From: Candidatus Pacearchaeota archaeon
GTDB lineage: Archaea; Nanobdellota; Nanobdellia; Pacearchaeales; GW2011-AR1
NCBI GenBank assembly: GCA_041656875.1
Contig: JBBACR010000002.1
Location: 8,084-72,083 of the forward strand
DNA length: 64,000 bases
Direction: 5' to 3'
Shown here: piece after piece, positions 1-64,000 of the stretch
Layout: each line of letters opens with the position of its first letter
How positions within the stretch are numbered: the stretch's first letter is position 1
Program-made: the position numbers and the translations under genes
The notes under the pieces: generated by a model
What the model was told of the DNA's origin: nothing
What the model saw: only the letters and a program-made list of their open reading frames with translations
Databases searched by the model: none

Positions 1-981
1 ATAATATTCTGCTAATTGAACATACTGTTCCTTAATATCTTTAATAGTTAAATCTTTTTCTTGACCTGGATAAATCCCTACCCCATCAATACTATCTCCA
101 ACTACAAACATATATTTAATTTTTTTAAGCAGTTCTTTTTGTTCATTATCACAGCCCTCTCCACTGAGCCAAGAAATAAATCTTTCAAAATTATTTTTTA
201 AAAAATTACCACTTCCAATATGAAAATCAGAAACAAATATTGCATATTCTTCTTGCTCGCTCCTATGCTTTTCACGAACAAACGCATCTGGATAAAAAAG
301 GTCATTTACAAATAAAAAATCCTTTGTCCCACTACATTTAAATCCAATTACATCATCAAGTAGTATTTCCTTGCTTTTATTATAAATTTCTTCTCTATTT
401 TGATTTATCAATAATTTAGCTCGGTCAGTTAAATCTTCTACTTCGAGAATTAAATTTTTATTTTTAGTAATACTTTTACTTGTAACTATGCCAATTATAG
501 AAAAATTTTTATGATTATTATTTATCTTGTCTATAGAGGTCAAATTTTCAAGTTCAGTCCTTTGTTGTAATAATTCTTTTAAAAATATATATCTATTTCT
601 AAAATGTTTGATAAAATCTTTTACAGTCAATTTTTGAGATGCAAGGACTGGTGAAGAAATAACTTTTACAGGGCTTCTGACTCTTTTGAGGACATCAATC
701 GTAGTTTCTTTTTTAACTTCAACAGAAATAGAAACATTGATGAAAAACTTTTCAACAAGTCTTTTTTTATCAGAATCAAGGTCAAAAAGAATAGGTTTTA
801 TTTTTTCAAAATTCTGATTTACTAAATTTCTAGTTATTAGCTTTTGTTTTGAGACAATAGCTATTTTATTGAGTATTTCATTGGCTATATCTTCATCTTT
901 TAATTCATTTAAAAAATCTAGCATTTCCTTGTCTAGTAAAAACCCTTTCTCGATAAATAATTTTAGTATGTTGTGTTCCAT
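1..981 (-). CDS. DNA polymerase D (PolD) small subunit DP1, N-terminal ~327 aa; C-terminus lies beyond the window start
   Basis: Not in the ORF track because it runs off the window edge. My minus-strand translation from the ATG at 981-979 reads MEHNILKLFIEKGFLLDKEM... Later come FVSDFHIGS and FVVGDSIDGVGIYPGQEKDL, which are phosphoesterase motifs I/II typical of archaeal DP1. The frame is open to position 1. Confidence 0.8.
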   Translation of the reverse strand, partial: MEHNILKLFIEKGFLLDKEMLDFLNELKDEDIANEILNKIAIVSKQKLITRNLVNQNFEKIKPILFDLDSDKKRLVEKFFINVSISVEVKKETTIDVLKRVRSPVKVISSPVLASQKLTVKDFIKHFRNRYIFLKELLQQRTELENLTSIDKINNNHKNFSIIGIVTSKSITKNKNLILEVEDLTDRAKLLINQNREEIYNKSKEILLDDVIGFKCSGTKDFLFVNDLFYPDAFVREKHRSEQEEYAIFVSDFHIGSGNFLKNNFERFISWLSGEGCDNEQKELLKKIKYMFVVGDSIDGVGIYPGQEKDLTIKDIKEQYVQLAEYY

Positions 982-1029
982 TTTTACATGCTTGCATTTG
1001 TTTAGCACCCTTTAATTCTTATAAAATTT

Positions 1030-2229
1030 TTACAAACCTAAAGATTCAACTAAGATTTCTCTAGATCTTTCCATTAAATTTTCAGGAATAGCCAGTTTAA
1101 TTTCTCTAGTCCTACCGTCTCTTCCTTTACTAATTACTCTTGCATTAATTAGTCCGAGCATATCAAATTCTGCTAGAATATCACTAACCCTTCTTTGAGT
1201 AAGAACATCAATACTAACTTTCTTACATAATTCTTGATAATAAGAATAAACATCTCCAGTAAATATATCTTCCTTAGAATTCTCGATAAGTTCTAAAATA
1301 GAGTAAAGAACTAACTGAAATTGTTTAGGTTCGGTTTCAATTATTTCAAGTATCTTATCTCTTTCAATTTTATCATTTGCATGGTCAATATGTTTTATTT
1401 CAATTTTAGGGTTTGACTCTCTTTCAGCAATTTCACCTGCAACTCTAAGTAAATCAAGGGCTCTTCTTGCATCTCCATGATCTCTTGCAGCAAAAGCAGC
1501 ACATTTTGCAATAACTCCCTCTGAAACCACATCAGGTTTAAATGCTTCATGAGCTCTTTTTCTTAAAATATCTTGTAACTGCATCGCATTATATGGGGGA
1601 AAGACTATTTCTTCTTCAGACAGAGAACTTTTAACTCTTTGATCAATCATATCTAAAAATCTTAAATCATTACTTATACCGATAATAATAATCTGTACAT
1701 TTTTAAGCTCTGAATTAAGTCTAGTCAAGTTATACAAGAATTCATCCGAAATCTTTTTAACTGCTTGGTCTATTTCATCAAGTACTAAGATAAATAGCTT
1801 TTCTTCATTATTTTCTAGTATTTCAAGAAACTTTAAGTAAACTTGATCTGTAGGCAGGCCAGTTGAAGGAACACTTCCACCTAATTTTTTTATGAGTTCG
1901 GCTAAAATCCTATATTCAGTATCTGCAACTTTTTTGAGTTTGCAATTTAAATATTCTACTCGTAATAATTTAGAATCTTTAGACCTTTCAGATAATTGGT
2001 TGGCAACATGAAGTACAGAAAGAGTTTTACCAGTTCCGGTTTTCCCATAAATAAAGATGTTACTAGTTTTTTGCCCAAGTAGACTGGGTGCAAGTATAGA
2101 TGCTATTTGTTCAATTTGTTTATCTCTATGAGGAATATCTCCCGGAGAATAATTTGATTGAAGAATTTGCTTATTTTTAAAAAGACTCCTTGTACCAACA
2201 GAATCAAATATTTTGTCAAGTTCAGTCAT
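1030..2229 (-). CDS. cdc6: Orc1/Cdc6 replication initiator (AAA+ with C-terminal winged helix)
   Basis: Walker A GKTGTGKT and Walker B LVLDEID. The length (399 aa) and C-terminal wH region are typical, and the gene sits next to an AT-rich ORB-containing spacer. Confidence 0.95.
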   Translation of the reverse strand: MTELDKIFDSVGTRSLFKNKQILQSNYSPGDIPHRDKQIEQIASILAPSLLGQKTSNIFIYGKTGTGKTLSVLHVANQLSERSKDSKLLRVEYLNCKLKKVADTEYRILAELIKKLGGSVPSTGLPTDQVYLKFLEILENNEEKLFILVLDEIDQAVKKISDEFLYNLTRLNSELKNVQIIIIGISNDLRFLDMIDQRVKSSLSEEEIVFPPYNAMQLQDILRKRAHEAFKPDVVSEGVIAKCAAFAARDHGDARRALDLLRVAGEIAERESNPKIEIKHIDHANDKIERDKILEIIETEPKQFQLVLYSILELIENSKEDIFTGDVYSYYQELCKKVSIDVLTQRRVSDILAEFDMLGLINARVISKGRDGRTREIKLAIPENLMERSREILVESLGL

Positions 2230-2312
2230 CTTTTTCCTCTTTTTATAAAACTAATTTAATTAAGATAAAACAATAACTAGAGTTTATAAATATAATTATA
2301 CTTAAAGAAATA

Positions 2313-2337
2313 CTCACCCCTATTTCCTATGAAATAG
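2313..2337 (-). repeat. ORB-like box a
   Basis: Minus strand reads CTATTTCATAGGAAATAGGGGTGAG: a dyad-like TTCA-TA-GGAAA followed by a G-string. Confidence 0.6.
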
Positions 2338-2404
2338 TAATAAATTAAAGGTAAACCTTCGAGTTTTTAGTAAAATAATAAAATTTATTTAAAAAAACTC
2401 CTTA

Positions 2405-2433
2405 CCCCTCACACCTTCTTTTCTAGTGGAGAA
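2405..2433 (-). repeat. ORB-like box b
   Basis: Minus strand reads TTCTCCACTAGAAAAGAAGGTGTGAGGGG: CTCCA-CT-AGAAA with a distal GGGG. Confidence 0.5.
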
Positions 2434-2440
2434 TTATAAT

Positions 2441-2575
2441 AATCTAATGCTTATTTTTTATACAATTAATAATAAAAATCAAAATAAATAATATATATAC
2501 TATATTATATATATTATATTATATATATTATATATATATATATATTTATAAATAAAAAATAGAAAAAGAAAAGTA
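2441..2575. other. Candidate duplex unwinding element (DUE)
   Basis: About 130 nt that are almost exclusively A/T, including tatattatatatattatattatatatattatatatatatatatat. It lies between oppositely oriented ORB boxes. Confidence 0.6.
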
Positions 2576-2599
2576 ATCTTTAACTTGATTATATAAACA

Positions 2600-2628
2600 C
2601 TTCCATAAGAAATAATAGGGGGAGGGGG
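2600..2628 (+). repeat. ORB-like box c
   Basis: Plus strand reads CTTCCATAAGAAATAATAGGGGGAGGGGG: TTCCA-TA-AGAAA plus a long G-string. It is inverted relative to boxes a and b. Confidence 0.6.
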
Positions 2629-2767
2629 TAAACCTTATTTTATTTAATATATTATTACTTATTTGATTATATTTATTATTATAAGATTAATTAATTAACA
2701 ATAAATATTAATTAAAATATAAGATTTATGCTCGAGGTTTTTAATATATAAACTTACCACAGAAAAC

Positions 2768-2775
2768 TTTATAAA
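2768..2775 (+). promoter_or_regulatory. TATA box for the PRC-barrel gene (leaderless-type spacing)
   Basis: tttataaa centred about 26 nt upstream of the ATG at 2797. Confidence 0.45.
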
Positions 2776-2796
2776 GAATTTTATTATATTTAACCT

Positions 2797-3057
2797 ATGG
2801 CTATTGAAAAAAAACCACATAAAGAGATAATAAACAAGCCGGTAGTTACAAAAGAGGGCAGAAAGTTAGGTGTAATTAAAGATATAACTTTTGAGACAAG
2901 AACTGGTGAATTAATTCACATTGTTTTAAAAGACTCAACACCTTATTCAAATCAGCTTAATCTTGAAAGATCTCAGGAAAGAGAAGTATTAATACCCTAT
3001 AATTCTATAATTGCTATAGGTGATTTTGTTGTTGTTTCTGAAGAAGATTTAATTTAA
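2797..3057 (+). CDS. PRC-barrel domain protein
   Basis: 86 aa. VVTKEGRKLGVIKDITFETRTGELIHIVL and IPYNSIIAIGDFVVV resemble small archaeal PRC-barrel proteins. Confidence 0.6.
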   Translation: MAIEKKPHKEIINKPVVTKEGRKLGVIKDITFETRTGELIHIVLKDSTPYSNQLNLERSQEREVLIPYNSIIAIGDFVVVSEEDLI

Positions 3058-3201
3058 TATAAAATTAATTTTATTAATACCTTAACTTATTCATAAATGT
3101 GTTAGTGTCTTTTTATTTTATTAAACTGAATTTATATTTTTAACAGTTTAATTATACTGATTTTTAATTAAGTTTAAAAACAATCAACTCTTATACTTTA
3201 A

Positions 3202-3756
3202 ATGGAAAAAGGGGAATTTGATGAAATACAGGAATTTGAGCCTGTAGTTCGTCAAAGAAAGATTGTCAGCATAGGAAATCTGCTTTTTTCTTTCTTTATA
3301 GGATTAATTATAATCATTTTTTTTATTGCGGTAATATCTTTTCTTGCATTAGATACTCTTAACTCAGTGGTTTTAGCAACAATTTTAATAATTATTTATG
3401 CAATTGTTTTATTTTTCTTACTTGAACCTGAATTTTTAAGAGAAGTAACCAAAACAACAGTCAAAACTATTAAAAGACCTATTATTAAGGAGGTTATTGT
3501 AGAAAAACCTGTAGTCGAACAAGTAATGCATGAAACTGAAAAAACTATTTATGTAACAAACCCTAGAAAGAAATTGAATATCCCTAAATATGATTATTTA
3601 GCTTCTTCAGAAACAAGAACTTACCACAAAAAGTCTTGTAGACTCGGAAAGTTGATAAAAAAGAAATATAAAGTTTTAAATAATGACCCTAATTATTTTA
3701 TAAGAAATAAATACAAACCCTGTAAGGTCTGTATAAGGCATTTGAGAAAAGTCTAA
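3202..3756 (+). CDS. Membrane protein with C-terminal Ada-like zinc-binding motif
   Basis: Two predicted TM helices (residues ~25-75). The C-terminus YHKKSCRLGKLI...NKYKPCKVCIRH resembles the Ada metal-binding YH..C....pCk.C motif. Confidence 0.5.
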   Translation: MEKGEFDEIQEFEPVVRQRKIVSIGNLLFSFFIGLIIIIFFIAVISFLALDTLNSVVLATILIIIYAIVLFFLLEPEFLREVTKTTVKTIKRPIIKEVIVEKPVVEQVMHETEKTIYVTNPRKKLNIPKYDYLASSETRTYHKKSCRLGKLIKKKYKVLNNDPNYFIRNKYKPCKVCIRHLRKV

Positions 3757-3822
3757 TCTAAGTTAACTAATTAATTCTTATTTAATAACAATATTTAAAA
3801 ACCTAAACTTATACCTACATTT

Positions 3823-4242
3823 ATGCAAATAATAGGATTTAATCTGACAAAAATTTCAATAGAAAGGAAAGAAAAAGTAGGAGGCAATCTCCAAATTAAT
3901 CAAAGTATTGATATAAAAGATGTAGTTAAAGAAAAAGTGCCTATTTCCCAGGAAGAAGCACTTAAAATGAAGTTTCAATTTTCAATAAATTATCAAGAGG
4001 ATCTTGCAAAAGCAGAGTTTGAAGGTAATCTTATTCTTCTTCCAACAAAAGAGGAATTAAAGGACTTTTTAAGAGAATGGAAAGATAAAAAAGTCCCTAG
4101 TGAAGTAAGAATTCCTTTATTTAATTTTATAATGAACAAATGCAATATTAAAGCATTGGCTCTAGAAGATGAACTTAATCTCCCATTCCATATCCCACTC
4201 CCTAAAGTTAATCCTGAAAATAAGCCAGAGAATCAAAAATAA
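3823..4242 (+). CDS. Hypothetical protein
   Basis: 139-aa ORF with an A/T-rich TATA-like tract about 30 nt upstream. I recognise no domain. Confidence 0.5.
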   Translation: MQIIGFNLTKISIERKEKVGGNLQINQSIDIKDVVKEKVPISQEEALKMKFQFSINYQEDLAKAEFEGNLILLPTKEELKDFLREWKDKKVPSEVRIPLFNFIMNKCNIKALALEDELNLPFHIPLPKVNPENKPENQK

Positions 4243-4258
4243 TCAGCGTCTAAGAATT

Positions 4259-5083
4259 TTATTTTAACAATTTCTTTAATTTTCCAAAATTATATTCTTT
4301 TCTTTCTCGTTTATTATAAATAATTACATTAAATTTTTCTAAATTGATATCATTAATAAATAAAAACCCCTTGTCATGTTTTGACTTTTTGAGATTTTTC
4401 AAATCATAACCAAAACTAATCGGACTAAAACTTGGAATTATATAAACTTCTTTTTTTTCAAAGTTTCCTTTTAGAAAGCATTTATATTTTTCTCTTTTAT
4501 AGTTATCACAAAGGGTTATTGCAGGATGCAAGTGTCCAAGTATTAAGACTCTGCTTTTTTCAAAACAACTTTTATATAATTTATTCCCGTGCATAAAACC
4601 TATTCCCTTATATATATAGTAATCTACAAGTTTGACTTCTCTTTTTTTAGCAATAGGCCCTAGAATATTATCATGATTGCCTTTTACAAGTATAATTCTT
4701 TCATTTTCTATTTTTTTAAAGTTATTTACACTACTGTTTTTATCATTAATTTTAGTCTTTATAACTTTTTCATCTAAATAATCAAGTAACTTCAATGTTT
4801 CACTCCATTCAGCTTCACTTATCTTACTAAACTCATGTTTTAAATCCCCTAAAATAATAACTTTTTTGACTTTCTTACCTTCCATTGCTAGATTCCAGAA
4901 GATAGAGTTTAATTTTTCAATTATTTCTTTGAATTGTATTCTTGGAAATATTCCTGATTTTGTGATATTTTCTTCATAACCAATATGTAAGTCTCCGAGA
5001 ACTAATATAGAATTATCAATAAACAAAGCATCTTGTAGATATCTGATTTCTACTTTTTCAAGGGCCTTTTTACTTATTTTCAT
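4259..5083 (-). CDS. Calcineurin-like metallophosphoesterase (SbcD/Mre11-related, Lhr-associated MPE)
   Basis: Motifs LGDLHIGYE, ILGDLKHEF, KGNHDN, FMHGN and LGHLHP. The gene lies directly downstream of lhr on the same strand. Confidence 0.85.
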   Translation of the reverse strand: MKISKKALEKVEIRYLQDALFIDNSILVLGDLHIGYEENITKSGIFPRIQFKEIIEKLNSIFWNLAMEGKKVKKVIILGDLKHEFSKISEAEWSETLKLLDYLDEKVIKTKINDKNSSVNNFKKIENERIILVKGNHDNILGPIAKKREVKLVDYYIYKGIGFMHGNKLYKSCFEKSRVLILGHLHPAITLCDNYKREKYKCFLKGNFEKKEVYIIPSFSPISFGYDLKNLKKSKHDKGFLFINDINLEKFNVIIYNKRERKEYNFGKLKKLLK

Positions 5084-5156
5084 GTTTTTTGTCTAATTGT
5101 TTACTATTTGTCTGTCTTTTTATCTGTCTGTTGGAATCCAACAGTCAGTTAGACAG

Positions 5157-7811
5157 TTATTTTTCCTTTTCTTTTATTTCACGAGCAATTTCCTTATGCA
5201 TTCTTTTCATAAATTCCAGTTTATCTTCCATTTTTAAGAGGTCTGAATAGCCTTGCAATACCAAGTTCATTGCAAAAGGACTAGGTAAGTCAGTCTTAAC
5301 TTTTTCTATTTTTATTTTTCCATCATTTATTAATCTCAAAACTAGTTTTGTTTTTTCTTTGTCCATTAAGTCTTCTAAAACTTCTCTTCTAGCTTCTTTT
5401 AGTATTGGAAAATCTCGACTTATCTTATTTATAGCATTTAATAGAAAAAATGAGTTCATTTGTTGTTTTCCAACAGTTTTGCTTCTTCCCTTATAATTTC
5501 TAAGTATCATTAAGCTTCTTGCAGCACAGTGCCTAAATCTTCTTTTGAGTATTTCTGTCTTTGAAATAGCTTCTTCAAGTATTGCTTCAATATTTTCTGG
5601 CTTAAGTAACTTTAAAGCTTCATCAAGAGGCAGGTTTTCACCTGCAAAATAAAAACCATTATCATTAATACCTAGTTCAATATCTCTTCCAACTTTTTGT
5701 CCCATTAAATATCCAAGTGATCTTGATAATGCATCATTTACTCTTCTTCCATATAATGAATGAAATATAATATAATTTTTTTCACCTTTGTAGTATTCCA
5801 CTACTAACCTTTTTTCATGACTAATTTTAGAATATCTATATTGTTCATTAAAATAATTGTAGATAGCATTTGAAACTGCTGCATTAACATAACAATGTTC
5901 ACAAATAAACTCCCTGATTTCCTCTGGAGATGTTTTCTTTTCAAATTTCTCATTGAGTAAGTATCTAAATCGATTTATTTCAAGAGCCGTGTCAAAACTA
6001 AGTGGTAACATTTCACTAAACCATGAAGGGATAGTAGGATTTCTTTTAATTCCAGTCTTAACATAAGCTTTCATTCCACGCGTATACATAAATTGATATT
6101 TTTTCCCACCTAAGGCAAATACATCTCCAGGTTTCATTTTTTCAAGAAATCCCTCATCCACTACACCAACTTTTTGGTCTTTTCTTTCCCCTTCACCCAC
6201 CACAATAGTAATAAAACTTTCTTCAGGAATAGTCCCGATATTAGTAAGGTAAATAACTCTTGCAAGTTTTCCTTTTTTACCAATTTGTTTGGTCTTTGTA
6301 TCATACCATATTTTTGCATAAACATTTCTATGTTCTAAAGCATATTCTCCTGCTAAGTAAGAAATGACACTCATAAAATCATCTCTTGTTAAATTTCCAT
6401 AACAATAACTCTTTTTTATTACTTTAAGCATTTCATTAATATCCCAAGTTTTCTGAATAGCCATTCCAAATATCTGCTGAGATAAAACATCAAGACAGTT
6501 CCTTGGAATATTTATTCTATCTATCTTTTTTTCCTTACATTCTTTATTTAAAATACTACATTCAACTAAATCATCCCTGTCCAGAACAATAAATCTTCCC
6601 TTACTTGTATCATGTAATTTGTGGCCTGCTCTTCCAATTCTTTGAAGTGCTCTAGCAGAACTTTTAGGACTTCCAAGAAGTATTACTAAATCAATATAAC
6701 CAATGTCTATTCCAAGTTCAAGGCTTGTACTTGTAACCACTACTTTTAGTTCTCCTTTTCTTAGTTTTTCTTCAATTTCAAATCTATATTCTTTGCTTAG
6801 AGCAGAATGATGAGCTCCAATAACATCAATACTCTTAGTTTTAGTGGAGTTAGGGTCTTCATCAGGTATTTCTGTGATATAATTTTCAGGAAACATATCT
6901 TTTAAGTGATTTATTACTCTTTCAGTTGCAGCCCTGGTATTTGTAAATACAATAGTTGTTTTATGTTGTTGAATCAGCTTGTCTATAAGACCATACAAAG
7001 AGTTATGCATTTCCCCGGGATTAGTATCAATTAAATCTTTTACTCCTGTTAAAACTTCAATATCTAATTTTTTACTTGCAGAAACTTCAGCAATAGAGCA
7101 TTCTCTTTCCATTCCAACTAAAAAATTAGCGACTTCATCAAGGGGTGCAATTGTAGCCGATAGTCCAATTCGTACAGGAGTTATTTTACTGATATCTTCA
7201 AGCCGTTCAAGACTAATTGTCTGATAAACCCCCCTTTTATTTCCAAGAGAATGGATTTCATCAATTATAATAAATTCAACTCCATAAAAGTGTTCTATAA
7301 ACTTTTTACTTGTAAGAACAATAGCTAAGCTTTCAGGGGTTGTAACTAAAATATGCGGAGGGTTTTTTAACATTTTAGTTTTTTCTTTTGTTTCAGTATC
7401 CCCAGTTCTAAGGTTTACCCTTATCTTTTGGATTTCAATATTTTTAGACTCAGCTAGTTTGTAGATTTCTTCAAGTGGCCTTACTAAGTTAACAAAAATA
7501 TCATTATTTAACGCTTTAAGTGGACTAGTGTAAACGCAGTAAACTTTATTTTCTAATTCTTTTTTCATAGCAATATCCACCAAATAATTAAGAATCGCAA
7601 GAAAACTAGTCAAGGTCTTTCCATTTCCAGTAGGAGCAGAAATTAAAATATTCTTTCGTTCATGAACACTCATTACTCCATAGAGTTGACTTTCTGAAAA
7701 ATCAGAAAACCTACTAAAAAACCATTCTTTAACTAAAGGGTTTAAAATACTAATTATCTCTGTTGCCTTTCTTAGTTCTGCCCTAGGATATTGTTTTTTT
7801 ATAGTTTCCAT
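5157..7811 (-). CDS. lhr: Lhr-family ATP-dependent DEAD/DEAH-box helicase
   Basis: 884 aa. Walker A APTGNGKT, DEIH box, and helicase C motifs (QRIGRAGH). A long C-terminal extension typical of Lhr (DEAD/H-associated domain). Confidence 0.9.
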   Translation of the reverse strand: METIKKQYPRAELRKATEIISILNPLVKEWFFSRFSDFSESQLYGVMSVHERKNILISAPTGNGKTLTSFLAILNYLVDIAMKKELENKVYCVYTSPLKALNNDIFVNLVRPLEEIYKLAESKNIEIQKIRVNLRTGDTETKEKTKMLKNPPHILVTTPESLAIVLTSKKFIEHFYGVEFIIIDEIHSLGNKRGVYQTISLERLEDISKITPVRIGLSATIAPLDEVANFLVGMERECSIAEVSASKKLDIEVLTGVKDLIDTNPGEMHNSLYGLIDKLIQQHKTTIVFTNTRAATERVINHLKDMFPENYITEIPDEDPNSTKTKSIDVIGAHHSALSKEYRFEIEEKLRKGELKVVVTSTSLELGIDIGYIDLVILLGSPKSSARALQRIGRAGHKLHDTSKGRFIVLDRDDLVECSILNKECKEKKIDRINIPRNCLDVLSQQIFGMAIQKTWDINEMLKVIKKSYCYGNLTRDDFMSVISYLAGEYALEHRNVYAKIWYDTKTKQIGKKGKLARVIYLTNIGTIPEESFITIVVGEGERKDQKVGVVDEGFLEKMKPGDVFALGGKKYQFMYTRGMKAYVKTGIKRNPTIPSWFSEMLPLSFDTALEINRFRYLLNEKFEKKTSPEEIREFICEHCYVNAAVSNAIYNYFNEQYRYSKISHEKRLVVEYYKGEKNYIIFHSLYGRRVNDALSRSLGYLMGQKVGRDIELGINDNGFYFAGENLPLDEALKLLKPENIEAILEEAISKTEILKRRFRHCAARSLMILRNYKGRSKTVGKQQMNSFFLLNAINKISRDFPILKEARREVLEDLMDKEKTKLVLRLINDGKIKIEKVKTDLPSPFAMNLVLQGYSDLLKMEDKLEFMKRMHKEIAREIKEKEK

Positions 7812-8022
7812 ATTTTAAAGTAAACAACTTTCAAGAACTCTAAATTTTAATGTATAATTTATACTTTTTATTATATAAATTAGTCAAGATAGTCTAAAAC
7901 CGTTTTTAGTAAGACTTACTCCTGATTAAAATTGCTAACTATTGTGAAAGTACTAAATAGTTATTTTTACCAAAGCAAGAAATAACTTTTATCTTTACGT
8001 TTAAGATAGATACTATATAAAT

Positions 8023-9144
8023 CTAATTATTTTCAGTAGCTGAATTAGGTTGTAAGTCTTTATTTTCTCCTTGTCTTTTCAAATAATAAACTACTCCCCC
8101 AAAAAATACAACAAAAATGAACCCCATTATAATCCAAAGCCATAAGTTACTTTTCTTTTGAGGAATTTCGCGAGCCTTAACTTCAACACTCCAAACATAT
8201 TTTTGATTTTCAAGCCCCTCTCTGACTTCTACACTTATATTATAGGTTCCTATTTTTAGTCCTTTGAAACTATAATTTGTAACATCTTTTTTTATTAATT
8301 TTCCATCTAAGTACCACTTTATAGAATCATTTTTTGAGTTTTCAACAGAAAAAGACTTTGTCTGATTAACAAACATGCTTATTTCTTCTAGATAAGGGTT
8401 AGGATTTTCTATTACGACCTCTTCATTTGAATCATTTAATACTAAATTTTCTATAGATCCATTTCCTAAATTTTCAGAGGTATTTGTACTTATTATATTT
8501 AGGCTGCTATTTGAATTGTTAATAACAATTTCTTCATCATTTTCTTCTATAATTGGGCTGGTAAAGTCTTCCCCTATGTTTTTTTGATAATTTATATCAA
8601 TTATGGGATTATCTAGACTAAAGTTTTCATTTGCAGTCATAGTAATATTACTTCTTTCTCCAACCAAATCAATTTTTATATCTTGGGATAATACATCTTT
8701 TACAATCTCCCCAATAGTTTTACCAAAATAATCTGTAGGATTTACAACTTTCCTCAAATCTGATTCACCATTTAAACTAGCCTTATAATCTAAATATCTT
8801 ACTTCTCCACTTGGAAGAGTAACTGGATATAATACTTCAAGTTTTCCAGTAGAATTATTATACTTGACAGGCGTATCTAAAAAATGATCATTTCCATCAG
8901 AATCCGTAACTCCAAATTGTATGGTCCCGTTCTTTTCAGCGATTTTAAATTTGAACATTATTTCAGTAAATGTGTTTACAAAAGATTTCCAATCTGAAAT
9001 ACTTGAAAATTCCTTAGAATTCCATTCGCCTTTAAAATTTAAACTTGCAGAAGTATCTGCTCCAATTATTCCACCTAAATTGTAATTGAGGATTAATATT
9101 AAGAACATAAATAAAACAAGATTCTTATTCTTACTCTTTTTCAT
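8023..9144 (-). CDS. Secreted, C-terminally membrane-anchored surface protein with PKD/Ig-like domain
   Basis: N-terminal signal/TM (LVLFMFLILILNY). N-x-S/T-rich middle region. A PKD-like segment (IKWYLDGKLI...GTYNISVEV). C-terminal TM helix. Confidence 0.6.
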   Translation of the reverse strand: MKKSKNKNLVLFMFLILILNYNLGGIIGADTSASLNFKGEWNSKEFSSISDWKSFVNTFTEIMFKFKIAEKNGTIQFGVTDSDGNDHFLDTPVKYNNSTGKLEVLYPVTLPSGEVRYLDYKASLNGESDLRKVVNPTDYFGKTIGEIVKDVLSQDIKIDLVGERSNITMTANENFSLDNPIIDINYQKNIGEDFTSPIIEENDEEIVINNSNSSLNIISTNTSENLGNGSIENLVLNDSNEEVVIENPNPYLEEISMFVNQTKSFSVENSKNDSIKWYLDGKLIKKDVTNYSFKGLKIGTYNISVEVREGLENQKYVWSVEVKAREIPQKKSNLWLWIIMGFIFVVFFGGVVYYLKRQGENKDLQPNSATENN

Positions 9145-9194
9145 TAAAAAATTAGGTTAACAACCTTTAAAAAGTTATTCGGTTTTATTATTTT

Positions 9195-9461
9195 ATGAGA
9201 CTTAGTAAAGATAAAAAAGATAAGATAGCTGAACAGATTCTTTCATTCTTATATCATAGTTTTCCTACTGAACCATTTACTGCAGAAATTGCAAGAGAAG
9301 TAGTAAGAGATGAGGAATTTATCAAAAGGATCCTATTTGAATTAAAGGATAAAAACCTAGTCCTTGCTATAAGAAAAAATAACAAAGGGGACCTATTCTC
9401 AAGGAGACTTAAATGGAGACTTTCAAATAAAGTCTATGATGCCTATAGGTCAAGGCAGTAA
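9195..9461 (+). CDS. Small winged-helix-like protein
   Basis: 88 aa. The helix-rich IAEQILSFLYHS...FIKRILFELKDKNLVLAIRKN pattern resembles a small wHTH. The assignment is weak. Confidence 0.4.
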   Translation: MRLSKDKKDKIAEQILSFLYHSFPTEPFTAEIAREVVRDEEFIKRILFELKDKNLVLAIRKNNKGDLFSRRLKWRLSNKVYDAYRSRQ

Positions 9462-9491
9462 TCTTATTTAATATCTTTTTATTTACATAAA

Positions 9492-9502
9492 TCTATATAA
9501 AA
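9492..9502 (+). promoter_or_regulatory. TATA box
   Basis: tctatataaaa centred about 26 nt upstream of the ATG at 9523. Confidence 0.45.
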
Positions 9503-9522
9503 CTCTTTTCCTGCCATAACTT

Positions 9523-10293
9523 ATGGAAAAAGAGCAGATTAAATTAGCTTTCTCAAAAGTAAAACAAGATATGCTTATTTTAGAGAATGAAGTATCAGCC
9601 CTAAGATTAGAAGTTTCTGAGCTCAATTCTCTAATTAGGACTCTTTCTGAAGAATTAACTCATCAAAGATTACAGGAAATAGCCTATCCAACAGATACTA
9701 ATTCGGTTTTATCCTCGATAACTCCAACAGACAGTCAGACAATCCAACAGATAAACCCAACATTAGACAGTTATCCAACAGACAGTCAGACAGTTCCACA
9801 GGAAATAGAGGGGTTAAAAACCCATTATTTTGATACTTCCACAGGAAATAGAGGGGTTCCAACAGACAGACAGACAGTTAGACAGACAGACCAACAGACA
9901 GAAAACAAGGTATTTTTGCCTTATTCAGAGGCTAGTAACTCTACCAGCATTGAGGCAAATATACAAGAGGCTTCTGAGATTTTAAACTCCCTAGATCGCT
10001 TAAAAAAGGAAATAAGGCTAAAATTTAAGAACCTTACAAGCCAAGAAATGCTTGTTTTCTCGACGATATATCAGCTTGAAGAGAATGATCCTCAAAATAA
10101 TACCTATAATCATATAGCTTTTATCCTTCATTTAAGTGAAAGCTCTATTCGAGATTATGTACAAAAAATGATTAAAAAAGGCATCCCAATTAAGAAAAAC
10201 AAGATAAACAATCGAAAGATTCTCTTGTTTATTTCTCAGGATTTAAAGAAAATAGCCACTCTGCCAACGATTATTAAGCTAAGAGAGCTTTAA
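9523..10293 (+). CDS. Coiled-coil / repeat-linker / C-terminal winged-helix protein (paralog of 10943..11569)
   Basis: N-terminal heptad-like region (LENEVSALRLEVSELNSLIRTLSEEL). A PTDSQT-type repeat linker. A C-terminal wHTH-like region (LTSQEMLVFSTIYQL...SESSIRDYVQKMIKKGI). Confidence 0.6.
   Translation: MEKEQIKLAFSKVKQDMLILENEVSALRLEVSELNSLIRTLSEELTHQRLQEIAYPTDTNSVLSSITPTDSQTIQQINPTLDSYPTDSQTVPQEIEGLKTHYFDTSTGNRGVPTDRQTVRQTDQQTENKVFLPYSEASNSTSIEANIQEASEILNSLDRLKKEIRLKFKNLTSQEMLVFSTIYQLEENDPQNNTYNHIAFILHLSESSIRDYVQKMIKKGIPIKKNKINNRKILLFISQDLKKIATLPTIIKLREL
9794..9815 (+). repeat. ORB-type box, copy 1 (inside the CDS linker)
   Basis: TTCCACAGGAAATAGAGGGGTT. It fits the dyad-plus-G-string architecture of archaeal origin recognition boxes. 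Confidence 0.6.
9837..9858 (+). repeat. ORB-type box, copy 2 (identical, 43-nt period)
   Basis: Identical 22-mer TTCCACAGGAAATAGAGGGGTT. Confidence 0.6.
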
Positions 10294-10445
10294 CCCCTAA
10301 TAAATCAAAATTTAAGGTTTTTAAGCCTTTTTAGCCTTATTTAATCTATTCCTTATTTGTTCTTTTTAGACCACTTCAGAGCTTTTATTTCTAAAACTCC
10401 TCATAATTTTTTGTTTTTAAGTTCGGTGTAACGAATTTAAACAAG

Positions 10446-10470
10446 TCCTAGCTACGGCTAGGATTTTTTT
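10446..10470 (+). terminator. Hairpin plus T7 tract
   Basis: tcctagc-tacg-gctagga (7-bp perfect stem, 4-nt loop) followed by ttttttt. It lies about 150 nt downstream of the stop at 10293. Confidence 0.35.
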
Positions 10471-10735
10471 ATCAATTTATCAATTTTTCACAAGCCTTAA
10501 AAACCTAAAATATTGAGTTTTTAAGACTTAAACACTTAATTACTTACTTAAATGTTTGAGCTTTTCCAAACTCTATTTTTTTACTTTTTTAAGCTTTTTT
10601 GACTTGGTTTTCCACTCACTTTTTGATTGAATATACAGTTTGACTTCATTTTTTAATCCTCTTATTTGGGCTCAGCTCTATTTTTCTCACTTTTTGACTG
10701 AAATTAATGATTTTTTGTTGTTTTTTCATATTAGT

Positions 10736-10752
10736 TAACTCTCACTTTTCCG
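10736..10752 (+). repeat. 17-nt direct repeat, copy 1
   Basis: taactctcacttttccg, repeated exactly at 10829..10845. Related ctcacttttt words occur near 10613 and 10686. Confidence 0.7.
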
Positions 10753-10828
10753 ATTTTTAGGGGTTTTTTGAGCTTTTTTCCATAAAAAACCATTGTTTTT
10801 TAGTGTTTTTACCCTATTGTATCTAGGC

Positions 10829-10845
10829 TAACTCTCACTTTTCCG
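10829..10845 (+). repeat. 17-nt direct repeat, copy 2
   Basis: taactctcacttttccg, identical to 10736..10752. Confidence 0.7.
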
Positions 10846-10942
10846 TTTTTTTAAGCCTTTTTGCTTATTTTTAGCCTATTTTATTGTTTTTTGCTTATTT
10901 TTTAGGACTTTTTGTCTTTTTCTTAGTTATTATTGCCTATTA

Positions 10943-11569
10943 TTAATCTATTTCCAGGTCTTCATTTTTATTTCTTTTTTTAACTCTATCTTTTATCTTT
11001 TTACTTTTGAGTAATATATCTTTAACTTTTTCAGGAATATAGACTCTTTTTTTATTATTTTCTCCAATAATTTCTTCAATTAATCCTTCATTTTTTTGCC
11101 TTATATTATTTATTTGGCCCCTAACTGTTGCTTTATCTTTTCCAAGCATTGCAGCTAGATCTTCATAAGAAAGTTTCATGTCTGAATTAAGTAAAACAAA
11201 GATTATTGCCCTTTCAGTTGTAGATAAATTGTCTAAAAATGTTGTTTGAACAGCTGTTTGAACGCCGTTTAAAACACTAGAAACAGGTGTCTGTTTACTA
11301 AACACTGTTTGCCTTTGTTTGAAAACTGGTCGTTCTCCCACAATAGAAAGAATATTTTTAAGGCTTTCAAGCTCTTCTTTAACCGAAGCTAATTCTTCAT
11401 GTAGGTCAAAAATATCATCTTTTAGCTTAGAATCTTCAGTGTCTAGGTGTTTGACCCAAGTACCTAAACTGTTTATATCATGTTTAGAGCTGTTGAAGCC
11501 TGTTTGAACAGCCTGTTTAAGTTGTTCAACTTCTCTTTTTTCAGCTTTTTTTGTAAAAAATCCAAACAT
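10943..11569 (-). CDS. Coiled-coil / linker / winged-helix protein (paralog of 9523..10293)
   Basis: N-terminal coiled coil (DIFDLHEELASVKEELESLKNIL). A QT-rich linker. A C-terminal wHTH-like region (LSTTERAIIFVLLNSDMKLSYEDLAAMLGKDKATVRGQINNIRQK). Confidence 0.6.
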   Translation of the reverse strand: MFGFFTKKAEKREVEQLKQAVQTGFNSSKHDINSLGTWVKHLDTEDSKLKDDIFDLHEELASVKEELESLKNILSIVGERPVFKQRQTVFSKQTPVSSVLNGVQTAVQTTFLDNLSTTERAIIFVLLNSDMKLSYEDLAAMLGKDKATVRGQINNIRQKNEGLIEEIIGENNKKRVYIPEKVKDILLKSKKIKDRVKKRNKNEDLEID

Positions 11570-11762
11570 AATGTAATTAAAAAATGATTATTTATAAACC
11601 TTACGATTCACCATATGCAAATACCTGTTCAAACACCAGTTTATCGTCGTGAAAATTTTTTTTTGAACACTGTTTGAACACTAGTATTTTTTTCATTTTT
11701 TCATTAAATTTTTTAAAAATATGCTCTCTAGATAAAACATGCTTTAAAATATCTCAAAAATA

Positions 11763-11783
11763 GGGTGTTTGAACAACTTGAAA
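11763..11783 (+). repeat. 21-nt inverted repeat, left arm
   Basis: gggtgtttgaacaacttgaaa is the exact reverse complement of 13339..13359. Confidence 0.8.
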
Positions 11784-11925
11784 TTGATTATTTTTTAACA
11801 AAAAGCTAAAATAAATGTCCTAAAATGCTTAAAATTAAGCCAATTATTACACTACAAAGATGCCTTCGGTCATAGTTAAAAATTAAACAAAAACCGCTTA
11901 ATTTTTTTAATAAATAACTAGCTAG

Positions 11926-11962
11926 AAATAGCTTAATTTTTAATCAAAAATAGCTTAATTTT
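11926..11962 (+). repeat. Tandem 22-nt-period repeat (aaatagcttaatttt x2)
   Basis: aaatagcttaatttt at 11926..11940 and again at 11948..11962. A related ccgcttaattttt lies near 11894. Confidence 0.6.
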
Positions 11963-12413
11963 GATAAATTAATCAAAAATAATGAATTTTTTAGCAATTT
12001 CAAACTTCGTTTTTTGTTCAATAATAAGCTTTAAATACGAAAAAAACCTCTACTTTCTAACCAAATTTAACTAAAATAAGCTAAATTATTAATAAAGATC
12101 CGCTTATTTTGAACTGTTCAAAAGGACCAAAACCCATGATTATCCGCTGGCCCTAAACTCTAGAAATCACTTTAAACTAGATATAATAGTTGGCAGAATA
12201 ATTGCATTATTTCATGCTATAAGGTATCCTATCATTTTCCATAAGACTAGCTTCCTTGCAAGATCCTAACCCTATGCCAAAAGTTAGGGTCTTCGCAACC
12301 TCCTAAAAGTAAGCAAAAACATAAGCGTAATGCTAAAAACTTTTAGCATAGGCAAAATCAATCAAAAATATCACAATCATAATTTCAAAAAAATCTGAGG
12401 AAAAAGAAATAAA

Positions 12414-12449
12414 TTTCCTATTTAGTTACAGGAATAAGTAAATAGGAAA
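12414..12449. repeat. 11-bp palindrome with 14-nt spacer
   Basis: tttcctattta (12414-12424) pairs with taaataggaaa (12439-12449). The right arm, ATAGGAAATAAGGTGA, resembles ORB box a. Confidence 0.5.
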
Positions 12450-12472
12450 TAAGGTGAAATAAGTAAGAAAAA

Positions 12473-12497
12473 GAAACGAAACGAAACGAAACGAAAA
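12473..12497 (+). repeat. Pentanucleotide tandem repeat (GAAAC)x4 + GAAAA
   Basis: gaaacgaaacgaaacgaaacgaaaa, inside a ~200-nt almost pure-purine tract (12420-12625). Confidence 0.8.
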
Positions 12498-12625
12498 ATT
12501 AGAAAGGTAGGTAGCCTAGGGTAAATGGGCAAGGTAAAAAGACGAAAAAAGGTAGGTGGCCTAAAGTTAGCTAGAGGCCAGCCAAAAAAGGCAAGAAAGG
12601 AAAACTAAACAAAAAGGAGGCAAAA

Positions 12626-12865
12626 ATGGAAAAAATAGATCCAATAATAAAAGATCTTGGAGCTAGTGCAATGGCTTTAAGACTGCAGGAATCATGTACT
12701 TGTAGCAGGGTTAGTTACAAACATGTTGGTCTTTTTCTAATTCTAATTCTAGTTTTAGTACTAGCATCTCAAAGAACTTTTATTTTTCCAGCTATTGTTC
12801 CACAACTGCTTGCGATTTTAGTTAGTACATCCTTTATAGATAACAGGGAAAAAAGACCCAAATAA
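12626..12865 (+). CDS. Small membrane protein (hypothetical)
   Basis: 79 aa with a hydrophobic core (VGLFLILILVLVLA...). A strong aggagg sits 7 nt upstream of the ATG, which is unusual in this otherwise leaderless-looking window. Confidence 0.45.
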   Translation: MEKIDPIIKDLGASAMALRLQESCTCSRVSYKHVGLFLILILVLVLASQRTFIFPAIVPQLLAILVSTSFIDNREKRPK

Positions 12866-13009
12866 ATATCATGATTAAATTATGATTAATTCATGATTTT
12901 AATTTAGCCTCACAACCTAAGTTATAAAAAAACAACATTTATTTTTTTATTTTTCAACCTAGTTATAAATCCAATAAATAAAGCGACATTATGCGAACCT
13001 TTTTAAGAT

Positions 13010-13031
13010 AAACCCCTTCATTTCCTATGAA
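13010..13031 (-). repeat. ORB-like box in the island
   Basis: Minus strand reads TTCATAGGAAATGAAGGGGTTT. It shares the 13-mer atttcctatgaaa with oriC box a (2321-2333). Confidence 0.5.
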
Positions 13032-13106
13032 AAAAGTACGCTTTTTCATCTTTTTTTAAAATTTATTTTCAAAAGCTTTAAAAGTTAAGTTCATTTTATA
13101 GGTATT

Positions 13107-13328
13107 ATGAAAAGAGATAAAGAGCCAGATTTTTGTGGGGTTTGCTCTCCCTCATGTAGTAATTATATGTACATACAACAAGAGTGTTGGTCAAAGGTAG
13201 TCAGGTTACTAGATACTAAAGGCCAACCAGTTCAGTTAGGAGATCCCTGTCTTTATCCCGGAACCTATGAAACATCCCATTTCTATAAAAATATCCATCC
13301 AAAATCCCGGGATAAAAGGCATTACTAG
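13107..13328 (+). CDS. Cys-rich mini-protein (paralog of 13473..13682)
   Basis: 73 aa. It shares the pattern C-G-x-x-C ... C ... GDPC-x-Y with the neighbouring ORF. Confidence 0.5.
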   Translation: MKRDKEPDFCGVCSPSCSNYMYIQQECWSKVVRLLDTKGQPVQLGDPCLYPGTYETSHFYKNIHPKSRDKRHY

Positions 13329-13338
13329 GTTTGACTAG

Positions 13339-13359
13339 TTTCAAGTTGTTCAAACACCC
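13339..13359 (+). repeat. 21-nt inverted repeat, right arm
   Basis: tttcaagttgttcaaacaccc is the exact reverse complement of 11763..11783. Confidence 0.8.
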
Positions 13360-13441
13360 CTTTATCGAGGGTAAAATCACCAAAACAAACACCTTCTAAA
13401 CAGCTTAAAAACAGTCAAAAACCCCTGTTTAAACACCCTAA

Positions 13442-13452
13442 TTTTTATAAAT
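13442..13452 (+). promoter_or_regulatory. TATA box
   Basis: tttttataaat centred about 26 nt upstream of the ATG at 13473. Confidence 0.45.
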
Positions 13453-13472
13453 CCTGTGCCCATCCACTACTT

Positions 13473-13682
13473 ATGGGTGAGATAAGAATTTGTGGGCCTG
13501 AATGTGAACACTTCCTTAAAGACAGAGATGATTTTTATAGATGTGCAAAGATAGAAGTTTACTTAGATATTCATGTAAGAGCAGGAGATCCCTGTAAGTA
13601 CGAAGTGCAGCCTAAAATATCTTTAGGTGGACTCGAGTCTTTGGGTGAAGGTATTTTTCTCGGCCGTATTAGGGGATTTTAA
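13473..13682 (+). CDS. Cys-rich mini-protein (paralog of 13107..13328)
   Basis: 69 aa with ICGPECEHF...RCAK...AGDPCKYE. The Cys/GDPC spacing pattern matches the upstream ORF. Confidence 0.5.
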   Translation: MGEIRICGPECEHFLKDRDDFYRCAKIEVYLDIHVRAGDPCKYEVQPKISLGGLESLGEGIFLGRIRGF

Positions 13683-13696
13683 TATTATTTGATCTA

Positions 13697-13761
13697 GCAG
13701 TAACTTTTTAGCTTTTATCAAAAGTTTTTGCATATATAAAAATCTACTTTTAAACACTACA
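13697..13761 (+). repeat. 65-nt repeat family, copy R1
   Basis: gcagtaactttttagcttttatcaaaagtttttgcatatataaaaatctacttttaaacactaca. Confidence 0.8.
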
Positions 13762-13843
13762 CACAACTCAAAAATAGTAGTTAGACACTACAAGCCAGCT
13801 TAAAAAAAGAAAAATATAAAAAGGGTTTTTTGATGAAAGTAAG

Positions 13844-14269
13844 ATGGTTGAAAATAGAAAACGAAGAACACTTGCAGAATGCTTAATGCAGGGTGGAATA
13901 AAAGAAATTACATTTAGAAGATCTTACCTTTTAGGAACAAGAGCGGGCGATGAACTAAATCCCATTTTTGAGAATTACTCTTACAAAGTTATCTCCTTAG
14001 GTTGTGAAGTGGAATGCGAAAGGGACAGATTTGGAAGATCAAACCCCCCCTATATTGCAAAGACTATGATGTTGGTTAGATTTGTATATCCAAATTCTGC
14101 TTTAGGTACAAATGAAGAACTAAATGTTGCAAGGCACCTGGATAATTTAGAATGGTTTGAGTCAGATGCTAAAGATGATATCTATGCCGGCGAAGAATTA
14201 GTAAGATTTGGAAATTCATGGAAAAAAAGTTCCCTACCCAGCCCATCTAATAGTTCATGTTTTCAATAA
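13844..14269 (+). CDS. Hypothetical protein
   Basis: 141-aa ORF. I recognise no domain. Composition looks GC-richer than the flanking core genes. Confidence 0.45.
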   Translation: MVENRKRRTLAECLMQGGIKEITFRRSYLLGTRAGDELNPIFENYSYKVISLGCEVECERDRFGRSNPPYIAKTMMLVRFVYPNSALGTNEELNVARHLDNLEWFESDAKDDIYAGEELVRFGNSWKKSSLPSPSNSSCFQ

Positions 14270-14378
14270 AACCCCTGTTTTTTGGCCTAAAAAAGCTCTT
14301 GTTTTCCTAAAGCAACTTTCCCCTTGCAAAGGTTCGTACAAGATATATTATGCGAACTAAGGCAGAAATCCAATCTAT

Positions 14379-14443
14379 GCAGCAACTTCTTAGCTTTTCT
14401 TAAAAGTTTTTGCATAGGTAAAAACAGGCTTTTGAACACTACA
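14379..14443 (+). repeat. 65-nt repeat family, copy R2
   Basis: gcagcaacttcttagcttttcttaaaagtttttgcataggtaaaaacaggcttttgaacactaca. Confidence 0.8.
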
Positions 14444-14489
14444 AAAACACAAAAAAATAAAAAAGTAGTGTTTAAAATTGGAAAATTTT

Positions 14490-14777
14490 TTATCGAGATT
14501 TTTCCCTACTTAGTCTAATTGATAAAAAAACTATAAGAAAAAGAATTAACAAATCTGCCGCAAAAATCAAAATACTTATTATTCCCGATTGATGACCCCC
14601 CATCCAAAAAAGTAAATATGGCCAAAAAACAGCTGCAGCTACTGAATCATCAACATATGTTCCAGAATTTTCAATAAACATCCATAGTCCTAAAATAATT
14701 CCGACAAATAGATATAACCCTATTAATGTTAAAGGTAGTTTAATCACTCTCTTCATAACTAATTTACTCACCTCCAT
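14490..14777 (-). CDS. Small multi-pass membrane protein (hypothetical)
   Basis: 95 aa with three hydrophobic segments (LIGLYLFVGIILGLWMFI, AAAVFWPYLLFWM, ISILIFAADLLILFLIVFL). Confidence 0.5.
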   Translation of the reverse strand: MEVSKLVMKRVIKLPLTLIGLYLFVGIILGLWMFIENSGTYVDDSVAAAVFWPYLLFWMGGHQSGIISILIFAADLLILFLIVFLSIRLSREKSR

Positions 14778-14857
14778 CTTATAAATCTTTGCATTACCAA
14801 CCCCTTAAGAAATAAATTTGGTTGCTTTTAGCTCCAAATTTAGACATTTCTACCTTA

Positions 14858-14921
14858 GCAGCAACTTATTAGCTTTTCTTAAAAGTTTTTGCATAAGTAA
14901 CCTCGCCATTTAAACACTACA
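14858..14921 (+). repeat. 65-nt repeat family, copy R3
   Basis: gcagcaacttattagcttttcttaaaagtttttgcataagtaacctcgccatttaaacactaca. Confidence 0.8.
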
Positions 14922-14993
14922 AACTTTGTTCAAACAACTGTTTTTAGCTGCTTGTAGTGTCTAAACAAACACCTAAACTTTCTTAAACACGGT

Positions 14994-15173
14994 TTAACCA
15001 AAAATATCTTTTGTTAGAAATATTGTAGCTACAAGAAGTATTAATGATATGATTGATCCTCTTCTACCAACATCCCGAAGTAAGTTAAGATTCTTCTTCT
15101 TCCCAAGATAGTAAGCTCCTAAACATACAAATAAAAACGCAATAAATAAGATCTTAATCTCCATTGTTTCCAT
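14994..15173 (-). CDS. Small two-TM membrane protein (below the ORF-track cutoff)
   Basis: My translation: METMEIKILFIAFLFVCLGAYYLGKKKNLNLLRDVGRRGSIISLILLVATIFLTKDIFG (59 aa). Confidence 0.35.
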   Translation of the reverse strand: METMEIKILFIAFLFVCLGAYYLGKKKNLNLLRDVGRRGSIISLILLVATIFLTKDIFG

Positions 15174-15353
15174 ATTTCAAATAGGCTTTTTTGGTTTTTA
15201 AAGCTTTACCCTTGCTTAAAAGTTTTTAGCAAAATCTCCCATCTTTTGCCTTTAAAAAGCTTGCGAAAATGCCTAAAATTTATAATATTTTACCCATTTT
15301 ATCGTCGATAAAATCCTTAACTTACTTTAACTAAATTTTTCTTTTTTGTTAGA

Positions 15354-15899
15354 TTAATGAGTAGATATAACCTTACACACTCTACCTTTTTCAAGATGTC
15401 TAACTAACCCCTTCATTAATTGAAGATGGCTTTCATAATCAGAAATCCTATTTTCATATCTTCTTCTTTCAAGAGCATCAGTTGTCTCGGCCATTGCCAT
15501 CTTAAGAGTGTTCATATCAGCCATAGTAACCTTTTGTCTTGCAAGATAGTAATCTAACCATAATTGGACTTCGTCCCTAGTGTTTAATGTATTAGGGCCA
15601 TTTTGTTCATATCCAATTACAAAAGGTTCAAGTCCGCCCAGGTCTTTGGCAGCTATTTCTCCAAAATTTTGTCTGTCTAGATTTAACTCAAGAACCCTGG
15701 CTTTTTTACCATACTTGAGCGCTTTTTCTGCATGTCTTTCTCTAAGTAACACAGTTTTAGCAGAAGTTGAGTAAGCAGTATGAACCTTTTTAAGTGCCAA
15801 ATAAGCTTCTCGTCTGTCTTCTTCACTCTGGTTTTCACTATGTCTTTCTTTGTAAAATTTGCCAATTACAGTGTATTGTTTTCCAAGTTTAGCTCTCAT
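15354..15899 (-). CDS. Hypothetical protein (helical, charged)
   Basis: 181-aa ORF. The two overlapping track ORFs (15580..15774 and 15683..15865) are shadows of it. No domain recognised. Confidence 0.5.
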   Translation of the reverse strand: MRAKLGKQYTVIGKFYKERHSENQSEEDRREAYLALKKVHTAYSTSAKTVLLRERHAEKALKYGKKARVLELNLDRQNFGEIAAKDLGGLEPFVIGYEQNGPNTLNTRDEVQLWLDYYLARQKVTMADMNTLKMAMAETTDALERRRYENRISDYESHLQLMKGLVRHLEKGRVCKVISTH

Positions 15900-16012
15900 T
15901 AGTAAGTAAAATTTGATAGTTCTAAATGTCTAAAATAATATAGTTTAGAAGTAAAATCTTTAAGAAAAATTGCTTTTTAAACCTTCTGAATCTGTTTTTA
16001 AGTTTGTAAAAT

Positions 16013-16147
16013 TTACACTTTGTAGTTATATTCGTCTTTATCTGGAGGATTCTGACATTTAGGACAAACCAGAATATAGTCATCTCCTACCTTTTCCACC
16101 CTCATATGTTCTAAACACTTTTCACAATGATCTCGAAGAAACACCAT
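16013..16147 (-). CDS. Zinc-ribbon mini-protein (below the ORF-track cutoff)
   Basis: My translation: MVFLRDHCEKCLEHMRVEKVGDDYILVCPKCQNPPDKDEYNYKV (44 aa; CxxC...CxxC). Confidence 0.4.
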   Translation of the reverse strand: MVFLRDHCEKCLEHMRVEKVGDDYILVCPKCQNPPDKDEYNYKV

Positions 16148-16306
16148 AAAATACTTGCTCACTATTTTTTATTCACTCTTTTGTTTTTTAATAACAAAAA
16201 TTTAGTTTTTAAAGATATCTAAAAATTTGAAAGTTGACCCATATGTTTTTATACCCCCTTTTTCTAAGTTTTATATCATTAGTAGAACGGAGGAAAGACG
16301 AACAAA

Positions 16307-16648
16307 ATGGAAGAATTTAGAGACAGAGAAATGCATAAAGCAACCTGTTCTGACTGTGGACAAGCATGTGAAGTGCCGTTCAAACCTACAGAAGGTAAAC
16401 CAGTTAGATGCCAGGATTGTTTTAGAAAAAGTAGACCACCAAGAAGCAGCGGAGGCGGAAGATTCGGCGGAAGAAGTAATTTCGGCGGACCAAGAAGAAG
16501 CTTCAACGACGGGCCTAGAGAAATGCATAAAGCAGTTTGTGCCGAATGTAAGCAAGAATGTGAAGTACCATTCAAACCTACAGAAGGTAAACCAGTTTAT
16601 TGCAAAGATTGTTTCCAAAACAGAAGAAACAATCAAGAAGAATTCTAG
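16307..16648 (+). CDS. Tandem CxxC-x17-CxxC zinc-finger protein with RGG-like linker
   Basis: Two copies of REMHKAxCxxCxxxCEVPFKPTEGKPVxCxDCF, separated by SSGGGRFGGRSNFGGPRRSF. The other three long ORFs over this locus are frame shadows. Confidence 0.8.
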   Translation: MEEFRDREMHKATCSDCGQACEVPFKPTEGKPVRCQDCFRKSRPPRSSGGGRFGGRSNFGGPRRSFNDGPREMHKAVCAECKQECEVPFKPTEGKPVYCKDCFQNRRNNQEEF

Positions 16649-16864
16649 TTTTTTATTAGAATAATTCTTTATCAAACACTTTTATTTTTATTTTTTTTAT
16701 TATACTTTCTTTTTTTATTCACTCGTGATGTAATTCTCTTTGATTAAAGATAGATGCCTTAATTTTATTATTTGGTTTATAGTCTATTCTTCACAAGATT
16801 TACTTTTGAAAATAGATTTATATACAGGTTCGCACAATTAAGTTTATTAAAAGAGGATAAAGTA

Positions 16865-17683
16865 ATGAACCAGCAAGAATTTCTCAAAAATCTAGAAACT
16901 GAAATTAAGATCGCAAAACTTTCTCCCTATACTATTCGTAACTATGTTGAATTCAACAAACAGCTATTATCGCACTCAGGCAAGGAGCCTGCAGATATCC
17001 AACAACAAGACATTAAAAATTTTTTAGCAGATAAAATGAACGATCGTGCATCATCTTCGACTATTGTTTGTTTAGCCTCTATAAGGTTTGCATATCTGGC
17101 TCTTTTAAATAAAGACCCTACTGTTGGAATAAAGCGTCCAAGATCTGAAAAGAAAATTCCTCAAGTCTTAACAAAAGAAGAAGTAATAAGATTAATCAGT
17201 TCATCTTCAACAATAAAAAGTAAGCTTCTTACTCAAATACTTTATTCTTCAGGCCTACGAGTATCTGAATTAGTTCGCCTTAAAAAACAAGATTTAGACT
17301 TTAATGAAAATATTGGTTGGGTAAGGGGTGGAAAAGGGAAAAAAGATAGAATGTTTATTTTATCAAAAAAACTCTCAGCAAGATTAAAAAAATATATAGA
17401 TAAACATCCAGACTGGAATTATATTTTTTCAGAAAACAGTCCACTAACAACTAGAAATATTCAAAAGATTATTCAAAAATTAGCAAAAAAAGCAGGAATA
17501 AATAAAGATGTCCATCCCCATACCCTAAGACATAGTTTTGCAACCCATCTTTTGGACGCAGGGACTGATTTGAGAAAGATTCAGACCCTCCTGGGTCATA
17601 GCAGTATAGCTACAACTCAGATTTATACTCATATTTCAAGTGAACAAATAAAATCAATTAAAAATCCTCTAGATGAATTATAA
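16865..17683 (+). CDS. xerA: Tyrosine recombinase, XerA/XerCD-like (or element integrase)
   Basis: C-terminal HPHTLRHSFATHLLDAGTDLRKIQTLLGHSSIATTQIYTH (the R..H-x-x-R..Y catalytic pattern). The start is moved to the ATG at 16865 (MNQQEFLKNLE), because the track's N-terminal 31 aa look non-genic. Confidence 0.85.
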   Translation: MNQQEFLKNLETEIKIAKLSPYTIRNYVEFNKQLLSHSGKEPADIQQQDIKNFLADKMNDRASSSTIVCLASIRFAYLALLNKDPTVGIKRPRSEKKIPQVLTKEEVIRLISSSSTIKSKLLTQILYSSGLRVSELVRLKKQDLDFNENIGWVRGGKGKKDRMFILSKKLSARLKKYIDKHPDWNYIFSENSPLTTRNIQKIIQKLAKKAGINKDVHPHTLRHSFATHLLDAGTDLRKIQTLLGHSSIATTQIYTHISSEQIKSIKNPLDEL

Positions 17684-17686
17684 TTT

Positions 17687-18187
17687 TTATAAAAATAATG
17701 CTCTTTTTGGAATTACGAGCCCTTCAGGTTTTATTTCTTTAAGTTCATCCCAAACATTATTAGTGCTTCCTCTTCCTTTGCTTTCAAGATACTTTGTAAA
17801 GTTTTCTTGAAATTCGGCCATTTCAAGCAATGTTGGAATTCTTATCTGGTTGGTTTTAAATCTTTCTTCCAGATCAAGAACTGTTCTAGTCTTTAAATTG
17901 TCTTCAAAATAAATTCCTAGGGTTGGGTCTTCTTTTCCAGTTGCTACTTGATGAATATAATCATGGAGTCTATGTTCACAAAACCCAAGTCCATCTACAG
18001 GTTTTCCTATTGCAGTTATAATATTGTATCCTTTTTGACTGACATAAACAGTTCCTGTTCTAAATGGAGATACTGGAATTGTTTCCATATGTTCAACTAT
18101 TTCAGATAATGGTGCATAAACAAACGGCCTGTCGCAATAAATGCAACACGCATTCTCGATTGTTCTTCTAAGTGTTTTTGTTTTCAT
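17687..18187 (-). CDS. Hypothetical protein
   Basis: 166-aa ORF. No domain recognised. Confidence 0.5.
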
Positions 18188-18302
18188 GTTTCATATATCC
18201 CATTATATTCCTTTAAAAACCTTTTTTAGAAATCTTTATAAATACAAGTCAGATTTTTTTGGCTTCCCTAACCTTTTTATAGTTGAGACTCTTTATATTT
18301 TA

Positions 18303-18686
18303 ATGACTCAGAAAAATCAGGTTTACAAATGTGAAATTTGCGGAAACATTGTAGAGGTTCTTCACGAAGGAGGAGGCGAGCTAGTTTGCTGTGGACAACC
18401 AATGAAATTACTCAAAGAAAATACAGTTGATGCTTCTTTAGAAAAACATGTTCCTATATTGTCTGAAACCCCTCAGGGTGTCCTCATTCAAGTTGGAAGT
18501 GTTCCTCATCCAATGGAAGAAGCACATTATATTGAATGGATTGAAATTCATACTAAAGACGGAAAAGTAGGAAGAAAATATTTAAGCCCTAAAGATAAAC
18601 CTGAGGCAGAATTTTATACAGACATTAAAAATATTCTTTTTGCAAGAGAATATTGTAATTTACATGGACTTTGGAAGTCTAAATAA
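18303..18686 (+). CDS. dfx: Desulfoferrodoxin (2Fe superoxide reductase)
   Basis: N-terminal desulforedoxin motif [12 protein letters not shown]...VCCGQPM. SOR-domain motifs EKHVP, HPMEE.HYIEWI and CNLHGLW. The start is set at the ATG at 18303, since the track's N-terminal 54 aa overlap the divergent gene. Confidence 0.9.
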
Positions 18687-18706
18687 TTATATTTTTCTTT
18701 AAGATT

Positions 18707-19453
18707 TTATAGTGCACAGATCCAGCCACCATCTACAACTATTTCACTTCCAGTCATATAAGATGAAGCATCACTTGAAAGAAATACTACTGGTCCTGCA
18801 ATATCAACAGGTTTACCTGCTCTTTTAATTAAAAATTTTTCAAGCAGTTTCTCCTTTATTTTTTTGTCTAGTCCATTTGTCATTGCAGTATCAATAAGTC
18901 CAGGATGAACTGAATTTACTCTAATTCCAAGACTACCAACTTCTGCTGCAAGTGATTTTGTAAAAAGTCTTATTCCACCTTTGCTTGCAGAATAAGCAGC
19001 TCCACCACCTGAGCCTTCTATTCCTGCAATTGAAGAGATGTTAATTATTGATGAACCCTTTTTCATATACTTAAGTGCTGCCTGACTGCATAAAAACGGT
19101 CCTTTCAAATTAATATCCATTGTTTTTTCCCAGCTTTCTTCTGGAAAATCTATAGTATTTCCAGGAATATATATTCCTGCATTATTAACTAAAATATCAA
19201 TTTTTTTGAAATTTTTTATTGCCTCTTTTATTAAGTTTTCAACTTCTGATTTTTTAGAAATATCTGTTTTTACATAAATTGTTTTTCGCTTTAATTTTTT
19301 TATTTGATTTATTGTATCTTCTCCACTAATTATATCAGAGATAACAACATCTGCGCCTGCTCTTGCAAGTTCAACTGCAATCCCTTGTCCTATGCCTCTT
19401 GACGCACCTGTAACGATTGCAACTTTTCCAGTTAAGTCAAATAAATCCGCCAT
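18707..19453 (-). CDS. Short-chain dehydrogenase/reductase (FabG / glucose-1-dehydrogenase-like)
   Basis: TGASRGIG cofactor motif, NNAG, and the catalytic YSASKGG. Confidence 0.9.
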   Translation of the reverse strand: MADLFDLTGKVAIVTGASRGIGQGIAVELARAGADVVISDIISGEDTINQIKKLKRKTIYVKTDISKKSEVENLIKEAIKNFKKIDILVNNAGIYIPGNTIDFPEESWEKTMDINLKGPFLCSQAALKYMKKGSSIINISSIAGIEGSGGGAAYSASKGGIRLFTKSLAAEVGSLGIRVNSVHPGLIDTAMTNGLDKKIKEKLLEKFLIKRAGKPVDIAGPVVFLSSDASSYMTGSEIVVDGGWICAL

Positions 19454-19580
19454 CTCTTTTTCTCAGTTATTTTATCAAGCATTCATTCTATTTAATAGTT
19501 TCGCCTTAATAATTCAACTGTTTTTTAAGAAATCAAACTCGCCAGTTAGCTCTAAAGCTTATAATAAAATTAAAAAATAA

Positions 19581-19745
19581 TTAGTCAATTTCAACAATAT
19601 ATTTGCCTTTACCTTGCCTCAAGTCAACCTTTTTCTTCCAAGTTGCATGAGGATATCTTTTCATTAATTGTTCAATAGCATTCCAGGACTTTTCAAGTCC
19701 TAAATTTGCCCCTCCAACAATAGCAAATGATAATTCAATTATCAT
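19581..19745 (-). CDS. Small hypothetical protein (below the track cutoff)
   Basis: My translation: MIIELSFAIVGGANLGLEKSWNAIEQLMKRYPHATWKKKVDLRQGKGKYIVEID (54 aa). Confidence 0.3.
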   Translation of the reverse strand: MIIELSFAIVGGANLGLEKSWNAIEQLMKRYPHATWKKKVDLRQGKGKYIVEID

Positions 19746-19981
19746 TATTTTTTTGTAGTCTCCCTCCTTGTAACCTATCTAGGCTACTTTTCTTTAAATA
19801 AAAAACTAAATTTTAAAGTATATGTTTTGGATGGCTATTTATTTAAATACGAAAAATCTGAAAAGTGGTTACAAATAATTTTTAAGTAGTAGCAGCTATT
19901 TTAGAATTTTAAGTTTATTCATTTTAAACTATATTTTAAATTTTAATTATTCTTATAAACCCTAAAACCGTTTATTTATAG

Positions 19982-20542
19982 ATGACTAGTGACAAGAAAA
20001 GTGTACTCTATGTAGCTCTTGACGAATCCAATCATGGCAGATTTCCAGAGGTTTGTGTAGCTATTTTTTCTATAATTCCCGAAGATGCCTATAAACACGA
20101 ATTTTTCTCTAAAGGAGACTTGCACCTATTATGTCAACTTCCTTCAGCAAATAGAGATTATAGGTTTTTATTTTTAGACGAACATCAATTAAAACCATCT
20201 CAAAGTAACCTGACTCTTGTTGCTCCAAGTTTAATTTTACCTTATTTACAATCTTTGACAGGAGGGTTTGATGTTATGAATATTTATTTAGACGGTAGAT
20301 TAAATAAACCTGAAAGAGATCACCTAGATCATTCATTTGAGCGGCATGTAAGCAAGGTTCATGCAAGGGGTTTTATTAAAAGATGGAAAAGAGCTGATTG
20401 CGACTGTTCAAGATCTTATATTCAGCCCTATCTTTTAGGAGTTGCAGATGCAAAAGCTCATTCTTTATACGAAGAATATAATCTGGCTTCTGCCCCTAAT
20501 ATTAAAAAAATATCTCATGATAAGTTAGTTCAATTATTATAA
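19982..20542 (+). CDS. Hypothetical protein, possibly RNase H-like/DUF3800-like (weak)
   Basis: 186 aa. Acidic motifs YVALDESNHG, IYLDG and GVADAKAH loosely resemble an RNase H-fold arrangement. The gene ends 39 nt upstream of the nuclease gene. Confidence 0.5.
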   Translation: MTSDKKSVLYVALDESNHGRFPEVCVAIFSIIPEDAYKHEFFSKGDLHLLCQLPSANRDYRFLFLDEHQLKPSQSNLTLVAPSLILPYLQSLTGGFDVMNIYLDGRLNKPERDHLDHSFERHVSKVHARGFIKRWKRADCDCSRSYIQPYLLGVADAKAHSLYEEYNLASAPNIKKISHDKLVQLL

Positions 20543-20581
20543 ATAGAAATCCTTTTAACCCTCCTTTATTTTAATCTTAAA

Positions 20582-21349
20582 ATGGTGCTATACTCTCATT
20601 CACGACTTTCAACATTTGAACAATGTCCATTGAAATTTAAGTTTAGATATATTGATAAATTGGAGCCAGAAATAAAACAATCAATAGAAGGTTTTCTCGG
20701 AAATAGAGTTCATGACACTTTGGAGTTTATTTATATAGAATCTTGTAAAGGAAGAACCCTTGAACTTGATGAAATAATTGAGTTTTATATTCAGGTCTGG
20801 AACAAAGAATATTCAAACGAAATTAAAGTAATAAAACAAGAATTAACTGCAGAGCATTATTTTGAAAAAGGAATTAAATTTTTAATTGATTATTTTACAG
20901 CAAACTATCCATTTAAAGACAATACTATTGCAGTTGAAAAAAGAATAATTCTTGATTTGGATCCAAGTCAACCTGGAAAATATAAACTCCAAGGCTATAT
21001 TGATAGACTCGTTCATAATAAAGATTCGAATATTTTTGAAATCCATGACTATAAAACAGGACAAATAAAAACTCAAGAAGAACTGGATAAAGACAGGCAA
21101 CTCGCTTTATACTCTCTTGGAATAAAAGAGTCTTTTCCAGAAGCAGCAGACATTCATCTTATCTGGCATTTTCTTGATTTTAATAAAAAGATGCAGTCGA
21201 AAAGAACAGACGAGGAATTAATTCAGTTAAAACAGGACATAATCAATCTTATAACCAAAATAGAATCTACAACAGATTTTCCTGCCTGTCCAAGTATTTT
21301 GTGCAAGTGGTGTGAATTTCAGGGTTATTGTGATTATAAACCTGAATAA
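20582..21349 (+). CDS. PD-(D/E)XK nuclease, Cas4/RecB-like with 4-Cys Fe-S cluster signature
   Basis: N-terminal Cys (FEQCPLKFKF). Nuclease motifs GYIDRL, EIHDYKTG and QLALYS. C-terminal C-x2-C-x5-C (CKWCEFQGYC). Confidence 0.85.
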   Translation: MVLYSHSRLSTFEQCPLKFKFRYIDKLEPEIKQSIEGFLGNRVHDTLEFIYIESCKGRTLELDEIIEFYIQVWNKEYSNEIKVIKQELTAEHYFEKGIKFLIDYFTANYPFKDNTIAVEKRIILDLDPSQPGKYKLQGYIDRLVHNKDSNIFEIHDYKTGQIKTQEELDKDRQLALYSLGIKESFPEAADIHLIWHFLDFNKKMQSKRTDEELIQLKQDIINLITKIESTTDFPACPSILCKWCEFQGYCDYKPE

Positions 21350-21539
21350 ACCTATTAAAAACTTAAGAACTTTTAAAGTAACTTAAGTTTTTTAGCTAAA
21401 TTGTTAATCTTTGAAATAATCCTCCTCAGATAATGAGTTTCTTGCCTGGATATATGTTTCATAACTTTTTAATTTAAAAGAGGTGAGTATGCGAGCCTCT
21501 AATGATTCTCCTTACATTACTAATACTTTAGTATCCTCC

Positions 21540-21564
21540 TAAGAATTTTGCACACAAATTCTTA
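21540..21564. promoter_or_regulatory. Perfect 9-bp inverted repeat upstream of the helicase promoter
   Basis: taagaattt-tgcacac-aaattctta. A TATA-like ttttatattt lies at 21581-21590 and the ATG at 21616. Confidence 0.3.
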
Positions 21565-21615
21565 AATACTCTATCCTACATTTTATATTTCTAAAAAAGG
21601 TTTTTAAATTTTAAT

Positions 21616-23547
21616 ATGTGGTCACTTTATGAAGATGAAAAAGCATTGCAGCCATTGGTTTTTTCAAATGGAAAATCTCAGGCAGATGTAGTTAACGAAG
21701 TTATAGAAGCAATTGAAAAAGGAAGCAAGATAGTTTTTATTCGCGGTCAATGTGGAACAGGAAAGTCAGCAATTGCCCTTAATTTAGCAAGAAAATTTGG
21801 AAAAACTTCTATTGTTGTTCCAATAAAATCTCTTCAAGAACAATATATTAAAGATTATTCTGAAAATAAATATGTTCTCTTAAATGGAAAAAGACTAACA
21901 ATCCAGCCAATTCTTGGAAGGCAGAATTTTAAATGTAAATATCTCGAAGAAGAAGATATTAAGGGCATTGAAAAATATTCTAGGGAAAAAGATGCAAACC
22001 TTTTTGAAAGTCTTGCCGAAAGTTCAAGACCAAATAAAGCTAAGACTGACACCTGTGATAATACTTATCTTCCATGCAAAATAGAAATAAAAGAAAGAAA
22101 CCTTTCTGTACTTAAAGAATATATTAAAAAAAATCCATTGGTCAATATTTCAAATTTTGATTCTATTGATGATATAAAAAGAATAACTGTTGCACCTGTC
22201 TGCGAGTATTGGTCACCAATTGTAGCAGAAGAGTTTGAAACAAAAAGGTTCAAAGATGCAATTAAAAAAAGTTACACTGGAATAAACAAGAAAAAATATG
22301 CCTTTTATCAAAGAAAATCAGGTTGCCCTTACTATAATCAGTATAATGCCTACATTGATGCAGATGTCATAATTTTCAATTCTCTAAAATACAAAATTGA
22401 AAGCATGATGGGAAGAAAACCTGCAACAAATATTGAGATAATTGATGAATGTGATGAATTTTTAGATAGTTTTGCAGAACAAGCACAGATTAATCTTTCA
22501 AGGCTATCCTTTTCTCTTAATATGATTCATTCTTCAGAACCTAGAATAAAACAGACAATCGATAAGTTAATTGATATAACCAATGCAATTAAGGCTTCTG
22601 AAAAATTAAAAGAGTCAGATGAAATTTATGAACTAAATAATACTCTTATTCAGGAATTATTACTTGCAGTTCTGGAAAATCCAGACCTGCTAGATTTAAT
22701 TGAATCAGATGACCATAATTATTTAATTCATTTAGACCAGGTTGCAAAAACTTTTTATGATTTTATGGATGAAACTTTTTTCTCTGTTGAAAAAAGAGAA
22801 AATGATAAAATAATAACTTTAGTAACAACAAACCTAGATAAGCAATTAAAAACAATGGTAGATAATAATAAGGTTGTTGTAATGATGTCTGGAACAATTC
22901 ATTCTGAAATGGTCTTAAAAAATATTTTTGGTCTGGATACATTCAAGGTAATTGAAGCAGAAATAGAGCATCAGGGAGAATTAATAAAATGCAAACATGG
23001 TTATGAAGTAGATTGCAGTTATTCAAATTTTAAGTCGAAAAGACTCACTAGGGAGACCTATCTAAAAGCTCTTTCAAAATCAATAAGTTGTGCAAAATCT
23101 CCAACACTTGTTCATGTCAATTCTTTTTCAGATCTTCCGACAGATCAGGAAAAAGCTCAGTTTAATCTGGAGAATCTTATAACTCAAAGGGAATTAATAG
23201 AACAGCAAAACAATGACCCGACAGCCAAGAGAGTAAGGGAGTTTAGAGATAAAAAAACAAAAATATTGTTCACAACAAAATGTAATAGAGGGGTTGATTT
23301 TCCAGGTGACATATGTAATAGTATTGTTATCACAAGATTTCCTTATCCAAATATCTCCAGCATTTTTTGGAAAATCTTAAAGAGAAACAAGCCTCAGCAT
23401 TTTATGTCATTTTATATGGATAAATCAAGACGAGAACTCATGCAGAAAGTCTACCGGGGCCTAAGAAGTAAAGATGACAAGGTTTACTTGCTCAGCCCTG
23501 ATAAAAGAGTGCTTGACTTTAAGTTTGAGAACGAAGTTAAGAAATAA
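21616..23547 (+). CDS. XPD/DinG-superfamily (Fe-S) helicase-like protein
   Basis: Walker A GQCGTGKS and a DECD box (IIDECDEF). Cys residues lie between them, including GCPYY (XPD-like Fe-S domain). The C-terminal NRGVDFPGD...ITRFPYP matches the helicase C_2 type. Confidence 0.7.
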   Translation: MWSLYEDEKALQPLVFSNGKSQADVVNEVIEAIEKGSKIVFIRGQCGTGKSAIALNLARKFGKTSIVVPIKSLQEQYIKDYSENKYVLLNGKRLTIQPILGRQNFKCKYLEEEDIKGIEKYSREKDANLFESLAESSRPNKAKTDTCDNTYLPCKIEIKERNLSVLKEYIKKNPLVNISNFDSIDDIKRITVAPVCEYWSPIVAEEFETKRFKDAIKKSYTGINKKKYAFYQRKSGCPYYNQYNAYIDADVIIFNSLKYKIESMMGRKPATNIEIIDECDEFLDSFAEQAQINLSRLSFSLNMIHSSEPRIKQTIDKLIDITNAIKASEKLKESDEIYELNNTLIQELLLAVLENPDLLDLIESDDHNYLIHLDQVAKTFYDFMDETFFSVEKRENDKIITLVTTNLDKQLKTMVDNNKVVVMMSGTIHSEMVLKNIFGLDTFKVIEAEIEHQGELIKCKHGYEVDCSYSNFKSKRLTRETYLKALSKSISCAKSPTLVHVNSFSDLPTDQEKAQFNLENLITQRELIEQQNNDPTAKRVREFRDKKTKILFTTKCNRGVDFPGDICNSIVITRFPYPNISSIFWKILKRNKPQHFMSFYMDKSRRELMQKVYRGLRSKDDKVYLLSPDKRVLDFKFENEVKK

Positions 23548-23583
23548 AAAAAGTTAAAATAAAGTCTTGAGATAAGATTTAAA

Positions 23584-23727
23584 TTAATCTTGGTGACAAC
23601 CAATATCTCCTCTTACATAGATTCCTTCTTTGCCTTCTTCTTCACACATAGAATTTTTGATTTTATGTATGTCTTCAGCTATGGACTGGATAGCTTCTAT
23701 CAATAATTCTTCAGTTTCTGGTTTCAT
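23584..23727 (-). CDS. Small hypothetical protein (below the track cutoff)
   Basis: My translation: MKPETEELLIEAIQSIAEDIHKIKNSMCEEEGKEGIYVRGDIGCHQD (47 aa). Confidence 0.25.
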   Translation of the reverse strand: MKPETEELLIEAIQSIAEDIHKIKNSMCEEEGKEGIYVRGDIGCHQD

Positions 23728-23915
23728 TTTTTACCTCCTTTTTAATTTTTCTTAAAACATTTCTAACAAATTATTTAATTTTGTTTTAAAATAATTATTA
23801 TACTCAAAATAGGCTATTTTTATTACGACTAATTTAATAAATGGGGTTTGTAACTTATAATAAATGTACTTATAGAAATAATCCACAACTTTTTAAGTTA
23901 ATCAATGGCCCAACC

Positions 23916-24254
23916 TCAATAATGAAATCTTCTTTCATATTCTTTATGATCTAACCACTCTAAAATAACTGAGAGAATAGCAACTTTATTGTTTTTAACA
24001 GTATAAATTAATCTCCAGGCATCAGGAAGATTATATTTCCAGAGATTAGTAAGATTTCCATATCTATTGATATATTCCTTAGGTATCAAGTTTTTAGGTA
24101 TTTGAATTCCACAAAAAGCATCTTCTTCAAGATTCTTAAATGCCTTAACAAGTTGTTCATAAAGATATCTTTCTTTTATAGGATCTAATTTTTCAAAATT
24201 TTCCTTTAATCTTTCATCTCCAAATATTATTTCTGATTTCATTTGCTTTTCCAC
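23916..24254 (-). CDS. RelE/ParE-superfamily toxin-like protein
   Basis: The C-terminal WRLIYTVKNNKVAILSVILEWLDHKEYERRF is typical of RelE/YoeB-type toxins. It overlaps the upstream small gene by 16 nt. Confidence 0.6.
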   Translation of the reverse strand: MEKQMKSEIIFGDERLKENFEKLDPIKERYLYEQLVKAFKNLEEDAFCGIQIPKNLIPKEYINRYGNLTNLWKYNLPDAWRLIYTVKNNKVAILSVILEWLDHKEYERRFHY

Positions 24255-24514
24255 ATCAAATGCTTTTTCTTAAGATACTTTTCAACACCCTCAGGATCCC
24301 ATATCCAACCAATCTTTCCTTCACTATCAACTGCGATTCTTCCAGCATAAAGAAGGTAGTCAATAATAACTGAATAGGTTTGATACATCATTTTCTTTGG
24401 AAGTTTCTCCCAGATCTTTTTTTTGCCATAATGTCCACTATTATCATAGATAAATTTTTCAACCATTAAGACACTATCGAGTCTAGGATAATGTAATATT
24501 TTTTTTATTTCCAT
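24239..24514 (-). CDS. Putative cognate antitoxin (family not recognised)
   Basis: 91-aa ORF translationally coupled (16-nt overlap) to the toxin-like gene. Confidence 0.45.
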   Translation of the reverse strand: MEIKKILHYPRLDSVLMVEKFIYDNSGHYGKKKIWEKLPKKMMYQTYSVIIDYLLYAGRIAVDSEGKIGWIWDPEGVEKYLKKKHLMWKSK

Positions 24515-24596
24515 TCTGTTAGTTATATATACTTATATACCTATTTAAATATTTCTATTTAGTCATATTTTTATAATTCCTATTTCTAAGTTTAAT

Positions 24597-25259
24597 ATGA
24601 AAATCCTAGATTTTCCAAAAGAAGGCAGGCCCAGAGAAAGATTTCTAAAATTTGGACCTGAAAGCCTGAGCGATGCAGAGCTCTTTGCAATTTTACTAAG
24701 AACAGGCAGTAGGGGTGAAAATGTAATTGATATGTCAAACCGCCTGATTAGTGAATATGGCCTTGACAAACTTTTTGAGTGCTCACTCAAAGAACTTGAA
24801 CAAATCAAAGGCATAGGTCCAACAAAAGCAATGCAGATCCTCACAATTGCAGAAATACAAAAAAGAATTAATCAATCCAAAAAACCAATAAAGCGCATCA
24901 CATGTGCACAAGATGTTTTTAACCTCATGCATGAAAAACTTAAAGACAAAAAAGAAGAGCATTTCTATATTCTGCTTCTGGATACAAAGAACAACCTAAT
25001 CTCAGAACCTGTTCTTATTACAAAAGGCATACTCGATGCTTCAATAATTCATCCCAGAGAAGTTTTCAAGCCCGCAATAAAGAACTCAGCAAGTAAAATA
25101 ATATTAGTTCATAATCATCCCAGCGGGGATCCTACTCCTAGCCCGGAGGATATTTCTATCAATGAAATATTAATGAGAGCTGGAGAGGAGATAGGTATAA
25201 ATGTGTTAGATAGCATTATTGTAGGAAAAAATGAGTGGCGGGATTCGAAGAGTAGATAA
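24597..25259 (+). CDS. radC: RadC-like JAB/MPN domain protein
   Basis: N-terminal SDAELFAILLRTGSRGENV with an HhH region. C-terminal JAMM motif HNHPSGDPTPSPED. Confidence 0.9.
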   Translation: MKILDFPKEGRPRERFLKFGPESLSDAELFAILLRTGSRGENVIDMSNRLISEYGLDKLFECSLKELEQIKGIGPTKAMQILTIAEIQKRINQSKKPIKRITCAQDVFNLMHEKLKDKKEEHFYILLLDTKNNLISEPVLITKGILDASIIHPREVFKPAIKNSASKIILVHNHPSGDPTPSPEDISINEILMRAGEEIGINVLDSIIVGKNEWRDSKSR

Positions 25260-25326
25260 AAGTAATGACTAAACATATAATTTATTTAATAGATCTGTTT
25301 AAATATTCTCAATTATTATTTTTTTC

Positions 25327-25935
25327 ATGCTTAAATCCGAAATGTTTAAGATTGTAAAGGAATTGTCTTTTGATGAAAAAAGGATTGTTTTTAAAAAAGG
25401 TAATACTGAAATATTGCTTCTTAGGCCATCCAAACTTTCAGCTAGATTCAAGGATTATGATGTTAATAAAAATTTTCAGATATGGTTGAAAGAAGGAGAC
25501 CGAGAATTTCGCCCAAATCATTTGAGAGTCATGATAGACTTAAATCTGCGAGTTAGGAGCCGCCAGGATTTAAAGAGAGATTTGTTGCTTGCTTTTGACA
25601 ATATTTTTTATGGAAAAGATCCTGAAAAGGAACTTTTGAAATTATCCAAGGAAAAATTTGAGCATTACTTAAATGATTTAGTTATTATTGGAGTTCTTGC
25701 ACAGTTATTTATTCTTGAACAAGAGTATGGTTACCATAAAGAAAGCATGTTTGAACCCCCGACTTTATTTTTTCAGGGATGGATAAGGGAGTTTATTGAT
25801 AACCCTAAAGAGATAGACAATTTATGTATGAGTGTTTGTAATGGACAACCTCCAATCACAAAATATGTTAATTGTGAAAACAAGAAACATAGAATGTATG
25901 TTAGGGAAAATCCCTCACTTTGGTATCTATCTTAG
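25327..25935 (+). CDS. Hypothetical protein (possible restriction partner of the adjacent methylase)
   Basis: 202-aa ORF convergent with, and 8 nt from, the Dam-like methylase gene. No nuclease motif is securely recognised. Confidence 0.45.
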   Translation: MLKSEMFKIVKELSFDEKRIVFKKGNTEILLLRPSKLSARFKDYDVNKNFQIWLKEGDREFRPNHLRVMIDLNLRVRSRQDLKRDLLLAFDNIFYGKDPEKELLKLSKEKFEHYLNDLVIIGVLAQLFILEQEYGYHKESMFEPPTLFFQGWIREFIDNPKEIDNLCMSVCNGQPPITKYVNCENKKHRMYVRENPSLWYLS

Positions 25936-25943
25936 CTAAGAAT

Positions 25944-26780
25944 TTAGTCCTGTATTGAATAATTTGTAATAACTACTTCACTTATTTGTCCTCTTTTTGT
26001 TGCATCACAATTAATCATTCTTGTAGCTTTTACAAAGTGGATATTATAGTCTTTATATAAATTTTTTATAAACTTACTATCACTATTACTTAACATAACT
26101 TTACAACCTCTTTTGTCTAATTCTTTGAATATTTCTGCTAACCTTTCTTGCTCTTTTTCTAAAAAATTATCCTTTGTGTAGGTTGTGAAGCTTTCTTTTT
26201 TTAATGGATAATAAGGAGGATCAAAGTAAATAAAATCTCCTTTCTTGGCTTCTTTTACAGCTTTATCAAATTGACTTACTTTTATATCATCTTTTTTCAA
26301 AAGATTTGATATTTCTCTTAAATCTTCTTCATTACAGATTCCAGGATTCTTATAACTTCCAATCGGAACATTAAATCCTCCTTTAGAATTTACTCGATAC
26401 AATCCATTAAAACAAGTCTTATTCAAATAGATGAACCTTGCTGCAATTTGAACTGAAGTTAATTTCTTTGTATCTAGTTCCCTCATTTTATAATAAAACT
26501 CTTTATCATGTTTTAGTTTGTATTCTTTCAATAAACTGATTAACTCACCTATATTGTTTTTTACTTCATTATATGTTAGAATTAATTCTTCATTGATATC
26601 AGATAGATAAATTTTCTTTATTTCAGGATGGTTTTTAAGAAGAAAGAATGCTACAGTTCCACCTCCCACAAAAGGTTCAAAATAAGTTTCTATTTTCTTT
26701 GGAAAGAATTTTTCAAATTGTTCTAAAAGTTGTTTCTTTCCACCTGCCCATTTTATCAATGAAGGTACCCCTTTTTTCAT
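25944..26780 (-). CDS. dam: Dam-family N6-adenine DNA methyltransferase
   Basis: IKWAGGKKQLL, the FEPFVGGGTV SAM motif, and the DPPY catalytic motif. Confidence 0.9.
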   Translation of the reverse strand: MKKGVPSLIKWAGGKKQLLEQFEKFFPKKIETYFEPFVGGGTVAFFLLKNHPEIKKIYLSDINEELILTYNEVKNNIGELISLLKEYKLKHDKEFYYKMRELDTKKLTSVQIAARFIYLNKTCFNGLYRVNSKGGFNVPIGSYKNPGICNEEDLREISNLLKKDDIKVSQFDKAVKEAKKGDFIYFDPPYYPLKKESFTTYTKDNFLEKEQERLAEIFKELDKRGCKVMLSNSDSKFIKNLYKDYNIHFVKATRMINCDATKRGQISEVVITNYSIQD

Positions 26781-26924
26781 ATGCTATCCTCCTTTTAATT
26801 ATCTAATTTTAGTTTATAGATCTTTGGGTATTTAAATAAATTCCAAGATAGGGATAAATGCGAAAAGTGGGGAATAAAATATTTTATAGAACTCTTTTAA
26901 TTATTCGGCTTACCGCCTATCTTC

Positions 26925-27338
26925 TTATCTGAATGACTTCTGTCTTTTACTTCTTGCTCTTGAGTCACCAGGTTTGTTAGCTTCTTTTCTTCTAGTATCT
27001 GCAACAAGAAGATTTTTATCATATTTAATAAACGCTTTCTTTAGTTCTTCTGATTTTGTGAACTTAATAATGGCTCTTGCTATTGCAAGTCTTGATGCAT
27101 GGATTTGACTTTCTTGACCACCGCTTTTTACATTAACTCTTATATCAAAGTCAAATTTACCTAGGACTTTTTTTGTTATTTCAATAGGTTCTTGTATCAT
27201 TAGTTTTTTGAAAAAATCAAGATTTTCATAAGGTACTTTATTAATAGTAACCATCCCATTTCCACTTACGATTGTAGCTTTAGCTATTGCTGTTTTTCTC
27301 TTTCCTCCAACCATTATTGCTTTTTGTATGTGTCCCAT
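26925..27338 (-). CDS. rps9: 30S ribosomal protein S9 (uS9)
   Basis: GGKRKTAIAKA..., ending SRARSKRQKSFR. Confidence 0.95.
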   Translation of the reverse strand: MGHIQKAIMVGGKRKTAIAKATIVSGNGMVTINKVPYENLDFFKKLMIQEPIEITKKVLGKFDFDIRVNVKSGGQESQIHASRLAIARAIIKFTKSEELKKAFIKYDKNLLVADTRRKEANKPGDSRARSKRQKSFR

Positions 27339-27352
27339 TTTATTTTTAAATT

Positions 27353-27751
27353 TTATAACTTATCTGAAATTTCTTTGAGTTTAAGTCCTTGCTTTTTACT
27401 TTCAAATTTAATTGCTTTTTCTTTTGCATATTCTTCAGGTATTCCTTCATAACATTTTATTTTTTCAAATGCTTGTTTTCCAATTCCCCATCTATAGTTT
27501 GGAAGCATTCCCCTTATTGCTCGTTTAAGCATCATCTTACTAAGTCTTGGATAATGGGGTCCTTTTCTAGAAGCTCCGCCTCTTGCTTTTTTTACCCTAT
27601 AATGATTTAGAATATCTGCTTTATTTCCAGTAATTATTGTTTTTTCAGAGTTGATTATAATTATCTCATTTCCTTCAAGAGCTTGTTTTGCAACATAACT
27701 GCAAAGTCTTCCAAAGATTGCTCCTGTTCCATCAATTATTATTTTTGCCAT
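27353..27751 (-). CDS. rpl13: 50S ribosomal protein L13 (uL13)
   Basis: IIDGTGAIFGRL...VAKQALEG...IINSEK pattern. Position fits the conserved cluster. Confidence 0.95.
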   Translation of the reverse strand: MAKIIIDGTGAIFGRLCSYVAKQALEGNEIIIINSEKTIITGNKADILNHYRVKKARGGASRKGPHYPRLSKMMLKRAIRGMLPNYRWGIGKQAFEKIKCYEGIPEEYAKEKAIKFESKKQGLKLKEISDKL

Positions 27752-27758
27752 GTTTTAT

Positions 27759-28115
27759 TTATAATATTTTTACTCCTTTAAGTGTAGGGTTATCTTCAAT
27801 TTCTTGATTTATTGATTTAAATTCACAGCCTGCTTTTTTAAGTTTTTCTTTAGCTTGCTGTGAAAATCCAAGTGCAGCAATGCTTATTTTTTTATTTATA
27901 ATTCCTTGGCCTAAAACTCTTCCAACAATTAATACTTGTTTATCTTCAAGTTCATTTAATTGATTCATATTAATGTTTTTTTGCTTTCTTGAAGGGCCAG
28001 ATAACTTTCTAGCAAGATCAAGCAAATTATTTTTTTTAGCAAGATTTATTGTTCTTACTAAATACAAATTTGTTTTGCTTTTTACTCTCTTACTTATTTG
28101 ATTTTTTGTTATCAT
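27759..28115 (-). CDS. rpl18e: 50S ribosomal protein L18e (eL18)
   Basis: VGRVLGQG...ISIAALGFSQQAKEKLKKAGCE. Position fits the conserved cluster. Confidence 0.9.
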   Translation of the reverse strand: MITKNQISKRVKSKTNLYLVRTINLAKKNNLLDLARKLSGPSRKQKNINMNQLNELEDKQVLIVGRVLGQGIINKKISIAALGFSQQAKEKLKKAGCEFKSINQEIEDNPTLKGVKIL

Positions 28116-28152
28116 TTTTGTGTTTTTTTGATTTATTATTTTATTTTTATTA

Positions 28153-28236
28153 TGCGGGAAGAAGGATTTGAACCTTCGAAGGCACTAAGCCAATAGCTCC
28201 TTAAGCTATCCCATTTGACCGCTCTGGCATCCCCGC
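28153..28236 (-). tRNA. tRNA-Leu (hand-folded anticodon reads AAG; long variable arm)
   Basis: GCGGGGA acceptor stem, anticodon stem ATAGC/GCTAT with loop TTAAGGA, long variable arm, T-arm GAAGG-TTCAAAT-CCTTC. Confidence 0.85.
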
Positions 28237-28268
28237 ATATCGTTTGAATAATTGAAGATGAGCAGTAT

Positions 28269-28934
28269 TTATTTAAGCGCTTTATCCAGCTGTTCTAGAT
28301 TTTCATCTAGAGCCTCTATTGCTCTTAGGAATATGTCTTTTGCTTTTAATTGTCCCCAAGATTCAATTTCGAAAATTATCTCATTTGCTTCCTTAAGCTT
28401 TTTTATCTTACTCATAAGTTCTTCTGGAAGTAATCTTTCTTTTAAGTCAGCTTCATCATAAGTTATCTTTCCATCTTCATCAACACTTACAAAATCAATT
28501 AATTCAGGATCAATATCATGTTTGTAATAAATAAGTCCCGGTGAATATTTTATGTGATCAACTCCTTTTCCAAGATTTGCATCAGCAACTATTTCAAGTT
28601 CTTGGTCTTTGTCTAGTATAACAATTGGAAGTTTGTAATCTGTTTCAACTGAAGGAGTAATCTCTGTTGAATAAACTGTTCTCGGTCCAACTGCTTTTAA
28701 TTTGAATTTTTGTTCCTTACTTGTTTTGTCTGTCTTTATTGGAACAAGTCCAAGTCTGTGCGCAATTATTTCATCATAAAGTGCAGAATCATTCTTATGT
28801 ATTTCTATTTCATCTATAGCCATTATAGGAATTTCAAGCGAACTTCTTCTTACTGCATTTGCAAGACTCGATGACATATCTGTAACAAAACTAAGCTTTT
28901 GTTCTTTTTCATTTGAATTTTTTATTTTTATCAT
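28269..28934 (-). CDS. rpoD: DNA-directed RNA polymerase subunit D (Rpo3), Cys-free form
   Basis: ANAVRRSSLEIPIMAID and HRLGLVPI motifs. Position between S11 and L18e. The 221 aa contain no cysteine, so there is no Fe-S domain. Confidence 0.9.
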   Translation of the reverse strand: MIKIKNSNEKEQKLSFVTDMSSSLANAVRRSSLEIPIMAIDEIEIHKNDSALYDEIIAHRLGLVPIKTDKTSKEQKFKLKAVGPRTVYSTEITPSVETDYKLPIVILDKDQELEIVADANLGKGVDHIKYSPGLIYYKHDIDPELIDFVSVDEDGKITYDEADLKERLLPEELMSKIKKLKEANEIIFEIESWGQLKAKDIFLRAIEALDENLEQLDKALK

Positions 28935-29042
28935 TGTATATTTTGTATTTGTTTATTTTTAAACCTTTATTATTTATTTAACTTTTTTTAATGAATTTAC
29001 TTCATTAAAAAAAGCAAAACTATTCTCGCCATCAGGCGATTT

Positions 29043-29558
29043 TTAAACTCTTCTTCCTCTTCTACCGCCTTTAGCCTTAGGACCTCCCCTTGCTATTCTT
29101 GTAGTATCCATTACACTTATTATTTTGAATCCTGCTCTTGTAAGTGCCTTTATTGCACTATGTGCTCCAGGGCCAGGATTTGTTTGTCCAGTTTCCGATC
29201 TTATTCTAACGTAAAAACCAGTTATCCCATTATCTTTTGCTTCTTCAGAGATTCTCTGTGCAATAAACATTGCAATAGTGGGATTAGCTTTAAGTCTGCT
29301 TTGTTTTGTTGATTGTCCACCTGAAAATTTTACAATACTGTTTCCAGCAAGATCTGTTAAATTAATTATAGTATTATTAAATGTAGTATAAATACTAAGT
29401 ATCGCAATTCTTTCTTCTTTATCTTTTCTTTTTTCAACAACATGTTCTTCTGTTTTTACTACCTTTGTTTCTCCAAGTCTTTCTTTTAATTTTTCAACTT
29501 TCTCTTCTATCTTTTGTTTTTTGAGTTCAAGTTCTTGTTTTGTTATTTCGTCTGTCAT
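29043..29558 (-). CDS. rps11: 30S ribosomal protein S11 (uS11) with K/E-rich N-terminal extension
   Basis: Conserved core (ILSIYTTFNNTIINLTD...) preceded by about 45 aa of K/E-rich sequence. The ATG abuts the S4 stop. Confidence 0.9.
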   Translation of the reverse strand: MTDEITKQELELKKQKIEEKVEKLKERLGETKVVKTEEHVVEKRKDKEERIAILSIYTTFNNTIINLTDLAGNSIVKFSGGQSTKQSRLKANPTIAMFIAQRISEEAKDNGITGFYVRIRSETGQTNPGPGAHSAIKALTRAGFKIISVMDTTRIARGGPKAKGGRRGRRV

Positions 29559-29559
29559 T

Positions 29560-30096
29560 TTATGCTGTTATTTCCTCTTCTATTTTTTCATTTTCAATAT
29601 CTTCTTTTATAACTTCTTCTTTGGATTTTTTAGGCGTTTTTATTTTAAGGACTATATTTAATTTTATTTGAGATTCTTCCTCAAGCGAAACCATATAAGA
29701 TGGAATATTAACGATTTGGTCTCCAATTGAAACATGTTTGTGAGTTATTAATTGTCTTGCTTGTTTTGCAGTGGTAGTAAGTTTTTTTGCATGAACAACT
29801 GTTTGAAGTCTTCTCTTTAGCCAATCTTCTTTGTTAAGTGCAAGTGCATCTGCAATGCTGTTTACATTAAAACCTTTTTTATGAAGTCTTTCAATAAATT
29901 CGTTTTTTTCAACATCAGATTTTGTAATCAATTCTTTTGCAAGATTTCTTATTCTTGCAATTGAAGCATCTGCTTTCCAAATCTCTCTTTTATTTTTTAG
30001 TCCATAGGTTTCTCTAATGACGTTTTCTGCTTCTATTCTCGGTTTATCAAAAGGCTTTCTTGGCCTTGAATATGTTTTTCTATTTCTTTTTGGCAT
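29560..30096 (-). CDS. rps4: 30S ribosomal protein S4 (uS4)
   Basis: MPKRNRKTYSRPRKPFDK...YGLKNKREIWKA. It carries an acidic C-terminal tail. Confidence 0.95.
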   Translation of the reverse strand: MPKRNRKTYSRPRKPFDKPRIEAENVIRETYGLKNKREIWKADASIARIRNLAKELITKSDVEKNEFIERLHKKGFNVNSIADALALNKEDWLKRRLQTVVHAKKLTTTAKQARQLITHKHVSIGDQIVNIPSYMVSLEEESQIKLNIVLKIKTPKKSKEEVIKEDIENEKIEEEITA

Positions 30097-30114
30097 TTTT
30101 TATTTTTTTAAAAT

Positions 30115-30645
30115 TTATTTTTTCTTCGCTGGTGCTGGTTTCTTTTTCTGAACTCCAACAGCCCTTTTCTTTCCTTTTGTTCTAAAGTGGCTCTTTGTTC
30201 TTTGTCCTCTAGTAGGTTGTCCAGTAGCATGTCTAAGTCCTCTGTATGATCTTATTTTCTTGAGCCTTCTTATATCTAACTCTTTTTTCATATCTAAATT
30301 TGCTCCAGTTAAATGAAAATCTTTTCCAGTTTCAAAATCTTTTCTTCTATTTAAAAGAAAATTTGGAACTTTTCCTTCAAGACTTCCAAGTGTAGCAATG
30401 AGTGACTCAATTTCTTGAGGTGTTAGTTCAGTTATTTTTTTATTAGGGTCGAGTTTGAGTATTCTGCATAATGCATTTGAAATGCTCCAAGAAACTCCCT
30501 TTAAGTAAGTAAGCCCTGTAAGAACATTTTTATTTCCAGGAATATCTGTCTGCATAACTCTAACTATTGAATAATATTCTTTCTTAACTTCAGGTCTTGC
30601 CTTAGGTTTTTCTTCCTTGTCTGTTTTTATATGTTTTTCTGCCAT
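30115..30645 (-). CDS. rps13: 30S ribosomal protein S13 (uS13)
   Basis: IVRVMQTDIPGNK...RGLRHATGQPTRGQRTKS. Confidence 0.95.
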   Translation of the reverse strand: MAEKHIKTDKEEKPKARPEVKKEYYSIVRVMQTDIPGNKNVLTGLTYLKGVSWSISNALCRILKLDPNKKITELTPQEIESLIATLGSLEGKVPNFLLNRRKDFETGKDFHLTGANLDMKKELDIRRLKKIRSYRGLRHATGQPTRGQRTKSHFRTKGKKRAVGVQKKKPAPAKKK

Positions 30646-30653
30646 TGTTGTTT

Positions 30654-31205
30654 TTATTGTGCGGATATAAATAAATAATATTTTTGTTTATTTACTATTT
30701 CTTCCATGAGTCTTTTTTCTACAGCTTTTTTTGGATCCGGTAAATTTGAAACCCTTTCCTTTAAGTCTTCCAAAGACTCAAAAGGCTTTTTATTTCTTTC
30801 GGTAATTATTGCTTCAGTATGTTTTCTTCCAAATCCTGGCAATAGTTCAAATTGATGGATTCTTGTATTTATTGCTGTAGCATTATTAAAAAAGTCCACA
30901 AACTTTTTTTGATTGCCTGTAACTTCCTTTTCAATAAAATCCCCTAACTGTTGTTTTGCAGTTTCGGTTAATTTATCTTCAGGTAACCTTCCAAGAATAT
31001 AATAAATCTTGTCTCTCTTACCTTCTCCGATATAGGCATCTTCACCCACTTCAAGTTTAATTCCTCTTCGCGGAATTAATTGAAGTAATGTAAACTTCTT
31101 AACTCCTATAGCTTGAGCTATAGGCATCATTTTCTTCTCGAGTGGATAACCATAAGGTAAATAATCTAGGATTATGGCGTGTTCTTCTTTCTCTATCATT
31201 TTCAT
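30654..31205 (-). CDS. DUF655-family nucleic-acid-binding protein (OB + HhH)
   Basis: HAIILDYLPYGYP...LLPGFGRKHTEAIITERNKKPF. The position after rpoF is the typical archaeal one. Confidence 0.75.
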   Translation of the reverse strand: MKMIEKEEHAIILDYLPYGYPLEKKMMPIAQAIGVKKFTLLQLIPRRGIKLEVGEDAYIGEGKRDKIYYILGRLPEDKLTETAKQQLGDFIEKEVTGNQKKFVDFFNNATAINTRIHQFELLPGFGRKHTEAIITERNKKPFESLEDLKERVSNLPDPKKAVEKRLMEEIVNKQKYYLFISAQ

Positions 31206-31516
31206 TATTTAGAGTTCTTAACGATCTCCAGTATTTTATTTGTTTCATCCTCGTTCAAGCTTATATCTACGAATATTTTATTTAATTCAGAAGCATCACT
31301 AGGGAGTAAATCCACTATCTTTATCACATGTTCTCTCTTCATTTTAAGTAAGTCTAATTTTTCAAGGTCTGCTTTAATCTTTTTTGCCTGTTCTGGTTTT
31401 GTCTTTAAAAATTTCTTTAAATATTCTTCAGTCTGCTGTTTCTTTTCAGTATCAGGCGTCTCTCTGATTATTTCTTCAACTTCATTCAAATTTATAGGTG
31501 TTCTGTCAAGTATCAT
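31205..31516 (-). CDS. rpoF: RNA polymerase subunit F (Rpo4)
   Basis: 103 aa, helical. It lies between L21e and DUF655, as in many archaea. Confidence 0.7.
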   Translation of the reverse strand: MILDRTPINLNEVEEIIRETPDTEKKQQTEEYLKKFLKTKPEQAKKIKADLEKLDLLKMKREHVIKIVDLLPSDASELNKIFVDISLNEDETNKILEIVKNSK

Positions 31517-31520
31517 TTTT

Positions 31521-31772
31521 TTATTTTAATTTTTTTAAGTGTACTGGATGAATTATATAAGTTTTTTCCTTATTTAAATCCTTTATATTTACAATATATG
31601 AACTTCCTCTTTTAGACTGCACTACTCCACATCTTCCTTGAATTTGTCTTGGAAACTTTGGTTGGACAGCAAGTTCTCTTACAACTGCAACCCGGTCTCC
31701 TTCCTTAAATTCTTGAAAGTAATTACTAAACTTTATTTTTCCATGTGTTCTTAATCGTTTTCGGCTTATCAT
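31521..31772 (-). CDS. rpl21e: 50S ribosomal protein L21e (eL21)
   Basis: RKRLRTHGKIKFSNYFQEFKEGDRVAV...GRCGVV. Confidence 0.9.
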   Translation of the reverse strand: MISRKRLRTHGKIKFSNYFQEFKEGDRVAVVRELAVQPKFPRQIQGRCGVVQSKRGSSYIVNIKDLNKEKTYIIHPVHLKKLK

Positions 31773-32053
31773 TTTTTATTTTTATAATATTTATTTTGGA
31801 GTCCACTAAGAATTCTTAAGGTTCTTTAGTGCTCAAATTTGGCCATTTAAGATAGCTGTTTTGCTATCCACTAATTACCATTTCTCTTAAAAACTATAGA
31901 AATAATGCATTTAAAAAGCTTTCCGATGTATTGTTTTCTAAAATAAGTAGTATAAATACCTTAAAACTTAAGTTATCCCTTAGTAAAATTAAAATTTATA
32001 ATAATTAAGACAGATTATCTAAATCAAGTAGTTCTTTTTTTTAGTATCTTTGA

Positions 32054-32224
32054 TTAATTTCCGTTTCCGCCTTGATCTAAGTCTCCTTTCCCTTGAGCTT
32101 CTTCCATGTTTCTTTTGATTGCAGGAAACATTTTTGGTCCCCACACACCAACTCCACATCTGTCGCAAACTTCAAGAGCTCGTCCATCAGAAATTTCACA
32201 TCGACAATAAGTACATTTTGCCAT
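32054..32224 (-). CDS. Zinc-ribbon mini-protein (below the track cutoff)
   Basis: My translation: MAKCTYCRCEISDGRALEVCDRCGVGVWGPKMFPAIKRNMEEAQGKGDLDQGGNGN (56 aa). Track ORF 32093..32296(+) is its antisense shadow. Confidence 0.45.
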   Translation of the reverse strand: MAKCTYCRCEISDGRALEVCDRCGVGVWGPKMFPAIKRNMEEAQGKGDLDQGGNGN

Positions 32225-32384
32225 TTTTTTTATCTCTTTTTAATTAATCAAATTAATTTTATCAAAGTTTATAAAGATTTCCACATCCGACTATAACTAT
32301 CTGAAATACTAAAAATAAATTCAAGAAAGTTTTTTAAATTGATTAATTCATAAAAATTTGAAGAGTTCTGTGATAACTTAGAAT

Positions 32385-32864
32385 ATGAAAAATAAAATAA
32401 TAATTCCAGAATCATCAGGATTTAACCCTCTTCATAATCGGAAAAAATATAGCGAGCGATTGTTAGAAAATTTAACCATTGCTCCGTTGGATATTTTAGC
32501 AATTGGTTCTTCTTGTCCAGCTGCATTTAAAGTTTATCCCAAATTAATGTTATCTCATTTTCCTAAATCTGGTTTTAATCATAGCTATTTTTCTATTTGT
32601 TTAGATGCCCAGCTTTATCAAATAGACTTTAAAGGAAGAACTGAATATAGGGTGGATAATCACACTTTTGGTAAAACTCTCAGATATTTGGTCTACTCAA
32701 ATAATCACCATATTGGAGGGTTAGGTTATTATGCAGATTCAGGCCATCAAGAGGTCCCTCGTATACATACAGGATCTTCTGGACATTTTTCATTTTTTCT
32801 CGCAGTATCGCCAAAGCAGCTTGTGGATGTTAAAGGGAATCCCTTATTTCCAGAACTTGTCTAA
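32385..32864 (+). CDS. Hypothetical protein
   Basis: 159-aa ORF. No domain recognised. Confidence 0.4.
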   Translation: MKNKIIIPESSGFNPLHNRKKYSERLLENLTIAPLDILAIGSSCPAAFKVYPKLMLSHFPKSGFNHSYFSICLDAQLYQIDFKGRTEYRVDNHTFGKTLRYLVYSNNHHIGGLGYYADSGHQEVPRIHTGSSGHFSFFLAVSPKQLVDVKGNPLFPELV

Positions 32865-32894
32865 TATTTCATATAGATTAAGACTTTTTTCTTT

Positions 32895-34109
32895 CTATTC
32901 ATATCTAAGGGTATCAGCCGGTTTTATCTTTGATGCTTGTCTTGCAGGTAAAAGTCCTGAGAGTGCTCCTGCTAAAAATGCAAATAACATGCACCCTAGA
33001 ACAAGATACCACGGGGTTGCTATTTTTAGAATTGTAGTTTGAAGTTGAGTAACTGCAATATATTCAATTATTTTTCCAACAACAAATCCTAGGCTAATGC
33101 CCAGAAGTCCTCCAACAAGTCCAAGAATTCCTGATTCAATCATGAATATAGTTAATATATCTGAATTTTTTGCTCCAATTGCTTTCATAACTCCAATTTC
33201 TTTTGTTCTTTCAAGAACTGAAGTATACATTGTATTTGCAATTCCAACAGCTCCAACAAAAAGTGAAATTGCTGCAACCCCTAGTAAAAATGCAGTGACT
33301 ATATTAAGAATTGTAGCAAAGCTGTTTAAGAGTTCTTCAGGGGTGTATAAGTCAAAGTCTATTGTTTTTTCAGTAACATCTCGAAAGTTTATTAATTTTC
33401 TTTTTGTATCTGCTGCAACGGTTTTAATATCCTGCCCCTCTTTTATTTGTACTGCAATATAGTCTACTCTTTCTCCTGAATTAAACAATGCCTTTGCATC
33501 ATCAAATGTTATATAGACTTGTTGATCATCTTGAGGATTACCTATTTGAGTTAAAATTCCAACAACATCAAACTCAACATCGTTTAGAGTAATAGTATCT
33601 CCCACTTTAACCGGTTTGTCATATAAATTTGCATATTTGTAACTATATCCTAAAACAATTTTTTTTGAGTCTCCTTCTCTTAAAAACCTGCCTTCATCAA
33701 CCTTTACATTAAATGCTTCAAGTGTCATATCAAGTAATTTTCTTTCACTAGGCAAACCCATAACCATGTAATATCTGCTTTTTTTTCTATAGGTTATTTT
33801 TGCATTTCCCATATTAAATCCAACAACTTCTTTTACCCCTGAAACTTTTTCGATTGTTCTAACATCTTCATTGGTGAGTTCTACAGCACCCCCTCCACCA
33901 AACCCTGCCTGCCCTTTAGGCATTATAAAGAACTTATCAGCTCCAAGTTGCTCAAACTGATCCTTAATCGCATTGTTTAGCCCAATAGAGAGACTGATAA
34001 GAACAAATATTGTTGCAATTGAGATAAATATTCCAACTATTGTAAGCGAGCTTCTAAGTCTTTTTTTAACTAGATTTCTACTTGCTAGTGTAAAATAATC
34101 TTGAATCAT
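32895..34109 (-). CDS. ABC transporter permease, MacB/FtsX-type
   Basis: N-terminal TM, a large extracytoplasmic domain, and a C-terminal FtsX-like 3-TM bundle (TSVLERTKEIGVMKAIGA). Confidence 0.9.
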   Translation of the reverse strand: MIQDYFTLASRNLVKKRLRSSLTIVGIFISIATIFVLISLSIGLNNAIKDQFEQLGADKFFIMPKGQAGFGGGGAVELTNEDVRTIEKVSGVKEVVGFNMGNAKITYRKKSRYYMVMGLPSERKLLDMTLEAFNVKVDEGRFLREGDSKKIVLGYSYKYANLYDKPVKVGDTITLNDVEFDVVGILTQIGNPQDDQQVYITFDDAKALFNSGERVDYIAVQIKEGQDIKTVAADTKRKLINFRDVTEKTIDFDLYTPEELLNSFATILNIVTAFLLGVAAISLFVGAVGIANTMYTSVLERTKEIGVMKAIGAKNSDILTIFMIESGILGLVGGLLGISLGFVVGKIIEYIAVTQLQTTILKIATPWYLVLGCMLFAFLAGALSGLLPARQASKIKPADTLRYE

Positions 34110-35327
34110 TTATGACCTCATTGCATCAACTGGCTTTAGTTTACTTGCCTGGTAACTTGGAATAAGTCCTGCTAGTATTCCAATAAAAAATGAAAAACCA
34201 ATTGCACCTATAAGAAGAGGCCATGATAAATTAATTGTTATTATATTTTCTCCAAAATAGCTATTTGCAGAGATTGAGACAAGTAGTGAAAGCAAAATAC
34301 CAAATATTGCTCCTGCAACTCCTCCAATCAAACCAAATAATCCTGATTCGATTACAAATAAAGTTAAAATATCTGAATTTTTTGCTCCAATTGCTTTAAG
34401 GGTCCCAATTTCCTTTGTTCTCTCAAGTATAGAAGTATACATAGTATTTGCAATTCCAATTCCTCCGATAAGTAAAGAAATTGAAGCAATTCCAACAACA
34501 ATAATATTAATAATATTAAGAATAGTATTTACTGCTGCAAGAGACTGTACAGGTGTTTGAACAGTAAAATCCTCTTCACCTATTTTTTCTTTCCTATCTT
34601 TTCTAAGTTTATTTTGAATGTCTGTTGCAACTTTTTCCATATCATCTTTATTTTGTACTCTTGCAACTATTAAATCCGCTTCATCACCAATGTTTAAGAT
34701 ATCTTTCATATCGTCTTCAAACATTAAAACAACCCCATTAAGTATTGCAGAACTTCCAGGTTTTAAGATTCCTGCAACAATAAATTCTTTTCCCTGGATT
34801 TTTATTTTAGAGCCAACTGCAATTTTTTTACCAAACAAATCTTCCGAAGCAAAACTGTTTCCAAGAACAACTTTACCATGGTCACTTAGTGAAATTACCC
34901 TTCCTTCTTGGGTTTCTGTATTAAGATTTTCATAAATAAACTCTAGTTGTTTTTTATCTTCAGGAAGGCTTCCAAGATAACTAAACTCTGCATCTTTATT
35001 ATACTCTACTTTTGCGATTCTTATGAGCCTTGGAATAACAATTTCAATTCCGTTTACTGATTCAATGAGCCTTACCTCGTGGTTAGTTAACTTTTTAACT
35101 GCAGTACTTCCAGGGGGTCCAAAACCTGTTTCTGCGTTTTGAATTGTAAGAGTATCTACAGATAATGATCCAAACTGCCCTGTTATTGCAGTTCTAAGAC
35201 CATCTCCCAGGCTTATTAATGACACTACTGCAGCGATTCCAATAAATATTCCCAGTAGAGTGAGCCAACTTCTTAGCTTTCTCTTTTTCATGCTGTTTGT
35301 AGACAAAAAGAAAAGGTCTTGTATCAT
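34110..35327 (-). CDS. ABC transporter permease, MacB/FtsX-type (paralog)
   Basis: Same architecture (TSILERTKEIGTLKAIGA). Confidence 0.9.
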   Translation of the reverse strand: MIQDLFFLSTNSMKKRKLRSWLTLLGIFIGIAAVVSLISLGDGLRTAITGQFGSLSVDTLTIQNAETGFGPPGSTAVKKLTNHEVRLIESVNGIEIVIPRLIRIAKVEYNKDAEFSYLGSLPEDKKQLEFIYENLNTETQEGRVISLSDHGKVVLGNSFASEDLFGKKIAVGSKIKIQGKEFIVAGILKPGSSAILNGVVLMFEDDMKDILNIGDEADLIVARVQNKDDMEKVATDIQNKLRKDRKEKIGEEDFTVQTPVQSLAAVNTILNIINIIVVGIASISLLIGGIGIANTMYTSILERTKEIGTLKAIGAKNSDILTLFVIESGLFGLIGGVAGAIFGILLSLLVSISANSYFGENIITINLSWPLLIGAIGFSFFIGILAGLIPSYQASKLKPVDAMRS

Positions 35328-35383
35328 AATTTTAAAAGTTAATAATGCTTAATTAATCTTTCTCTCTTTTGAAAAATAAAGTT

Positions 35384-36256
35384 TTATTCTTTAAGTCTTT
35401 TGCTGTTCCTAATTGCCTTAGATAATATAAATATTAAAATTAAAGCAATTATTCCAAGAACATAATAAGTAGTATAACTTTTTTCTAAAAGTCCAAGATT
35501 TACTGCTTCTTCATTAGTATAAACCTTCAAACTCACATCCTTATTTTCATTATATTCTTTATTTGTAACATCTTGGTATACAATATTAAATGGGATTGTC
35601 AATGTGCTAGGAGCATTATCTTTAACCAGGATTGTAAGTTCATTAGTTTGAAAATCATTATTATCAACATCTCCAACATAAATTTTATTTGAAGAGAGTA
35701 GTGTATAATATGCAGAATTACCTAAATTAATCTCTAAAAATTTAACATCAGCAAGTCCTTTGTTAATTACTTTTATGGTTATTTTATTGTTTTGTCCTTT
35801 TAAAAATAGTCCATCTTCAAGACTAACATCAATAACTGGCTCAGAATTTACCATAATACTTATTAGAGACTGCTTGGTCACAAGTTCATTATTGATATCT
35901 CTATAGCTCATTACAACTGGAATTTTATATATCCCTGAACTTGCATCATTAAATGCAACTAGTTTAAATGCAACCTGTTTTGTTTTTCCAGACTCAATTG
36001 CATCAAAACCATACTGAGAACCTGAATCAAAAGGAGCAAGGGGTAAGTCTTTCAAATCAAGATTTATACTAACATCACTAATATCTTCATCTGCATTGTT
36101 TTTTAAGGCAATTCCAATATCAGTTGTTTCTCCTGGCGCAATCTGGTCGGGGCTCGTAGTAACTGAATTTATAACAAGAGCAGAACAAAGACCTAAAATA
36201 CTAATCAAATAGATTACTCCCACAAGTATTGTTAATGCGATTTTTGTTTTGGTCAT
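35384..36256 (-). CDS. Secreted beta-rich surface protein with C-terminal TM anchor (COG1361/CARDB-like)
   Basis: Signal peptide, two repeated beta domains and a C-terminal TM. It is a paralog of 37118..38002. Confidence 0.6.
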   Translation of the reverse strand: MTKTKIALTILVGVIYLISILGLCSALVINSVTTSPDQIAPGETTDIGIALKNNADEDISDVSINLDLKDLPLAPFDSGSQYGFDAIESGKTKQVAFKLVAFNDASSGIYKIPVVMSYRDINNELVTKQSLISIMVNSEPVIDVSLEDGLFLKGQNNKITIKVINKGLADVKFLEINLGNSAYYTLLSSNKIYVGDVDNNDFQTNELTILVKDNAPSTLTIPFNIVYQDVTNKEYNENKDVSLKVYTNEEAVNLGLLEKSYTTYYVLGIIALILIFILSKAIRNSKRLKE

Positions 36257-36352
36257 CTTAAATTAATTTCATCTCTTAGAATAAGCTTCTAAGGCAGTTT
36301 ACCCTAAGTTTTATAGTAGAATTAGACCTTTTTAAGGATTATTATACTCTCT

Positions 36353-37054
36353 CTATTCTTTTACTATTTTTCCATCTCTTATTCTTATTATTCTTTGTGC
36401 CCGTTTCGCAAGATTATTGTCATGAGTAATCATAATAATAGTTTTGCCTTTTTTATTAAGTTCAATAAACATATTAAGAATTTCTTCCCCGGTTTTTGAA
36501 TCAAGGTTTCCAGTTGGCTCATCTGCAAGAATAACTTCAGGATCATTTGCAAGTGCTCTTGCAATAGCTACTCTTTGTCTTTCTCCTCCAGATAGTTCAT
36601 TTGGAAGATGATACATTCTTTTTTCAAGTTTAACTTCCTTAAGTAGAAGTTTGGCTCTTTCCATTCTACTTTTTTTAGGGACTCCTTGAAAAATCATTGG
36701 AAGTGCAACATTCTCTATTGCATTAAGTGTAGGAATTAAATTAAATGTCTGGAAAATAAATCCAATTCTTCTTCCCCTTATTTGGGCAAGTCTTGATTCT
36801 GCTAAGTGTTCTATATCAATTCCATCAAGAAGAATCTCTCCTTCTGAAGCAAGGTCAAGAGCTCCAACCATATTCATCATAGTAGACTTTCCACTTCCTG
36901 AGGGACCAGTAATTGCAACAAATTCTCCTTTATTGATTGTTAAACTTGCATCATAAACTGCTTGAATAACTGAATTCCCCATCCGATAAGTCTTACATAT
37001 ATTATCCAGCCTTATTATCTCATTTTTCTTTCCATGATGTGGCTGTTTTATCAT
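36353..37054 (-). CDS. ABC transporter ATP-binding protein (MacB/LolD-like)
   Basis: Walker A GPSGSGKS, signature LSGGERQR, Walker B ILADEPT. Confidence 0.95.
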
Positions 37055-37117
37055 TTTTTAGAACTCTTTTAAGATTTATAATTTTTTAAAGAATAAAGTA
37101 TATTTAAGATTTGCTGT

Positions 37118-38002
37118 TTAATATTCAGATTTTCTTTTATGAATGTTTCTTCTATAAAGATAAATAACAAGCACTATCAATAAGACTAGTGCAATTAAAC
37201 CCAAATAATAACTATTGTTGGCAATTCCCAGTTCTGCTCCAGTTCTTATTTTTAATGGAAGTTTAAATTCCTGGGAATAATCTTTATTGAGTGAATCCTT
37301 GTAATCTACTTTTATTGGAATTGTTAAATCTTTAATATTATTTACAATCTTCAATGTAAATGTTGTAGACTGAAAATCATTAGAATCCAAATCTCCAATA
37401 TATTTTTTATTACTTGAGATAATCTCATAATCTTCTGATTCTGCTATTTCTGCAGTTAAAAAAGTTATATCTGCCAAATCATTATTTGTGAATGTAACTG
37501 TTAATTCTCCTGTTCTTTTTTCATCATAAATCTCAGTTTTTTCAATTTGTGCAAAAATCTTAGGAACACTTTTTACAATAAGGCCTATTGAATAATTATC
37601 TTGTCTTTCTTCTCCAATGTTATTCAAATAATCAATTTCAAGTGATGCTTTATAGACCCCTTCTGCAGTTTTTGGAAGAGCAATTATCTTAAAATTAAAT
37701 TCTGCTTGTTTATCTGGCTTAATTTCTGAAACTCTTTTTTCAGAGACATCGCTTATAAAAGCAATTTCAGCAGGAAGGTATAAATGCGCCCTAATATCTT
37801 TTGCAGGCAAATCTCCGTTATTAATCATTACTACTTTTAAAACTCCCTCATTTCCCGGAATCATATTAAGTGGTTCAGTAGAAATTTCTTTAACTATGAG
37901 GATATGTCCAAAACTAAGCCTATTTTCATTTTGGGTATCTAACGCAATTATATTGCTAATAAGTATAAGACCCATCAACATTAAAACAATTTTATTATTC
38001 AT
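37118..38002 (-). CDS. Secreted beta-rich surface protein with C-terminal TM anchor (paralog of 35384..36256)
   Basis: Shared motifs, for example KYIGDLDSNDFQS against IYVGDVDNNDFQT. Confidence 0.6.
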   Translation of the reverse strand: MNNKIVLMLMGLILISNIIALDTQNENRLSFGHILIVKEISTEPLNMIPGNEGVLKVVMINNGDLPAKDIRAHLYLPAEIAFISDVSEKRVSEIKPDKQAEFNFKIIALPKTAEGVYKASLEIDYLNNIGEERQDNYSIGLIVKSVPKIFAQIEKTEIYDEKRTGELTVTFTNNDLADITFLTAEIAESEDYEIISSNKKYIGDLDSNDFQSTTFTLKIVNNIKDLTIPIKVDYKDSLNKDYSQEFKLPLKIRTGAELGIANNSYYLGLIALVLLIVLVIYLYRRNIHKRKSEY

Positions 38003-38064
38003 CTCACACTCTCTTTATTATACTTAGGATTTTACTATTTAAAAACCCTTTCTTGCTTTTTGTC

Positions 38065-39012
38065 TTAACTATTTGACAATTTCCTTATTAAATTTTCAAT
38101 CTCTTCAAAGGTTTTAACTCGATTTAGTTTAAGTCTAAGTTTGCTGCTTCCAGGAAGTCCTTTAGTAAACTCTTGTGCACGAAGCTTTGCATCCTTTATT
38201 GAAAATATATTAAATTCTCTGGCGAGTTCAATATATTCAAAATAATCTTTTATTTTTTCTTCTTTAGTTTGTTTGATTATTTTACCCGTTCGTAAATATT
38301 CATTTATTTCTTTGAAAATAAATGGGTTTCCAATTGCACCCCTCCCGATCATAACATAATCACAACCCGTTTCTTCAAGCATTTTTTTAGCATCAGATCC
38401 ACAAAAAATATCCCCATTTCCAATAACAATGATGTCTACATTATCTTTTATTTTTTTTATAATGTTCCAATCTGCATTTCCAGAATATCCTTGTTTTACT
38501 GTTCTGCCATGAATTGTTATTATGCTTGCCCCATTTTCTTTGCAAATTTTTGCAATCTCAACAGCATTAATTGATTTTTCATCAAAACCTGATCTTATTT
38601 TAACGCTTAGTGGAATTTTTATAGAACTACTAATCTGTTTTACAATTTCTCCAATTTTATTTTTTCTTTTGAGTAGAGCCCCTCCGCTTCCTTGTTTTAG
38701 GATTTTATCGCTTGGACAACCTAAATTTATATCAATAACATCAAAATTTTTTTCAAGTATTTTTGCAGATTTAATCATGTTTTCAGTATTATTAGAAAAA
38801 ATCTGACACACAACCGGTTTTTCTTCTTTACATGTTTGAGCAAGATTCATAACTGCATTATTTTCTCGGGCTATTGCATTTGCACTTAACAGCTCAGTTG
38901 AAACAAGCGAAGCCCCATATCTCTTGCACATAACTCTAAATGCAATATTGGTTATATCGTGCATAGGCGCAAGGACAAGTTTGCCTGCGAGTTTTAAAAA
39001 TTCTTTTGTCAT
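38065..39012 (-). CDS. dus: tRNA-dihydrouridine synthase
   Basis: LAPMHDITNIAFR, INLGCP, and the HGRT...G TIM-barrel flavoenzyme pattern. Confidence 0.9.
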   Translation of the reverse strand: MTKEFLKLAGKLVLAPMHDITNIAFRVMCKRYGASLVSTELLSANAIARENNAVMNLAQTCKEEKPVVCQIFSNNTENMIKSAKILEKNFDVIDINLGCPSDKILKQGSGGALLKRKNKIGEIVKQISSSIKIPLSVKIRSGFDEKSINAVEIAKICKENGASIITIHGRTVKQGYSGNADWNIIKKIKDNVDIIVIGNGDIFCGSDAKKMLEETGCDYVMIGRGAIGNPFIFKEINEYLRTGKIIKQTKEEKIKDYFEYIELAREFNIFSIKDAKLRAQEFTKGLPGSSKLRLKLNRVKTFEEIENLIRKLSNS

Positions 39013-39013
39013 T

Positions 39014-39295
39014 TTATGATTGTTTCATTTTATATCTACTAATAGAATTACACCCTTTGCACTTAATGATTTTAAATCCTTCCCGAATTCTGACTTCAGA
39101 ATTTTCAGGGTTAAACATAAAATGACACTTTTTACAAAATTTTTTTCTTAATTCTCCTAGTTTGATATTTTTGCTCATTGCAAGCTTTTTTGCAGATTTG
39201 ATTTCTTTTGCAGAACTTTGTTTTAGAAAAATATTTTTAATATATTCGTTAACTTCTTGTTTTGTGAGGTTTGATTTCATGATATTTATTAGCAA
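39014..39295 (-). CDS. rnp4: RNase P protein component 4 (Rpp21/Rpr2 family)
   Basis: C-terminal zinc ribbon FCKKCHFMF...KCKGCNSISRY. Size (93 aa) and basic N-terminal helices fit. Confidence 0.7.
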   Translation of the reverse strand: MLINIMKSNLTKQEVNEYIKNIFLKQSSAKEIKSAKKLAMSKNIKLGELRKKFCKKCHFMFNPENSEVRIREGFKIIKCKGCNSISRYKMKQS

Positions 39296-39341
39296 AACCT
39301 CTTATATAAAATTAGGCATTTAACAAATATTATGCAGAAAT

Positions 39342-39542
39342 CTAGAACTTTTTGAACTTATTAATTAATTCTAAATTATCAACTTGGCCTAGAAACATTG
39401 ATCTGCAACAGTATCTTTCTAGTTTTAAGTCATCAAAAACTTTCTTAGAATCTTCTTTCTTTACTTCTACTCTGTCTTTGAATTCTTCCCATAGATGCCC
39501 TATAGGTTTTCCGCAGCTCATACAACGAATTGGAATTATCAT
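39342..39542 (-). CDS. rpoN: RNA polymerase subunit N (Rpo10)
   Basis: MIIPIRCMSCGKPIGHLWEEF...RYCCRSMFLG (66 aa). The track's 103-aa version extends spuriously into the 5S rRNA gene. Confidence 0.9.
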   Translation of the reverse strand: MIIPIRCMSCGKPIGHLWEEFKDRVEVKKEDSKKVFDDLKLERYCCRSMFLGQVDNLELINKFKKF

Positions 39543-39556
39543 TTTAAATTGAAGGT

Positions 39557-39671
<115 letters not shown>

Positions 39672-39692
39672 AATATATCTTAAAATTGAGGG

Positions 39693-39700
39693 TTTATAAA
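39693..39700 (-). promoter_or_regulatory. TATA box for 5S rRNA
   Basis: tttataaa centred about 25 nt upstream of the predicted 5S 5' end. Confidence 0.45.
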
Positions 39701-39770
39701 GGTTTTTATATTAGAAAAAAATCCGGGGTTTTCAATATTTTTTATAATCCTAAAAACTTTGTAAGAAGTT

Positions 39771-39778
39771 TTTTATAT
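39771..39778 (+). promoter_or_regulatory. TATA box for tRNA-Leu(CAA)
   Basis: ttttatat centred about 27 nt upstream of the tRNA 5' end. Confidence 0.45.
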
Positions 39779-39801
39779 GCGAGAAATTTAGGATTTTTAT
39801 T

Positions 39802-39884
39802 GCGGGGATGCCGGAGCGGTCAAACGGGACAGACTCAAAATCTGTTGCTTAGTGCTTTCACAGGTTCAAATCCTGTTCCCCGCA
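39802..39884 (+). tRNA. tRNA-Leu (anticodon CAA)
   Basis: Acceptor GCGGGGA/TCCCCGC. Anticodon stem ACAGA/TCTGT with loop CTCAAAA. Long variable arm. T-arm ACAGG-TTCAAAT-CCTGT. Confidence 0.9.
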
Positions 39885-39970
39885 TTTATATTCTTTAAAA
39901 CAAGATTTTTCAAATACTTATATTTGTAAGAATAGAAGTCACCAAGAATTGAGAAATCAATTGTTGAGTG

Positions 39971-39988
39971 CCTGTTCCCCGCATTTAT
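39971..39988 (+). repeat. 18-nt duplicate of the tRNA-Leu(CAA) 3' end plus trailer
   Basis: cctgttccccgcatttat is identical to 39872..39889, 99 nt downstream. Confidence 0.85.
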
Positions 39989-40060
39989 TCATTATGAACT
40001 TTAATAATTGTTTTCTACACACTATAATCTTAATAATCCTATTTTTTCTTTTTGAGTTTA

Positions 40061-40315
40061 ATGAGAAATTACAATTTACCCCCTAGAAAGGAACCAGTCT
40101 CAAATCAAAATTCAATACAATACTCTATAGGTCTTTTAGAAAAATCCTTAGGGATTGTTAGAGTTTTTGGGCTGGATAGTATTCCCCAAGGAGTTCGGAG
40201 TATCCTAGATTATGCAATTAGGAGGGGAGATCTTAGCCAAGAACAACTTGAATTAGCTGACTTAAAATATCATCAAGAATATGCAAAAAAATCTCTCGAA
40301 AGGTTATTCTATTAA
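40061..40315 (+). CDS. Hypothetical protein
   Basis: 84 aa from the ATG at 40061 (the track starts at a TTG at 40052). No domain recognised. Confidence 0.35.
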   Translation: MRNYNLPPRKEPVSNQNSIQYSIGLLEKSLGIVRVFGLDSIPQGVRSILDYAIRRGDLSQEQLELADLKYHQEYAKKSLERLFY

Positions 40316-40367
40316 ATGCTTTTACTATCATACATTTTTTAAACTAATCTTCTCTTTTAACTTTAAA

Positions 40368-40443
40368 GCCCGGGTAGCTCAGTTTGGATTAGAGCGAAGC
40401 ACTCCTAATGCTTAGGTCGCAGGTTCAAGTCCTGCCTCGGGCG
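40368..40443 (+). tRNA. tRNA-Arg (anticodon CCT)
   Basis: Acceptor GCCCGGG/CTCGGGC. Anticodon stem AAGCA/TGCTT with loop CTCCTAA. T-arm GCAGG-TTCAAGT-CCTGC. Confidence 0.9.
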
Positions 40444-40508
40444 TATTTTAATCTGCAAATAGCTGTAGAACAAAGATTTAAAAAACTATCAAAACTATCT
40501 TAATTTAT

Positions 40509-40580
40509 GCGTGGGTAGTTCAGTGGTTAGAATCATTGGCTTCCAACCAGTTGACCCGGGTTCAAATCCCGGCCCGCGCA
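40509..40580 (+). tRNA. tRNA-Gly (anticodon TCC)
   Basis: Acceptor GCGTGGG/CCCGCGC. Anticodon stem ATTGG/CCAGT with loop CTTCCAA. T-arm CCGGG-TTCAAAT-CCCGG. Confidence 0.9.
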
Positions 40581-40649
40581 TTTTTTTATATCTTTCTAAT
40601 GATTTTTCAAACTGAATAGGGATTAATTAAAAAATGAGGGGGTTGAGTA

Positions 40650-40664
40650 GGCCCGCGCATTTTT
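40650..40664 (+). repeat. 15-nt duplicate of the tRNA-Gly 3' end plus trailer
   Basis: ggcccgcgcattttt is identical to 40571..40585, 79 nt downstream. Confidence 0.85.
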
Positions 40665-40745
40665 ATATTGTTATAAGAATTATTTTCATCCCTTAAAAAT
40701 AACAAAGCTTATAAAACCACTTTTTCTATCTAAAATTAACAAAAA

Positions 40746-41642
40746 ATGGAAAATTCACCATCTCATATAGGTACTAAGAACTGGTATGATAAATACTATA
40801 AGCTTATCTTACTTATTCCAATAATTCTTTTAGTTCTCTCTCTTGCCTATCTAGGATACTTTTATAATAAAACTGGCGACATAATGTTAAAAGATTCTTC
40901 TTTGACAGGTGGAACAACAATTACTTTAATGGGAAATGTTGATTCAGCTGCGTTAGAATCTTCCCTGCAGTCTCAATTCTCAGATATTGCTGTAAGAAAG
41001 TTAACTGATTTGAGGACTGGTAAGCCCATCTCAATTATTATAGATACTTCTGCAAAACCTGAAGTAATAAAACCCGAAATAGAAAAGTTTTTAGGCTATA
41101 AATTAACTGAAGAAAATTCAAATATAGAGTTCACTGGACCTTCTTTAAGTAAAAGTTTTTACAATCAATTACTATTGGCTTTGGCAATTTCATTTATTTT
41201 AATGTCTATTACAATTTTTATAATTTTTAGAACCTTTATTCCAAGTCTAGCTGTAATTTTTGCAGTGTTTGGAGATATAGTAATGCCTCTTGCATTAATT
41301 GACTTTTTAGGAGTTAGAGTTTCTGCAGCAGGAATTGCTGCATTTTTAATGTTAATAGGTTATTCTGTAGATACTGATATTTTGCTTACAACAAGAGCAT
41401 TAAGGACAAAAGGTGGAACTGTAAATAAAAGAATCTATAGAGCTTTTAAGACTGGTATTTTTATGACTTCAACTGCATTAGTTGCAGTTCTTCCAGCATT
41501 CTTTATAGTTTCAGGACTTCCAGATTCATTCAGACAAATATTTTTCATCTTAATGCTGGGATTATTTGCAGATATATTAAACACCTGGCTTACTAATGCT
41601 AGTATAATTAAATGGTACTGTGAGGCAAAGAAAATAGACTAA
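40746..41642 (+). CDS. secF: Protein-export membrane protein SecF
   Basis: 298 aa. N-terminal TM, periplasmic domain, and a C-terminal 5-TM RND-like bundle (GYSVDTDILLTTR). Confidence 0.85.
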   Translation: MENSPSHIGTKNWYDKYYKLILLIPIILLVLSLAYLGYFYNKTGDIMLKDSSLTGGTTITLMGNVDSAALESSLQSQFSDIAVRKLTDLRTGKPISIIIDTSAKPEVIKPEIEKFLGYKLTEENSNIEFTGPSLSKSFYNQLLLALAISFILMSITIFIIFRTFIPSLAVIFAVFGDIVMPLALIDFLGVRVSAAGIAAFLMLIGYSVDTDILLTTRALRTKGGTVNKRIYRAFKTGIFMTSTALVAVLPAFFIVSGLPDSFRQIFFILMLGLFADILNTWLTNASIIKWYCEAKKID

Positions 41643-41643
41643 A

Positions 41644-43152
41644 ATGAAACTAACTTGGAAAATTTGGCTACTAATAATTGTATTAATTTGTTCAGGAATA
41701 ATCTTAAGTCCAAACTTTGAAAAAGGGGTTGTAATTAAGAGTGTAGAAAAAAATTCAACTGCTTTTGATCAGGGATTAAAAACCGGTTTAATAATAAAAT
41801 CAATAAATGGGGAAAACATAAATAATTTTGAAGATTATACAAGAGTTACTAACACGATTTTTCCAACTAAAAATAAAACAACTGTTAAGTTTGGAACTAG
41901 TAGTGGAGAAATCATCCTTTTTACAAATGAAGCTCCAAGAATAACTGTTGCTGATATTCCTAGAACAAAACTTAAGACAGGTCTTGATCTAAGCGGAGGA
42001 GCAAGAGCGCTTGTTAAAGCTGAAAATAAATCTCTTTCATCTTCTGAACTTGAAGACTTAATTACAATTACAAATAATCGTCTTAACGAATTTGGAATAG
42101 CAGATGTTTCAGTAAAATCTGTTTCTGACTTATCTGGAAATAATTTTATGCAAGTAGAAGTTGCAGGTGCAACCTCTGCAGATCTAAATGACCTTATTTC
42201 AAAACAAGGAAAGTTTGAAGCAAAGATTGGAAATAAAACTGTCTTTACTGGAGGAGAAGAAGATATAACTTATGTTGCAAGAACTGGGGCGGAATCAGGA
42301 GTTTATTCTTGTGGCGAATATCAAGGAGAACAGGTATGTAGTTTTAGATTTGCAATTACGCTTAGTCAAAAAGCAGCAGAAGCTCAAGCTAGTGTAACTA
42401 AAAATCTTTCAACAGATCCTTCAGAACCAGAGTATCTCAGTCAAAAACTAGACCTTTATTTAGATGATAGTCTAGTTGATTCACTTTCTATTTCAAGAGA
42501 TTTAAAAGGAAGAGTAACAACTCAGATTTCTATTCAGGGAAGTGGAAAAGGGGCAACAAAGCAAGAAGCTTACGATGATGCACTAAGTAACATGAAAAAA
42601 CTTCAAACTGTTTTAATTACTGGAAGTCTACCTTATAAACTTGAAATAGTCAAAATTGATACTATTTCTCCAGTTCTCGGAAAAGAGTTTACAAAAAATA
42701 TAATCATCTTAGGGTTGGTTGTTTTTATCTTTATTTCAATTATGTTATTTATAAAATATAGAAGAATAAAAGTTACTCTTGCAGTAATATTGACTCTTTT
42801 TTCTGAAGCGGTAATAACTCTGGCTATTGCTGCTTTAATAAAATGGAATTTAGATGCACCAGGTATTGCAGGAATAATTGCAGGAATGGGTACTGGAGTA
42901 GATGATCAGATAGTAATTCTTGATGAAGCTTCTTTTGATGATAAGTCTAGTTTAAAAGAAAAAATAAAAAATGCCTTTTTTGTCATATTGAGTGCATTTT
43001 CACTTGTAGTGGTTGCGATGATTCCATTATTCTGGGCAGGTGCAGGAATGTTAAAAGGATTTGCACTCACAACAATAATTGGAGTTAGTGTAGGAATATT
43101 AATAACTCGACCTGCATTTGCAGATATAGTTAAGCGAATAATCAAGGAATAG
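41644..43152 (+). CDS. secD: Protein-export membrane protein SecD
   Basis: 502 aa. LKTGLDLSGGARALV motif and a C-terminal TM bundle (GTGVDDQIVILDE). It is adjacent to secF. Confidence 0.85.
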   Translation: MKLTWKIWLLIIVLICSGIILSPNFEKGVVIKSVEKNSTAFDQGLKTGLIIKSINGENINNFEDYTRVTNTIFPTKNKTTVKFGTSSGEIILFTNEAPRITVADIPRTKLKTGLDLSGGARALVKAENKSLSSSELEDLITITNNRLNEFGIADVSVKSVSDLSGNNFMQVEVAGATSADLNDLISKQGKFEAKIGNKTVFTGGEEDITYVARTGAESGVYSCGEYQGEQVCSFRFAITLSQKAAEAQASVTKNLSTDPSEPEYLSQKLDLYLDDSLVDSLSISRDLKGRVTTQISIQGSGKGATKQEAYDDALSNMKKLQTVLITGSLPYKLEIVKIDTISPVLGKEFTKNIIILGLVVFIFISIMLFIKYRRIKVTLAVILTLFSEAVITLAIAALIKWNLDAPGIAGIIAGMGTGVDDQIVILDEASFDDKSSLKEKIKNAFFVILSAFSLVVVAMIPLFWAGAGMLKGFALTTIIGVSVGILITRPAFADIVKRIIKE

Positions 43153-43198
43153 GTTCTATATTCATAATCTTTAAAAACCACTCATATCTTGCTATTTT

Positions 43199-44194
43199 AT
43201 GAAAGTTTTAGTAACTGGCGGCAGTGGTTTTATTGGAAGTAATTTTATTAGATATTTGTTGACTAGTTCTGAGACTAAACAAGCAGGTATTGAGAAAGTC
43301 ATTAATCTAGACCTTCAAACCTATGCAGGTCAAGGAAGAAATATTGAACATATGGGTCTTGATAAAGACCCCCGGTATGTTTTGGTCCAAGGGGATATTT
43401 GTGATCCTTATGCTTCTCTTGACATTTTCCAAAAATATAGTCCTGATTTATTATTTAATTTTGCAGCAGAAAGTCATGTAGATAATAGTTTAAGTGATAA
43501 TAGTCCATTTTTAAGAACAAATATAGAAGGGACAAGAGCTCTTGCATTTACTGCAGCAAAGAGGGTAAAAAGATTTGTTCATATTTCTACAGATGAGGTT
43601 TATGGAAGTATCAAAGATGGAAGTTTTGTTGAAACTTCTCCGCTTTCTCCATCAAACCCTTATGCACAGACAAAAGCAAGTGCAGAAGGAGTAATTATGG
43701 AGTATACTACAAGCAGAGGACTCCCTGCAGTTATTACAAGGAGTGCAAATAATTATGGTCCTTATCAATTTCCAGAAAAACTTCTTCCTCTTTTTATTAC
43801 TAACTTGGTTAATGGACAACCAGTTCCGTTAATGTGGTCTAAAGAAAATCCAGGGCTTAATGTTAGAGACTGGCTGCATGTAGAGGACAATTGCAGAGCG
43901 ATTTGGTATGTTTCAAAAAAAGCAAATACTGGAGATGTTTATAATATTCCCGGAGACAATGAAAGAACAAATATTGAGATGACTAGGATGCTTCTTAGTC
44001 ATTTTGGGGTTGGAGAAGATATGATAAAAAAATCAGAACATAGAAAAGCCCATGATTTTAGGTATTCAATTTCAGGAGATAAATTAAAATCTTTAGGGTT
44101 TGAATACAAACATCTAAATCTCAATAGTGAAGTTAATGCTCTTTGTAGTTGGTATGAACAAAATCCATCTTGGTGGGGGCCACTAAAAAAATGA
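43199..44194 (+). CDS. rfbB: dTDP-glucose 4,6-dehydratase
   Basis: GGSGFIGSNF, catalytic YAQTKAS, and ISTDEVYG. Confidence 0.9.
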   Translation: MKVLVTGGSGFIGSNFIRYLLTSSETKQAGIEKVINLDLQTYAGQGRNIEHMGLDKDPRYVLVQGDICDPYASLDIFQKYSPDLLFNFAAESHVDNSLSDNSPFLRTNIEGTRALAFTAAKRVKRFVHISTDEVYGSIKDGSFVETSPLSPSNPYAQTKASAEGVIMEYTTSRGLPAVITRSANNYGPYQFPEKLLPLFITNLVNGQPVPLMWSKENPGLNVRDWLHVEDNCRAIWYVSKKANTGDVYNIPGDNERTNIEMTRMLLSHFGVGEDMIKKSEHRKAHDFRYSISGDKLKSLGFEYKHLNLNSEVNALCSWYEQNPSWWGPLKK

Positions 44195-45024
44195 CCAAGA
44201 CAGGAATTGTTTTTGGAGCAGGATTTTTAGGAAAAAGAATTTCCAGTGAATTAGACTATAGGCTAGTTTCAAGACAAGAAGTAAATCCTCTTAATCTGTC
44301 AAGTCTAAATGATTTCCTAGACCAAGAAAAACCCGCAGTTGTTATAAATACAATAGGAAAAACCGGAAGACCTAATATTGATTGGTGTGAAGCCCATAAA
44401 GAAGAAACTTTTCAGGGTAATGTTACTGTTCCACTTAATCTTTCAACTGAGTGCTCTAGCCGAGGAATTTTTTTTGTTCATATTGGAAGCGGATGTATGT
44501 ATTCAGGTTATCCTTCTAATGGTTTTAGTGAAAAAGATACCCCTAATTTTTATGGTCCTCAGTTTTATGCAAAAACAAAAATTATTTCCGAACTTGCTTT
44601 AGCAGAGCTTCCCGGTTTGATACTCAGAGTTAGAATGCCTATTGATGATAGACCCAATGAAAGAAATTTAATTGATAAACTAATAAAATATCCCGAGGTT
44701 ATTTCTGAACCAAACTCTATGACAACTGTCCCTCATGCAATAAATGCAATGAAATCTCTTATTGAACTGAGGAGAAATGGAATTTATAATTTAGTAAATC
44801 CCGGGCTTATTTCTGCAGCAGATATTATGAATCTTTATCAAGAATTAATAGATTCAACCCATACATTTAAGCCAATGTCTTTAGAACAGTTAGACAAAGT
44901 AACTGTTGGAAAAAGGTCTAATTGTTATTTGAGCACATCTAAACTTGCTTCAGAGGGTTTAGAACTTCCTGAGATTCATGATGCTGTTAAAGAGTGTTTA
45001 ATTGGATATAGGGGGAGATTATAA
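44191..45024 (+). CDS. NAD(P)-dependent sugar-nucleotide reductase/epimerase (RmlD-like)
   Basis: GAGFLGKRI Rossmann motif and YAKTK. The ATG at 44191 overlaps the rfbB stop (ATGA). Confidence 0.7.
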
Positions 45025-45890
45025 TGAAAGGAATAATTCTTGCAGGAGGAAGAGCAACAAGACTTGAGCCTGCAACAAAAGCAATTAGTAAACAGATTTT
45101 ACCAGTTTATGACAAACCTATGATTTACTATCCCCTGTCAACTTTAATGCTCACAGGAATAAAAGATATTTTAATAATCTCTACTCCAAGAGACCTGCCA
45201 ATGTTTAAATCTCTTCTAGAAGATGGCTCCGAGCTTGGAATGAATTTTTCTTATAAAGTTCAGGATAAACCAAGAGGTCTTGCTGATGCATTTAGAGTAG
45301 GTAAAAAATTTATTGGAAATGATTCTGTTGCACTTATACTAGGAGATAATATTTTTCATGGTCATGGACTTCCAGAATTATTAAACAAAGCAAGTTCAAA
45401 TAAAACTGGTGCAACAGTTTTTGGATATCGGGTAAGTGACCCACAGAGGTATGGAGTAGTTGAATTTGACAAAAATGGAAAAGCAGTTTCACTTGAAGAA
45501 AAACCCGCAGTTCCAAAATCCAATTATGCAGTAGTTGGACTTTATTTTTATGATAATTCAGTTGTAAAAAGAGCAGCAAATCTAGAACCGTCTAAACGAG
45601 GGGAGCTTGAAATTACAGACCTTAATCGTACTTATTTAGAACAAGGAAATCTCGAAGTTAAAATAATGGGGAGTGGTTTTGCTTGGCTTGACACTGGAAC
45701 TTTTGATTCTCTTTCAGATGCATCAGATTATGTAAGAGCAATACAAAAAAGACAAGGTTCGCAGATTTGTTGTCCTGAAGAAATTGCTTATAGAAAAGGT
45801 TTTATTGATGCAGAAGGATTAAAGAGGGTAGCAGAACCTCAAAAAAATTCAGGTTATGGCTCTTATCTTTTAGGCCTACTTGATGAATAA
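45024..45890 (+). CDS. rfbA: Glucose-1-phosphate thymidylyltransferase
   Basis: [38 protein letters not shown] is a near-canonical RmlA N-terminus. Confidence 0.95.
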
Positions 45891-46041
45891 TCTATTAGTT
45901 TCTTAAGTCTTTAATTTATTTAATGGTTTTATTCCTAATTCACCTATGAATAAAATTCAAACTTAATCTGGCTGAAATTATAATTTCAGACAAATTTACT
46001 CGATGAATAAGATTTTTAAAGAATAATCTGCTTTTTAGTCT

Positions 46042-46458
46042 ATGTTACCAAAAATTCATTTTATTTTCGGGCTCATCTTTTCAATATTACTTTATTTTCT
46101 ATTTCACTTGACCCTCTTTCAGGCATTTTTGATTTTATTTGCCTCTGTTTTTATTGATGTAGATCATTATATGTTTATTGTCAAAAGAAAAAAGATTTGG
46201 AACTTAAAAAAAGCTTATTATTGGCATAAATCTCTTCCTAAAAATCATAAGACTATAATGCATATTTTTCATACTGTTGAATTTATTGTTCTGGTTTTGC
46301 TGTTGTCTTATTTTTGGAGCGGGTTCTTTTTTATTTTTTTGGGAATGATTTTTCATTCAATTTTGGATTTAATAGACCTCTTTTATCATTATCGGTTTGG
46401 AGTCAGAGAATTTAGTTTAATAAGATACCTTTCGAGAGATAAAGGTAAATACTTTTAA
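46042..46458 (+). CDS. Small membrane protein (possibly DUF457-like membrane-bound hydrolase)
   Basis: 138 aa, 4 TM segments, with conserved-looking IDVDHY and HSILD. Confidence 0.45.
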   Translation: MLPKIHFIFGLIFSILLYFLFHLTLFQAFLILFASVFIDVDHYMFIVKRKKIWNLKKAYYWHKSLPKNHKTIMHIFHTVEFIVLVLLLSYFWSGFFFIFLGMIFHSILDLIDLFYHYRFGVREFSLIRYLSRDKGKYF

Positions 46459-46511
46459 ACTATATTTTAGATACTAGAAAATATTAAAAACTAAAAAATA
46501 TATCTAGCCTA

Positions 46512-47432
46512 ATGAAAATAGGTATAATTGGAGTAGGATTTGTTGGCGGTTCAACAGCAAGGGTTTTGCATTCTCATCACGATCTCTTTTTATATGATAA
46601 ATATAAGACCCCTGAATGGTGTAATGAAAAATGCAATGAATGGGCAAATCCTCCAATCAATACACCTCAAAGTTTAGAGGTTCTTGCAAAAGAGTCAGAA
46701 GCTGCTTTTATCTCAGTACCAACTCCTATGCAAAAGAGTGGAGCAATTGATTATACAAATATCCATAGTTCCATTAACCAGTTACTTGAGTCAACAAAGC
46801 AGGCAGGAAGAAACCCTGAAGACCTTTTAGTAATAATTCGGTCAACAGCAGTTTCTGGAACAACTCATAAACTTTCAGAGCAATATCCATTTAGATTTGC
46901 ATTTAATCCTGAATTTTTAAGAGAAAGATATGCTCTTGAAGACATGCAAAATACTGATAGAATAGTTCTAGGTGCTGATGACCCCTTAAGTCTAAATCAA
47001 GCAGAAGCAATTTATAAGCCGGTATTTCCTCAAGCAAGATTTGTATTAACCGACACTAAAACTTCAGAGATGATTAAATATGCTTCAAATGTTACACTAG
47101 CTTGTCAAGTAGCAGTTGCAAATGAAATTTATAACATATGTCAAGTTACAGGTGTAGATTATAATGGAGTAAAAGAAGCAATACTAATGGATCCAAGAAT
47201 TGGGGATTTTATGGATGTTCCTGGATATGATGGGGACAGAGGTTTTGGAGGAAAATGTTTTCCAAAAGACTTGAGGGCTCTTACTTGGCTTGCAAAGGAT
47301 TTAGGATATGACCCAGACCTTTTAGAAGCAGTTTGGAGACTCAATCAAAAAGTAAGAAAAAATCCAGACTGGGAGCAGATAGAAGGAGCAACCTCAGAAA
47401 ATAATTTTGGAGAATGTAACCCTGCTAAATAA
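46512..47432 (+). CDS. UDP-glucose/GDP-mannose dehydrogenase family protein (short form)
   Basis: IGIIGVGFVGG, NPEFLRE, and GFGGKCFPKDL with the catalytic Cys. Confidence 0.75.
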   Translation: MKIGIIGVGFVGGSTARVLHSHHDLFLYDKYKTPEWCNEKCNEWANPPINTPQSLEVLAKESEAAFISVPTPMQKSGAIDYTNIHSSINQLLESTKQAGRNPEDLLVIIRSTAVSGTTHKLSEQYPFRFAFNPEFLRERYALEDMQNTDRIVLGADDPLSLNQAEAIYKPVFPQARFVLTDTKTSEMIKYASNVTLACQVAVANEIYNICQVTGVDYNGVKEAILMDPRIGDFMDVPGYDGDRGFGGKCFPKDLRALTWLAKDLGYDPDLLEAVWRLNQKVRKNPDWEQIEGATSENNFGECNPAK

Positions 47433-47496
47433 TATTGAGTCTTAAGAAACTTTTCTTTTTCAATATATTTAAATACAATTTTACTATATATTAATT

Positions 47497-49059
47497 ATGA
47501 AGAAAAACAATAATCCTTTAGATGATTCTTTGAAACTTATTGCAAAAACTTCAATAATAGTTTTTATTGGGTTAGTTATGTCTAAATTGCTAGGTTATGC
47601 CTATAGGATAATTGTAGCAAGGTATTATGGTCCTGAAGTCTATGGTTTGTTTTCTTTAGTTACAATGGTCCTAGGAATAATTCTGGCTGTTTCTTCACTT
47701 GGGCTATTAGATGGTCTGGCAAGATTTATTCCACAATATCGTGGAAAAAAAGAAAGTAATAGAATTTCATATCTTCTAAAATTGACTAATAAAATACTCT
47801 TAGTAACAGGTATTATTTCAGCAGTCTTATTATTTTTTCTTTCAGAATTTATTGCAGTAAATATTTTTCACGATATTGACCTAGTAAATCTTCTTAAAAT
47901 TTTGAGCTTTTTTGTACCCATAGCAGTTCTTTCTAGTCCCTTTTTAAATGCTTTAAGGGGATATGAATTAATCAGCAGTTATTCTTTTGTATATAATATT
48001 CTTCAAAATCTTGTAAGAGTCTTAACTCTTGTAATCCTTGTAGTATTAGGATGTGGGGCTTCTTCCTCAGTAGTTTCTTATTGTATCGGATTTTTAGCAG
48101 TGCTTATTACTTCCTATTTAATCTGCAAATATAAACTTCCCGAATTATTTGTTAAATCTAACTTATCTAAACAAGAGAAAACCCAAGTAAGAAAAAGTTT
48201 CTTTTCATATTCTTTTCCACTGATGTTTTTTTCAATAGCTTCTATGTTATTTTACTGGATTGATTCTTTCTTTTTAGGCTATTTTAAAGGAGCAGAATCT
48301 GTAGGATTTTATAATGCAGCAGTTCCAATAGCTCTGATGCTTTCTATGATTCCTGAACTATTTATGCAATTATTCTTTCCAATGATAAATAGGCATTATT
48401 CAAATAAAGACTTCGAACTGATTAAACAAGTAAGTAAGCAACTCGGAAAATGGATATTTATGGTTAATCTTCCCCTTTTTATTTTAATATTTGTATTCCC
48501 GGGAGCAGCAATAAACATTTTATTTGGAAGTCCGTATCTTGTCTCTGAAAACGCATTAAGGATTTTAATATTTGGTTCATTTATAGCTTCAATCGGAACT
48601 ATTTCAAATAATCTTCTTTCAATGGCAGGAAAGTCAAAACTTGTTCTTATGGACATGGTAATTGCTTGCTTAGTTAATGTAATTTTAAATTTTATATTAA
48701 TCCCTATGCCCGTCATTATGAGCATAGACAACTCTTTAGGAATAAATGGGGCTGCACTTGCAACAGCACTATCTATGGTATTCTTAAATATGTTGTTCTT
48801 TTTTCAGGCAAAAAAGAGTCTCGGAATTATTCCAATAAGAATTAAAATGATAAGTATACTCTTTATAGGTCTTATTTCAGGATTTCTTTTAATGTATCTC
48901 AGAAGTATTTTTTCTTCTTCAAACATTTTTTTAATTGTAGTATTGACGATTGGTTTTTTAGGGGTTTATTCCTTTTTAGTATTAATATCAAAATCTTTAG
49001 ATTATAATGACTGGAGTATAATTTCTGCAATTTATAGAAAAATAAGAACATTTAGTTAA
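47497..49059 (+). CDS. Oligosaccharide flippase (MOP/Wzx family)
   Basis: 520 aa and about 14 TM segments. The N-terminus is typical of polysaccharide biosynthesis proteins. Confidence 0.8.
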   Translation: MKKNNNPLDDSLKLIAKTSIIVFIGLVMSKLLGYAYRIIVARYYGPEVYGLFSLVTMVLGIILAVSSLGLLDGLARFIPQYRGKKESNRISYLLKLTNKILLVTGIISAVLLFFLSEFIAVNIFHDIDLVNLLKILSFFVPIAVLSSPFLNALRGYELISSYSFVYNILQNLVRVLTLVILVVLGCGASSSVVSYCIGFLAVLITSYLICKYKLPELFVKSNLSKQEKTQVRKSFFSYSFPLMFFSIASMLFYWIDSFFLGYFKGAESVGFYNAAVPIALMLSMIPELFMQLFFPMINRHYSNKDFELIKQVSKQLGKWIFMVNLPLFILIFVFPGAAINILFGSPYLVSENALRILIFGSFIASIGTISNNLLSMAGKSKLVLMDMVIACLVNVILNFILIPMPVIMSIDNSLGINGAALATALSMVFLNMLFFFQAKKSLGIIPIRIKMISILFIGLISGFLLMYLRSIFSSSNIFLIVVLTIGFLGVYSFLVLISKSLDYNDWSIISAIYRKIRTFS

Positions 49060-49917
49060 TTATTTAAAGTTTTTCCCAAAATAAACTTTTCTTGTTATTC
49101 CTTCAAGTGTTCCAAAATATCTTGCAGTTATAAACAATAGCATGTATGGAAAGAATATTTTCCATTCATTTAGATTACTTGCCTTTTTTATAGAGAGTAG
49201 TATTATAGAAATAGGGGAGACCAGTATCATTAAAAATGGAATAATTTTTTTAATTAGAGGCATGTTTAAAAATTTATTATTTAAAGAAGCACCAATCCAT
49301 CTACTTTGCTTGTAGACTGCTTTTAGTGTTTCAGGATTTTTATGGTAACAAGTAGTGTCGCGAGCAACATAGGGTTTTATTTTTCTTTCAATAAAAAACG
49401 TTTGATCATCAGCATATCCATATTTAGGATTAAATCCTCCCATTTCTAAAAATTTCTTTTTAAGTATTGCGCGAAAAATAACTGAATTTCCATAACCTTC
49501 TTTCTCATTTACTCTAACTTTCCCCCAACATCTACTCCAGATATTGTTGGTATTATCAATAACTTCATAATTGTGAGTAGTTCCAATAATCTCTTTTGAA
49601 CTTTCAATAGGTTTTATTAAATTTTTTAAATAATTTTTTTCAAAAGTCATGTCTGCATCAACAAATACTAGTATTTTTCCATAAGCTTTTTTTGCCCCTA
49701 AATTTCTAGATATTCCTGGACCCCTATGTTTTCCCAGTATTAACCTTACTTTTTTAAACTTTTTAACAATTTCACGAGTTTTGTCAGTTGATCCATCATC
49801 AACAATAATTATTTCAATATTTTTTTCAGATTGAATAAGCAAACTTTTTATTGCATTAGAAATATCCTCTTCTTCATTATAAGTGGGAATTATTACTGAA
49901 ATTTTTATTGGCTTCAT
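49060..49917 (-). CDS. Family 2 glycosyltransferase
   Basis: ISVIIPTYNEE...VDDGSTD...FVDADM. Confidence 0.85.
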   Translation of the reverse strand: MKPIKISVIIPTYNEEEDISNAIKSLLIQSEKNIEIIIVDDGSTDKTREIVKKFKKVRLILGKHRGPGISRNLGAKKAYGKILVFVDADMTFEKNYLKNLIKPIESSKEIIGTTHNYEVIDNTNNIWSRCWGKVRVNEKEGYGNSVIFRAILKKKFLEMGGFNPKYGYADDQTFFIERKIKPYVARDTTCYHKNPETLKAVYKQSRWIGASLNNKFLNMPLIKKIIPFLMILVSPISIILLSIKKASNLNEWKIFFPYMLLFITARYFGTLEGITRKVYFGKNFK

Positions 49918-49967
49918 TTTACAAAACTTTACCTCTTAACGAGTAATTGAAATTTTATTTATAATTT

Positions 49968-50495
49968 TCATTTTATAGCTTCAAGAGACACTTCTAGAAA
50001 TTGTGCCGGAACTAAATGAGATATGAATAATGCCCATGCTTTTTGAGTAAATCTAGTCGAGTTAACAATCCATTGTATAGGTTGAAGTCCTCTTTGAAAC
50101 ATTATTTTTCTAGACTTTATTTTAAATCTAGCCTTAGTGTAATAGTTAAGTTCATCTTCAGGTCTAAAATAGTTAAATGTAAAAAAAGTATAAACTGACT
50201 TGTGCGTTGGATCGCAAAAGCTCCATACACTTGGAAATATTGGAACAATTATCATTGTTTCACTACCATTTTTAGAAATTCTCCATATTTCTTCCATAGG
50301 TTTTATAATATCTTCTAAATGTTCCAGAACATTATCACAATAAATATACTCAAAAGTATTGTCTTTAAATGGCCAAGGATATTTTTCTAGGTTATGGACA
50401 ACATCCACTCCAGGAAGTTTGACAATGTCTAAATTAACAAAATCTTCTTTTATGTCTTTACCGCACCCAATTGTAAGTTTTTTAGACTGTTTCAT
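49968..50495 (-). CDS. Class I SAM-dependent methyltransferase (paralog of 57552..58064)
   Basis: GCGKDIKEDFVNLD...VLEHLED. It shares order and motifs with the 170-aa paralog. Confidence 0.75.
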   Translation of the reverse strand: MKQSKKLTIGCGKDIKEDFVNLDIVKLPGVDVVHNLEKYPWPFKDNTFEYIYCDNVLEHLEDIIKPMEEIWRISKNGSETMIIVPIFPSVWSFCDPTHKSVYTFFTFNYFRPEDELNYYTKARFKIKSRKIMFQRGLQPIQWIVNSTRFTQKAWALFISHLVPAQFLEVSLEAIK

Positions 50496-51432
50496 TTTCG
50501 AGATAAGAATAATCCCCTATTTTAACATTTTGGTAGTTCTTAATTGCTAAAACTAATGAGTTAAAAAAGTAAAAAGTCCTTATAATTACAGTTTTATGAA
50601 AATAAAAATTTGAAATTTCCTTGCTTCTAAATGGATCTTTTCTGGTTAGAAATATTCTTACAAACTGATTAAAAACCATTTTCATTGCTTTTGGAAATTT
50701 CTCATGTCTAAAAGAAAAAAGTATCATTCCATAAGACTGGTGTTTATATATAAAATCCTTGGAAGAAGATTTATAAGAAAAACTTCCAACATGGACTGAT
50801 TTGGAAAGTCCTGTATAAACTATCTTAAATCCTTTTTCTTTTGCCCTAAAACAATAATCTATATCATCTGGACCATAGAAATAGTTTTCATCAGTTCCCC
50901 CTATTATTTCAAGAACACTTCTTTTTATTAGAATATTAGCTCCGCCAACAGCACTAACTTCCCTTACAAAATTATACTGCCCATTATCTTTTTCATTATA
51001 TTCCTTAGGTTGTCTATCCCAAAAAAGTTGTTGAACTCTTCCATCTGGAAAAACTAATTTGTTTCCACATATACCTCTTTTCTCCTCTTTTTCAAGTTCC
51101 TTAACCATTAAACTAAGCCAATCCTGTTGAACTGTTACAATATCATTATTCATATTGCAAACATAGTCTGGATTAAATCTTTTTATAACAAATTGGTAAA
51201 GAAGATTACTCCCTCCTGTAAATCCTAGGTTTTCTTTTCCTTTTAATAAAAAAACTTCCTTAAATTTTTTAATCGTTTTAATTGAATCATCACTTGAACC
51301 ATTATCCAACACTACAACTTTATAATTAGGATATTTTGTTTTTTTAAGACTCTTTAGACAATTATTGATTTTTTCACCACCATTCCAGTTGACAATGACA
51401 ATACAAACAAGGGGTTGATTTTTCTTTTTCAT
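50482..51432 (-). CDS. Family 2 glycosyltransferase
   Basis: VCIVIVNWNG...LDNGSSD...GPDDIDYCFRA. Confidence 0.85.
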   Translation of the reverse strand: MKKKNQPLVCIVIVNWNGGEKINNCLKSLKKTKYPNYKVVVLDNGSSDDSIKTIKKFKEVFLLKGKENLGFTGGSNLLYQFVIKRFNPDYVCNMNNDIVTVQQDWLSLMVKELEKEEKRGICGNKLVFPDGRVQQLFWDRQPKEYNEKDNGQYNFVREVSAVGGANILIKRSVLEIIGGTDENYFYGPDDIDYCFRAKEKGFKIVYTGLSKSVHVGSFSYKSSSKDFIYKHQSYGMILFSFRHEKFPKAMKMVFNQFVRIFLTRKDPFRSKEISNFYFHKTVIIRTFYFFNSLVLAIKNYQNVKIGDYSYLENETV

Positions 51433-52100
51433 TTTTTAAAGTCCTGTTTCCTCTTAAAAAAACCTCTCCAAAACCAATAGAAATATTTAGGATTAAAAAC
51501 ATTTGCTTTGATTATTGGCTTCCACCAGCCAGATAGTTTAACTCCATAAATTCTAAACAAGCAGCCCCAAGTATTTGCATTTTGCAGTCTTTTATATCCT
51601 TTTGCCTTAAGATATCCTGGATGATAATGTTCTACTACGCTATGAGGGTAGGCAATCTCTCCAACTTTTTTAAGTTTCATATACAAATCCATATCTTCTC
51701 CACTATTTAGAAAAGTAGATTCATCAAAATATCCTACTTTTTCAAGCATGTCTTTTTTATATGCACAGCCCTTTTCATCAAGTAGGGGCGTATATTTTTC
51801 TTTGTTTTCAAAGTCCATAACATCTGAAGCACAAGCAACTATTTTTGGATATTCTAATGGCTTGACTAGTGTAGAAAGCCAACTATTTGAAATAGGAATA
51901 CAATCTTGGTGAAGAGTTACAATAATATCATATTTAGCTTTTTTAATCCCCTGATTCATTGATTTTGCAAGCCCCCATCCTTCATTAATTTGGATAACCT
52001 GTATTTTGCCTTTGTAACTCTGGTTCTTTACAGCGTTATTCACCCTTTTCAAAATCTCCTTATTTGGGTTATACATGGGAATTATAATTGAAACATTCAT
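51429..52100 (-). CDS. Family 2 glycosyltransferase
   Basis: VSIIIPMYNP... plus an internal DxD-like region (GEDMDL). Confidence 0.8.
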   Translation of the reverse strand: MNVSIIIPMYNPNKEILKRVNNAVKNQSYKGKIQVIQINEGWGLAKSMNQGIKKAKYDIIVTLHQDCIPISNSWLSTLVKPLEYPKIVACASDVMDFENKEKYTPLLDEKGCAYKKDMLEKVGYFDESTFLNSGEDMDLYMKLKKVGEIAYPHSVVEHYHPGYLKAKGYKRLQNANTWGCLFRIYGVKLSGWWKPIIKANVFNPKYFYWFWRGFFKRKQDFKK

Positions 52101-52150
52101 AGATTAGAAATAGAGATATCATTTAAATATCTTAGTTTTATTAGATTTAT

Positions 52151-53296
52151 ATGTCAAATCCACATCTAAAAATAATTGAGATCTGTCCTTTCTCAAAAGG
52201 AATCTGCGGAGTCTGGGCAAGGGTTATTTCGGAAAGTAATGAATTTACCAGACTAGGTAACCAGGTTACTGTAATTTCTTCAGATATAATTAAAGGAACT
52301 AATGAAAAAGCAATATCCCAAGAAGATATTGATAATATTTGTATTAAAAGATTTAAATCCAAAGGGCTATCCATTTCTAAAAATGTTAATTCATTTAACT
52401 ATGAAAGTGAACTTCAAAACTTAATACACAAAAATCAAGTAGATATTGTAATAACTCATCTTTTGCATCCTCATTCATTTAATGCTTTAAGAATTTGTTT
52501 AAAAAATAAGATTCCATGTTATTTAGTAACTCATGCCCCATTTAATGTAAAAAGAAAGTTTCCATTAAATTTTGCAACATCTTTTTATAATAAATTTAAA
52601 GTAAAACCCCTTTTAAACAAATTTACAAAAGTGATTGCAATAACTAAATGGGAATATCCTTATTTAAAAAGACTAGGCCTAAAAGAAAATAAAATTGTTT
52701 ATATCCCAAACGGACTCCCTGAAGAATTTTTTTCAGAAAAAATAAACCATTCTGTTAAGGGAAAAGATGTATTATTTCTTGGAAGAATTGCACCTGTAAA
52801 AAATTTAGAAACTTTTGTTTATACTGCAAAACTTCTACCTCACCTGCATTTTGCAATAGTGGGCAGCTTTGAAAAAGAATACTTAGATAAATTAGACAAA
52901 ATTATAAAAAAGAATAATCTCAAAAATATTAGGATTTTACCTCCTGTGTATAATCTAAAACAAAAAATAAAACTAATTGATTCCTATAAACTATTCGTCT
53001 TACCGAGTAATAGGGAAGCAATGCCTCAGGTCCTCTTGGAAGCAATGGCTAGACAGAAAATAGTTATTTCCTCAAATACAGACGGTGGAAGAGAAATAAT
53101 TAAAAACCAAAATAACGGGTTATTATTTGAGATTGGAGACTCTGGCCAACTTGCAGATTTAATAAAGAGTAGTCTTTCAGAAAAGAATATCCAAAAACAA
53201 GCAAGAGAAGATTCAAAAAAATACTCCTGGAGAAAGTTAATTAAAGTATATCTCTCCTTATTTAAAAATGATATCAATAATAATAACTGCCTATAA
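52151..53296 (+). CDS. Family 4 (GT-B) glycosyltransferase
   Basis: C-terminal EAMPQVLLEAMA...G.LF is the GT1/GT4 signature. Confidence 0.85.
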   Translation: MSNPHLKIIEICPFSKGICGVWARVISESNEFTRLGNQVTVISSDIIKGTNEKAISQEDIDNICIKRFKSKGLSISKNVNSFNYESELQNLIHKNQVDIVITHLLHPHSFNALRICLKNKIPCYLVTHAPFNVKRKFPLNFATSFYNKFKVKPLLNKFTKVIAITKWEYPYLKRLGLKENKIVYIPNGLPEEFFSEKINHSVKGKDVLFLGRIAPVKNLETFVYTAKLLPHLHFAIVGSFEKEYLDKLDKIIKKNNLKNIRILPPVYNLKQKIKLIDSYKLFVLPSNREAMPQVLLEAMARQKIVISSNTDGGREIIKNQNNGLLFEIGDSGQLADLIKSSLSEKNIQKQAREDSKKYSWRKLIKVYLSLFKNDINNNNCL

Positions 53297-54143
53297 AGAG
53301 CCAAGCACAATTGGAAAAGCAATAGAACAAATTTTAAAAAACAACCTGACAAATTATGAAATTCTCGTAACTGCTCCTGATAATGAAACCCTTAATGTTG
53401 CAAAGATTTATTCAAAAAGATACAAGTTTGTAAGAACTTTAAAAGATGAAGGAAAAGGTAAGCCTGCTGCTTTAAATCTTGCAGTAAGTAATGCAAAAGG
53501 CAATATCCTAATCTTAACTGATGGGGATGTTTATGTTGGAGGAGACTCATTAAGTTTTTTGATTAAACCTTTTGAAAATCCCAAAATAGGTGCAGTTTCA
53601 GGTAACCCGGTTTCATTAAATTCAAGAAAGAATAGACTTGGTTTTTGGGCTTATGTTCTAACTAGTATTGCAAGCAAAAGAAGGTTAACCGCCTTAAAAT
53701 TAAAAAGAAGATTTTTTTGTTCAGGATATTTATTTGCTATTAAGAAATCTTTGTTTCCAAAGCTTCCAGAAGAACTATTATCTGAAGATGGTTTTATTTC
53801 AAATAATGTATATAAAAAAGGATATAGTCTAAGTTATTCAGAAAAGTCAAAAGTTTATGTAAAATATCCCACAACATTTGATGACTGGGTTATTCAAAAA
53901 AAGAGAAGTGCAGGCGGTTACAATCAAATAAGAAAAATGACCAATGTAGAAATGAGGTCCTTTAGAAAAGAATCTCTTGGAGGATTTTCACTTTTAAGAT
54001 ATGTTTCAAACCCCTTAGAATTTTTCTGGTTAATCGAGTTATTTTTAGCAAGAGTTTACCTTTGGTTAGTTATCTATAGGGATATAAATATAAATAAGAA
54101 ATCTCATAAAGAAATATGGAAAAGAGTAGAAACTACCAAATAA
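53268..54143 (+). CDS. Family 2 glycosyltransferase
   Basis: ISIIITAYKEP...LTDGDV. Confidence 0.8.
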   Translation: MISIIITAYKEPSTIGKAIEQILKNNLTNYEILVTAPDNETLNVAKIYSKRYKFVRTLKDEGKGKPAALNLAVSNAKGNILILTDGDVYVGGDSLSFLIKPFENPKIGAVSGNPVSLNSRKNRLGFWAYVLTSIASKRRLTALKLKRRFFCSGYLFAIKKSLFPKLPEELLSEDGFISNNVYKKGYSLSYSEKSKVYVKYPTTFDDWVIQKKRSAGGYNQIRKMTNVEMRSFRKESLGGFSLLRYVSNPLEFFWLIELFLARVYLWLVIYRDININKKSHKEIWKRVETTK

Positions 54144-54157
54144 TTTTATAAAATCTA

Positions 54158-55732
54158 ATGGAAAATTCAGAAGAAACAATTAAAAAAAGAAAAGATAAAA
54201 TAAAAGGATGGTTTAAAAATCCTTATAATTTGACTTTTTTTGCAATAATCTTATTTGCAATAGCAATTCGATTTTATTATTTTTGGTTGACTAAAAATCA
54301 ACCTATTTGGTGGGATGAATCTGAGTATATGTCCCAGGCAAAAGCAATAGCCGGGCTTCTTCAATATGATACTTCTTCAATTCGTTCTCCAATATTTCCT
54401 GCATTTATGTCTATTTTTTTCTTTTTAGGAATTACTAGCGAGCCTATTATGAGATTTTTAGCATTATTTATTCCATCTGTTCTAGTTATTGTTCTAACTT
54501 ACTTTATGATTAAAGAAATGTATCTGGATAAGAGGATAGCTTTAATTTCTACAATCTTAGTTAGTGTTTTATGGGAGCATTTATTTTATAGTAATCGTTT
54601 TCATACCGAAAATTTTGCTTTAATCTTTCAGTTTTTAGCATTATTTATTTTATTTAGATGTTATATTAAAAGTAAAGACTTTTATTTTATAAATCATAAA
54701 TATTCCCTTATTTGGATTTTATTATTTTCGATTGTCTCTATGGCATTTAGGCCAGGAAATGTAATGTTTATTCCGGCCTTGTTATTACTTGTTGTTTTGT
54801 TAAATAAAGATAAACTCCTTACAAAATCAAGTCTAATCATTATTGGTCTTCTTATTGTTGCGATAATCAGCGCATTTATCTTTACAAGTATTCCTCAAAA
54901 TTTTTTAAGTACTTATACTCATTTTTCAGACCCTATTGGCTGGAATTCATTTAATGTATTTTATGGTTTTTATGAATCTCCTATTTCATATATACCTTCT
55001 TTGCTTTTTTATGGGTTTTTAATAGGGCTCGCGATGATTTTTTTTAGAACTGTTTTAGTTCTAGACAATATAAAAACATTTAAGGTAGATTCTGAAAACC
55101 TTGAATTTAAATCAGATTTATTTAACCTTCTTTTGCTTTTTTCAACCCTCTTCGTATTTGTGTTCATTATGCGTGCAAATAGCTTTGAATATCGTTGGTT
55201 TTTCCCACTACTTCCTGCAATGCTTGCTTTTACAGGAAAAGGGATAATTGAATTTTCAGAATATATTGGGAGTTTTATAAAATCAAAATATTTTGTTAGT
55301 GCACTAATAATTTTAATTGTAATACTTGGAGCTTACAGTCAAATGATTCATGCAGACCAGATAATAAAATTTAAAGTTGATTCTTATTCGCAAGTAAGGG
55401 ATGCTGCTCTTTGGATAAAAGATAATTATCCCAAGAATACTCAAGTTCTTTCAATATCTTATCCCCAAACTGTTTATTATTCAGAAAGAAACGTTAGTAC
55501 TTATTCATCGATTAAAAACTCTTCAGAGTTCAATAATTATCTTGCTTCAAATAAACCAGCGATTTTAGAGGTCTCAATATTTGAATCTCATCCAGAGTGG
55601 CTAAACTCTTGGATTAATGATAACAAAGATAAGTTAACTCCAATAAATGCTTATTTTGCAGATAAAGAACAAACTCAACCGGTATTAGTTCTTTATAGGC
55701 TTGGATATAATAATACTTCTAGCAGTGCTTAA
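54158..55732 (+). CDS. Polytopic membrane glycosyltransferase (GT39/GT83 ArnT/PMT-like)
   Basis: 524 aa and more than 10 TM segments. The first loop carries a WWDESEY acidic motif. A C-terminal soluble domain follows. Confidence 0.6.
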   Translation: MENSEETIKKRKDKIKGWFKNPYNLTFFAIILFAIAIRFYYFWLTKNQPIWWDESEYMSQAKAIAGLLQYDTSSIRSPIFPAFMSIFFFLGITSEPIMRFLALFIPSVLVIVLTYFMIKEMYLDKRIALISTILVSVLWEHLFYSNRFHTENFALIFQFLALFILFRCYIKSKDFYFINHKYSLIWILLFSIVSMAFRPGNVMFIPALLLLVVLLNKDKLLTKSSLIIIGLLIVAIISAFIFTSIPQNFLSTYTHFSDPIGWNSFNVFYGFYESPISYIPSLLFYGFLIGLAMIFFRTVLVLDNIKTFKVDSENLEFKSDLFNLLLLFSTLFVFVFIMRANSFEYRWFFPLLPAMLAFTGKGIIEFSEYIGSFIKSKYFVSALIILIVILGAYSQMIHADQIIKFKVDSYSQVRDAALWIKDNYPKNTQVLSISYPQTVYYSERNVSTYSSIKNSSEFNNYLASNKPAILEVSIFESHPEWLNSWINDNKDKLTPINAYFADKEQTQPVLVLYRLGYNNTSSSA

Positions 55733-56656
55733 AAAATAAGCAAAAGTATTCATAAATGCAATAAATGGAAACATAAATGCCACGAAGTCTCTACTTTTAT
55801 TGTAGAGTTTGATAGAATAATAAAAATTAGGCAAAATTAATAAATTAAAAATAATTGTTTTAAAAAAGGTAATCTTCTCAAGATGAGTGTTTGGAAAATA
55901 ATTAAATGTTTTTTGCTTTTTGTCCTTAAAATAAACCTTGCCCCATCTAAACTTTTTTTTGATTAGTTTTAAAAAACTTTCTTCTGAATAATGGGTTGTT
56001 GAATCTATAACTATTAATAGCTTGTTTTTCCCCACTTTAACAAGGTCTTTTATAATTATTACATCTTGGCTGTATCCACCTATTTTTTTCAAATCATTTT
56101 TTTTATAAAAAAAACAATTTCCTCCTGTAAGCTGGGTATTATCAAGTTCAATATTTATCCCATCTAAATCATTATTTATAGAATAATCGTTTATATTCCT
56201 CAAAAAATCTATTGAACGATATGAAAAAAAAGAATCTGTTCCAATCAGTGAGATATATCTAGTAACTGGTTTTGATAAGGCCTCATGCTTGAGCCCACCA
56301 AGAATGCCCACTACATTTTTTTCTTGTTTAAATGTTTTAATAATTATGTTTAGTAAGTCTTTTCTTTGAAGTTCATTATCCTGGTCAATAAATCCAATAA
56401 TTTCTCCCCTGCATTTTTTAAATCCTAACCATTTTCCATTTCCTACTCCTTCTGGAAGGCGATTCTTATTATTTATAATCTTTATCCTTTTGTCTGAATA
56501 ATTTTTTATAATCTCAAGGGTCTTGTCTTTGCTTCCGCCATCAACACATAAAATTTCAAAGTTCTTACATTCTTGATTTAAAATAGAATCAATGCATCTT
56601 GAAATTATTTTCTCCCCATTATAGGTGCATATAACTATAGAAATTTTAGGGTTCAT
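55685..56656 (-). CDS. Family 2 glycosyltransferase
   Basis: ISIVICTYNGE...VDGGSKD...DQDN. Confidence 0.8.
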   Translation of the reverse strand: MNPKISIVICTYNGEKIISRCIDSILNQECKNFEILCVDGGSKDKTLEIIKNYSDKRIKIINNKNRLPEGVGNGKWLGFKKCRGEIIGFIDQDNELQRKDLLNIIIKTFKQEKNVVGILGGLKHEALSKPVTRYISLIGTDSFFSYRSIDFLRNINDYSINNDLDGINIELDNTQLTGGNCFFYKKNDLKKIGGYSQDVIIIKDLVKVGKNKLLIVIDSTTHYSEESFLKLIKKKFRWGKVYFKDKKQKTFNYFPNTHLEKITFFKTIIFNLLILPNFYYSIKLYNKSRDFVAFMFPFIAFMNTFAYFLSTARSIIISKPIKN

Positions 56657-57555
56657 TTTGTTTTATATTTTTCCATTAGACCTATGAGAAAACCGAGTCC
56701 ATAACTTAAATGTATTGTTAAAAAGATAAATGGCAGTATAAATACAGATTTGAATTCTTTATTTAGGATGCTTTCATAAACTGAAAAAACAAGGCTTAAT
56801 ATAACATAAATAAGTCCCGGGATTAAAAAATATTTACTAATCAGGCTCAGGGTTGGAAGAATTAAAAGATAAATTAAAAAAAGAGTAGGGCAAATAAAAT
56901 ATGGTCTTTTAATTGTCTCAAGAAAATTTTCTTTTTTAGGTCTGACTCTTCCATAATTAAATATTTGTTTAAATAATTCAGAAAAACTATTTCTACGAAG
57001 GTTGTATACAATTATCTCAGGAGTATAAGCAATTTTAAAACCCGCAGCTTTAGCATCACTAATAAATTTTGGATCTTCACCCGGATAAATATTTTCATCA
57101 AATTTAACTCTTTTAAAAACCTTTTTTCTGCAGATAAGGTTAGCTGAGGTAACTACGGTTTCATCTGCATTTAGGCTAAGTTTGCCTTGACTATATCTTT
57201 TACTCATAACAGAAGCCCCAAATAAAGAACTAAGTGCATATCCGCTAGATCTTGCAAAGAACTTTTCGTTTGAATAATTAAGTTGAGGTCCCCCAACAAT
57301 GTCTATTTCTGGGTGTTTTTTAAAGAACTTTTCAACTTGGATTAACCAGTCGAAATTAAGAACCGTATGTGCATTTGTAAATGCAACAAGTTCAGTTTTT
57401 GCTTTTTTTATTCCATTGTTTCTGTTTCTTGAAGTATTGTTTCCAGTCTCAATAATAATTTCAAAATCAGATTTATTAATGGTTTCAAGAACACTTAATT
57501 TTGCCCCTTGTTTTGCAGGGATTACTAGTGTTATTTTTTTCTTTGGTTTAATCAT
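56653..57555 (-). CDS. Family 2 glycosyltransferase with C-terminal TM segments
   Basis: LVIPAKQG...GEDPKF, plus two or three C-terminal TM helices. Confidence 0.7.
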   Translation of the reverse strand: MIKPKKKITLVIPAKQGAKLSVLETINKSDFEIIIETGNNTSRNRNNGIKKAKTELVAFTNAHTVLNFDWLIQVEKFFKKHPEIDIVGGPQLNYSNEKFFARSSGYALSSLFGASVMSKRYSQGKLSLNADETVVTSANLICRKKVFKRVKFDENIYPGEDPKFISDAKAAGFKIAYTPEIIVYNLRRNSFSELFKQIFNYGRVRPKKENFLETIKRPYFICPTLFLIYLLILPTLSLISKYFLIPGLIYVILSLVFSVYESILNKEFKSVFILPFIFLTIHLSYGLGFLIGLMEKYKTK

Positions 57556-58064
57556 TTTATTACCTCTAGTTCAAAAACTACTTCTGCACAAGGAAGGACC
57601 CAGCAGAAAAATCTTTCATAGATTAGCGGATTTAAATTAATTATTGGATTAAGTAAAGGGTTTAAAAAAGTAAATGCAAGTCTGGTAAAATTTAATCTTT
57701 TTTTTACTATTTTAAACTTGGTAAGTCCATATGCTCCTTCTTCAAAATAATCAAATGTAAAATAACTAAAAAGCCTTCTGTGGGTTGGGTCTCTATAAGA
57801 CACTCCGCATGAAAAATGAGGCACACGAATGATTATCTTTCCATTTGTCTTGCATATCCTTTTTAATTCATTCATGGTTTTAGGCAAGTCTATTACATGT
57901 TCAAGTACATGAGAACAGTATATTTCATCAAAAGTATTATTTTTAAATGGTAAACGTGGTTTATTTATATCAAAAACAACATCTACGCCGTTAAGTTTAA
58001 CAGAATCTAAATTAACATAACCTTCTTTTATGTCTTTTCCACATCCTAGATTTAATTTTTTCAT
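57552..58064 (-). CDS. Class I SAM-dependent methyltransferase (paralog of 49968..50495)
   Basis: LNLGCGKDIKEGYVNLD...SHVLEHV. Confidence 0.75.
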   Translation of the reverse strand: MKKLNLGCGKDIKEGYVNLDSVKLNGVDVVFDINKPRLPFKNNTFDEIYCSHVLEHVIDLPKTMNELKRICKTNGKIIIRVPHFSCGVSYRDPTHRRLFSYFTFDYFEEGAYGLTKFKIVKKRLNFTRLAFTFLNPLLNPIINLNPLIYERFFCWVLPCAEVVFELEVIK

Positions 58065-58068
58065 ATGG

Positions 58069-58848
58069 TTATATCAGATGATGTATTTTTATAGATTCAG
58101 GCATTTTATTATAGATCCTTATAAATCCTTTAAACGGAGAATTTATCAGTCTTAATCTAACTACTGATGCAAACATTTTTATTGGAACACTTTTAAGGTT
58201 AATTTTTGAACCTTGTTGATCTTCCCAAACAGTAGGTATTTCTTTAATTTTTAATCTTTTTTTATTAAGTCTGTATAACAAATCAACATCAAATCCCCAT
58301 TGAGTTATTCCCAGTTCATTAACTACTTTATCTATTGCTTCTCTTTTGAATATTTTAGCCCCGCATTGAGTATCCGAATAAGGTAAAAAAAGCAAGCTTC
58401 TAACTACAAAATTAAATCCCTTATGGGTTATTTTTCTTTTTAGACTAGTCTTAACAATGGACTTTTTATGTCCCCTACTTGCAATTGCTCCATCATGTTT
58501 TCCTAAATATTTTATCAGCCAATAAAAATGTTCAGGAGCCGTAGCCATATCAGCATCTACAAATCCAATCAAATCATTATTCCTTTTTAATGAATCACGA
58601 AATCCTTCAATTATTGCAAATCCTTTTCCACCTTCTTTAAATCTAATGCACCTTATCTCACTATTCTCTTTAGAGTGGACTTTTACAATATCTTCTGTTT
58701 TATCCTGAGTATTATTTATAACTACTAAAATTTCAAAGTCAATATTTTCTTGTTCTTTTAGATTTTTAAAAAATTTAGAATAAGCAAAAAGGGTTCTGCC
58801 TATTCTTTCTTCTTCATTATGTGCCGGAATTATTATGCTAATCTTCAT
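58069..58848 (-). CDS. Dolichyl-phosphate hexosyltransferase-like GT2
   Basis: ISIIIPAHNEEERIG...FVDADMA...CGAKIF resembles Dpm1/AglD-type enzymes. Confidence 0.75.
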   Translation of the reverse strand: MKISIIIPAHNEEERIGRTLFAYSKFFKNLKEQENIDFEILVVINNTQDKTEDIVKVHSKENSEIRCIRFKEGGKGFAIIEGFRDSLKRNNDLIGFVDADMATAPEHFYWLIKYLGKHDGAIASRGHKKSIVKTSLKRKITHKGFNFVVRSLLFLPYSDTQCGAKIFKREAIDKVVNELGITQWGFDVDLLYRLNKKRLKIKEIPTVWEDQQGSKINLKSVPIKMFASVVRLRLINSPFKGFIRIYNKMPESIKIHHLI

Positions 58849-58904
58849 TATATTGAGTTATTTGTAGATGAATATAAATTTAAGTGTACTGTAGAATCCG
58901 TTAA

Positions 58905-59924
58905 TTATATGCCAAATAAATCTACTCTAAATATTACTAATGCAATTAAACAGAGTATTATTTGAAATGCAAATATAAGGTAGACTACATCTTTTTCATA
59001 AACCTTTTTCTTGAATTTTTTGAGTATAAATAAAGACAAATGCGTAAGGCCGTAGATTTTAGTGTAAGGAAGCTCTAAACTTCCGTCTTTTTGAGGAATC
59101 AAAAAAGATTGCTTTTTTAAACCCCCTCTTGATTTAAGCACTGTTTCTAAAATATAGGGGATAAAGACAAATACTGCAATTTTTTCAAAATTTCCAAGAA
59201 TAGCCATGCAGGCGATTAATGCCCCTATTGAATAAGTTAGTATATCTCCTGGAAAAACACTTGCAGGGTATTTATTATAGTAATAAAAAACTAAAAGGCT
59301 CATAACCATACAAAGTCCAATTAATGAAATCCAGGATGAGCCAGTTATATAGGCTATAAATGATAAAAAACTAATTATAATTATTCCTTGACCTGATTCA
59401 AGTCCATTAAGTCCTGCAAGCATATTATAGGTTGTTGTTGCTCCTGTAATTCCTATTGGAATAAGAATTAATGGATAAATTATACCTAGTTCAATTAATC
59501 CAAAAAAAGGGAGCATTATTTCATGAACCCCTGCATTTATTACAATTAAAGGTATTGAAGCTGCAAGTGCCAAAAAAATTCTAAATCTTGCAGAAAGTCC
59601 ACCATGCTTCCAACCCAATAAGTCATCGGTTAAACCTACTATTGCAAGTATTAAAATAACTGATAATAATCCAAATATTTGTAAACTAACTCCACTAACA
59701 TCTTTGAAAATAAACTGTCTTATTGCAATATAAGATAATACCCCTAGGACAAATGCCATAATAACTACAATTCCTCCTGAAGAAGCAACATCCTTGGGTC
59801 TGTTGAATTTATTCATATCTTCCCATAATAATCCAACCTCTTTGCATTTTTTATTCCATTTAGGCAAAAATATCAAACATACAATTAAGCTTACTAATAA
59901 TGATATAAATAACAATATTTCCAT
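58905..59924 (-). CDS. UDP-HexNAc:dolichyl-phosphate HexNAc-1-phosphate transferase (MraY/WecA/AglH family)
   Basis: About 10 TM segments, TDDLLGW, a NMLAGLNGLE motif, and FPGD. Confidence 0.8.
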   Translation of the reverse strand: MEILLFISLLVSLIVCLIFLPKWNKKCKEVGLLWEDMNKFNRPKDVASSGGIVVIMAFVLGVLSYIAIRQFIFKDVSGVSLQIFGLLSVILILAIVGLTDDLLGWKHGGLSARFRIFLALAASIPLIVINAGVHEIMLPFFGLIELGIIYPLILIPIGITGATTTYNMLAGLNGLESGQGIIIISFLSFIAYITGSSWISLIGLCMVMSLLVFYYYNKYPASVFPGDILTYSIGALIACMAILGNFEKIAVFVFIPYILETVLKSRGGLKKQSFLIPQKDGSLELPYTKIYGLTHLSLFILKKFKKKVYEKDVVYLIFAFQIILCLIALVIFRVDLFGI

Positions 59925-59969
59925 GATTTTACTTAGAATTTTGGGCTTTTTAAAACTTATACTTATAGA

Positions 59970-62714
59970 TTATAACTGCCAATCTAGATATAAAGTAGCA
60001 TCTTTATCCTGATATTCTTGCTTTATCTTTTCATTTCCAGTGTATTCAACAGACCATATTTTTATTGGTCCCTGTATTCCTTGGAAATAAACAAATTCAG
60101 GGAGATTCATACCTTGACTGTTAAGGCTTGAGATTATCAAATTAGGTTCAGAATGAACTATTTTAAAATTAGGGAATTTCTTAAAAGGGTCATTTAATAG
60201 ATATTTTTGAGCAAAAAATCCTCTCATAAGTCTTGGAGAAATAAAAATAGAGGCTCCAATAGGATCTGCGCCAACTCTTTGTCCATCTTGAGTAACTTTT
60301 GTCATTATATATGCACAACCTTCAATTCCTGAATTAAAGTCAATAAACTTTTTATCAACAGATAGATATCTGAGGTTTTGCTTATATTGTTTTCCTTGAT
60401 AAACCATTACAACATAGGGTTGTCCAAATTGAGTTTGATTTGACGTTTTCATGTATGGAAGAACTATTGCCCCAACTCCTGCAGCTTGTCCTGGGAGTAA
60501 TATTTCTTTTCCACTATCATTAATTATTAAATCTTCATCTAGGGCAATTCCTCCAGTATAAACTAGCAGGGTCTCATTGCTTGTTTCTTGAGTCTGACTT
60601 TCATCCAGTAAGAAAGTTCCAAACCAAGAATATCTATCATAATTCTTATCACTTCCAATACTTGAAAATGCACCATACTTACCAATATCGCTTGAATCAA
60701 TCAGTAAATGTGTTGTATTATGATTATATAAAAATTCAAGTGAATCTTTTTGATTATCCCCTGTAAGAACAAGTCTACCCATCAAATAATTCCAATAAGT
60801 TATTGAATTTCCTCCATCAAGAACTGTGGCTCTGTTTCCAATACTTTGGACCCAATATCCATAATCCCACCAATGTGCAAAAACTGCATCTGACGAAGTA
60901 TTAGTATCCACCCATTTCATTGCCTCTTGCCATTGTTGATTATAATAAGAAGGAACATAATTGTAAGATTCGGTTTTTATCGAATTGTAAAAACTGTAAA
61001 AACTAAACATACTAAGTATTAAAATTAAAAGTACAGCTGCCCCTAGCACTACTTTCCAAGTTTCATCCTTGGTTTTTCTAAATCCCTCAAAAGAATATAT
61101 TATTAAGAATCCTACAAATATTGGGATGATAGGTCCAAGAACCATAATAAGTCTAACTGCACTTCTAGCTGTAAATAAACATAATATAAACAAGACAAGT
61201 AAGAATAAATATTCAAAGTCTATTTTTTCAAATGCCTTATCTTGCACTTTATCATATTTTATATAATAATAAACTAGTGAACCAATAAATATAAGCGCAG
61301 ATGCATAATAAAACAGTTTACTAATAAAATTTTCTCCATTAAATATTGTTGAATCAGAATATCTTGAAAAAACGAGTCCAGCAAAAAGTAAGACATAAGT
61401 TAAAACTAAAATCCAAGCATCTTTTTCTTTCAAATGATTTAATGCTTTTTTAAATAATAATATTGAACCTATGACACCTAACCAGAACAAGATAGGTATA
61501 TTTTTAAGACTAGGTCCAAAACTTCCGACCCACTCTATAAAATGTGGCTGGTTATTTTCAGCAACAGTGGTGCTCCATCTTCCAGTAATTGGCCTAAACA
61601 TTATTTGATTAAGTGCAGTTAATTTTTCAATAATGACGCTAGGTCCCATTGCAATTGAAACCAAGATAACTCCTAGTATAACTGAAATTATAATTGAAAT
61701 AAGATTTGATGGGAGTTTTACTTTTTTCATAAAATCTTTTTTATATAATGAGAATTTTTCAGCGATTAAATGGACAAATAATACAAAAAATACTAAGAAT
61801 GCAAGCCCACTATCTAGAGAAGTTAAAAATCCTTTTATTGAAAATCTGTTTGTAAACACAAGTGTAACAATCAAAGACACAAATAACCATGAAGAGTAAA
61901 CTGCAAATTCCTTTGTCTTTACTTTATTTATTATAAATGCTCCAAGGCTTGCAACAGCAACAGTAACATAAATATATTCAACTCCTCCCCAGGTAAGTCC
62001 CATTAAAGCAGTTGAAATTCCTGCAAGTACTCCAAATGTTATTGCAAGATAATTCTTTTCAAATTTCCAGGCTTTTAGAAATAAGTAAAATGCTAAAAAC
62101 ATAAAAAAGAAACCAACTGATTCTTTTTCAGGAATTCCTGCAACAGTTCTAGATAAAAATACAGGTATTACAATCATAAATGCAGTTGAGATAAGTGCAA
62201 TTAAATTTGCACTTAGCTTTTTCTCTTCTTTTCTGATAAAAACTTCTCTCACAAATAAGAAAAATGAAATTATAGTGAGTCCAAAAAATATCACTGGCAT
62301 GAGTGCTGCGGCAAATTCAATAGGATATGAGCCAAACATATTAACGATATTATAAGTAAAAACAATAAAATAAGAAACCATTTGAAGTTCAGTTGTTGTA
62401 TCAAACCCAAGTGGGACATTTCTAAAAATATCCTGTTTTGGTAAACTTCCATTATTTTCAACTATAGTTTTTGCATATCTTGTAAATAACCATGGGTCCA
62501 AATCAGGCCCAAGTGTCCAGTTGTTAGTAGCAACATTCCAAAGTCCAGGTTGATTTCCAGCAACTCCGGAATTATGATCCTGCATAGGAAGGCTTCTTAT
62601 ATAGACTCCAACTCCCACGAGTACAATTAATAATAAAATAACCCAAATTTGACTTGTCTTAAAAAATCTAACTACATTTTTCTTTCTCTCTTCAATTAAT
62701 TTTTCCTCATTCAT
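59970..62714 (-). CDS. aglB: Oligosaccharyltransferase AglB/STT3
   Basis: 914 aa with 13-ish N-terminal TM segments. The diagnostic WWDYGYW motif (AHWWDYGYWVQ) is present. Confidence 0.95.
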   Translation of the reverse strand: MNEEKLIEERKKNVVRFFKTSQIWVILLLIVLVGVGVYIRSLPMQDHNSGVAGNQPGLWNVATNNWTLGPDLDPWLFTRYAKTIVENNGSLPKQDIFRNVPLGFDTTTELQMVSYFIVFTYNIVNMFGSYPIEFAAALMPVIFFGLTIISFFLFVREVFIRKEEKKLSANLIALISTAFMIVIPVFLSRTVAGIPEKESVGFFFMFLAFYLFLKAWKFEKNYLAITFGVLAGISTALMGLTWGGVEYIYVTVAVASLGAFIINKVKTKEFAVYSSWLFVSLIVTLVFTNRFSIKGFLTSLDSGLAFLVFFVLFVHLIAEKFSLYKKDFMKKVKLPSNLISIIISVILGVILVSIAMGPSVIIEKLTALNQIMFRPITGRWSTTVAENNQPHFIEWVGSFGPSLKNIPILFWLGVIGSILLFKKALNHLKEKDAWILVLTYVLLFAGLVFSRYSDSTIFNGENFISKLFYYASALIFIGSLVYYYIKYDKVQDKAFEKIDFEYLFLLVLFILCLFTARSAVRLIMVLGPIIPIFVGFLIIYSFEGFRKTKDETWKVVLGAAVLLILILSMFSFYSFYNSIKTESYNYVPSYYNQQWQEAMKWVDTNTSSDAVFAHWWDYGYWVQSIGNRATVLDGGNSITYWNYLMGRLVLTGDNQKDSLEFLYNHNTTHLLIDSSDIGKYGAFSSIGSDKNYDRYSWFGTFLLDESQTQETSNETLLVYTGGIALDEDLIINDSGKEILLPGQAAGVGAIVLPYMKTSNQTQFGQPYVVMVYQGKQYKQNLRYLSVDKKFIDFNSGIEGCAYIMTKVTQDGQRVGADPIGASIFISPRLMRGFFAQKYLLNDPFKKFPNFKIVHSEPNLIISSLNSQGMNLPEFVYFQGIQGPIKIWSVEYTGNEKIKQEYQDKDATLYLDWQL

Positions 62715-62793
62715 AATAAACCTTTTAATTAATCTTATTTAAACTTAACGAATTTACTTGCTTTAAAGCTTTTTTAAAAAATTAATAATCTTT

Positions 62794-62940
62794 TTATTCT
62801 TCCAGAATATCATTTACTTCATCTAAAAGCTCTACTGCAGACCTTTCTTTTTCCAGAGTTTTTCTTCCACAATATGGACAATCAATCGGATTTTGCATAT
62901 CACATCTAAATCCACAATGGGAACAAATACATTTTGCCAT
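62794..62940 (-). CDS. Zinc-ribbon mini-protein (below the track cutoff)
   Basis: My translation: MAKCICSHCGFRCDMQNPIDCPYCGRKTLEKERSAVELLDEVNDILEE (48 aa). Confidence 0.45.
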   Translation of the reverse strand: MAKCICSHCGFRCDMQNPIDCPYCGRKTLEKERSAVELLDEVNDILEE

Positions 62941-63027
62941 GATTTCACCTTATTTTATCTTAATCTATCTACTTTTTAAATTTAACCTTCTTTTTCTCAG
63001 AGATTCTAGTGTGCAAATTAATTTTGT

Positions 63028-63888
63028 TTAGAACAGTGCAGGAGTTATAAATACCTCAATTAGTGCAGCAACAAACAATAGGACTACTGCAAATATAATC
63101 AAATTTAATGAATCTTGGAGAACTGTCCAAAACTTTTCAGAGTTTGAATCATGTTTGATTATAGCAATACTAATAATTCCCCCTGCAAGTGCTGCAGCAA
63201 AATAGCTTCCTATTTCAGGTATTCCATGAATCATATATCTTGCAAGTCCTACTGGCAGGTTAGCTAGACTAGATTTTGAGAATATCCCTATTGCCGCAGC
63301 TATAACTGTGGCATTCCATGCAAGTATAAATATTGCTCCTGCCCCAAAAATAAGCGAGAATACTAGCGTAAAGATTAAAACAAAAATATTATTTGCAAAA
63401 ATATTAACTATTCTGTCTTTTGAAGTTAAAAATCCAGTTGTTTTTGCAGCAGTTCCAAGTCCGTATTCAGAAGTACATTCTTGAAAATGAGAAGGTTGAT
63501 TTATCATACAATAAGTCTCTATTTGTGCACTAAAATTCAAGTTTCCATTTTCAAAAACAATATACCAAAATGAAAACGCAACTACAAATCCCATAAACAA
63601 AAACATAAAATAAAGTATTGCTTTTCCATGTTCTTTCATAAGTCTTAAAAAGCCCTCTATTTTCAAATCTTTTTCTTCTTCATTTTTAATTGCATAATAC
63701 ATAAACGGTATTGAAAACATTACACAAAAAGTTACAACGAGTATTCCTGAATATTTTGAAAGAACAGGGTCTCCTGAAAATATCCATTGGACTAGTATTA
63801 ATGATAATGCAGCATAAAACATTCCAATAAAAAACATTTCCCAAGGTCGTCTCTCTGCTTTTTTTGGATTAATTAAAAGTTCTAACAT
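63028..63888 (-). CDS. Integral membrane protein, SpoIIM/DUF95-like
   Basis: 286 aa and 6-7 TM segments. HGIPEIGSYFAAALAGG is typical of this family. Confidence 0.5.
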   Translation of the reverse strand: MLELLINPKKAERRPWEMFFIGMFYAALSLILVQWIFSGDPVLSKYSGILVVTFCVMFSIPFMYYAIKNEEEKDLKIEGFLRLMKEHGKAILYFMFLFMGFVVAFSFWYIVFENGNLNFSAQIETYCMINQPSHFQECTSEYGLGTAAKTTGFLTSKDRIVNIFANNIFVLIFTLVFSLIFGAGAIFILAWNATVIAAAIGIFSKSSLANLPVGLARYMIHGIPEIGSYFAAALAGGIISIAIIKHDSNSEKFWTVLQDSLNLIIFAVVLLFVAALIEVFITPALF

Positions 63889-64000
63889 ATCTTCTCCTTT
63901 TTTATACAGTTATTATGAATTTTAAGGTATTTAAATATTTAAGGGGTTTGTTTCACATATAGTTTAAATTTAAAATTCTGATTTAATTTTTTTAATAAAA

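Follow-up and report, generated by a model that had tools for sequence, protein, structure and literature searches.

In bacteria, clusters of initiator boxes lying near the origin but outside it are known in the case of Escherichia coli datA and the DnaA-box clusters of Bacillus subtilis, most of which are intergenic, and the parS centromere site of B. subtilis is located inside the spo0J/parB gene near oriC. In archaea, ORBs are the established binding sites of Orc1 and their G-string has been defined (PMC1868953), while the mini-ORB core is characterized by conserved TTCC and GAA motifs (PMC1904270). An intragenic ORB3/mini-ORB cluster is present in dp1, the gene for PolD's small subunit, in Pyrococcus and Thermococcus (Matsunaga et al., 2007, PMC1904270), and in vivo Cdc6/Orc1 binds the Pyrococcus cluster with a strength similar to that seen at oriC (PMC1904270). 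This Thermococcales precedent for an Orc1-bound ORB cluster within a gene was missed in the earlier note on the DNA studied here. Literature searches on DPANN/Pacearchaeota origins and on intragenic ORBs yielded no account of the present element, and a literal sequence search of the literature returned unrelated primers only.

In the window, i.e., the whole stretch of 64,000 nucleotides analyzed, the 22-mer TTCCACAGGAAATAGAGGGGTT was found to occur in exactly two copies, 43 nt apart, inside a winged-helix regulator gene referred to below as the host gene (Table 1), which confirms the exact pair and the period previously claimed. No further matches with up to three mismatches were found in the whole 64-kb window, and shuffled sequences are expected to yield none. 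As in dp1, the ORB-type boxes occupy part of a protein-coding gene located a few kb away from both oriC and orc1, and just as the dp1 cluster is conserved across an order, the present element is kept in relatives. The host, however, is a winged-helix regulator gene and not that of a polymerase subunit; it is located on the oriC side of orc1, whereas dp1 is on the far side; and the boxes occur in DNA encoding a disordered linker, are read in two frames and alternate with the copies of a second motif, which form an array. In this putative binding element, moreover, constraint on silent sites is demonstrated over 80 species.

Table 1. Features of the window associated with the intragenic boxes, ordered by position.
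Feature	Position	Strand	Remarks
orc1/cdc6 initiator gene	1030..2229	-	NCBIfam ORC1-type model, 500 bits; Pfam Cdc6_C, Cdc6_lid, AAA
oriC	2230..2796	.	Three ORBs, 2311-2336 (-), 2408-2433 (-) and 2599-2624 (+), on either side of a (TA)n-rich stretch (~2440-2560)
Intergenic palindrome of the second motif, CTGTCTAACTGACTGTTGGA-T-TCCAACAGACAGATAAAAAGACAGACA	5109..5156	-	Between the Lhr-type helicase and phosphoesterase genes
Small gene, 88 aa	9195..9461	+	Immediately upstream of the host gene; sub-threshold winged-helix-type matches; module member
Host gene	9523..10293	+	256 aa; coiled-coil helix, disordered linker, MarR-like winged helix
Second motif, upstream copies [T/A]CCAACAGA[C/T]	9687..9783	+	At 9687, 9724, 9744 and 9775
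ORB-class box 1, TTCCACAGGAAATAGAGGGGTT	9794..9815	+	Exact copy; 26.4 bits with the oriC-ORB matrix; read as V-PQEIEGL
Spacer between the boxes	9816..9836	+	21 nt; 76% A+T vs. ~70% in the window; length fixed across relatives
ORB-class box 2, same 22-mer	9837..9858	+	Exact copy; 25.8 bits; read as STGNRGVP, in another frame
Second motif, downstream CCAACAGAC copies (9859, 9891) and ACAGAC/(ACAG)n tract	9859..9902	+	Read as PTDRQTVRQTDQQT
Convergent paralogue, same architecture	10943..11569	-	Linker DNA at ~11236-11330 with 12-nt-phased GTT[C/T]AAACA units
Three GTTCAAACA / TGTTTGAACA copies, operator-like	11618..11683	.	Just upstream of the paralogue start codon

Both boxes include the mini-ORB core (TTCCAcAGGAAAT) and a G-string, GGGG, 4 nt past GGAAA, which is 96-100% conserved. 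Both were recovered by a weight matrix for which 58 orc1-adjacent ORBs were the sole training set, in line with the ORB class to which the boxes had previously been attributed. When this matrix was run over 1.2 Mb of fetched homologous loci, the matches scoring at least 20 bits were essentially confined to two places, oriC (84 matches) and the host gene (129); among the 7 others, 6 fall at the beginning of a contig, in the place expected for oriC, and 1 is a truncated copy of the gene. The strict pattern behaved likewise (104 matches in the host gene, 8 elsewhere), and in a metagenome scan 106 of the 128 exact matches fell in genes of the family; at least 3 of the remaining 22 adjoin orc1 homologues, and 2 have more ORB-like copies within the ~90 nt inspected. 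The idea that the gene boxes fit better than those of oriC holds for a generic pattern only: with the clade's own matrix they score 26.4 and 25.8 bits, vs. 31.1, 24.7 and 13.3 bits for the three oriC boxes. They thus reach the scores of authentic oriC ORBs in these genomes and share with canonical oriC ORBs the TTCC...GAA core and the downstream G-string, but they are located in coding DNA, form a direct pair with no unwinding element, and lack the second G-string (GGTGTGAGGGG) typical of the oriC ORBs of this clade, GGGGTT being followed instead by CCAACAGAC. In terms of their sequence, the linker boxes can be assigned to the same class as the orc1-adjacent ORBs.

Two other candidate boxes were rejected. 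The supposed truncated third copy at 9670-9684 shares no more than a 10-11-mer, scores less than 8 bits with the oriC matrix and lies in a part of the protein which varies among relatives. An ORB-like site in the Lhr-type helicase gene, TCTCCAGAGGAAATCAGGGAGTTT (encoding SPEEIREF), recurs in some loci, but since its peptide and codons vary widely over 39 loci, there is no consistent constraint on it.

The host gene is linked to oriC. At the 7-kb distance previously claimed, we found the orc1 gene together with an oriC-like intergenic region carrying three ORBs, and the same three-box layout beside orc1 occurs in 36 other loci. Among the 40 loci having at least 9 kb of flanking sequence, orc1 is located upstream of the host gene, in divergent orientation and 1.5-9.4 kb away, in 34. 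The element is not directly adjacent to the initiator gene, other genes intervening in most of the loci. The gene boxes have the orientation of the right-hand oriC ORB.

The architecture of the host protein proposed in the earlier note, a coiled coil and a winged helix joined by a linker, agrees with the structure prediction, which gives a helix (residues 2-54), a predicted disordered segment (59-139, with pLDDT values below 50 throughout) and a helix plus winged helix (143-255). The alternative suggestion of an ORF arising by fusion across a non-coding element was not borne out, since the N- and C-terminal domains are encoded in one ORF in 79 of the 80 loci compared, i.e., in all the complete host genes recovered, the copy in L063 being cut by the contig end. 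The gene family comprises 2296 hits, and the C-terminal domain alone forms 627 clusters at 50% identity. In searches against Pfam and NCBIfam, every HTH match of the protein was below the cut-off and no curated family threshold was reached. The fold of its C-terminal domain is nearest to MarR-family structures (Foldseek E ~1e-4); a winged helix of the Orc1/Cdc6 or Cdt1 type was considered and rejected, the best structural matches being generic MarR-family regulators. The protein therefore resembles the MarR/Lrs14-type regulators at fold level, from which it differs in having an N-terminal coiled coil and a disordered linker of ~80 residues.

The linker-coding segment was compared among 80 species-level relatives belonging to the Pace-, Woese- and Nanoarchaeota, showing 41-63% protein identity. 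It is conserved at the nucleotide level, silent codon positions included: a single codon, in some cases a rare one, is used at the silent sites in 90-100% of the genomes, as can be seen from the frequencies of TCC (0.96 vs. a background of 0.11), GGG (0.96 vs. 0.14), GAC (1.00 vs. 0.25) and CAG (0.92 vs. 0.27). In the folded domains, the top codon at invariant residues reaches only 0.38-0.42, which is the background frequency. At positions where a pair of sequences agrees in the amino acid, the same codon is used at a frequency of 0.89 in the linker vs. 0.53 and 0.46 in the two domains, the pairwise identity of the linker peptide being 56%. The variable sites track the box (the nnn spacer and C/T at position 7) and not the codon structure, and ~45 nt of the element are nearly invariant across the 80 species examined. 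The boxes are constrained as DNA and not as a peptide repeat. The earlier note had asked whether relatives keep the protein without the boxes, or whether the motif is common; instead, the boxes are kept down to their silent sites and are not common elsewhere.

Box 2 is the most conserved part of the linker DNA: the codons TCC AyA GGA AAT nnn GGG GTT, with their silent sites fixed, are present in all 80 relatives, while those of box 1 (GTT CCA CAG GAA ATA GnG GGG TTA AAA) are kept in ~60 of them. Box 2 occurs without box 1 in ~18 distant relatives, and some family members, a minority known as proteins only, appear to have no box. The distance between the two is 43 nt in all 44 genes bearing two strict boxes, and because of this period the copies fall in different codon phases. 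The spacer, previously described as A/T-rich, is not notably so in a genome with ~70% A+T and, being close to the average of the window, it does not qualify as an unwinding element.

Two further origins for this conservation were tried and rejected. An overlapping, dual-coding gene is not consistent with the alternative frames in the 80 relatives, none of which is consistently open (+2 in 0/80, +3 in 8/80, antisense in at most 51/80). As regards a mobile or viral element, no match to the box-plus-ACAGAC pattern was found in the viral contigs scanned, and since the linker variants track the gene's own phylogeny (in 70 of 79 cases, the variant is shared with the nearest neighbor in the domain phylogeny), nothing points to horizontal replacement; the variants are inherited vertically.

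The CCAACAGAC repeats reported at 9724, 9775, 9859 and 9891 are indeed present, CCAACAGAT occurs additionally at 9687 and 9744, and an imperfect (ACAG)n tract extends from 9862 to 9902. The ACA codons of the upstream copies are 95-100% fixed, vs. a background of 0.42. ACAGAC was considered as a possible part of the ORB system and rejected: its density per kb is 8.8 in the host gene, 0.15 at oriC and 0.22 elsewhere, and since it is not enriched at oriC it is a motif separate from the ORB. That these repeats constitute a second motif, with a palindromic counterpart in intergenic DNA, had previously gone unnoticed. The counterpart exists not only in the window, since the palindromic arrangement recurs in L001, L002, L003, L006, L013 and L019, and in one case of covariation (L010) the palindrome and the gene both carry the variant TCGACAGAC. 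The operators of MarR/Lrs14-type regulators are also palindromic, and the present palindrome, which is operator-like, is built from the linker motif. The intergenic palindromes do not contain the ORB-class part, GGAAAT-n3-GGGG, for which the oriC ORBs are the sole intergenic counterparts, and neither motif has a copy in the host gene's own promoter region.

The host gene belongs to a conserved three-gene module. In 77 of the 80 loci, the 88-aa gene lies directly upstream on the same strand; its product shows only weak family matches, below threshold (Rrf2, E 0.097; Csa3 HTH, E 0.066), and no homology was detected between this protein and the C-terminal domain of the host protein. The convergent paralogue was likewise found in 77 loci, and the three-gene winged-helix module as a whole is conserved in 77/80. 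The codons of the paralogue linker are also conserved at the nucleotide level, and GTT[C/T]AAACA is present there in 247 copies in 77 genes. This motif occurs within 600 nt of the paralogue start in 47 loci, and 114 of its 200 non-coding copies fall 0-200 nt upstream of that start. The paralogue therefore repeats the gene-embedded motif design using its own promoter motif, a point which had escaped notice so far.

The explanation we favor, with moderate confidence, is that ~180 bp of the linker-coding DNA form a composite protein-binding platform, the ORB-class boxes of which most likely bind Orc1. Selection on the DNA itself would keep this platform, and the linker would be conserved letter by letter because it carries initiator boxes along with other protein-binding motifs. 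The 43 bp separating the two direct boxes correspond to about four helical turns, so that the boxes would be exposed on the same face of the helix, where they would most likely be occupied by the Orc1/Cdc6 encoded 7 kb away; they might form an accessory initiator-binding cluster beside oriC, after the fashion of the dp1 ORB cluster in Thermococcales. The flanking array, (T)CCAACAGAC(AG), may serve the winged-helix proteins encoded nearby as an operator. Such a platform would be tolerated by the protein because this segment is translated into an unstructured linker, and for the same reason the peptide motifs VPQEIxGLK and STGNxGVPTDRQT would be by-products of the DNA. The likely consequences are that the initiator and the module proteins would be held at a fixed site just to the right of oriC and that read-through of the host gene would be coupled to its occupancy by these proteins; the identity of the binders and the effects of their binding are what we infer. 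Some observations count against this explanation: the gene boxes lack the second G-string of the clade's oriC ORBs, box 1 is missing in ~18 distant relatives, and a minority of the family, known as proteins only, appears to have no box. The leading idea is that the intragenic boxes may constitute an Orc1 titration or regulatory site, as already proposed in the earlier note. In bacterial DnaA-box clusters such as datA, high-affinity initiator sites outside the origin could hold or titrate the initiator, as the present element might; the initiator and the motif differ, and titration is suggested here by analogy.

A possible, if less probable, reading is one in which the boxes, together with the CCAACAGAC array, serve as operators for the product of the host gene itself or its module partners, forming an autoregulatory or nucleation array. 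The box start GTTCCACAG differs by only one base from GTTCCAACAG in the second motif, and the ORB likeness might therefore partly reflect a shared core (GTTCCA), the binder being a module protein rather than Orc1, or else a protein competing or cooperating with Orc1 at ORBs. The fact that the linker motif of the paralogue also clusters upstream of its own start (114/200), as its promoter operator, makes the product of the host gene a serious candidate for binding the linker DNA. The MarR-like C-terminal domain, the conservation of the module and the intergenic palindrome, which has the form usual for dimeric winged-helix operators and shows covariation with the gene in L010, are consistent with this reading. 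The parS site in spo0J/parB may provide an analogy, that of a binding site near the origin within the coding sequence of its own binder, a design suggested here by the paralogue motif, although the host protein has no homology with ParB and its self-binding is putative. What argues against the self-operator reading is that GGAAAT-n3-GGGG is absent from the palindromes and has its intergenic counterparts at oriC only, that neither motif occurs in the promoter region of the host gene, and that the ORB is an established Orc1 site (PMC1868953).

In a bolder and rather doubtful version, the three-gene winged-helix module may be an origin-organizing or segregation-type system of DPANN archaea, nucleating on arrays in its own linker DNA, with the main protein recognizing the ORB-like boxes. 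If so, this protein would compete or cooperate with Orc1 and would be an unrecognized origin-binding factor in archaea having a single Orc1.

It seems improbable that the conserved letters act in the mRNA, as a site for protein or RNA binding or as a signal for translational pausing or frameshifting between the two domains. Silent-site constraint alone cannot distinguish between DNA and RNA functions, and some database proteins start at the box in another frame (e.g., MEIKGFQQTNRQTD). The motif, however, is that of a known class of DNA sites, which occurs on either strand of the intergenic DNA at oriC, and the second motif recurs inverted in non-coding DNA. No conserved secondary structure was detected: RNAalifold gave -0.85 and -2.1 kcal/mol for the two strands of the 189-nt conserved block, with no supporting covariation, and Rfam gave no match at either gathering or permissive (E<=1) thresholds.

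The hypothesis that the host gene contains a second replication origin, cryptic or accessory, which the earlier note had raised, is even harder to sustain. Two high-scoring ORB-class boxes are present with orc1 close by, but these boxes point in the same direction, 43 bp apart, on the + strand of coding DNA. The inverted layout around an unwinding element encountered at oriC was not met with, the spacer having only 21 nt with 76% A+T, and for want of both an unwinding element and an inverted pair the site is not taken to be an origin. The three ORBs of the real oriC, placed around its (TA)n stretch, lie 1.5-9.4 kb away in 34 of the 40 informative loci, and the most distant relatives have a single box.

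Very little can be said for a contingency locus, where deletion or slippage, promoted by the 22-bp direct repeats together with the (ACAG)n tract, would lead to a frameshift and switch the protein off. The distance between the repeats, 43 nt, is not divisible by 3, and the tetranucleotide tract lies in a coding region; but since the spacer positions of the two boxes differ in most relatives, they are not exact repeats there, the number and spacing of the repeats are fixed over 80 species, both domains are encoded in one ORF in every complete gene (79/80 loci), and slippage leaves the conservation of a specific, non-repetitive sequence unexplained. An ordinary peptide repeat or a chance likeness, i.e., amino acid conservation plus codon bias, can be dismissed: the linker peptide is itself conserved (56% pairwise identity), but the two box copies are translated in different frames, rare codons are fixed in them, in contrast to invariant residues elsewhere, which are encoded at background codon frequencies, and no chance matches are expected.

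In the platform reading, the same letters of coding DNA would have a dual use, specifying a tolerated disordered peptide and a conserved, putative protein-binding platform. In a family of over 2000 members, the conserved "protein motifs" would then for the most part be shadows of a DNA element, which calls for caution in annotation and in motif-based inference of function. In the case of DPANN archaea, which have not yet been grown, the finding points to a defined candidate accessory initiator site beside oriC and to a conserved set of origin-proximal DNA-binding proteins, and the element provides a sharp marker for finding the origin region in fragmented DPANN assemblies. Since the observation made on dp1 in Thermococcales would thus reach a distant lineage, archaea in general may have intragenic ORB clusters flanking the origin.

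The earlier note described two exact plus-strand copies of TTCCACAGGAAATAGAGGGGTT (boxes 1 and 2) with a period of 43 nt and four copies of CCAACAGAC within a 256-aa winged-helix gene (the host gene), and all of these were recovered at the positions it gave. No further matches to the 22-mer with up to three mismatches were found in the 64-kb window, where the chance expectation is also zero. Since the 43-nt period puts the two copies in different codon phases, a peptide repeat was ruled out. Two other features described earlier did not survive: the supposed truncated third box at 9670 has no more than 10-11 nt in common with the others, scores less than 8 bits with a matrix trained on oriC and is located where the protein varies among relatives, and the 21-nt spacer between the boxes (76% A+T) is nothing special in a genome with about 70% A+T.

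Features discussed in the text (window positions; ORB, origin recognition box)
Feature	Position	Strand	Remarks
orc1 gene	1030..2229	-	NCBIfam ORC1-type, 500 bits; Pfam Cdc6_C, lid, AAA
oriC intergenic region	2230-2796		three ORBs: two minus-strand boxes next to orc1 and one plus-strand box, flanking a (TA)n-rich stretch
Palindrome CTGTCTAACTGACTGTTGGA-T-TCCAACAGACAGATAAAAAGACAGACA	5109-5156	-	70-bp gap between Lhr-type helicase and phosphoesterase genes
Lhr-type helicase gene	5157..7811	-	
ORB-like TCTCCAGAGGAAATCAGGGAGTTT	5906-5931	-	in helicase gene; encodes SPEEIREF; 16.8 bits
88-aa gene	9195..9461	+	immediately upstream of host gene, same strand; winged-helix-type matches all sub-threshold
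Host gene	9523..10293	+	
CCAACAGAT	9687, 9744		additional second-motif copies
CCAACAGAC	9724, 9775, 9859, 9891		second-motif copies in linker DNA
Box 1	9794-9815	+	encodes V-PQEIEGL
Box 2	9837-9858	+	encodes STGNRGVP
Imperfect (ACAG)n tract	9862-9902		
41-nt inverted repeat	10289, 10492		
Gap between convergent genes	10294-10942		unusually long (650 bp), T-rich; several repeat families (TTTTTAAGCC-type units and the 41-nt and 44-nt repeats of this table); no ORB matches
44-nt repeat	10736, 10829		
Convergent paralogue	10943..11569	-	same coiled-coil, linker, winged-helix design
ORF-poor region	11570-13843		2.3 kb without ORF of at least 80 aa; about six copies of TGTTCAAACAC(C); no match to Rfam families
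GTT[C/T]AAACA copies	11618-11683		upstream of paralogue start
ORB-like box	13009-13034	-	18.6 bits; counterpart at same relative place in relative locus L003

Structure prediction gave a single long helix over residues 2-54, disorder (pLDDT below 50) over residues 59-139, the segment into which all the DNA motifs fall, and a helix with a winged helix over residues 143-255. The nearest fold is that of the MarR-family regulators (Foldseek E ~1e-4), and no curated family was matched at threshold in Pfam or NCBIfam. The full protein has 2296 matches and its C-terminal domain forms 627 clusters at 50% identity, in organisms labeled in the sources as Pacearchaeota, Woesearchaeota or Nanoarchaeota, that is, DPANN archaea. 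The idea that the ORF is a fusion across a non-coding element is contradicted by the presence of both domains in one ORF in every complete gene (79 of the 80 loci examined). Four short family proteins (P0154, P0158, P0170, and P0195) start at box 2 in the frame of box 1 (MEIKGFQQTNRQTD...) and then run on into the winged helix; frameshifted or split genes, errors of assembly, and fragments cut off at contig ends are all conceivable explanations.

Within the linker, about 180 bp form a composite DNA element that is under strong selection at the nucleotide level. In a codon alignment of 80 species-representative loci with protein identities of 41-63%, the linker is the best-conserved DNA of the host gene: T TCC AyA GGA AAT nnn GGG GTT CCA ACA GAC AGA CAG ACA is present in nearly every genome, and ACA GTT CCA CAG GAA ATA GnG GGG TTA AAA additionally in about 60. 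The codons used at the well-conserved linker residues depart strongly from the background: TCC (0.96 vs. 0.11), GGG (0.96 vs. 0.14), GAC (1.00 vs. 0.25), CAG (0.92 vs. 0.27), and ACA (0.96-1.00 vs. 0.42), whereas the commonest codon of the invariant winged-helix residues S207, L204, G220, and R210 accounts for 38-42%, as in the background. Pairs of sequences that agree in the amino acid also agree in the codon in 0.89 of cases in the linker, but in 0.53 and 0.46 of cases in the N- and C-terminal domains, respectively, although pairwise protein identity is higher in the C-terminal domain (0.62) than in the linker (0.56). The variable positions, namely a three-base spacer and a C/T at position 7, track the box rather than the codons, and every one of the 44 genes with two strict boxes has them 43 nt apart. 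The linker variants agree with the phylogeny inferred from the domains on either side (in 70 of 79 cases a sequence and its nearest neighbor have the same variant), and the conservation is therefore one of vertical purifying selection on the nucleotides.

Lineage-specific forms of the motif were also observed, in which several positions per gene change together (residues 89, 113, and 125 of the window protein). CCAACAGAC, encoding Pro, occurs in 55 of the 80 loci and TCGACAGAC, encoding Ser with the otherwise rare TCG codon, in 24, which form a coherent group by domain similarity; some database proteins, examined as protein sequences, read GVQTD, which would correspond to GTTCAAACAGAC if the usual codons are used.

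Part of the element belongs to the ORB class. The three-box layout of the oriC is identical in 37 intergenic regions adjacent to orc1 (the window and 36 fetched loci), with the consensus tTTCCAtaaGAAAt.aagGtGtg.ggg. A weight matrix trained on 58 oriC boxes only, scanned at 20 bits or more over all 1.2 Mb, gave 84 matches in oriC regions, 129 in the host gene, and seven elsewhere. Six of these seven lie right at a contig start, at the position 5-7 kb upstream of the gene that oriC would be expected to occupy, and the seventh in a truncated copy of the gene. With this matrix the two boxes of the window score 26.4 and 25.8 bits, which falls among the scores of the true oriC boxes (31.1, 24.7, and 13.3). 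The better fit than the oriC boxes claimed in the earlier note holds for the generic ORB pattern only. A strict pattern gave 104 matches in the gene vs. eight outside it, mostly at oriC. Among the at least 128 matches to TTCCAYAGGAAATNNNGGGGTT listed in a public metagenome scan, 106 are in genes of the host-gene family; of the other 22 listed, at least three lie beside orc1 homologs and two have further ORB-like copies in the inspected flank. The boxes carry the TTCC/GAA mini-ORB core (PMC1904270) and the G-string (PMC1868953) by which ORBs have been defined, but they lack the second G-string of the oriC ORBs of the same clade. Sequences like that in the Lhr-type helicase gene recur in a scattered manner (L003, L026, L039, L044, L052, and L069); a constrained ORB site was rejected here, the peptide and codons varying widely without any consistent constraint.

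The element is also linked to oriC. The intergenic region adjoining orc1, which encodes the Orc1/Cdc6 initiator, has the expected oriC anatomy, and orc1 lies upstream of the host gene in divergent orientation in 34 of the 40 loci whose upstream flank extends over 9 kb or more, at a distance of 1.5-9.4 kb (median 6.2 kb). The orientation of the gene boxes is always that of the right-hand oriC ORB. The host gene is the middle member of a three-gene module, with the 88-aa gene and the convergent paralogue, in 77 of the 80 loci. The origin-proximal order in the first 9500 positions of the window is conserved among these loci: orc1 (-), oriC, a PRC-barrel-like 86-aa gene, a 139-aa gene, a metallophosphoesterase (-), the Lhr-type helicase (-), and the module; these neighbors could be recognized in between 36 and 54 of the 80 loci. 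In L004, L023, L036, and L074, Orc1 is found as two same-strand matches, one to residues 1-77 and one to residues 66-399, separated by about 1.0-1.3 kb; this points to an insertion at the P-loop region, such as an intein.

The remainder of the element consists of a second motif, ACAGAC/CCAACAGAC, with an operator-like intergenic counterpart. Its density is 8.8 per kb in the gene vs. 0.15 at oriC and 0.22 elsewhere, and it was therefore rejected as an oriC motif. The intergenic palindrome is built from the linker motif TCCAACAGACAG and has equivalents in L001, L002, L003, L006, L013, and L019, making seven close relatives with L010, where the gene variant TCGACAGAC covaries with a palindrome that is also TCGACAGAC; it looks like a candidate operator for a dimeric winged-helix protein. 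The paralogue shows the design more clearly than the host gene: its linker DNA carries a 12-nt-phased GTT[C/T]AAACA array, read ...VQTxVQT..., which is nucleotide-conserved in 77 loci. Counts for this motif were 247 within the 77 paralogue genes and 200 in non-coding DNA; 114 of the non-coding copies fall into the 200 nt that precede the start codon of the paralogue itself. The motifs of the host gene and its paralogue differ by one base (GTTC[C/A]AACA), and each ORB-class box begins with GTTCCACAG, which in turn is one base different from GTTCCAACAG.

Among the alternative explanations, viral or mobile copies of the element were not found in a search of viral contigs, and an overlapping ORF finds no support, frame +2 being open in none of the 80 loci, +3 in eight, and the antisense frames in at most 51. 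As regards RNA structure, RNAalifold gave -0.85 and -2.1 kcal/mol for the two strands without covariation support, and no Rfam family matched the element even at E up to 1. The cryptic or accessory origin envisaged in the earlier note was abandoned because the boxes point in the same direction 43 bp apart, with no inverted pair or unwinding element, and the most distant relatives carry one box only. The main rival has the product of the host gene itself binding the boxes as an array of self-sites, by analogy with parS, which lies inside the parB gene; we regard self-binding as possible but rather unlikely. If it were true, the host protein would be an origin-binding factor. Self-binding and binding by Orc1 are not mutually exclusive.

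In the reading preferred here, the ORB-class boxes would be recognized by Orc1 and make up an accessory cluster of initiator-binding sites next to the origin, and the second motif on either side would be recognized by the winged-helix proteins of the module itself. The peptide motifs would be by-products that a disordered linker can tolerate. The nearest known case of ORBs within a coding gene is the ORB3/mini-ORB cluster in the dp1 gene of Pyrococcus and Thermococcus, which is conserved across the order and occupied in vivo by Cdc6/Orc1 about as strongly as oriC (PMC1904270). Intragenic ORB clusters as such are therefore already known; a full-text literature search found no description of the present element or of origins in these lineages. 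What is new is the host gene and lineage, the two-frame embedding of the boxes in a disordered linker, the breadth of the silent-site conservation, which extends to all 80 species-level genomes examined, and the combination with a second motif array, of operator type, which the neighboring paralogue mirrors. Binding at the element may serve to hold or titrate the initiator, act as a transcriptional roadblock, or contribute to the architecture of the origin region.

Follow-up and report, generated by a model that had tools for sequence, protein, structure and literature searches.

In a 64,000-nucleotide stretch of DNA from Candidatus Pacearchaeota archaeon (the window), two convergent genes, A and B, encode predicted winged-helix proteins whose linkers are specified by DNA that probably also serves as a cis-acting array of protein-binding sites, held by nucleotide-level selection. 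In A, the candidate array would be composed of two canonical origin recognition boxes (ORBs), 43 bp apart on the sense strand, plus roughly helically phased CCAACAGAC/(ACAG)n words, and in B of GTTCAAACA words. Copies outside genes occur in both orientations and as palindromes, as DNA sites would. The motifs, the constraint on them at the DNA level, their identity with the boxes of oriC, the synteny with orc1 and the extragenic copies are established.

The A/B gene pair and its proteins

Both ORFs exist at the coordinates given in an earlier, sequence-only reading of this DNA.

9523–10293, plus strand: gene A, an ORF of 256 aa
10943–11569, minus strand: gene B, an ORF of 208 aa
1030–2229, minus strand: the orc1/cdc6 initiator gene (Pfam Cdc6_C, 2.6e-28; Cdc6_lid, 3.4e-26; AAA domains), for reference only
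9195–9461, plus strand: a conserved 88-aa gene directly 5′ of gene A, with tblastn matches in 78 loci
10294–10942: the A–B spacer, G-poor on the plus strand

The convergent arrangement is kept in 78 of 80 related Pacearchaeota-type loci, the related sequences being metagenome-assembled genomes throughout. Among the 42 loci with enough flank, 35 have orc1 on the opposite strand, 1.5–9.4 kb upstream of A (median 5.8 kb). The 88-aa gene adjoins A upstream on the same strand in 70 loci (tblastn); its product is possibly a small winged-helix protein, and family searches placed it in no family at curated threshold. Homologs number 2296 for gene A and 897 for gene B (65–98% identity), and throughout the clade as sampled the A/B module has been kept by vertical descent.

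The two proteins had been described as sharing one architecture, and their AlphaFold2 layouts agree. Protein A has an N-terminal helix (residues 2–54), a disordered linker (57–140) and a C-terminal helix with a winged helix (143–255), while B has helices at 6–40 and 47–79, a disordered segment (79–110), a winged helix (104–177) and a C-terminal helix. The pLDDT is 80–91 for residues 143–255 of A, 71–85 for residues 110–180 of B, and ~33 in both linkers, which are predicted to be disordered. The N-terminal coiled-coil helix of each protein would provide for oligomerisation. Both models have the winged-helix fold with flanking helices that marks the MarR family. Best Foldseek matches of the A C-terminal domain are MarR/MepR/ST1710 (E = 1.7e-4 to 1e-3), B matches MepR/MarR/SmtB/AbfR2, and B also has a weak, sub-threshold NCBIfam match to Sta1/Lrs14. 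No Pfam or NCBIfam model, MarR included, scores above cut-off for A or B, and generic HTH_24, HTH_11 and HTH_38 models stay below threshold. As modeled, both C-terminal domains resemble dimeric MarR-type DNA binders.

Profile similarity over both domains identifies A and B as distant paralogs, in line with the shared architecture. Profile–profile comparison gives a probability of 83% (E = 8e-6) for the whole proteins, 95.5% (E = 1.6e-8) for the N-terminal domains and 72% (E = 3e-5) for the C-terminal domains; pairwise BLASTP alone is weak (E = 0.02). The C-terminal winged helix of Orc1 was rejected as a relative of the A/B C-terminal domains (hhalign probability 1.3–1.4%). Family searches detected no ParB-type domain in A or B, and the inspected neighbour genes (Lrs/MPE, the 88-aa gene and small ORFs) encode no ParA/SegA-type ATPase, these being the two marks looked for in a ParB/parS partition system.

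Codon fixation and origin recognition boxes in the linkers

The linkers, previously called variable and low-complexity, are instead the most conserved DNA of each gene across 80 homologs, and conservation is among the highest at TVPQEIxGLK and STGNxGVPTDRQTDRQT (A) and at KQT...VQTxVQT (B). At conserved residues, codon entropy in A is 0.24 bits in the linker versus 1.32 elsewhere (p = 2e-9), and in B 0.31 versus 1.06 (p = 2e-5). The lowest 6-column codon entropy is 0.10 bits in A and 0.31 in B, compared with 0.75 and 0.92 in the controls, orc1 and the 88-aa gene. The A linker uses ACA at 94–100%, CCA at 85–100%, GTT at 100%, GGG at 95%, TCC at 96% and GGA at 100%; GAC reaches up to 100% and CAG 93–95%, although GAT and CAA are preferred elsewhere. 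In the B VQTxVQT motif, GTT stands at 92%, CAA at 99%, and ACA at 76% at residue 105 and 100% at residue 109. Linker conservation persists down to 41% protein identity of the flanking domains. Codon bias for common peptides, which had been named as a possible refutation, was checked and fails because the fixed codons include the non-preferred GGG, TCC, GAC, CAG and, in S-type genomes, TCG. Nucleotide-level selection on the linker motifs, which are also used outside genes, is supported. The peptide motifs VPQEIxGLK, STGNxGVPTDRQT and VQTxVQT would then be largely by-products of DNA motifs, tolerated by a disordered segment.

The constrained part of the A linker contains two boxes of the kind found at oriC.

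9688–9905, plus strand: DNA-constrained part of the A linker (codon entropy; word array)
9794–9815, plus strand: ORB1, first copy of the exact 22-nt repeat TTCCACAGGAAATAGAGGGGTT, translated as (V)PQEIEGL
9837–9858, plus strand: ORB2, the identical 22-mer TTCCACAGGAAATAGAGGGGTT, 43 nt downstream of ORB1, read as (T)STGNRGV
9862–9902, plus strand: (ACAG)n tract, translated as TDRQTVRQTDQQT; 10.2 copies at period 4 by Tandem Repeats Finder
2230–2796: canonical oriC (sequence read; ORB regex)
About 2314–2333 and 2403–2430, minus strand: oriC ORBs (regex matches 2333-, 2430-)
2602–2630, plus strand: oriC ORB (regex match 2602+)
About 2440–2590: (TA)n unwinding element of oriC (sequence read)

ORB1 and ORB2 share one 22-mer but not a reading frame, and each of the two resulting peptides is a motif throughout the family; the window has no third copy of TTCCACAGGAAATAGAGGGGTT, even allowing 3 mismatches. 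Each of the 81 genes examined contains an ORB followed by (ACAG)n, and the layout of ORB1, 43 nt, ORB2, 20 nt and word is fixed family-wide, which argues against the recombination-driven linker swapping suggested earlier. The 43-bp ORB spacing corresponds to about four helical turns. The TTCC...GAA dyad core is present as TTCCACAGGAAAT at 9794 and 9837; in Pyrococcus, both core motifs, TTCC and GAA, were shown to be important for binding by Cdc6 (PMC1904270). A perfect TCC-N3-GGA is found in 101 of 112 gene-A boxes versus 7 of 33 oriC boxes, placing the gene-A boxes nearer the canonical dyad. The G-string 3′ of the core, GGGG(T), follows a fixed 4-nt gap in 76 of the 112 boxes and a 2–3 nt gap in 31.

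In the same genomes, boxes matching the gene-A ORBs lie on either side of the AT-rich unwinding element beside orc1. Across 1.24 Mb, a loose ORB pattern has 112 matches in A genes, 33 adjacent to orc1 and 7 elsewhere. The orc1-adjacent matches (18 minus, 15 plus strand) form inverted pairs around an AT-rich element, whereas the gene-A boxes are direct repeats, with 109 of 112 on the sense strand. The lowest 100-nt GC content of the window, 3%, lies at 2451 within oriC, compared with a minimum of 21–24% near the gene-A ORBs. The arrangement of a functional origin, inverted ORBs around an AT-rich unwinding element, is absent at the gene-A ORBs, so their role is not classical origin firing. A titration cluster places several boxes outside the core origin and near the initiator gene, an arrangement found here but with two boxes only. 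Orc1/Cdc6 is a likelier binder of this pair than A itself.

The gene-A ORBs are flanked by CCAACAGAC/(ACAG)n words, and A word spacing peaks at a period of ~10.5 bp, a roughly helical phase. CCAACAGA words start at 9688, 9724, 9744, 9775, 9859 and 9891. CCAACAGACAG, allowing at most 1 mismatch, occurs 6 times in the window versus 0.39 expected; the A linker accounts for four of them (9724, 9775, 9859 and 9891), and the other two form an inverted pair in the lhr–MPE spacer (5124, minus; 5138, plus), where the sequence-only reading had correctly placed a recurrence. In 1.24 Mb, A genes account for 302 copies of ACAGACAGAC and all other DNA for 5.

Words in gene B and in non-coding DNA

5084–5156: lhr–MPE spacer, directly upstream of the MPE start codon (5083); GTCTGTC words
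5124–5148: palindrome CTGTCTGTTGG-aat-CCAACAGTCAG in the lhr–MPE spacer (A-word recurrence)
10422–10434: palindrome TTCGGTGTAACGA in the A–B spacer, with hairpin-forming inverted repeats either side; unique in the window
10615–10842, plus strand: four direct CTCACTTTT words, at 10615, 10686, 10741 and 10834 (word search)
11243–11263, minus strand: B-linker codons for VQTAVQT, containing a pair of B words spaced by 12 nt (coding strand: GTTCAAACA gct GTTCAAACA)
11501–11510, minus strand: B word encoding AVQT in the B N-terminal region (word search)
11626–11637 (minus), 11671–11680 (plus) and 11764–11775 (plus): three B words 5′ of the B start codon (word search)
13347–13358 (exact) and 13426–13437 (one mismatch), minus strand: two further non-coding B words
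14927–14938, minus strand: non-coding B word GTTGTTTGAACA (word search)

Equivalent word clusters are present in the lhr–MPE spacers of L001, L003, L006, L010, L013 and L020; the A-word site of this spacer is confined to closer relatives. The variant in the spacer, CCAAC or TCGAC, is the variant in gene A: CCAACAG in 6 of 6 P-type loci and TCGACAG in 2 of 2 S-type loci, a match that rests on 8 phylogenetically non-independent loci. The A-word variant is two-state, with 150 CCA, 57 TCG and 15 intermediates, and nearly homogeneous per genome. Residues 214–218 of the A recognition helix associate with word type, an association confounded by phylogeny; R215 is present in 24 of 24 S-type loci, yet also in 22 of 53 P-type loci.

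The window has 8 copies of TGTTTGAACA versus 0.25 expected, and 7 of the 8 fall within 11243–14936. Two are in gene B (11243 and 11501), five are non-coding, at 11626 (minus), 11671, 11766, 13347 (minus) and 14927 (minus), confirming the earlier observation that the word recurs in non-coding DNA, and the eighth is coding, at 34554. Exact copies of GGTGTTTGAACA lie at 11626 (minus), 11764, 13347 (minus) and 34552. The word at 11501 sits in a 4-residue insertion relative to A, where the profile alignment has a gap opposite VQTG. The three words upstream of B are unchanged in the near relatives L081 and L082, while their flanks differ. Within 400 nt upstream of B, words are found in only 10 of ~78 loci, ~10-fold over background. 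In the homolog survey proposed earlier as a check, the A-word copies carry the variant of their gene, and the B-word copies are only partly conserved. The broader proposal that the gene bodies carry motifs also used outside genes is supported by synonymous sites that are nearly invariant in the linkers only, by the 22-mer read in two frames and by the variant match.

Family-wide, the A–B spacer has a median length of 413 nt and 8% G (79 loci). The TTCGGTGTAACGA palindrome is present in 41 of 79 spacers, with a mean folding z-score of ~-1.5 on both strands. CTCACTTTT belongs to a family consensus of TaACTCTCACTTTTcc followed by a T-run, and CTCACTTT has 177 copies in 78 of 79 spacers versus ~7 expected, in constant orientation. 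One more copy of the spacer word, antisense, lies in the codons of the B C-terminal tail in 64 loci. Since the locus has a non-coding spacer of 400–650 nt, scarcity of non-coding space does not explain the intragenic sites. Word arrays of three classes are packed into ~2 kb at the A/B locus.

Candidate functions and comparison with known systems

If the linker DNA is a binding-site array, Orc1/Cdc6 would occupy the intragenic ORB pair, making it an auxiliary or initiator-titrating site, and might act there as a roadblock to transcription, tying A expression to occupancy by the initiator. The A and B words would be operators for A and B, which would target their own genes; A may also act at the MPE promoter, and B at its own promoter and at nearby small-gene promoters. 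A bolder possibility, which we consider rather doubtful, is an origin-proximal nucleoprotein hub in coding DNA, with Orc1/Cdc6 on a high-affinity ORB pair and A and B nucleating on their own-gene arrays, CTCACTTTT and the palindrome, so as to control initiation or origin segregation. Such a hub would be an archaeal counterpart of datA or parS–ParB. The disordered-linker peptide motifs would be mere two-frame read-outs of cis-elements, a clear example from nature of protein sequence being set by a regulatory code.

For replication control in episymbiotic DPANN archaea, which do not grow in pure culture, the conserved ORB pair away from the origin and its flanking word arrays are a concrete candidate element. 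The overlapping codes, with strong DNA-level shaping of protein sequence, offer a natural test case for dual-coding constraints. That two protein-family motifs are one 22-mer in two frames counsels caution in annotating motifs of disordered regions, and the two-state CCAAC/TCGAC switch, in which the gene body tracks the extragenic site, gives a handle on protein/site co-evolution.

A and B could instead be architectural, H-NS- or ParB-like bridging proteins of a centromere-like complex, which would nucleate on words within and around the two genes and organise or segregate the origin region, with the ORBs linking the complex to Orc1. This is unlikely, and it is a functional variant of the binding-site array rather than its opposite. 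A and B have a suitable domain plan (a coiled coil, then a disordered linker, then a winged helix), the B winged helix is closest to the chromatin-like regulators Lrs14/AbfR2/Sta1, closeness to oriC is conserved, and three word-array classes share ~2 kb with roughly helical phasing; there is also an analogy in Bacillus, where a parS site is located within the spo0J/parB gene. A and B lack a ParB-type domain, however, the inspected neighbours of the pair include no ParA/SegA-type ATPase, and the data are equally compatible with a regulatory role. It is quite improbable that the locus is a second or relic origin, a captured replicon whose ORB pair, iteron-like CTCACTTTT repeats and Rep- or WhiP-like A/B initiators would fire or serve as an accessory to oriC. 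The ORBs, the one-orientation direct repeats in the T-rich spacer (78 of 79 loci) and a weak resemblance of A homologs to DnaD_N and HTH_36, below threshold, point that way, and extra archaeal origins are thought to stem from integrated elements (PMC4010727). Against a relic origin, the ORBs are direct rather than inverted around an unwinding element, their surroundings lack AT-rich DNA of that kind (21–24% versus 3% GC), these genomes have their true oriC just 1.5–9.4 kb from the locus, viral contigs gave no match to the ORB2+(ACAG)n pattern, and the module is vertically conserved over the sampled clade.

A function in RNA has a very low probability; the mRNA or an antisense transcript would carry, for instance, a structure, a motif bound by protein, a signal for ribosome pausing or recoding, or the target of an sRNA. 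Synonymous-site conservation by itself cannot separate DNA from RNA, and the antisense A linker of the window folds better than shuffles (z = -3.1); yet the sense strand of the window gives z = -0.08, and over 20 loci both strands fold no better than shuffles on average (mean z ~0). There is no Rfam match, words lie outside genes in both orientations and as palindromes, and the ORB motif flanks the origin unwinding element, which is a DNA function. Strongly disfavoured, and by our estimate extremely improbable, is the absence of any nucleic-acid function, with peptides kept for protein reasons and the words produced by codon bias and repeat homogenisation through slippage or gene conversion. 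The (ACAG)n tract and tandem VQT words do look microsatellite-like, the fixed B codons CAA, AAA and GTT are preferred in an AT-rich genome, and words are homogeneous within genomes, as gene conversion would give. But the fixed A codons include non-preferred ones (GGG, TCC, GAC, CAG; TCG in S-type genomes), one 22-mer is maintained in two frames, conservation reaches down to 41% identity of the flanking domains, the linkers are predicted to be disordered, the motif is the oriC ORB, extragenic copies track the intragenic variant, and control genes have no comparable codon fixation.

The earlier statement that no described system has this layout was too strong, given the dp1 ORBs bound by Cdc6 (PMC1904270) and an ORB-rich region in Haloarcula (PMC3936714). 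The Thermococcales dp1 gene, for the PolD small subunit, holds an ORB3/mini-ORB cluster in an arrangement conserved across the order (Matsunaga et al. 2007, PMC1904270); in Pyrococcus, Cdc6/Orc1 occupies the region containing this cluster in vivo, and Cdc6 binding to ORB3 occurs in vitro (PMC1904270). The gene-A ORBs are likewise inside a protein-coding gene close to orc1/oriC. Unlike dp1, which is adjacent to orc1 and encodes a polymerase subunit, gene A is several kb away and encodes a predicted winged-helix DNA-binding protein; its candidate binding boxes sit in a disordered linker, in two frames and amid other word arrays, and a neighbouring paralog, B, has a different word set. The oriC2D region of Haloarcula hispanica, 722 bp of intergenic DNA immediately 3′ of cdc6E, contains 11 ORBs (Wu et al. 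2014, PMC3936714) and is proposed to titrate Cdc6E in negative control of initiation (PMC3936714). As in oriC2D and E. coli datA, initiator boxes lie outside the core origin near the cognate initiator gene; unlike oriC2D, gene A, as a candidate site, has two boxes only, both in coding sequence.

Operators inside coding regions include lacO2 in lacZ and the purR operators. The A/B candidates resemble lacO2 and parS in parB/spo0J as binding sites in coding DNA, which in some cases lie in the gene of the binding protein and near the origin. They differ from parS/parB in that A and B have no ParB domain and no ParA partner among the inspected neighbours, multi-copy arrays dictate a conserved peptide, and self-binding is a candidate property only. 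The haloarchaeal oapABC genes are an origin-associated cluster (PMC7002104), and, like A and B, are function-unassigned genes retained by orc1/oriC across a lineage. They abut the origin, whereas A and B are a few kb away; embedded motifs are unreported for oapABC, and no sequence relationship to A/B is apparent. The closest resemblance in fold is to MarR/Lrs14 regulators such as AbfR2 and Sta1 (AlphaFold2; Foldseek E = 1e-4 to 1e-3), which A and B also recall in having a palindromic candidate operator with half-sites ~10 bp apart. Unlike those regulators, A and B have a long N-terminal coiled coil and a disordered linker of 30–80 residues.

Architecture and genomic setting of genes A and B

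Genes A and B, each encoding a coiled coil, a linker and a winged helix, lie 7.3 kb from a textbook archaeal oriC. With about 30% GC the window is AT-rich; it derives from a DPANN archaeon, and homologs of its genes are found in genomes labelled Pacearchaeota, Woesearchaeota or Nanoarchaeota.

Features of the oriC region and of the gene pair (ORB, origin recognition box)
1030-2229, minus strand: orc1/cdc6 (Pfam Cdc6_C 2.6e-28)
2230-2796: oriC, adjoining orc1
~2314-2333, minus strand: oriC ORB, TTCATAGGAAATAGGGGT
2403-2430, minus strand: oriC ORB
~2440-2590: oriC (TA)n unwinding element; its 100-nt GC of 3% at 2451 is the minimum of the whole window
2602-2630, plus strand: oriC ORB
9195-9461, plus strand: 88-aa gene, conserved in 78 loci
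9523-10293, plus strand: gene A, with ORB1 (9794-9815) and ORB2 (9837-9858) in its linker
10943-11569, minus strand: gene B

Both open reading frames are present as the sequence-only reading had described them, and structure prediction for both proteins bore out the architecture it had proposed: a helix, a disordered middle and a winged helix in each. AlphaFold2, given 20-sequence alignments, predicted for A a confident helix at 2-54 and disorder at 57-140 (pLDDT ~33), with a further helix and the winged helix at 143-255. For B it predicted helices at 6-40 and 47-79 and disorder at 79-110, then the winged helix and, last, a C-terminal helix. Foldseek matched both C-terminal domains to the regulators MarR, MepR, ST1710 and AbfR2 (Lrs14-type), with E = 1e-4 to 1e-3. 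No Pfam or NCBIfam model scored above cut-off for either protein, and a PDB sequence search with both family profiles gave no significant match. By profile comparison, A and B are distant paralogs, both as whole profiles (83% probability, E = 8e-6) and in their N-terminal (95.5%, E = 1.6e-8) and C-terminal (72%, E = 3e-5) domains. Derivation of either winged helix from that of Orc1 was rejected for want of profile similarity (~1% probability). No further paralogs or pseudogene copies of A or B were found in the window by tblastn.

The arrangement is conserved among 80 fetched related loci. A is followed by B on the opposite strand in 78 of them, and the remaining two stop at a contig edge. Flanks of 9 kb or more were available for 42 loci; in 35 of these, orc1 is encoded on the strand opposite to A, at a distance of 1.5-9.4 kb upstream (median 5.8 kb). 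In 70 loci the 88-aa gene directly precedes A, in the same orientation, and it may be co-transcribed with A; the 88-aa product, perhaps a small winged-helix protein, matched no Pfam or NCBIfam family above cut-off. On the side of oriC away from orc1 there is an 86-aa PRC-barrel gene (2797-3057; Pfam PRC 4e-13), and one related locus, L061, has a similar ORF in the equivalent place past its oriC.

Linker motifs conserved as DNA

The linkers had been called variable. Instead, the protein alignments show near-invariant stretches in both A (TVPQEIxGLK and STGNxGVPTDRQTDRQTDQQT) and B (AVQT, KQT and VQTxVQT). When 80 A genes and 76 B genes were aligned codon by codon, synonymous codons proved almost fixed in these segments and in no other part of either gene. 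Averaged over positions where at least 80% of sequences share the residue, codon entropy in A is 0.24 bits in the linker and 1.32 bits in the rest (p = 2e-9); in B the values are 0.31 and 1.06 bits (p = 2e-5). The fixed codons of the A linker, GGG (95-96%), TCC (96%), GAC (100%) and CAG (93-95%), are not those preferred elsewhere in these genes. The lowest 6-column codon entropy is 0.10 bits in A and 0.31 bits in B; in control genes of the same loci it is 0.75 bits (orc1) and 0.92 bits (the 88-aa gene).

The clearest DNA element is a 22-nt exact repeat, TTCCACAGGAAATAGAGGGGTT, at 9794 and 9837, which has no other copy in the window even with 3 mismatches. One frame of the 22-mer reads (V)PQEIEGL and the other (T)STGNRGV, so that two apparent conserved peptide motifs are one DNA element. 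The spacing of ORB1 and ORB2 is always 43 nt, and an ORB followed by GTTCCAACAGACAGAC is kept even in the most distant A members (41-46% identity). We searched 1.24 Mb with a loose ORB pattern (T[CT]CA, 2-3 nt, GAAA, 2-14 nt, GGGG). It matched 112 times inside A genes, 33 times adjacent to orc1, as inverted pairs around an AT-rich element, and 7 times elsewhere. A perfect TCC-N3-GGA is present in 101/112 gene-A boxes versus 7/33 oriC boxes; by this measure the gene-A boxes are closer to the canonical dyad. In addition, their distance to the G-string is fixed, and the sense strand of A carries 109 of the 112. Judged by the shared pattern, the gene-A boxes are the lineage's own origin recognition boxes. 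In Pyrococcus, the TTCC and GAA cores are needed for Cdc6 binding (PMC1904270).

The ORBs are interleaved with A words, short DNA motifs also present outside the gene, in a fixed layout: word, 12, word, 9, ORB1, 43, ORB2, 20, word, 20 or 32, word. Their spacing gives the strongest signal at a period of 10.5 bp, which suggests that the sites lie on one helix face; this phasing is not an independent statistic, since the loci share the layout by descent. The recurrence reported from the window held up: with one mismatch allowed, CCAACAGACAG is present 6 times where 0.39 copies would be expected. The A linker accounts for four copies; the other two make up an inverted pair just upstream of the MPE start codon, within the lhr-MPE spacer (5084-5156). 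The genes on either side of this spacer encode a metallophosphoesterase and Lhr (Pfam DEAD_assoc 1.7e-57, WH_Lhr 1e-34). Across the related loci, CCAACAGAC has 119 copies within A genes and 15 outside them, and ACAGACAGAC has 302 and 5.

A words occur in two main states, CCAACAGA (150 copies) and TCGACAGA (57), with 15 intermediates, and individual genomes are nearly homogeneous. The P-type, with CCAAC, is represented by CCAACAGAC and the S-type, with TCGAC, by TCGACAGAC; a TCG serine codon is unlikely in an AT-rich genome. At least 10 loci have a partly palindromic A-word cluster 3.5-7 kb upstream of A, within the lhr-MPE spacer wherever the genes could be identified. Where this site holds a full word, it agrees with the state of the gene, CCAAC in six P-type loci and TCGAC in two S-type loci (L004 and L010). 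This agreement, from few and related genomes, is suggestive of tracking between gene and extragenic site. Recognition-helix columns 214-218 of A also vary suggestively with word type, and this co-variation was set aside as confounded by phylogeny. Separately, CCAACAGAC encodes P-T-D of the conserved Orc1 motif GLPTDQ in several loci (L006, L017, L029, L038 and L075), S-type genomes included, and CCAACAGA lies antisense within the first codons of the window orc1 (2195-2202). These A words inside orc1 may be chance.

In the window, the B word TGTTTGAACA recurs as had been noted, 8 times against 0.25 expected, with 7/8 copies between 11243 and 14936. In the related loci, B genes contain 180 copies of GTTCAAACA, whose positions are fixed; outside B there are 12 copies within 400 nt upstream of the gene (10 loci) and 46 in the other 1.1 Mb. 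The N-terminal B word is inside a 4-residue insertion relative to A. Near relatives (DNA 88-92% identical) retain the non-coding B words at 13347 and upstream of B without change, in flanks that differ.

Candidate binding sites and competing explanations

The linker-coding DNA of A and B is best explained as a set of putative cis-acting protein-binding sites, which a disordered protein segment would tolerate within its codons. The ORB pair of A probably binds Orc1/Cdc6. That the A and B words would be operator sites recognized by the MarR-like domains of the two proteins falls just short of an even prospect. The observation behind the sequence-only reading, of linker words recurring in non-coding DNA, was confirmed, and its interpretation, as self-encoded binding sites or recombination-driven linker swapping, is partly supported.

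Three rivals to the binding-site explanation were weighed. The first was pure protein or codon effects, and codon bias for common peptides was the objection the sequence-only reading had raised against itself. This fails, since the fixed codons include non-preferred ones; codon bias and peptide-level conservation were also rejected on the reading of one 22-mer in two frames and the lack of effect in control genes. A relic second origin would fit boxes of the ORB type. There is no unwinding element beside the gene-A boxes, which therefore do not resemble a firing origin, and a second origin there was rejected. An RNA function of the linker could draw on the antisense linker RNA of A in the window, with a folding z of -3.1. 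Shuffled sequences fold as well as the sense RNA (z = -0.08), and over 20 loci the mean z is ~0 on both strands, so the window value does not generalize. Rfam returned only a chance mir-95 match in 10200-15400, and only tRNAs and 5S rRNA over the whole window. Extragenic word copies occur in both orientations. On these grounds an RNA function was rejected. A mobile or viral source of the ORB2+(ACAG)n module was also discarded, as it had no match in viral contigs.

Several purposes can be proposed for the putative binding sites. They might titrate the initiator, act as a roadblock linking initiator occupancy to A expression, serve autoregulation plus a small regulon, with the MPE repair gene among its members, or have an architectural or segregation role. 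In Thermococcales, an ORB3/mini-ORB cluster in dp1, adjoining oriC, is conserved order-wide and bound by Cdc6 (PMC1904270); as in A, these ORBs are within a coding gene and provide a precedent. ORB-rich regions of Haloarcula restrain an origin through titration (PMC3936714; PMC4010727), haloarchaea have origin-associated genes of unknown function, oapABC (PMC7002104), and in Sulfolobus a nucleoid protein binds an essential origin motif (PMC12141716). For DPANN archaea, Pacearchaeota and Nanoarchaeota included, literature searches turned up no paper on origins or ORBs. New here are an ORB host gene that encodes a predicted DNA-binding protein, boxes read in two frames that thereby define "protein motifs", their interleaving with a second word class that appears to track an extragenic site, an adjoining paralog with its own word class, and further conserved arrays in the spacer between the two genes. 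These features bear on archaeal replication and on overlapping genetic codes.

Non-coding DNA around the gene pair

The A-B spacer (window 10294-10942) has a median length of 413 nt across the related loci, with 8% G on the plus strand. In 78/79 spacers there are between 1 and 5 direct copies of TaACTCTCACTTTTcc ahead of a T-run, always in a single orientation, and 64 loci have one further TaACTCTCACTTTTcc antisense in the C-terminal K-V-R codons of B (GTG 91%). The array could be iteron-like, could represent terminators or promoters, or could provide sites for the putative third winged-helix protein, that of the 88-aa gene. Some 100 nt 3' of A (window 10384-10465), 41/79 spacers have three conserved elements.

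Conserved elements 3' of A
Element 1: hairpin, CAGAnnTTTT...AAAAnnTCCTCAT
Element 2: palindrome, TTCGKTRTAACGA
Element 3: GCTA-type hairpin

The stem sequences differ between loci. RNAalifold, applied to the 5' part of the spacer, gave only an invariant TCG/CGA palindrome stem and no covariation. Folded individually, these elements have a mean z of ~-1.5 on both strands, a value that does not distinguish DNA palindromes from RNA hairpins.

Past B, an additional ORB-like site, TTCATAGGAAATGAAGGGGT, lies in non-coding DNA at 13012-13031 (minus strand), 1.5 kb from the gene and oriented toward the gene-A boxes; near relatives have TCACAGGAAATGAGGGGG, and most other loci lack an equivalent. The non-coding stretch 12101-12625 is 96% identical to the near relatives L081 and L082, above the flanking genes (78-95%). 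It holds an (AAACG)5 repeat (12469-12496) and GC-richer segments, and may be an unannotated RNA gene, with no Rfam match. Direct repeats of 78 nt, GCAGCAACTTnTTAGCTTTTCTTAAAAGTTTTTGCATA...AACACTACA, at 13697-13774, 14379-14456 and 14858-14935 (also 15206-15227), look like repeated promoter or leader modules. Their setting is gene-poor with small ORFs, and one copy touches a B word at 14927. The gene-poor region 11570-16700 is bordered by a tyrosine recombinase (16772-17683, plus strand; Phage_integrase 5.5e-48, N-terminal SAM-like domain), either a candidate chromosomal XerA or a possible sign of an integrated element. Genes for DNA metabolism cluster at 20582-26780.

Genes of the DNA-metabolism cluster
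20582-21349: PD-(D/E)XK nuclease
21616-23547: XPD/DinG-like helicase
24597-25259: RadC-like JAB protein
25944-26780: D12-class adenine methyltransferase
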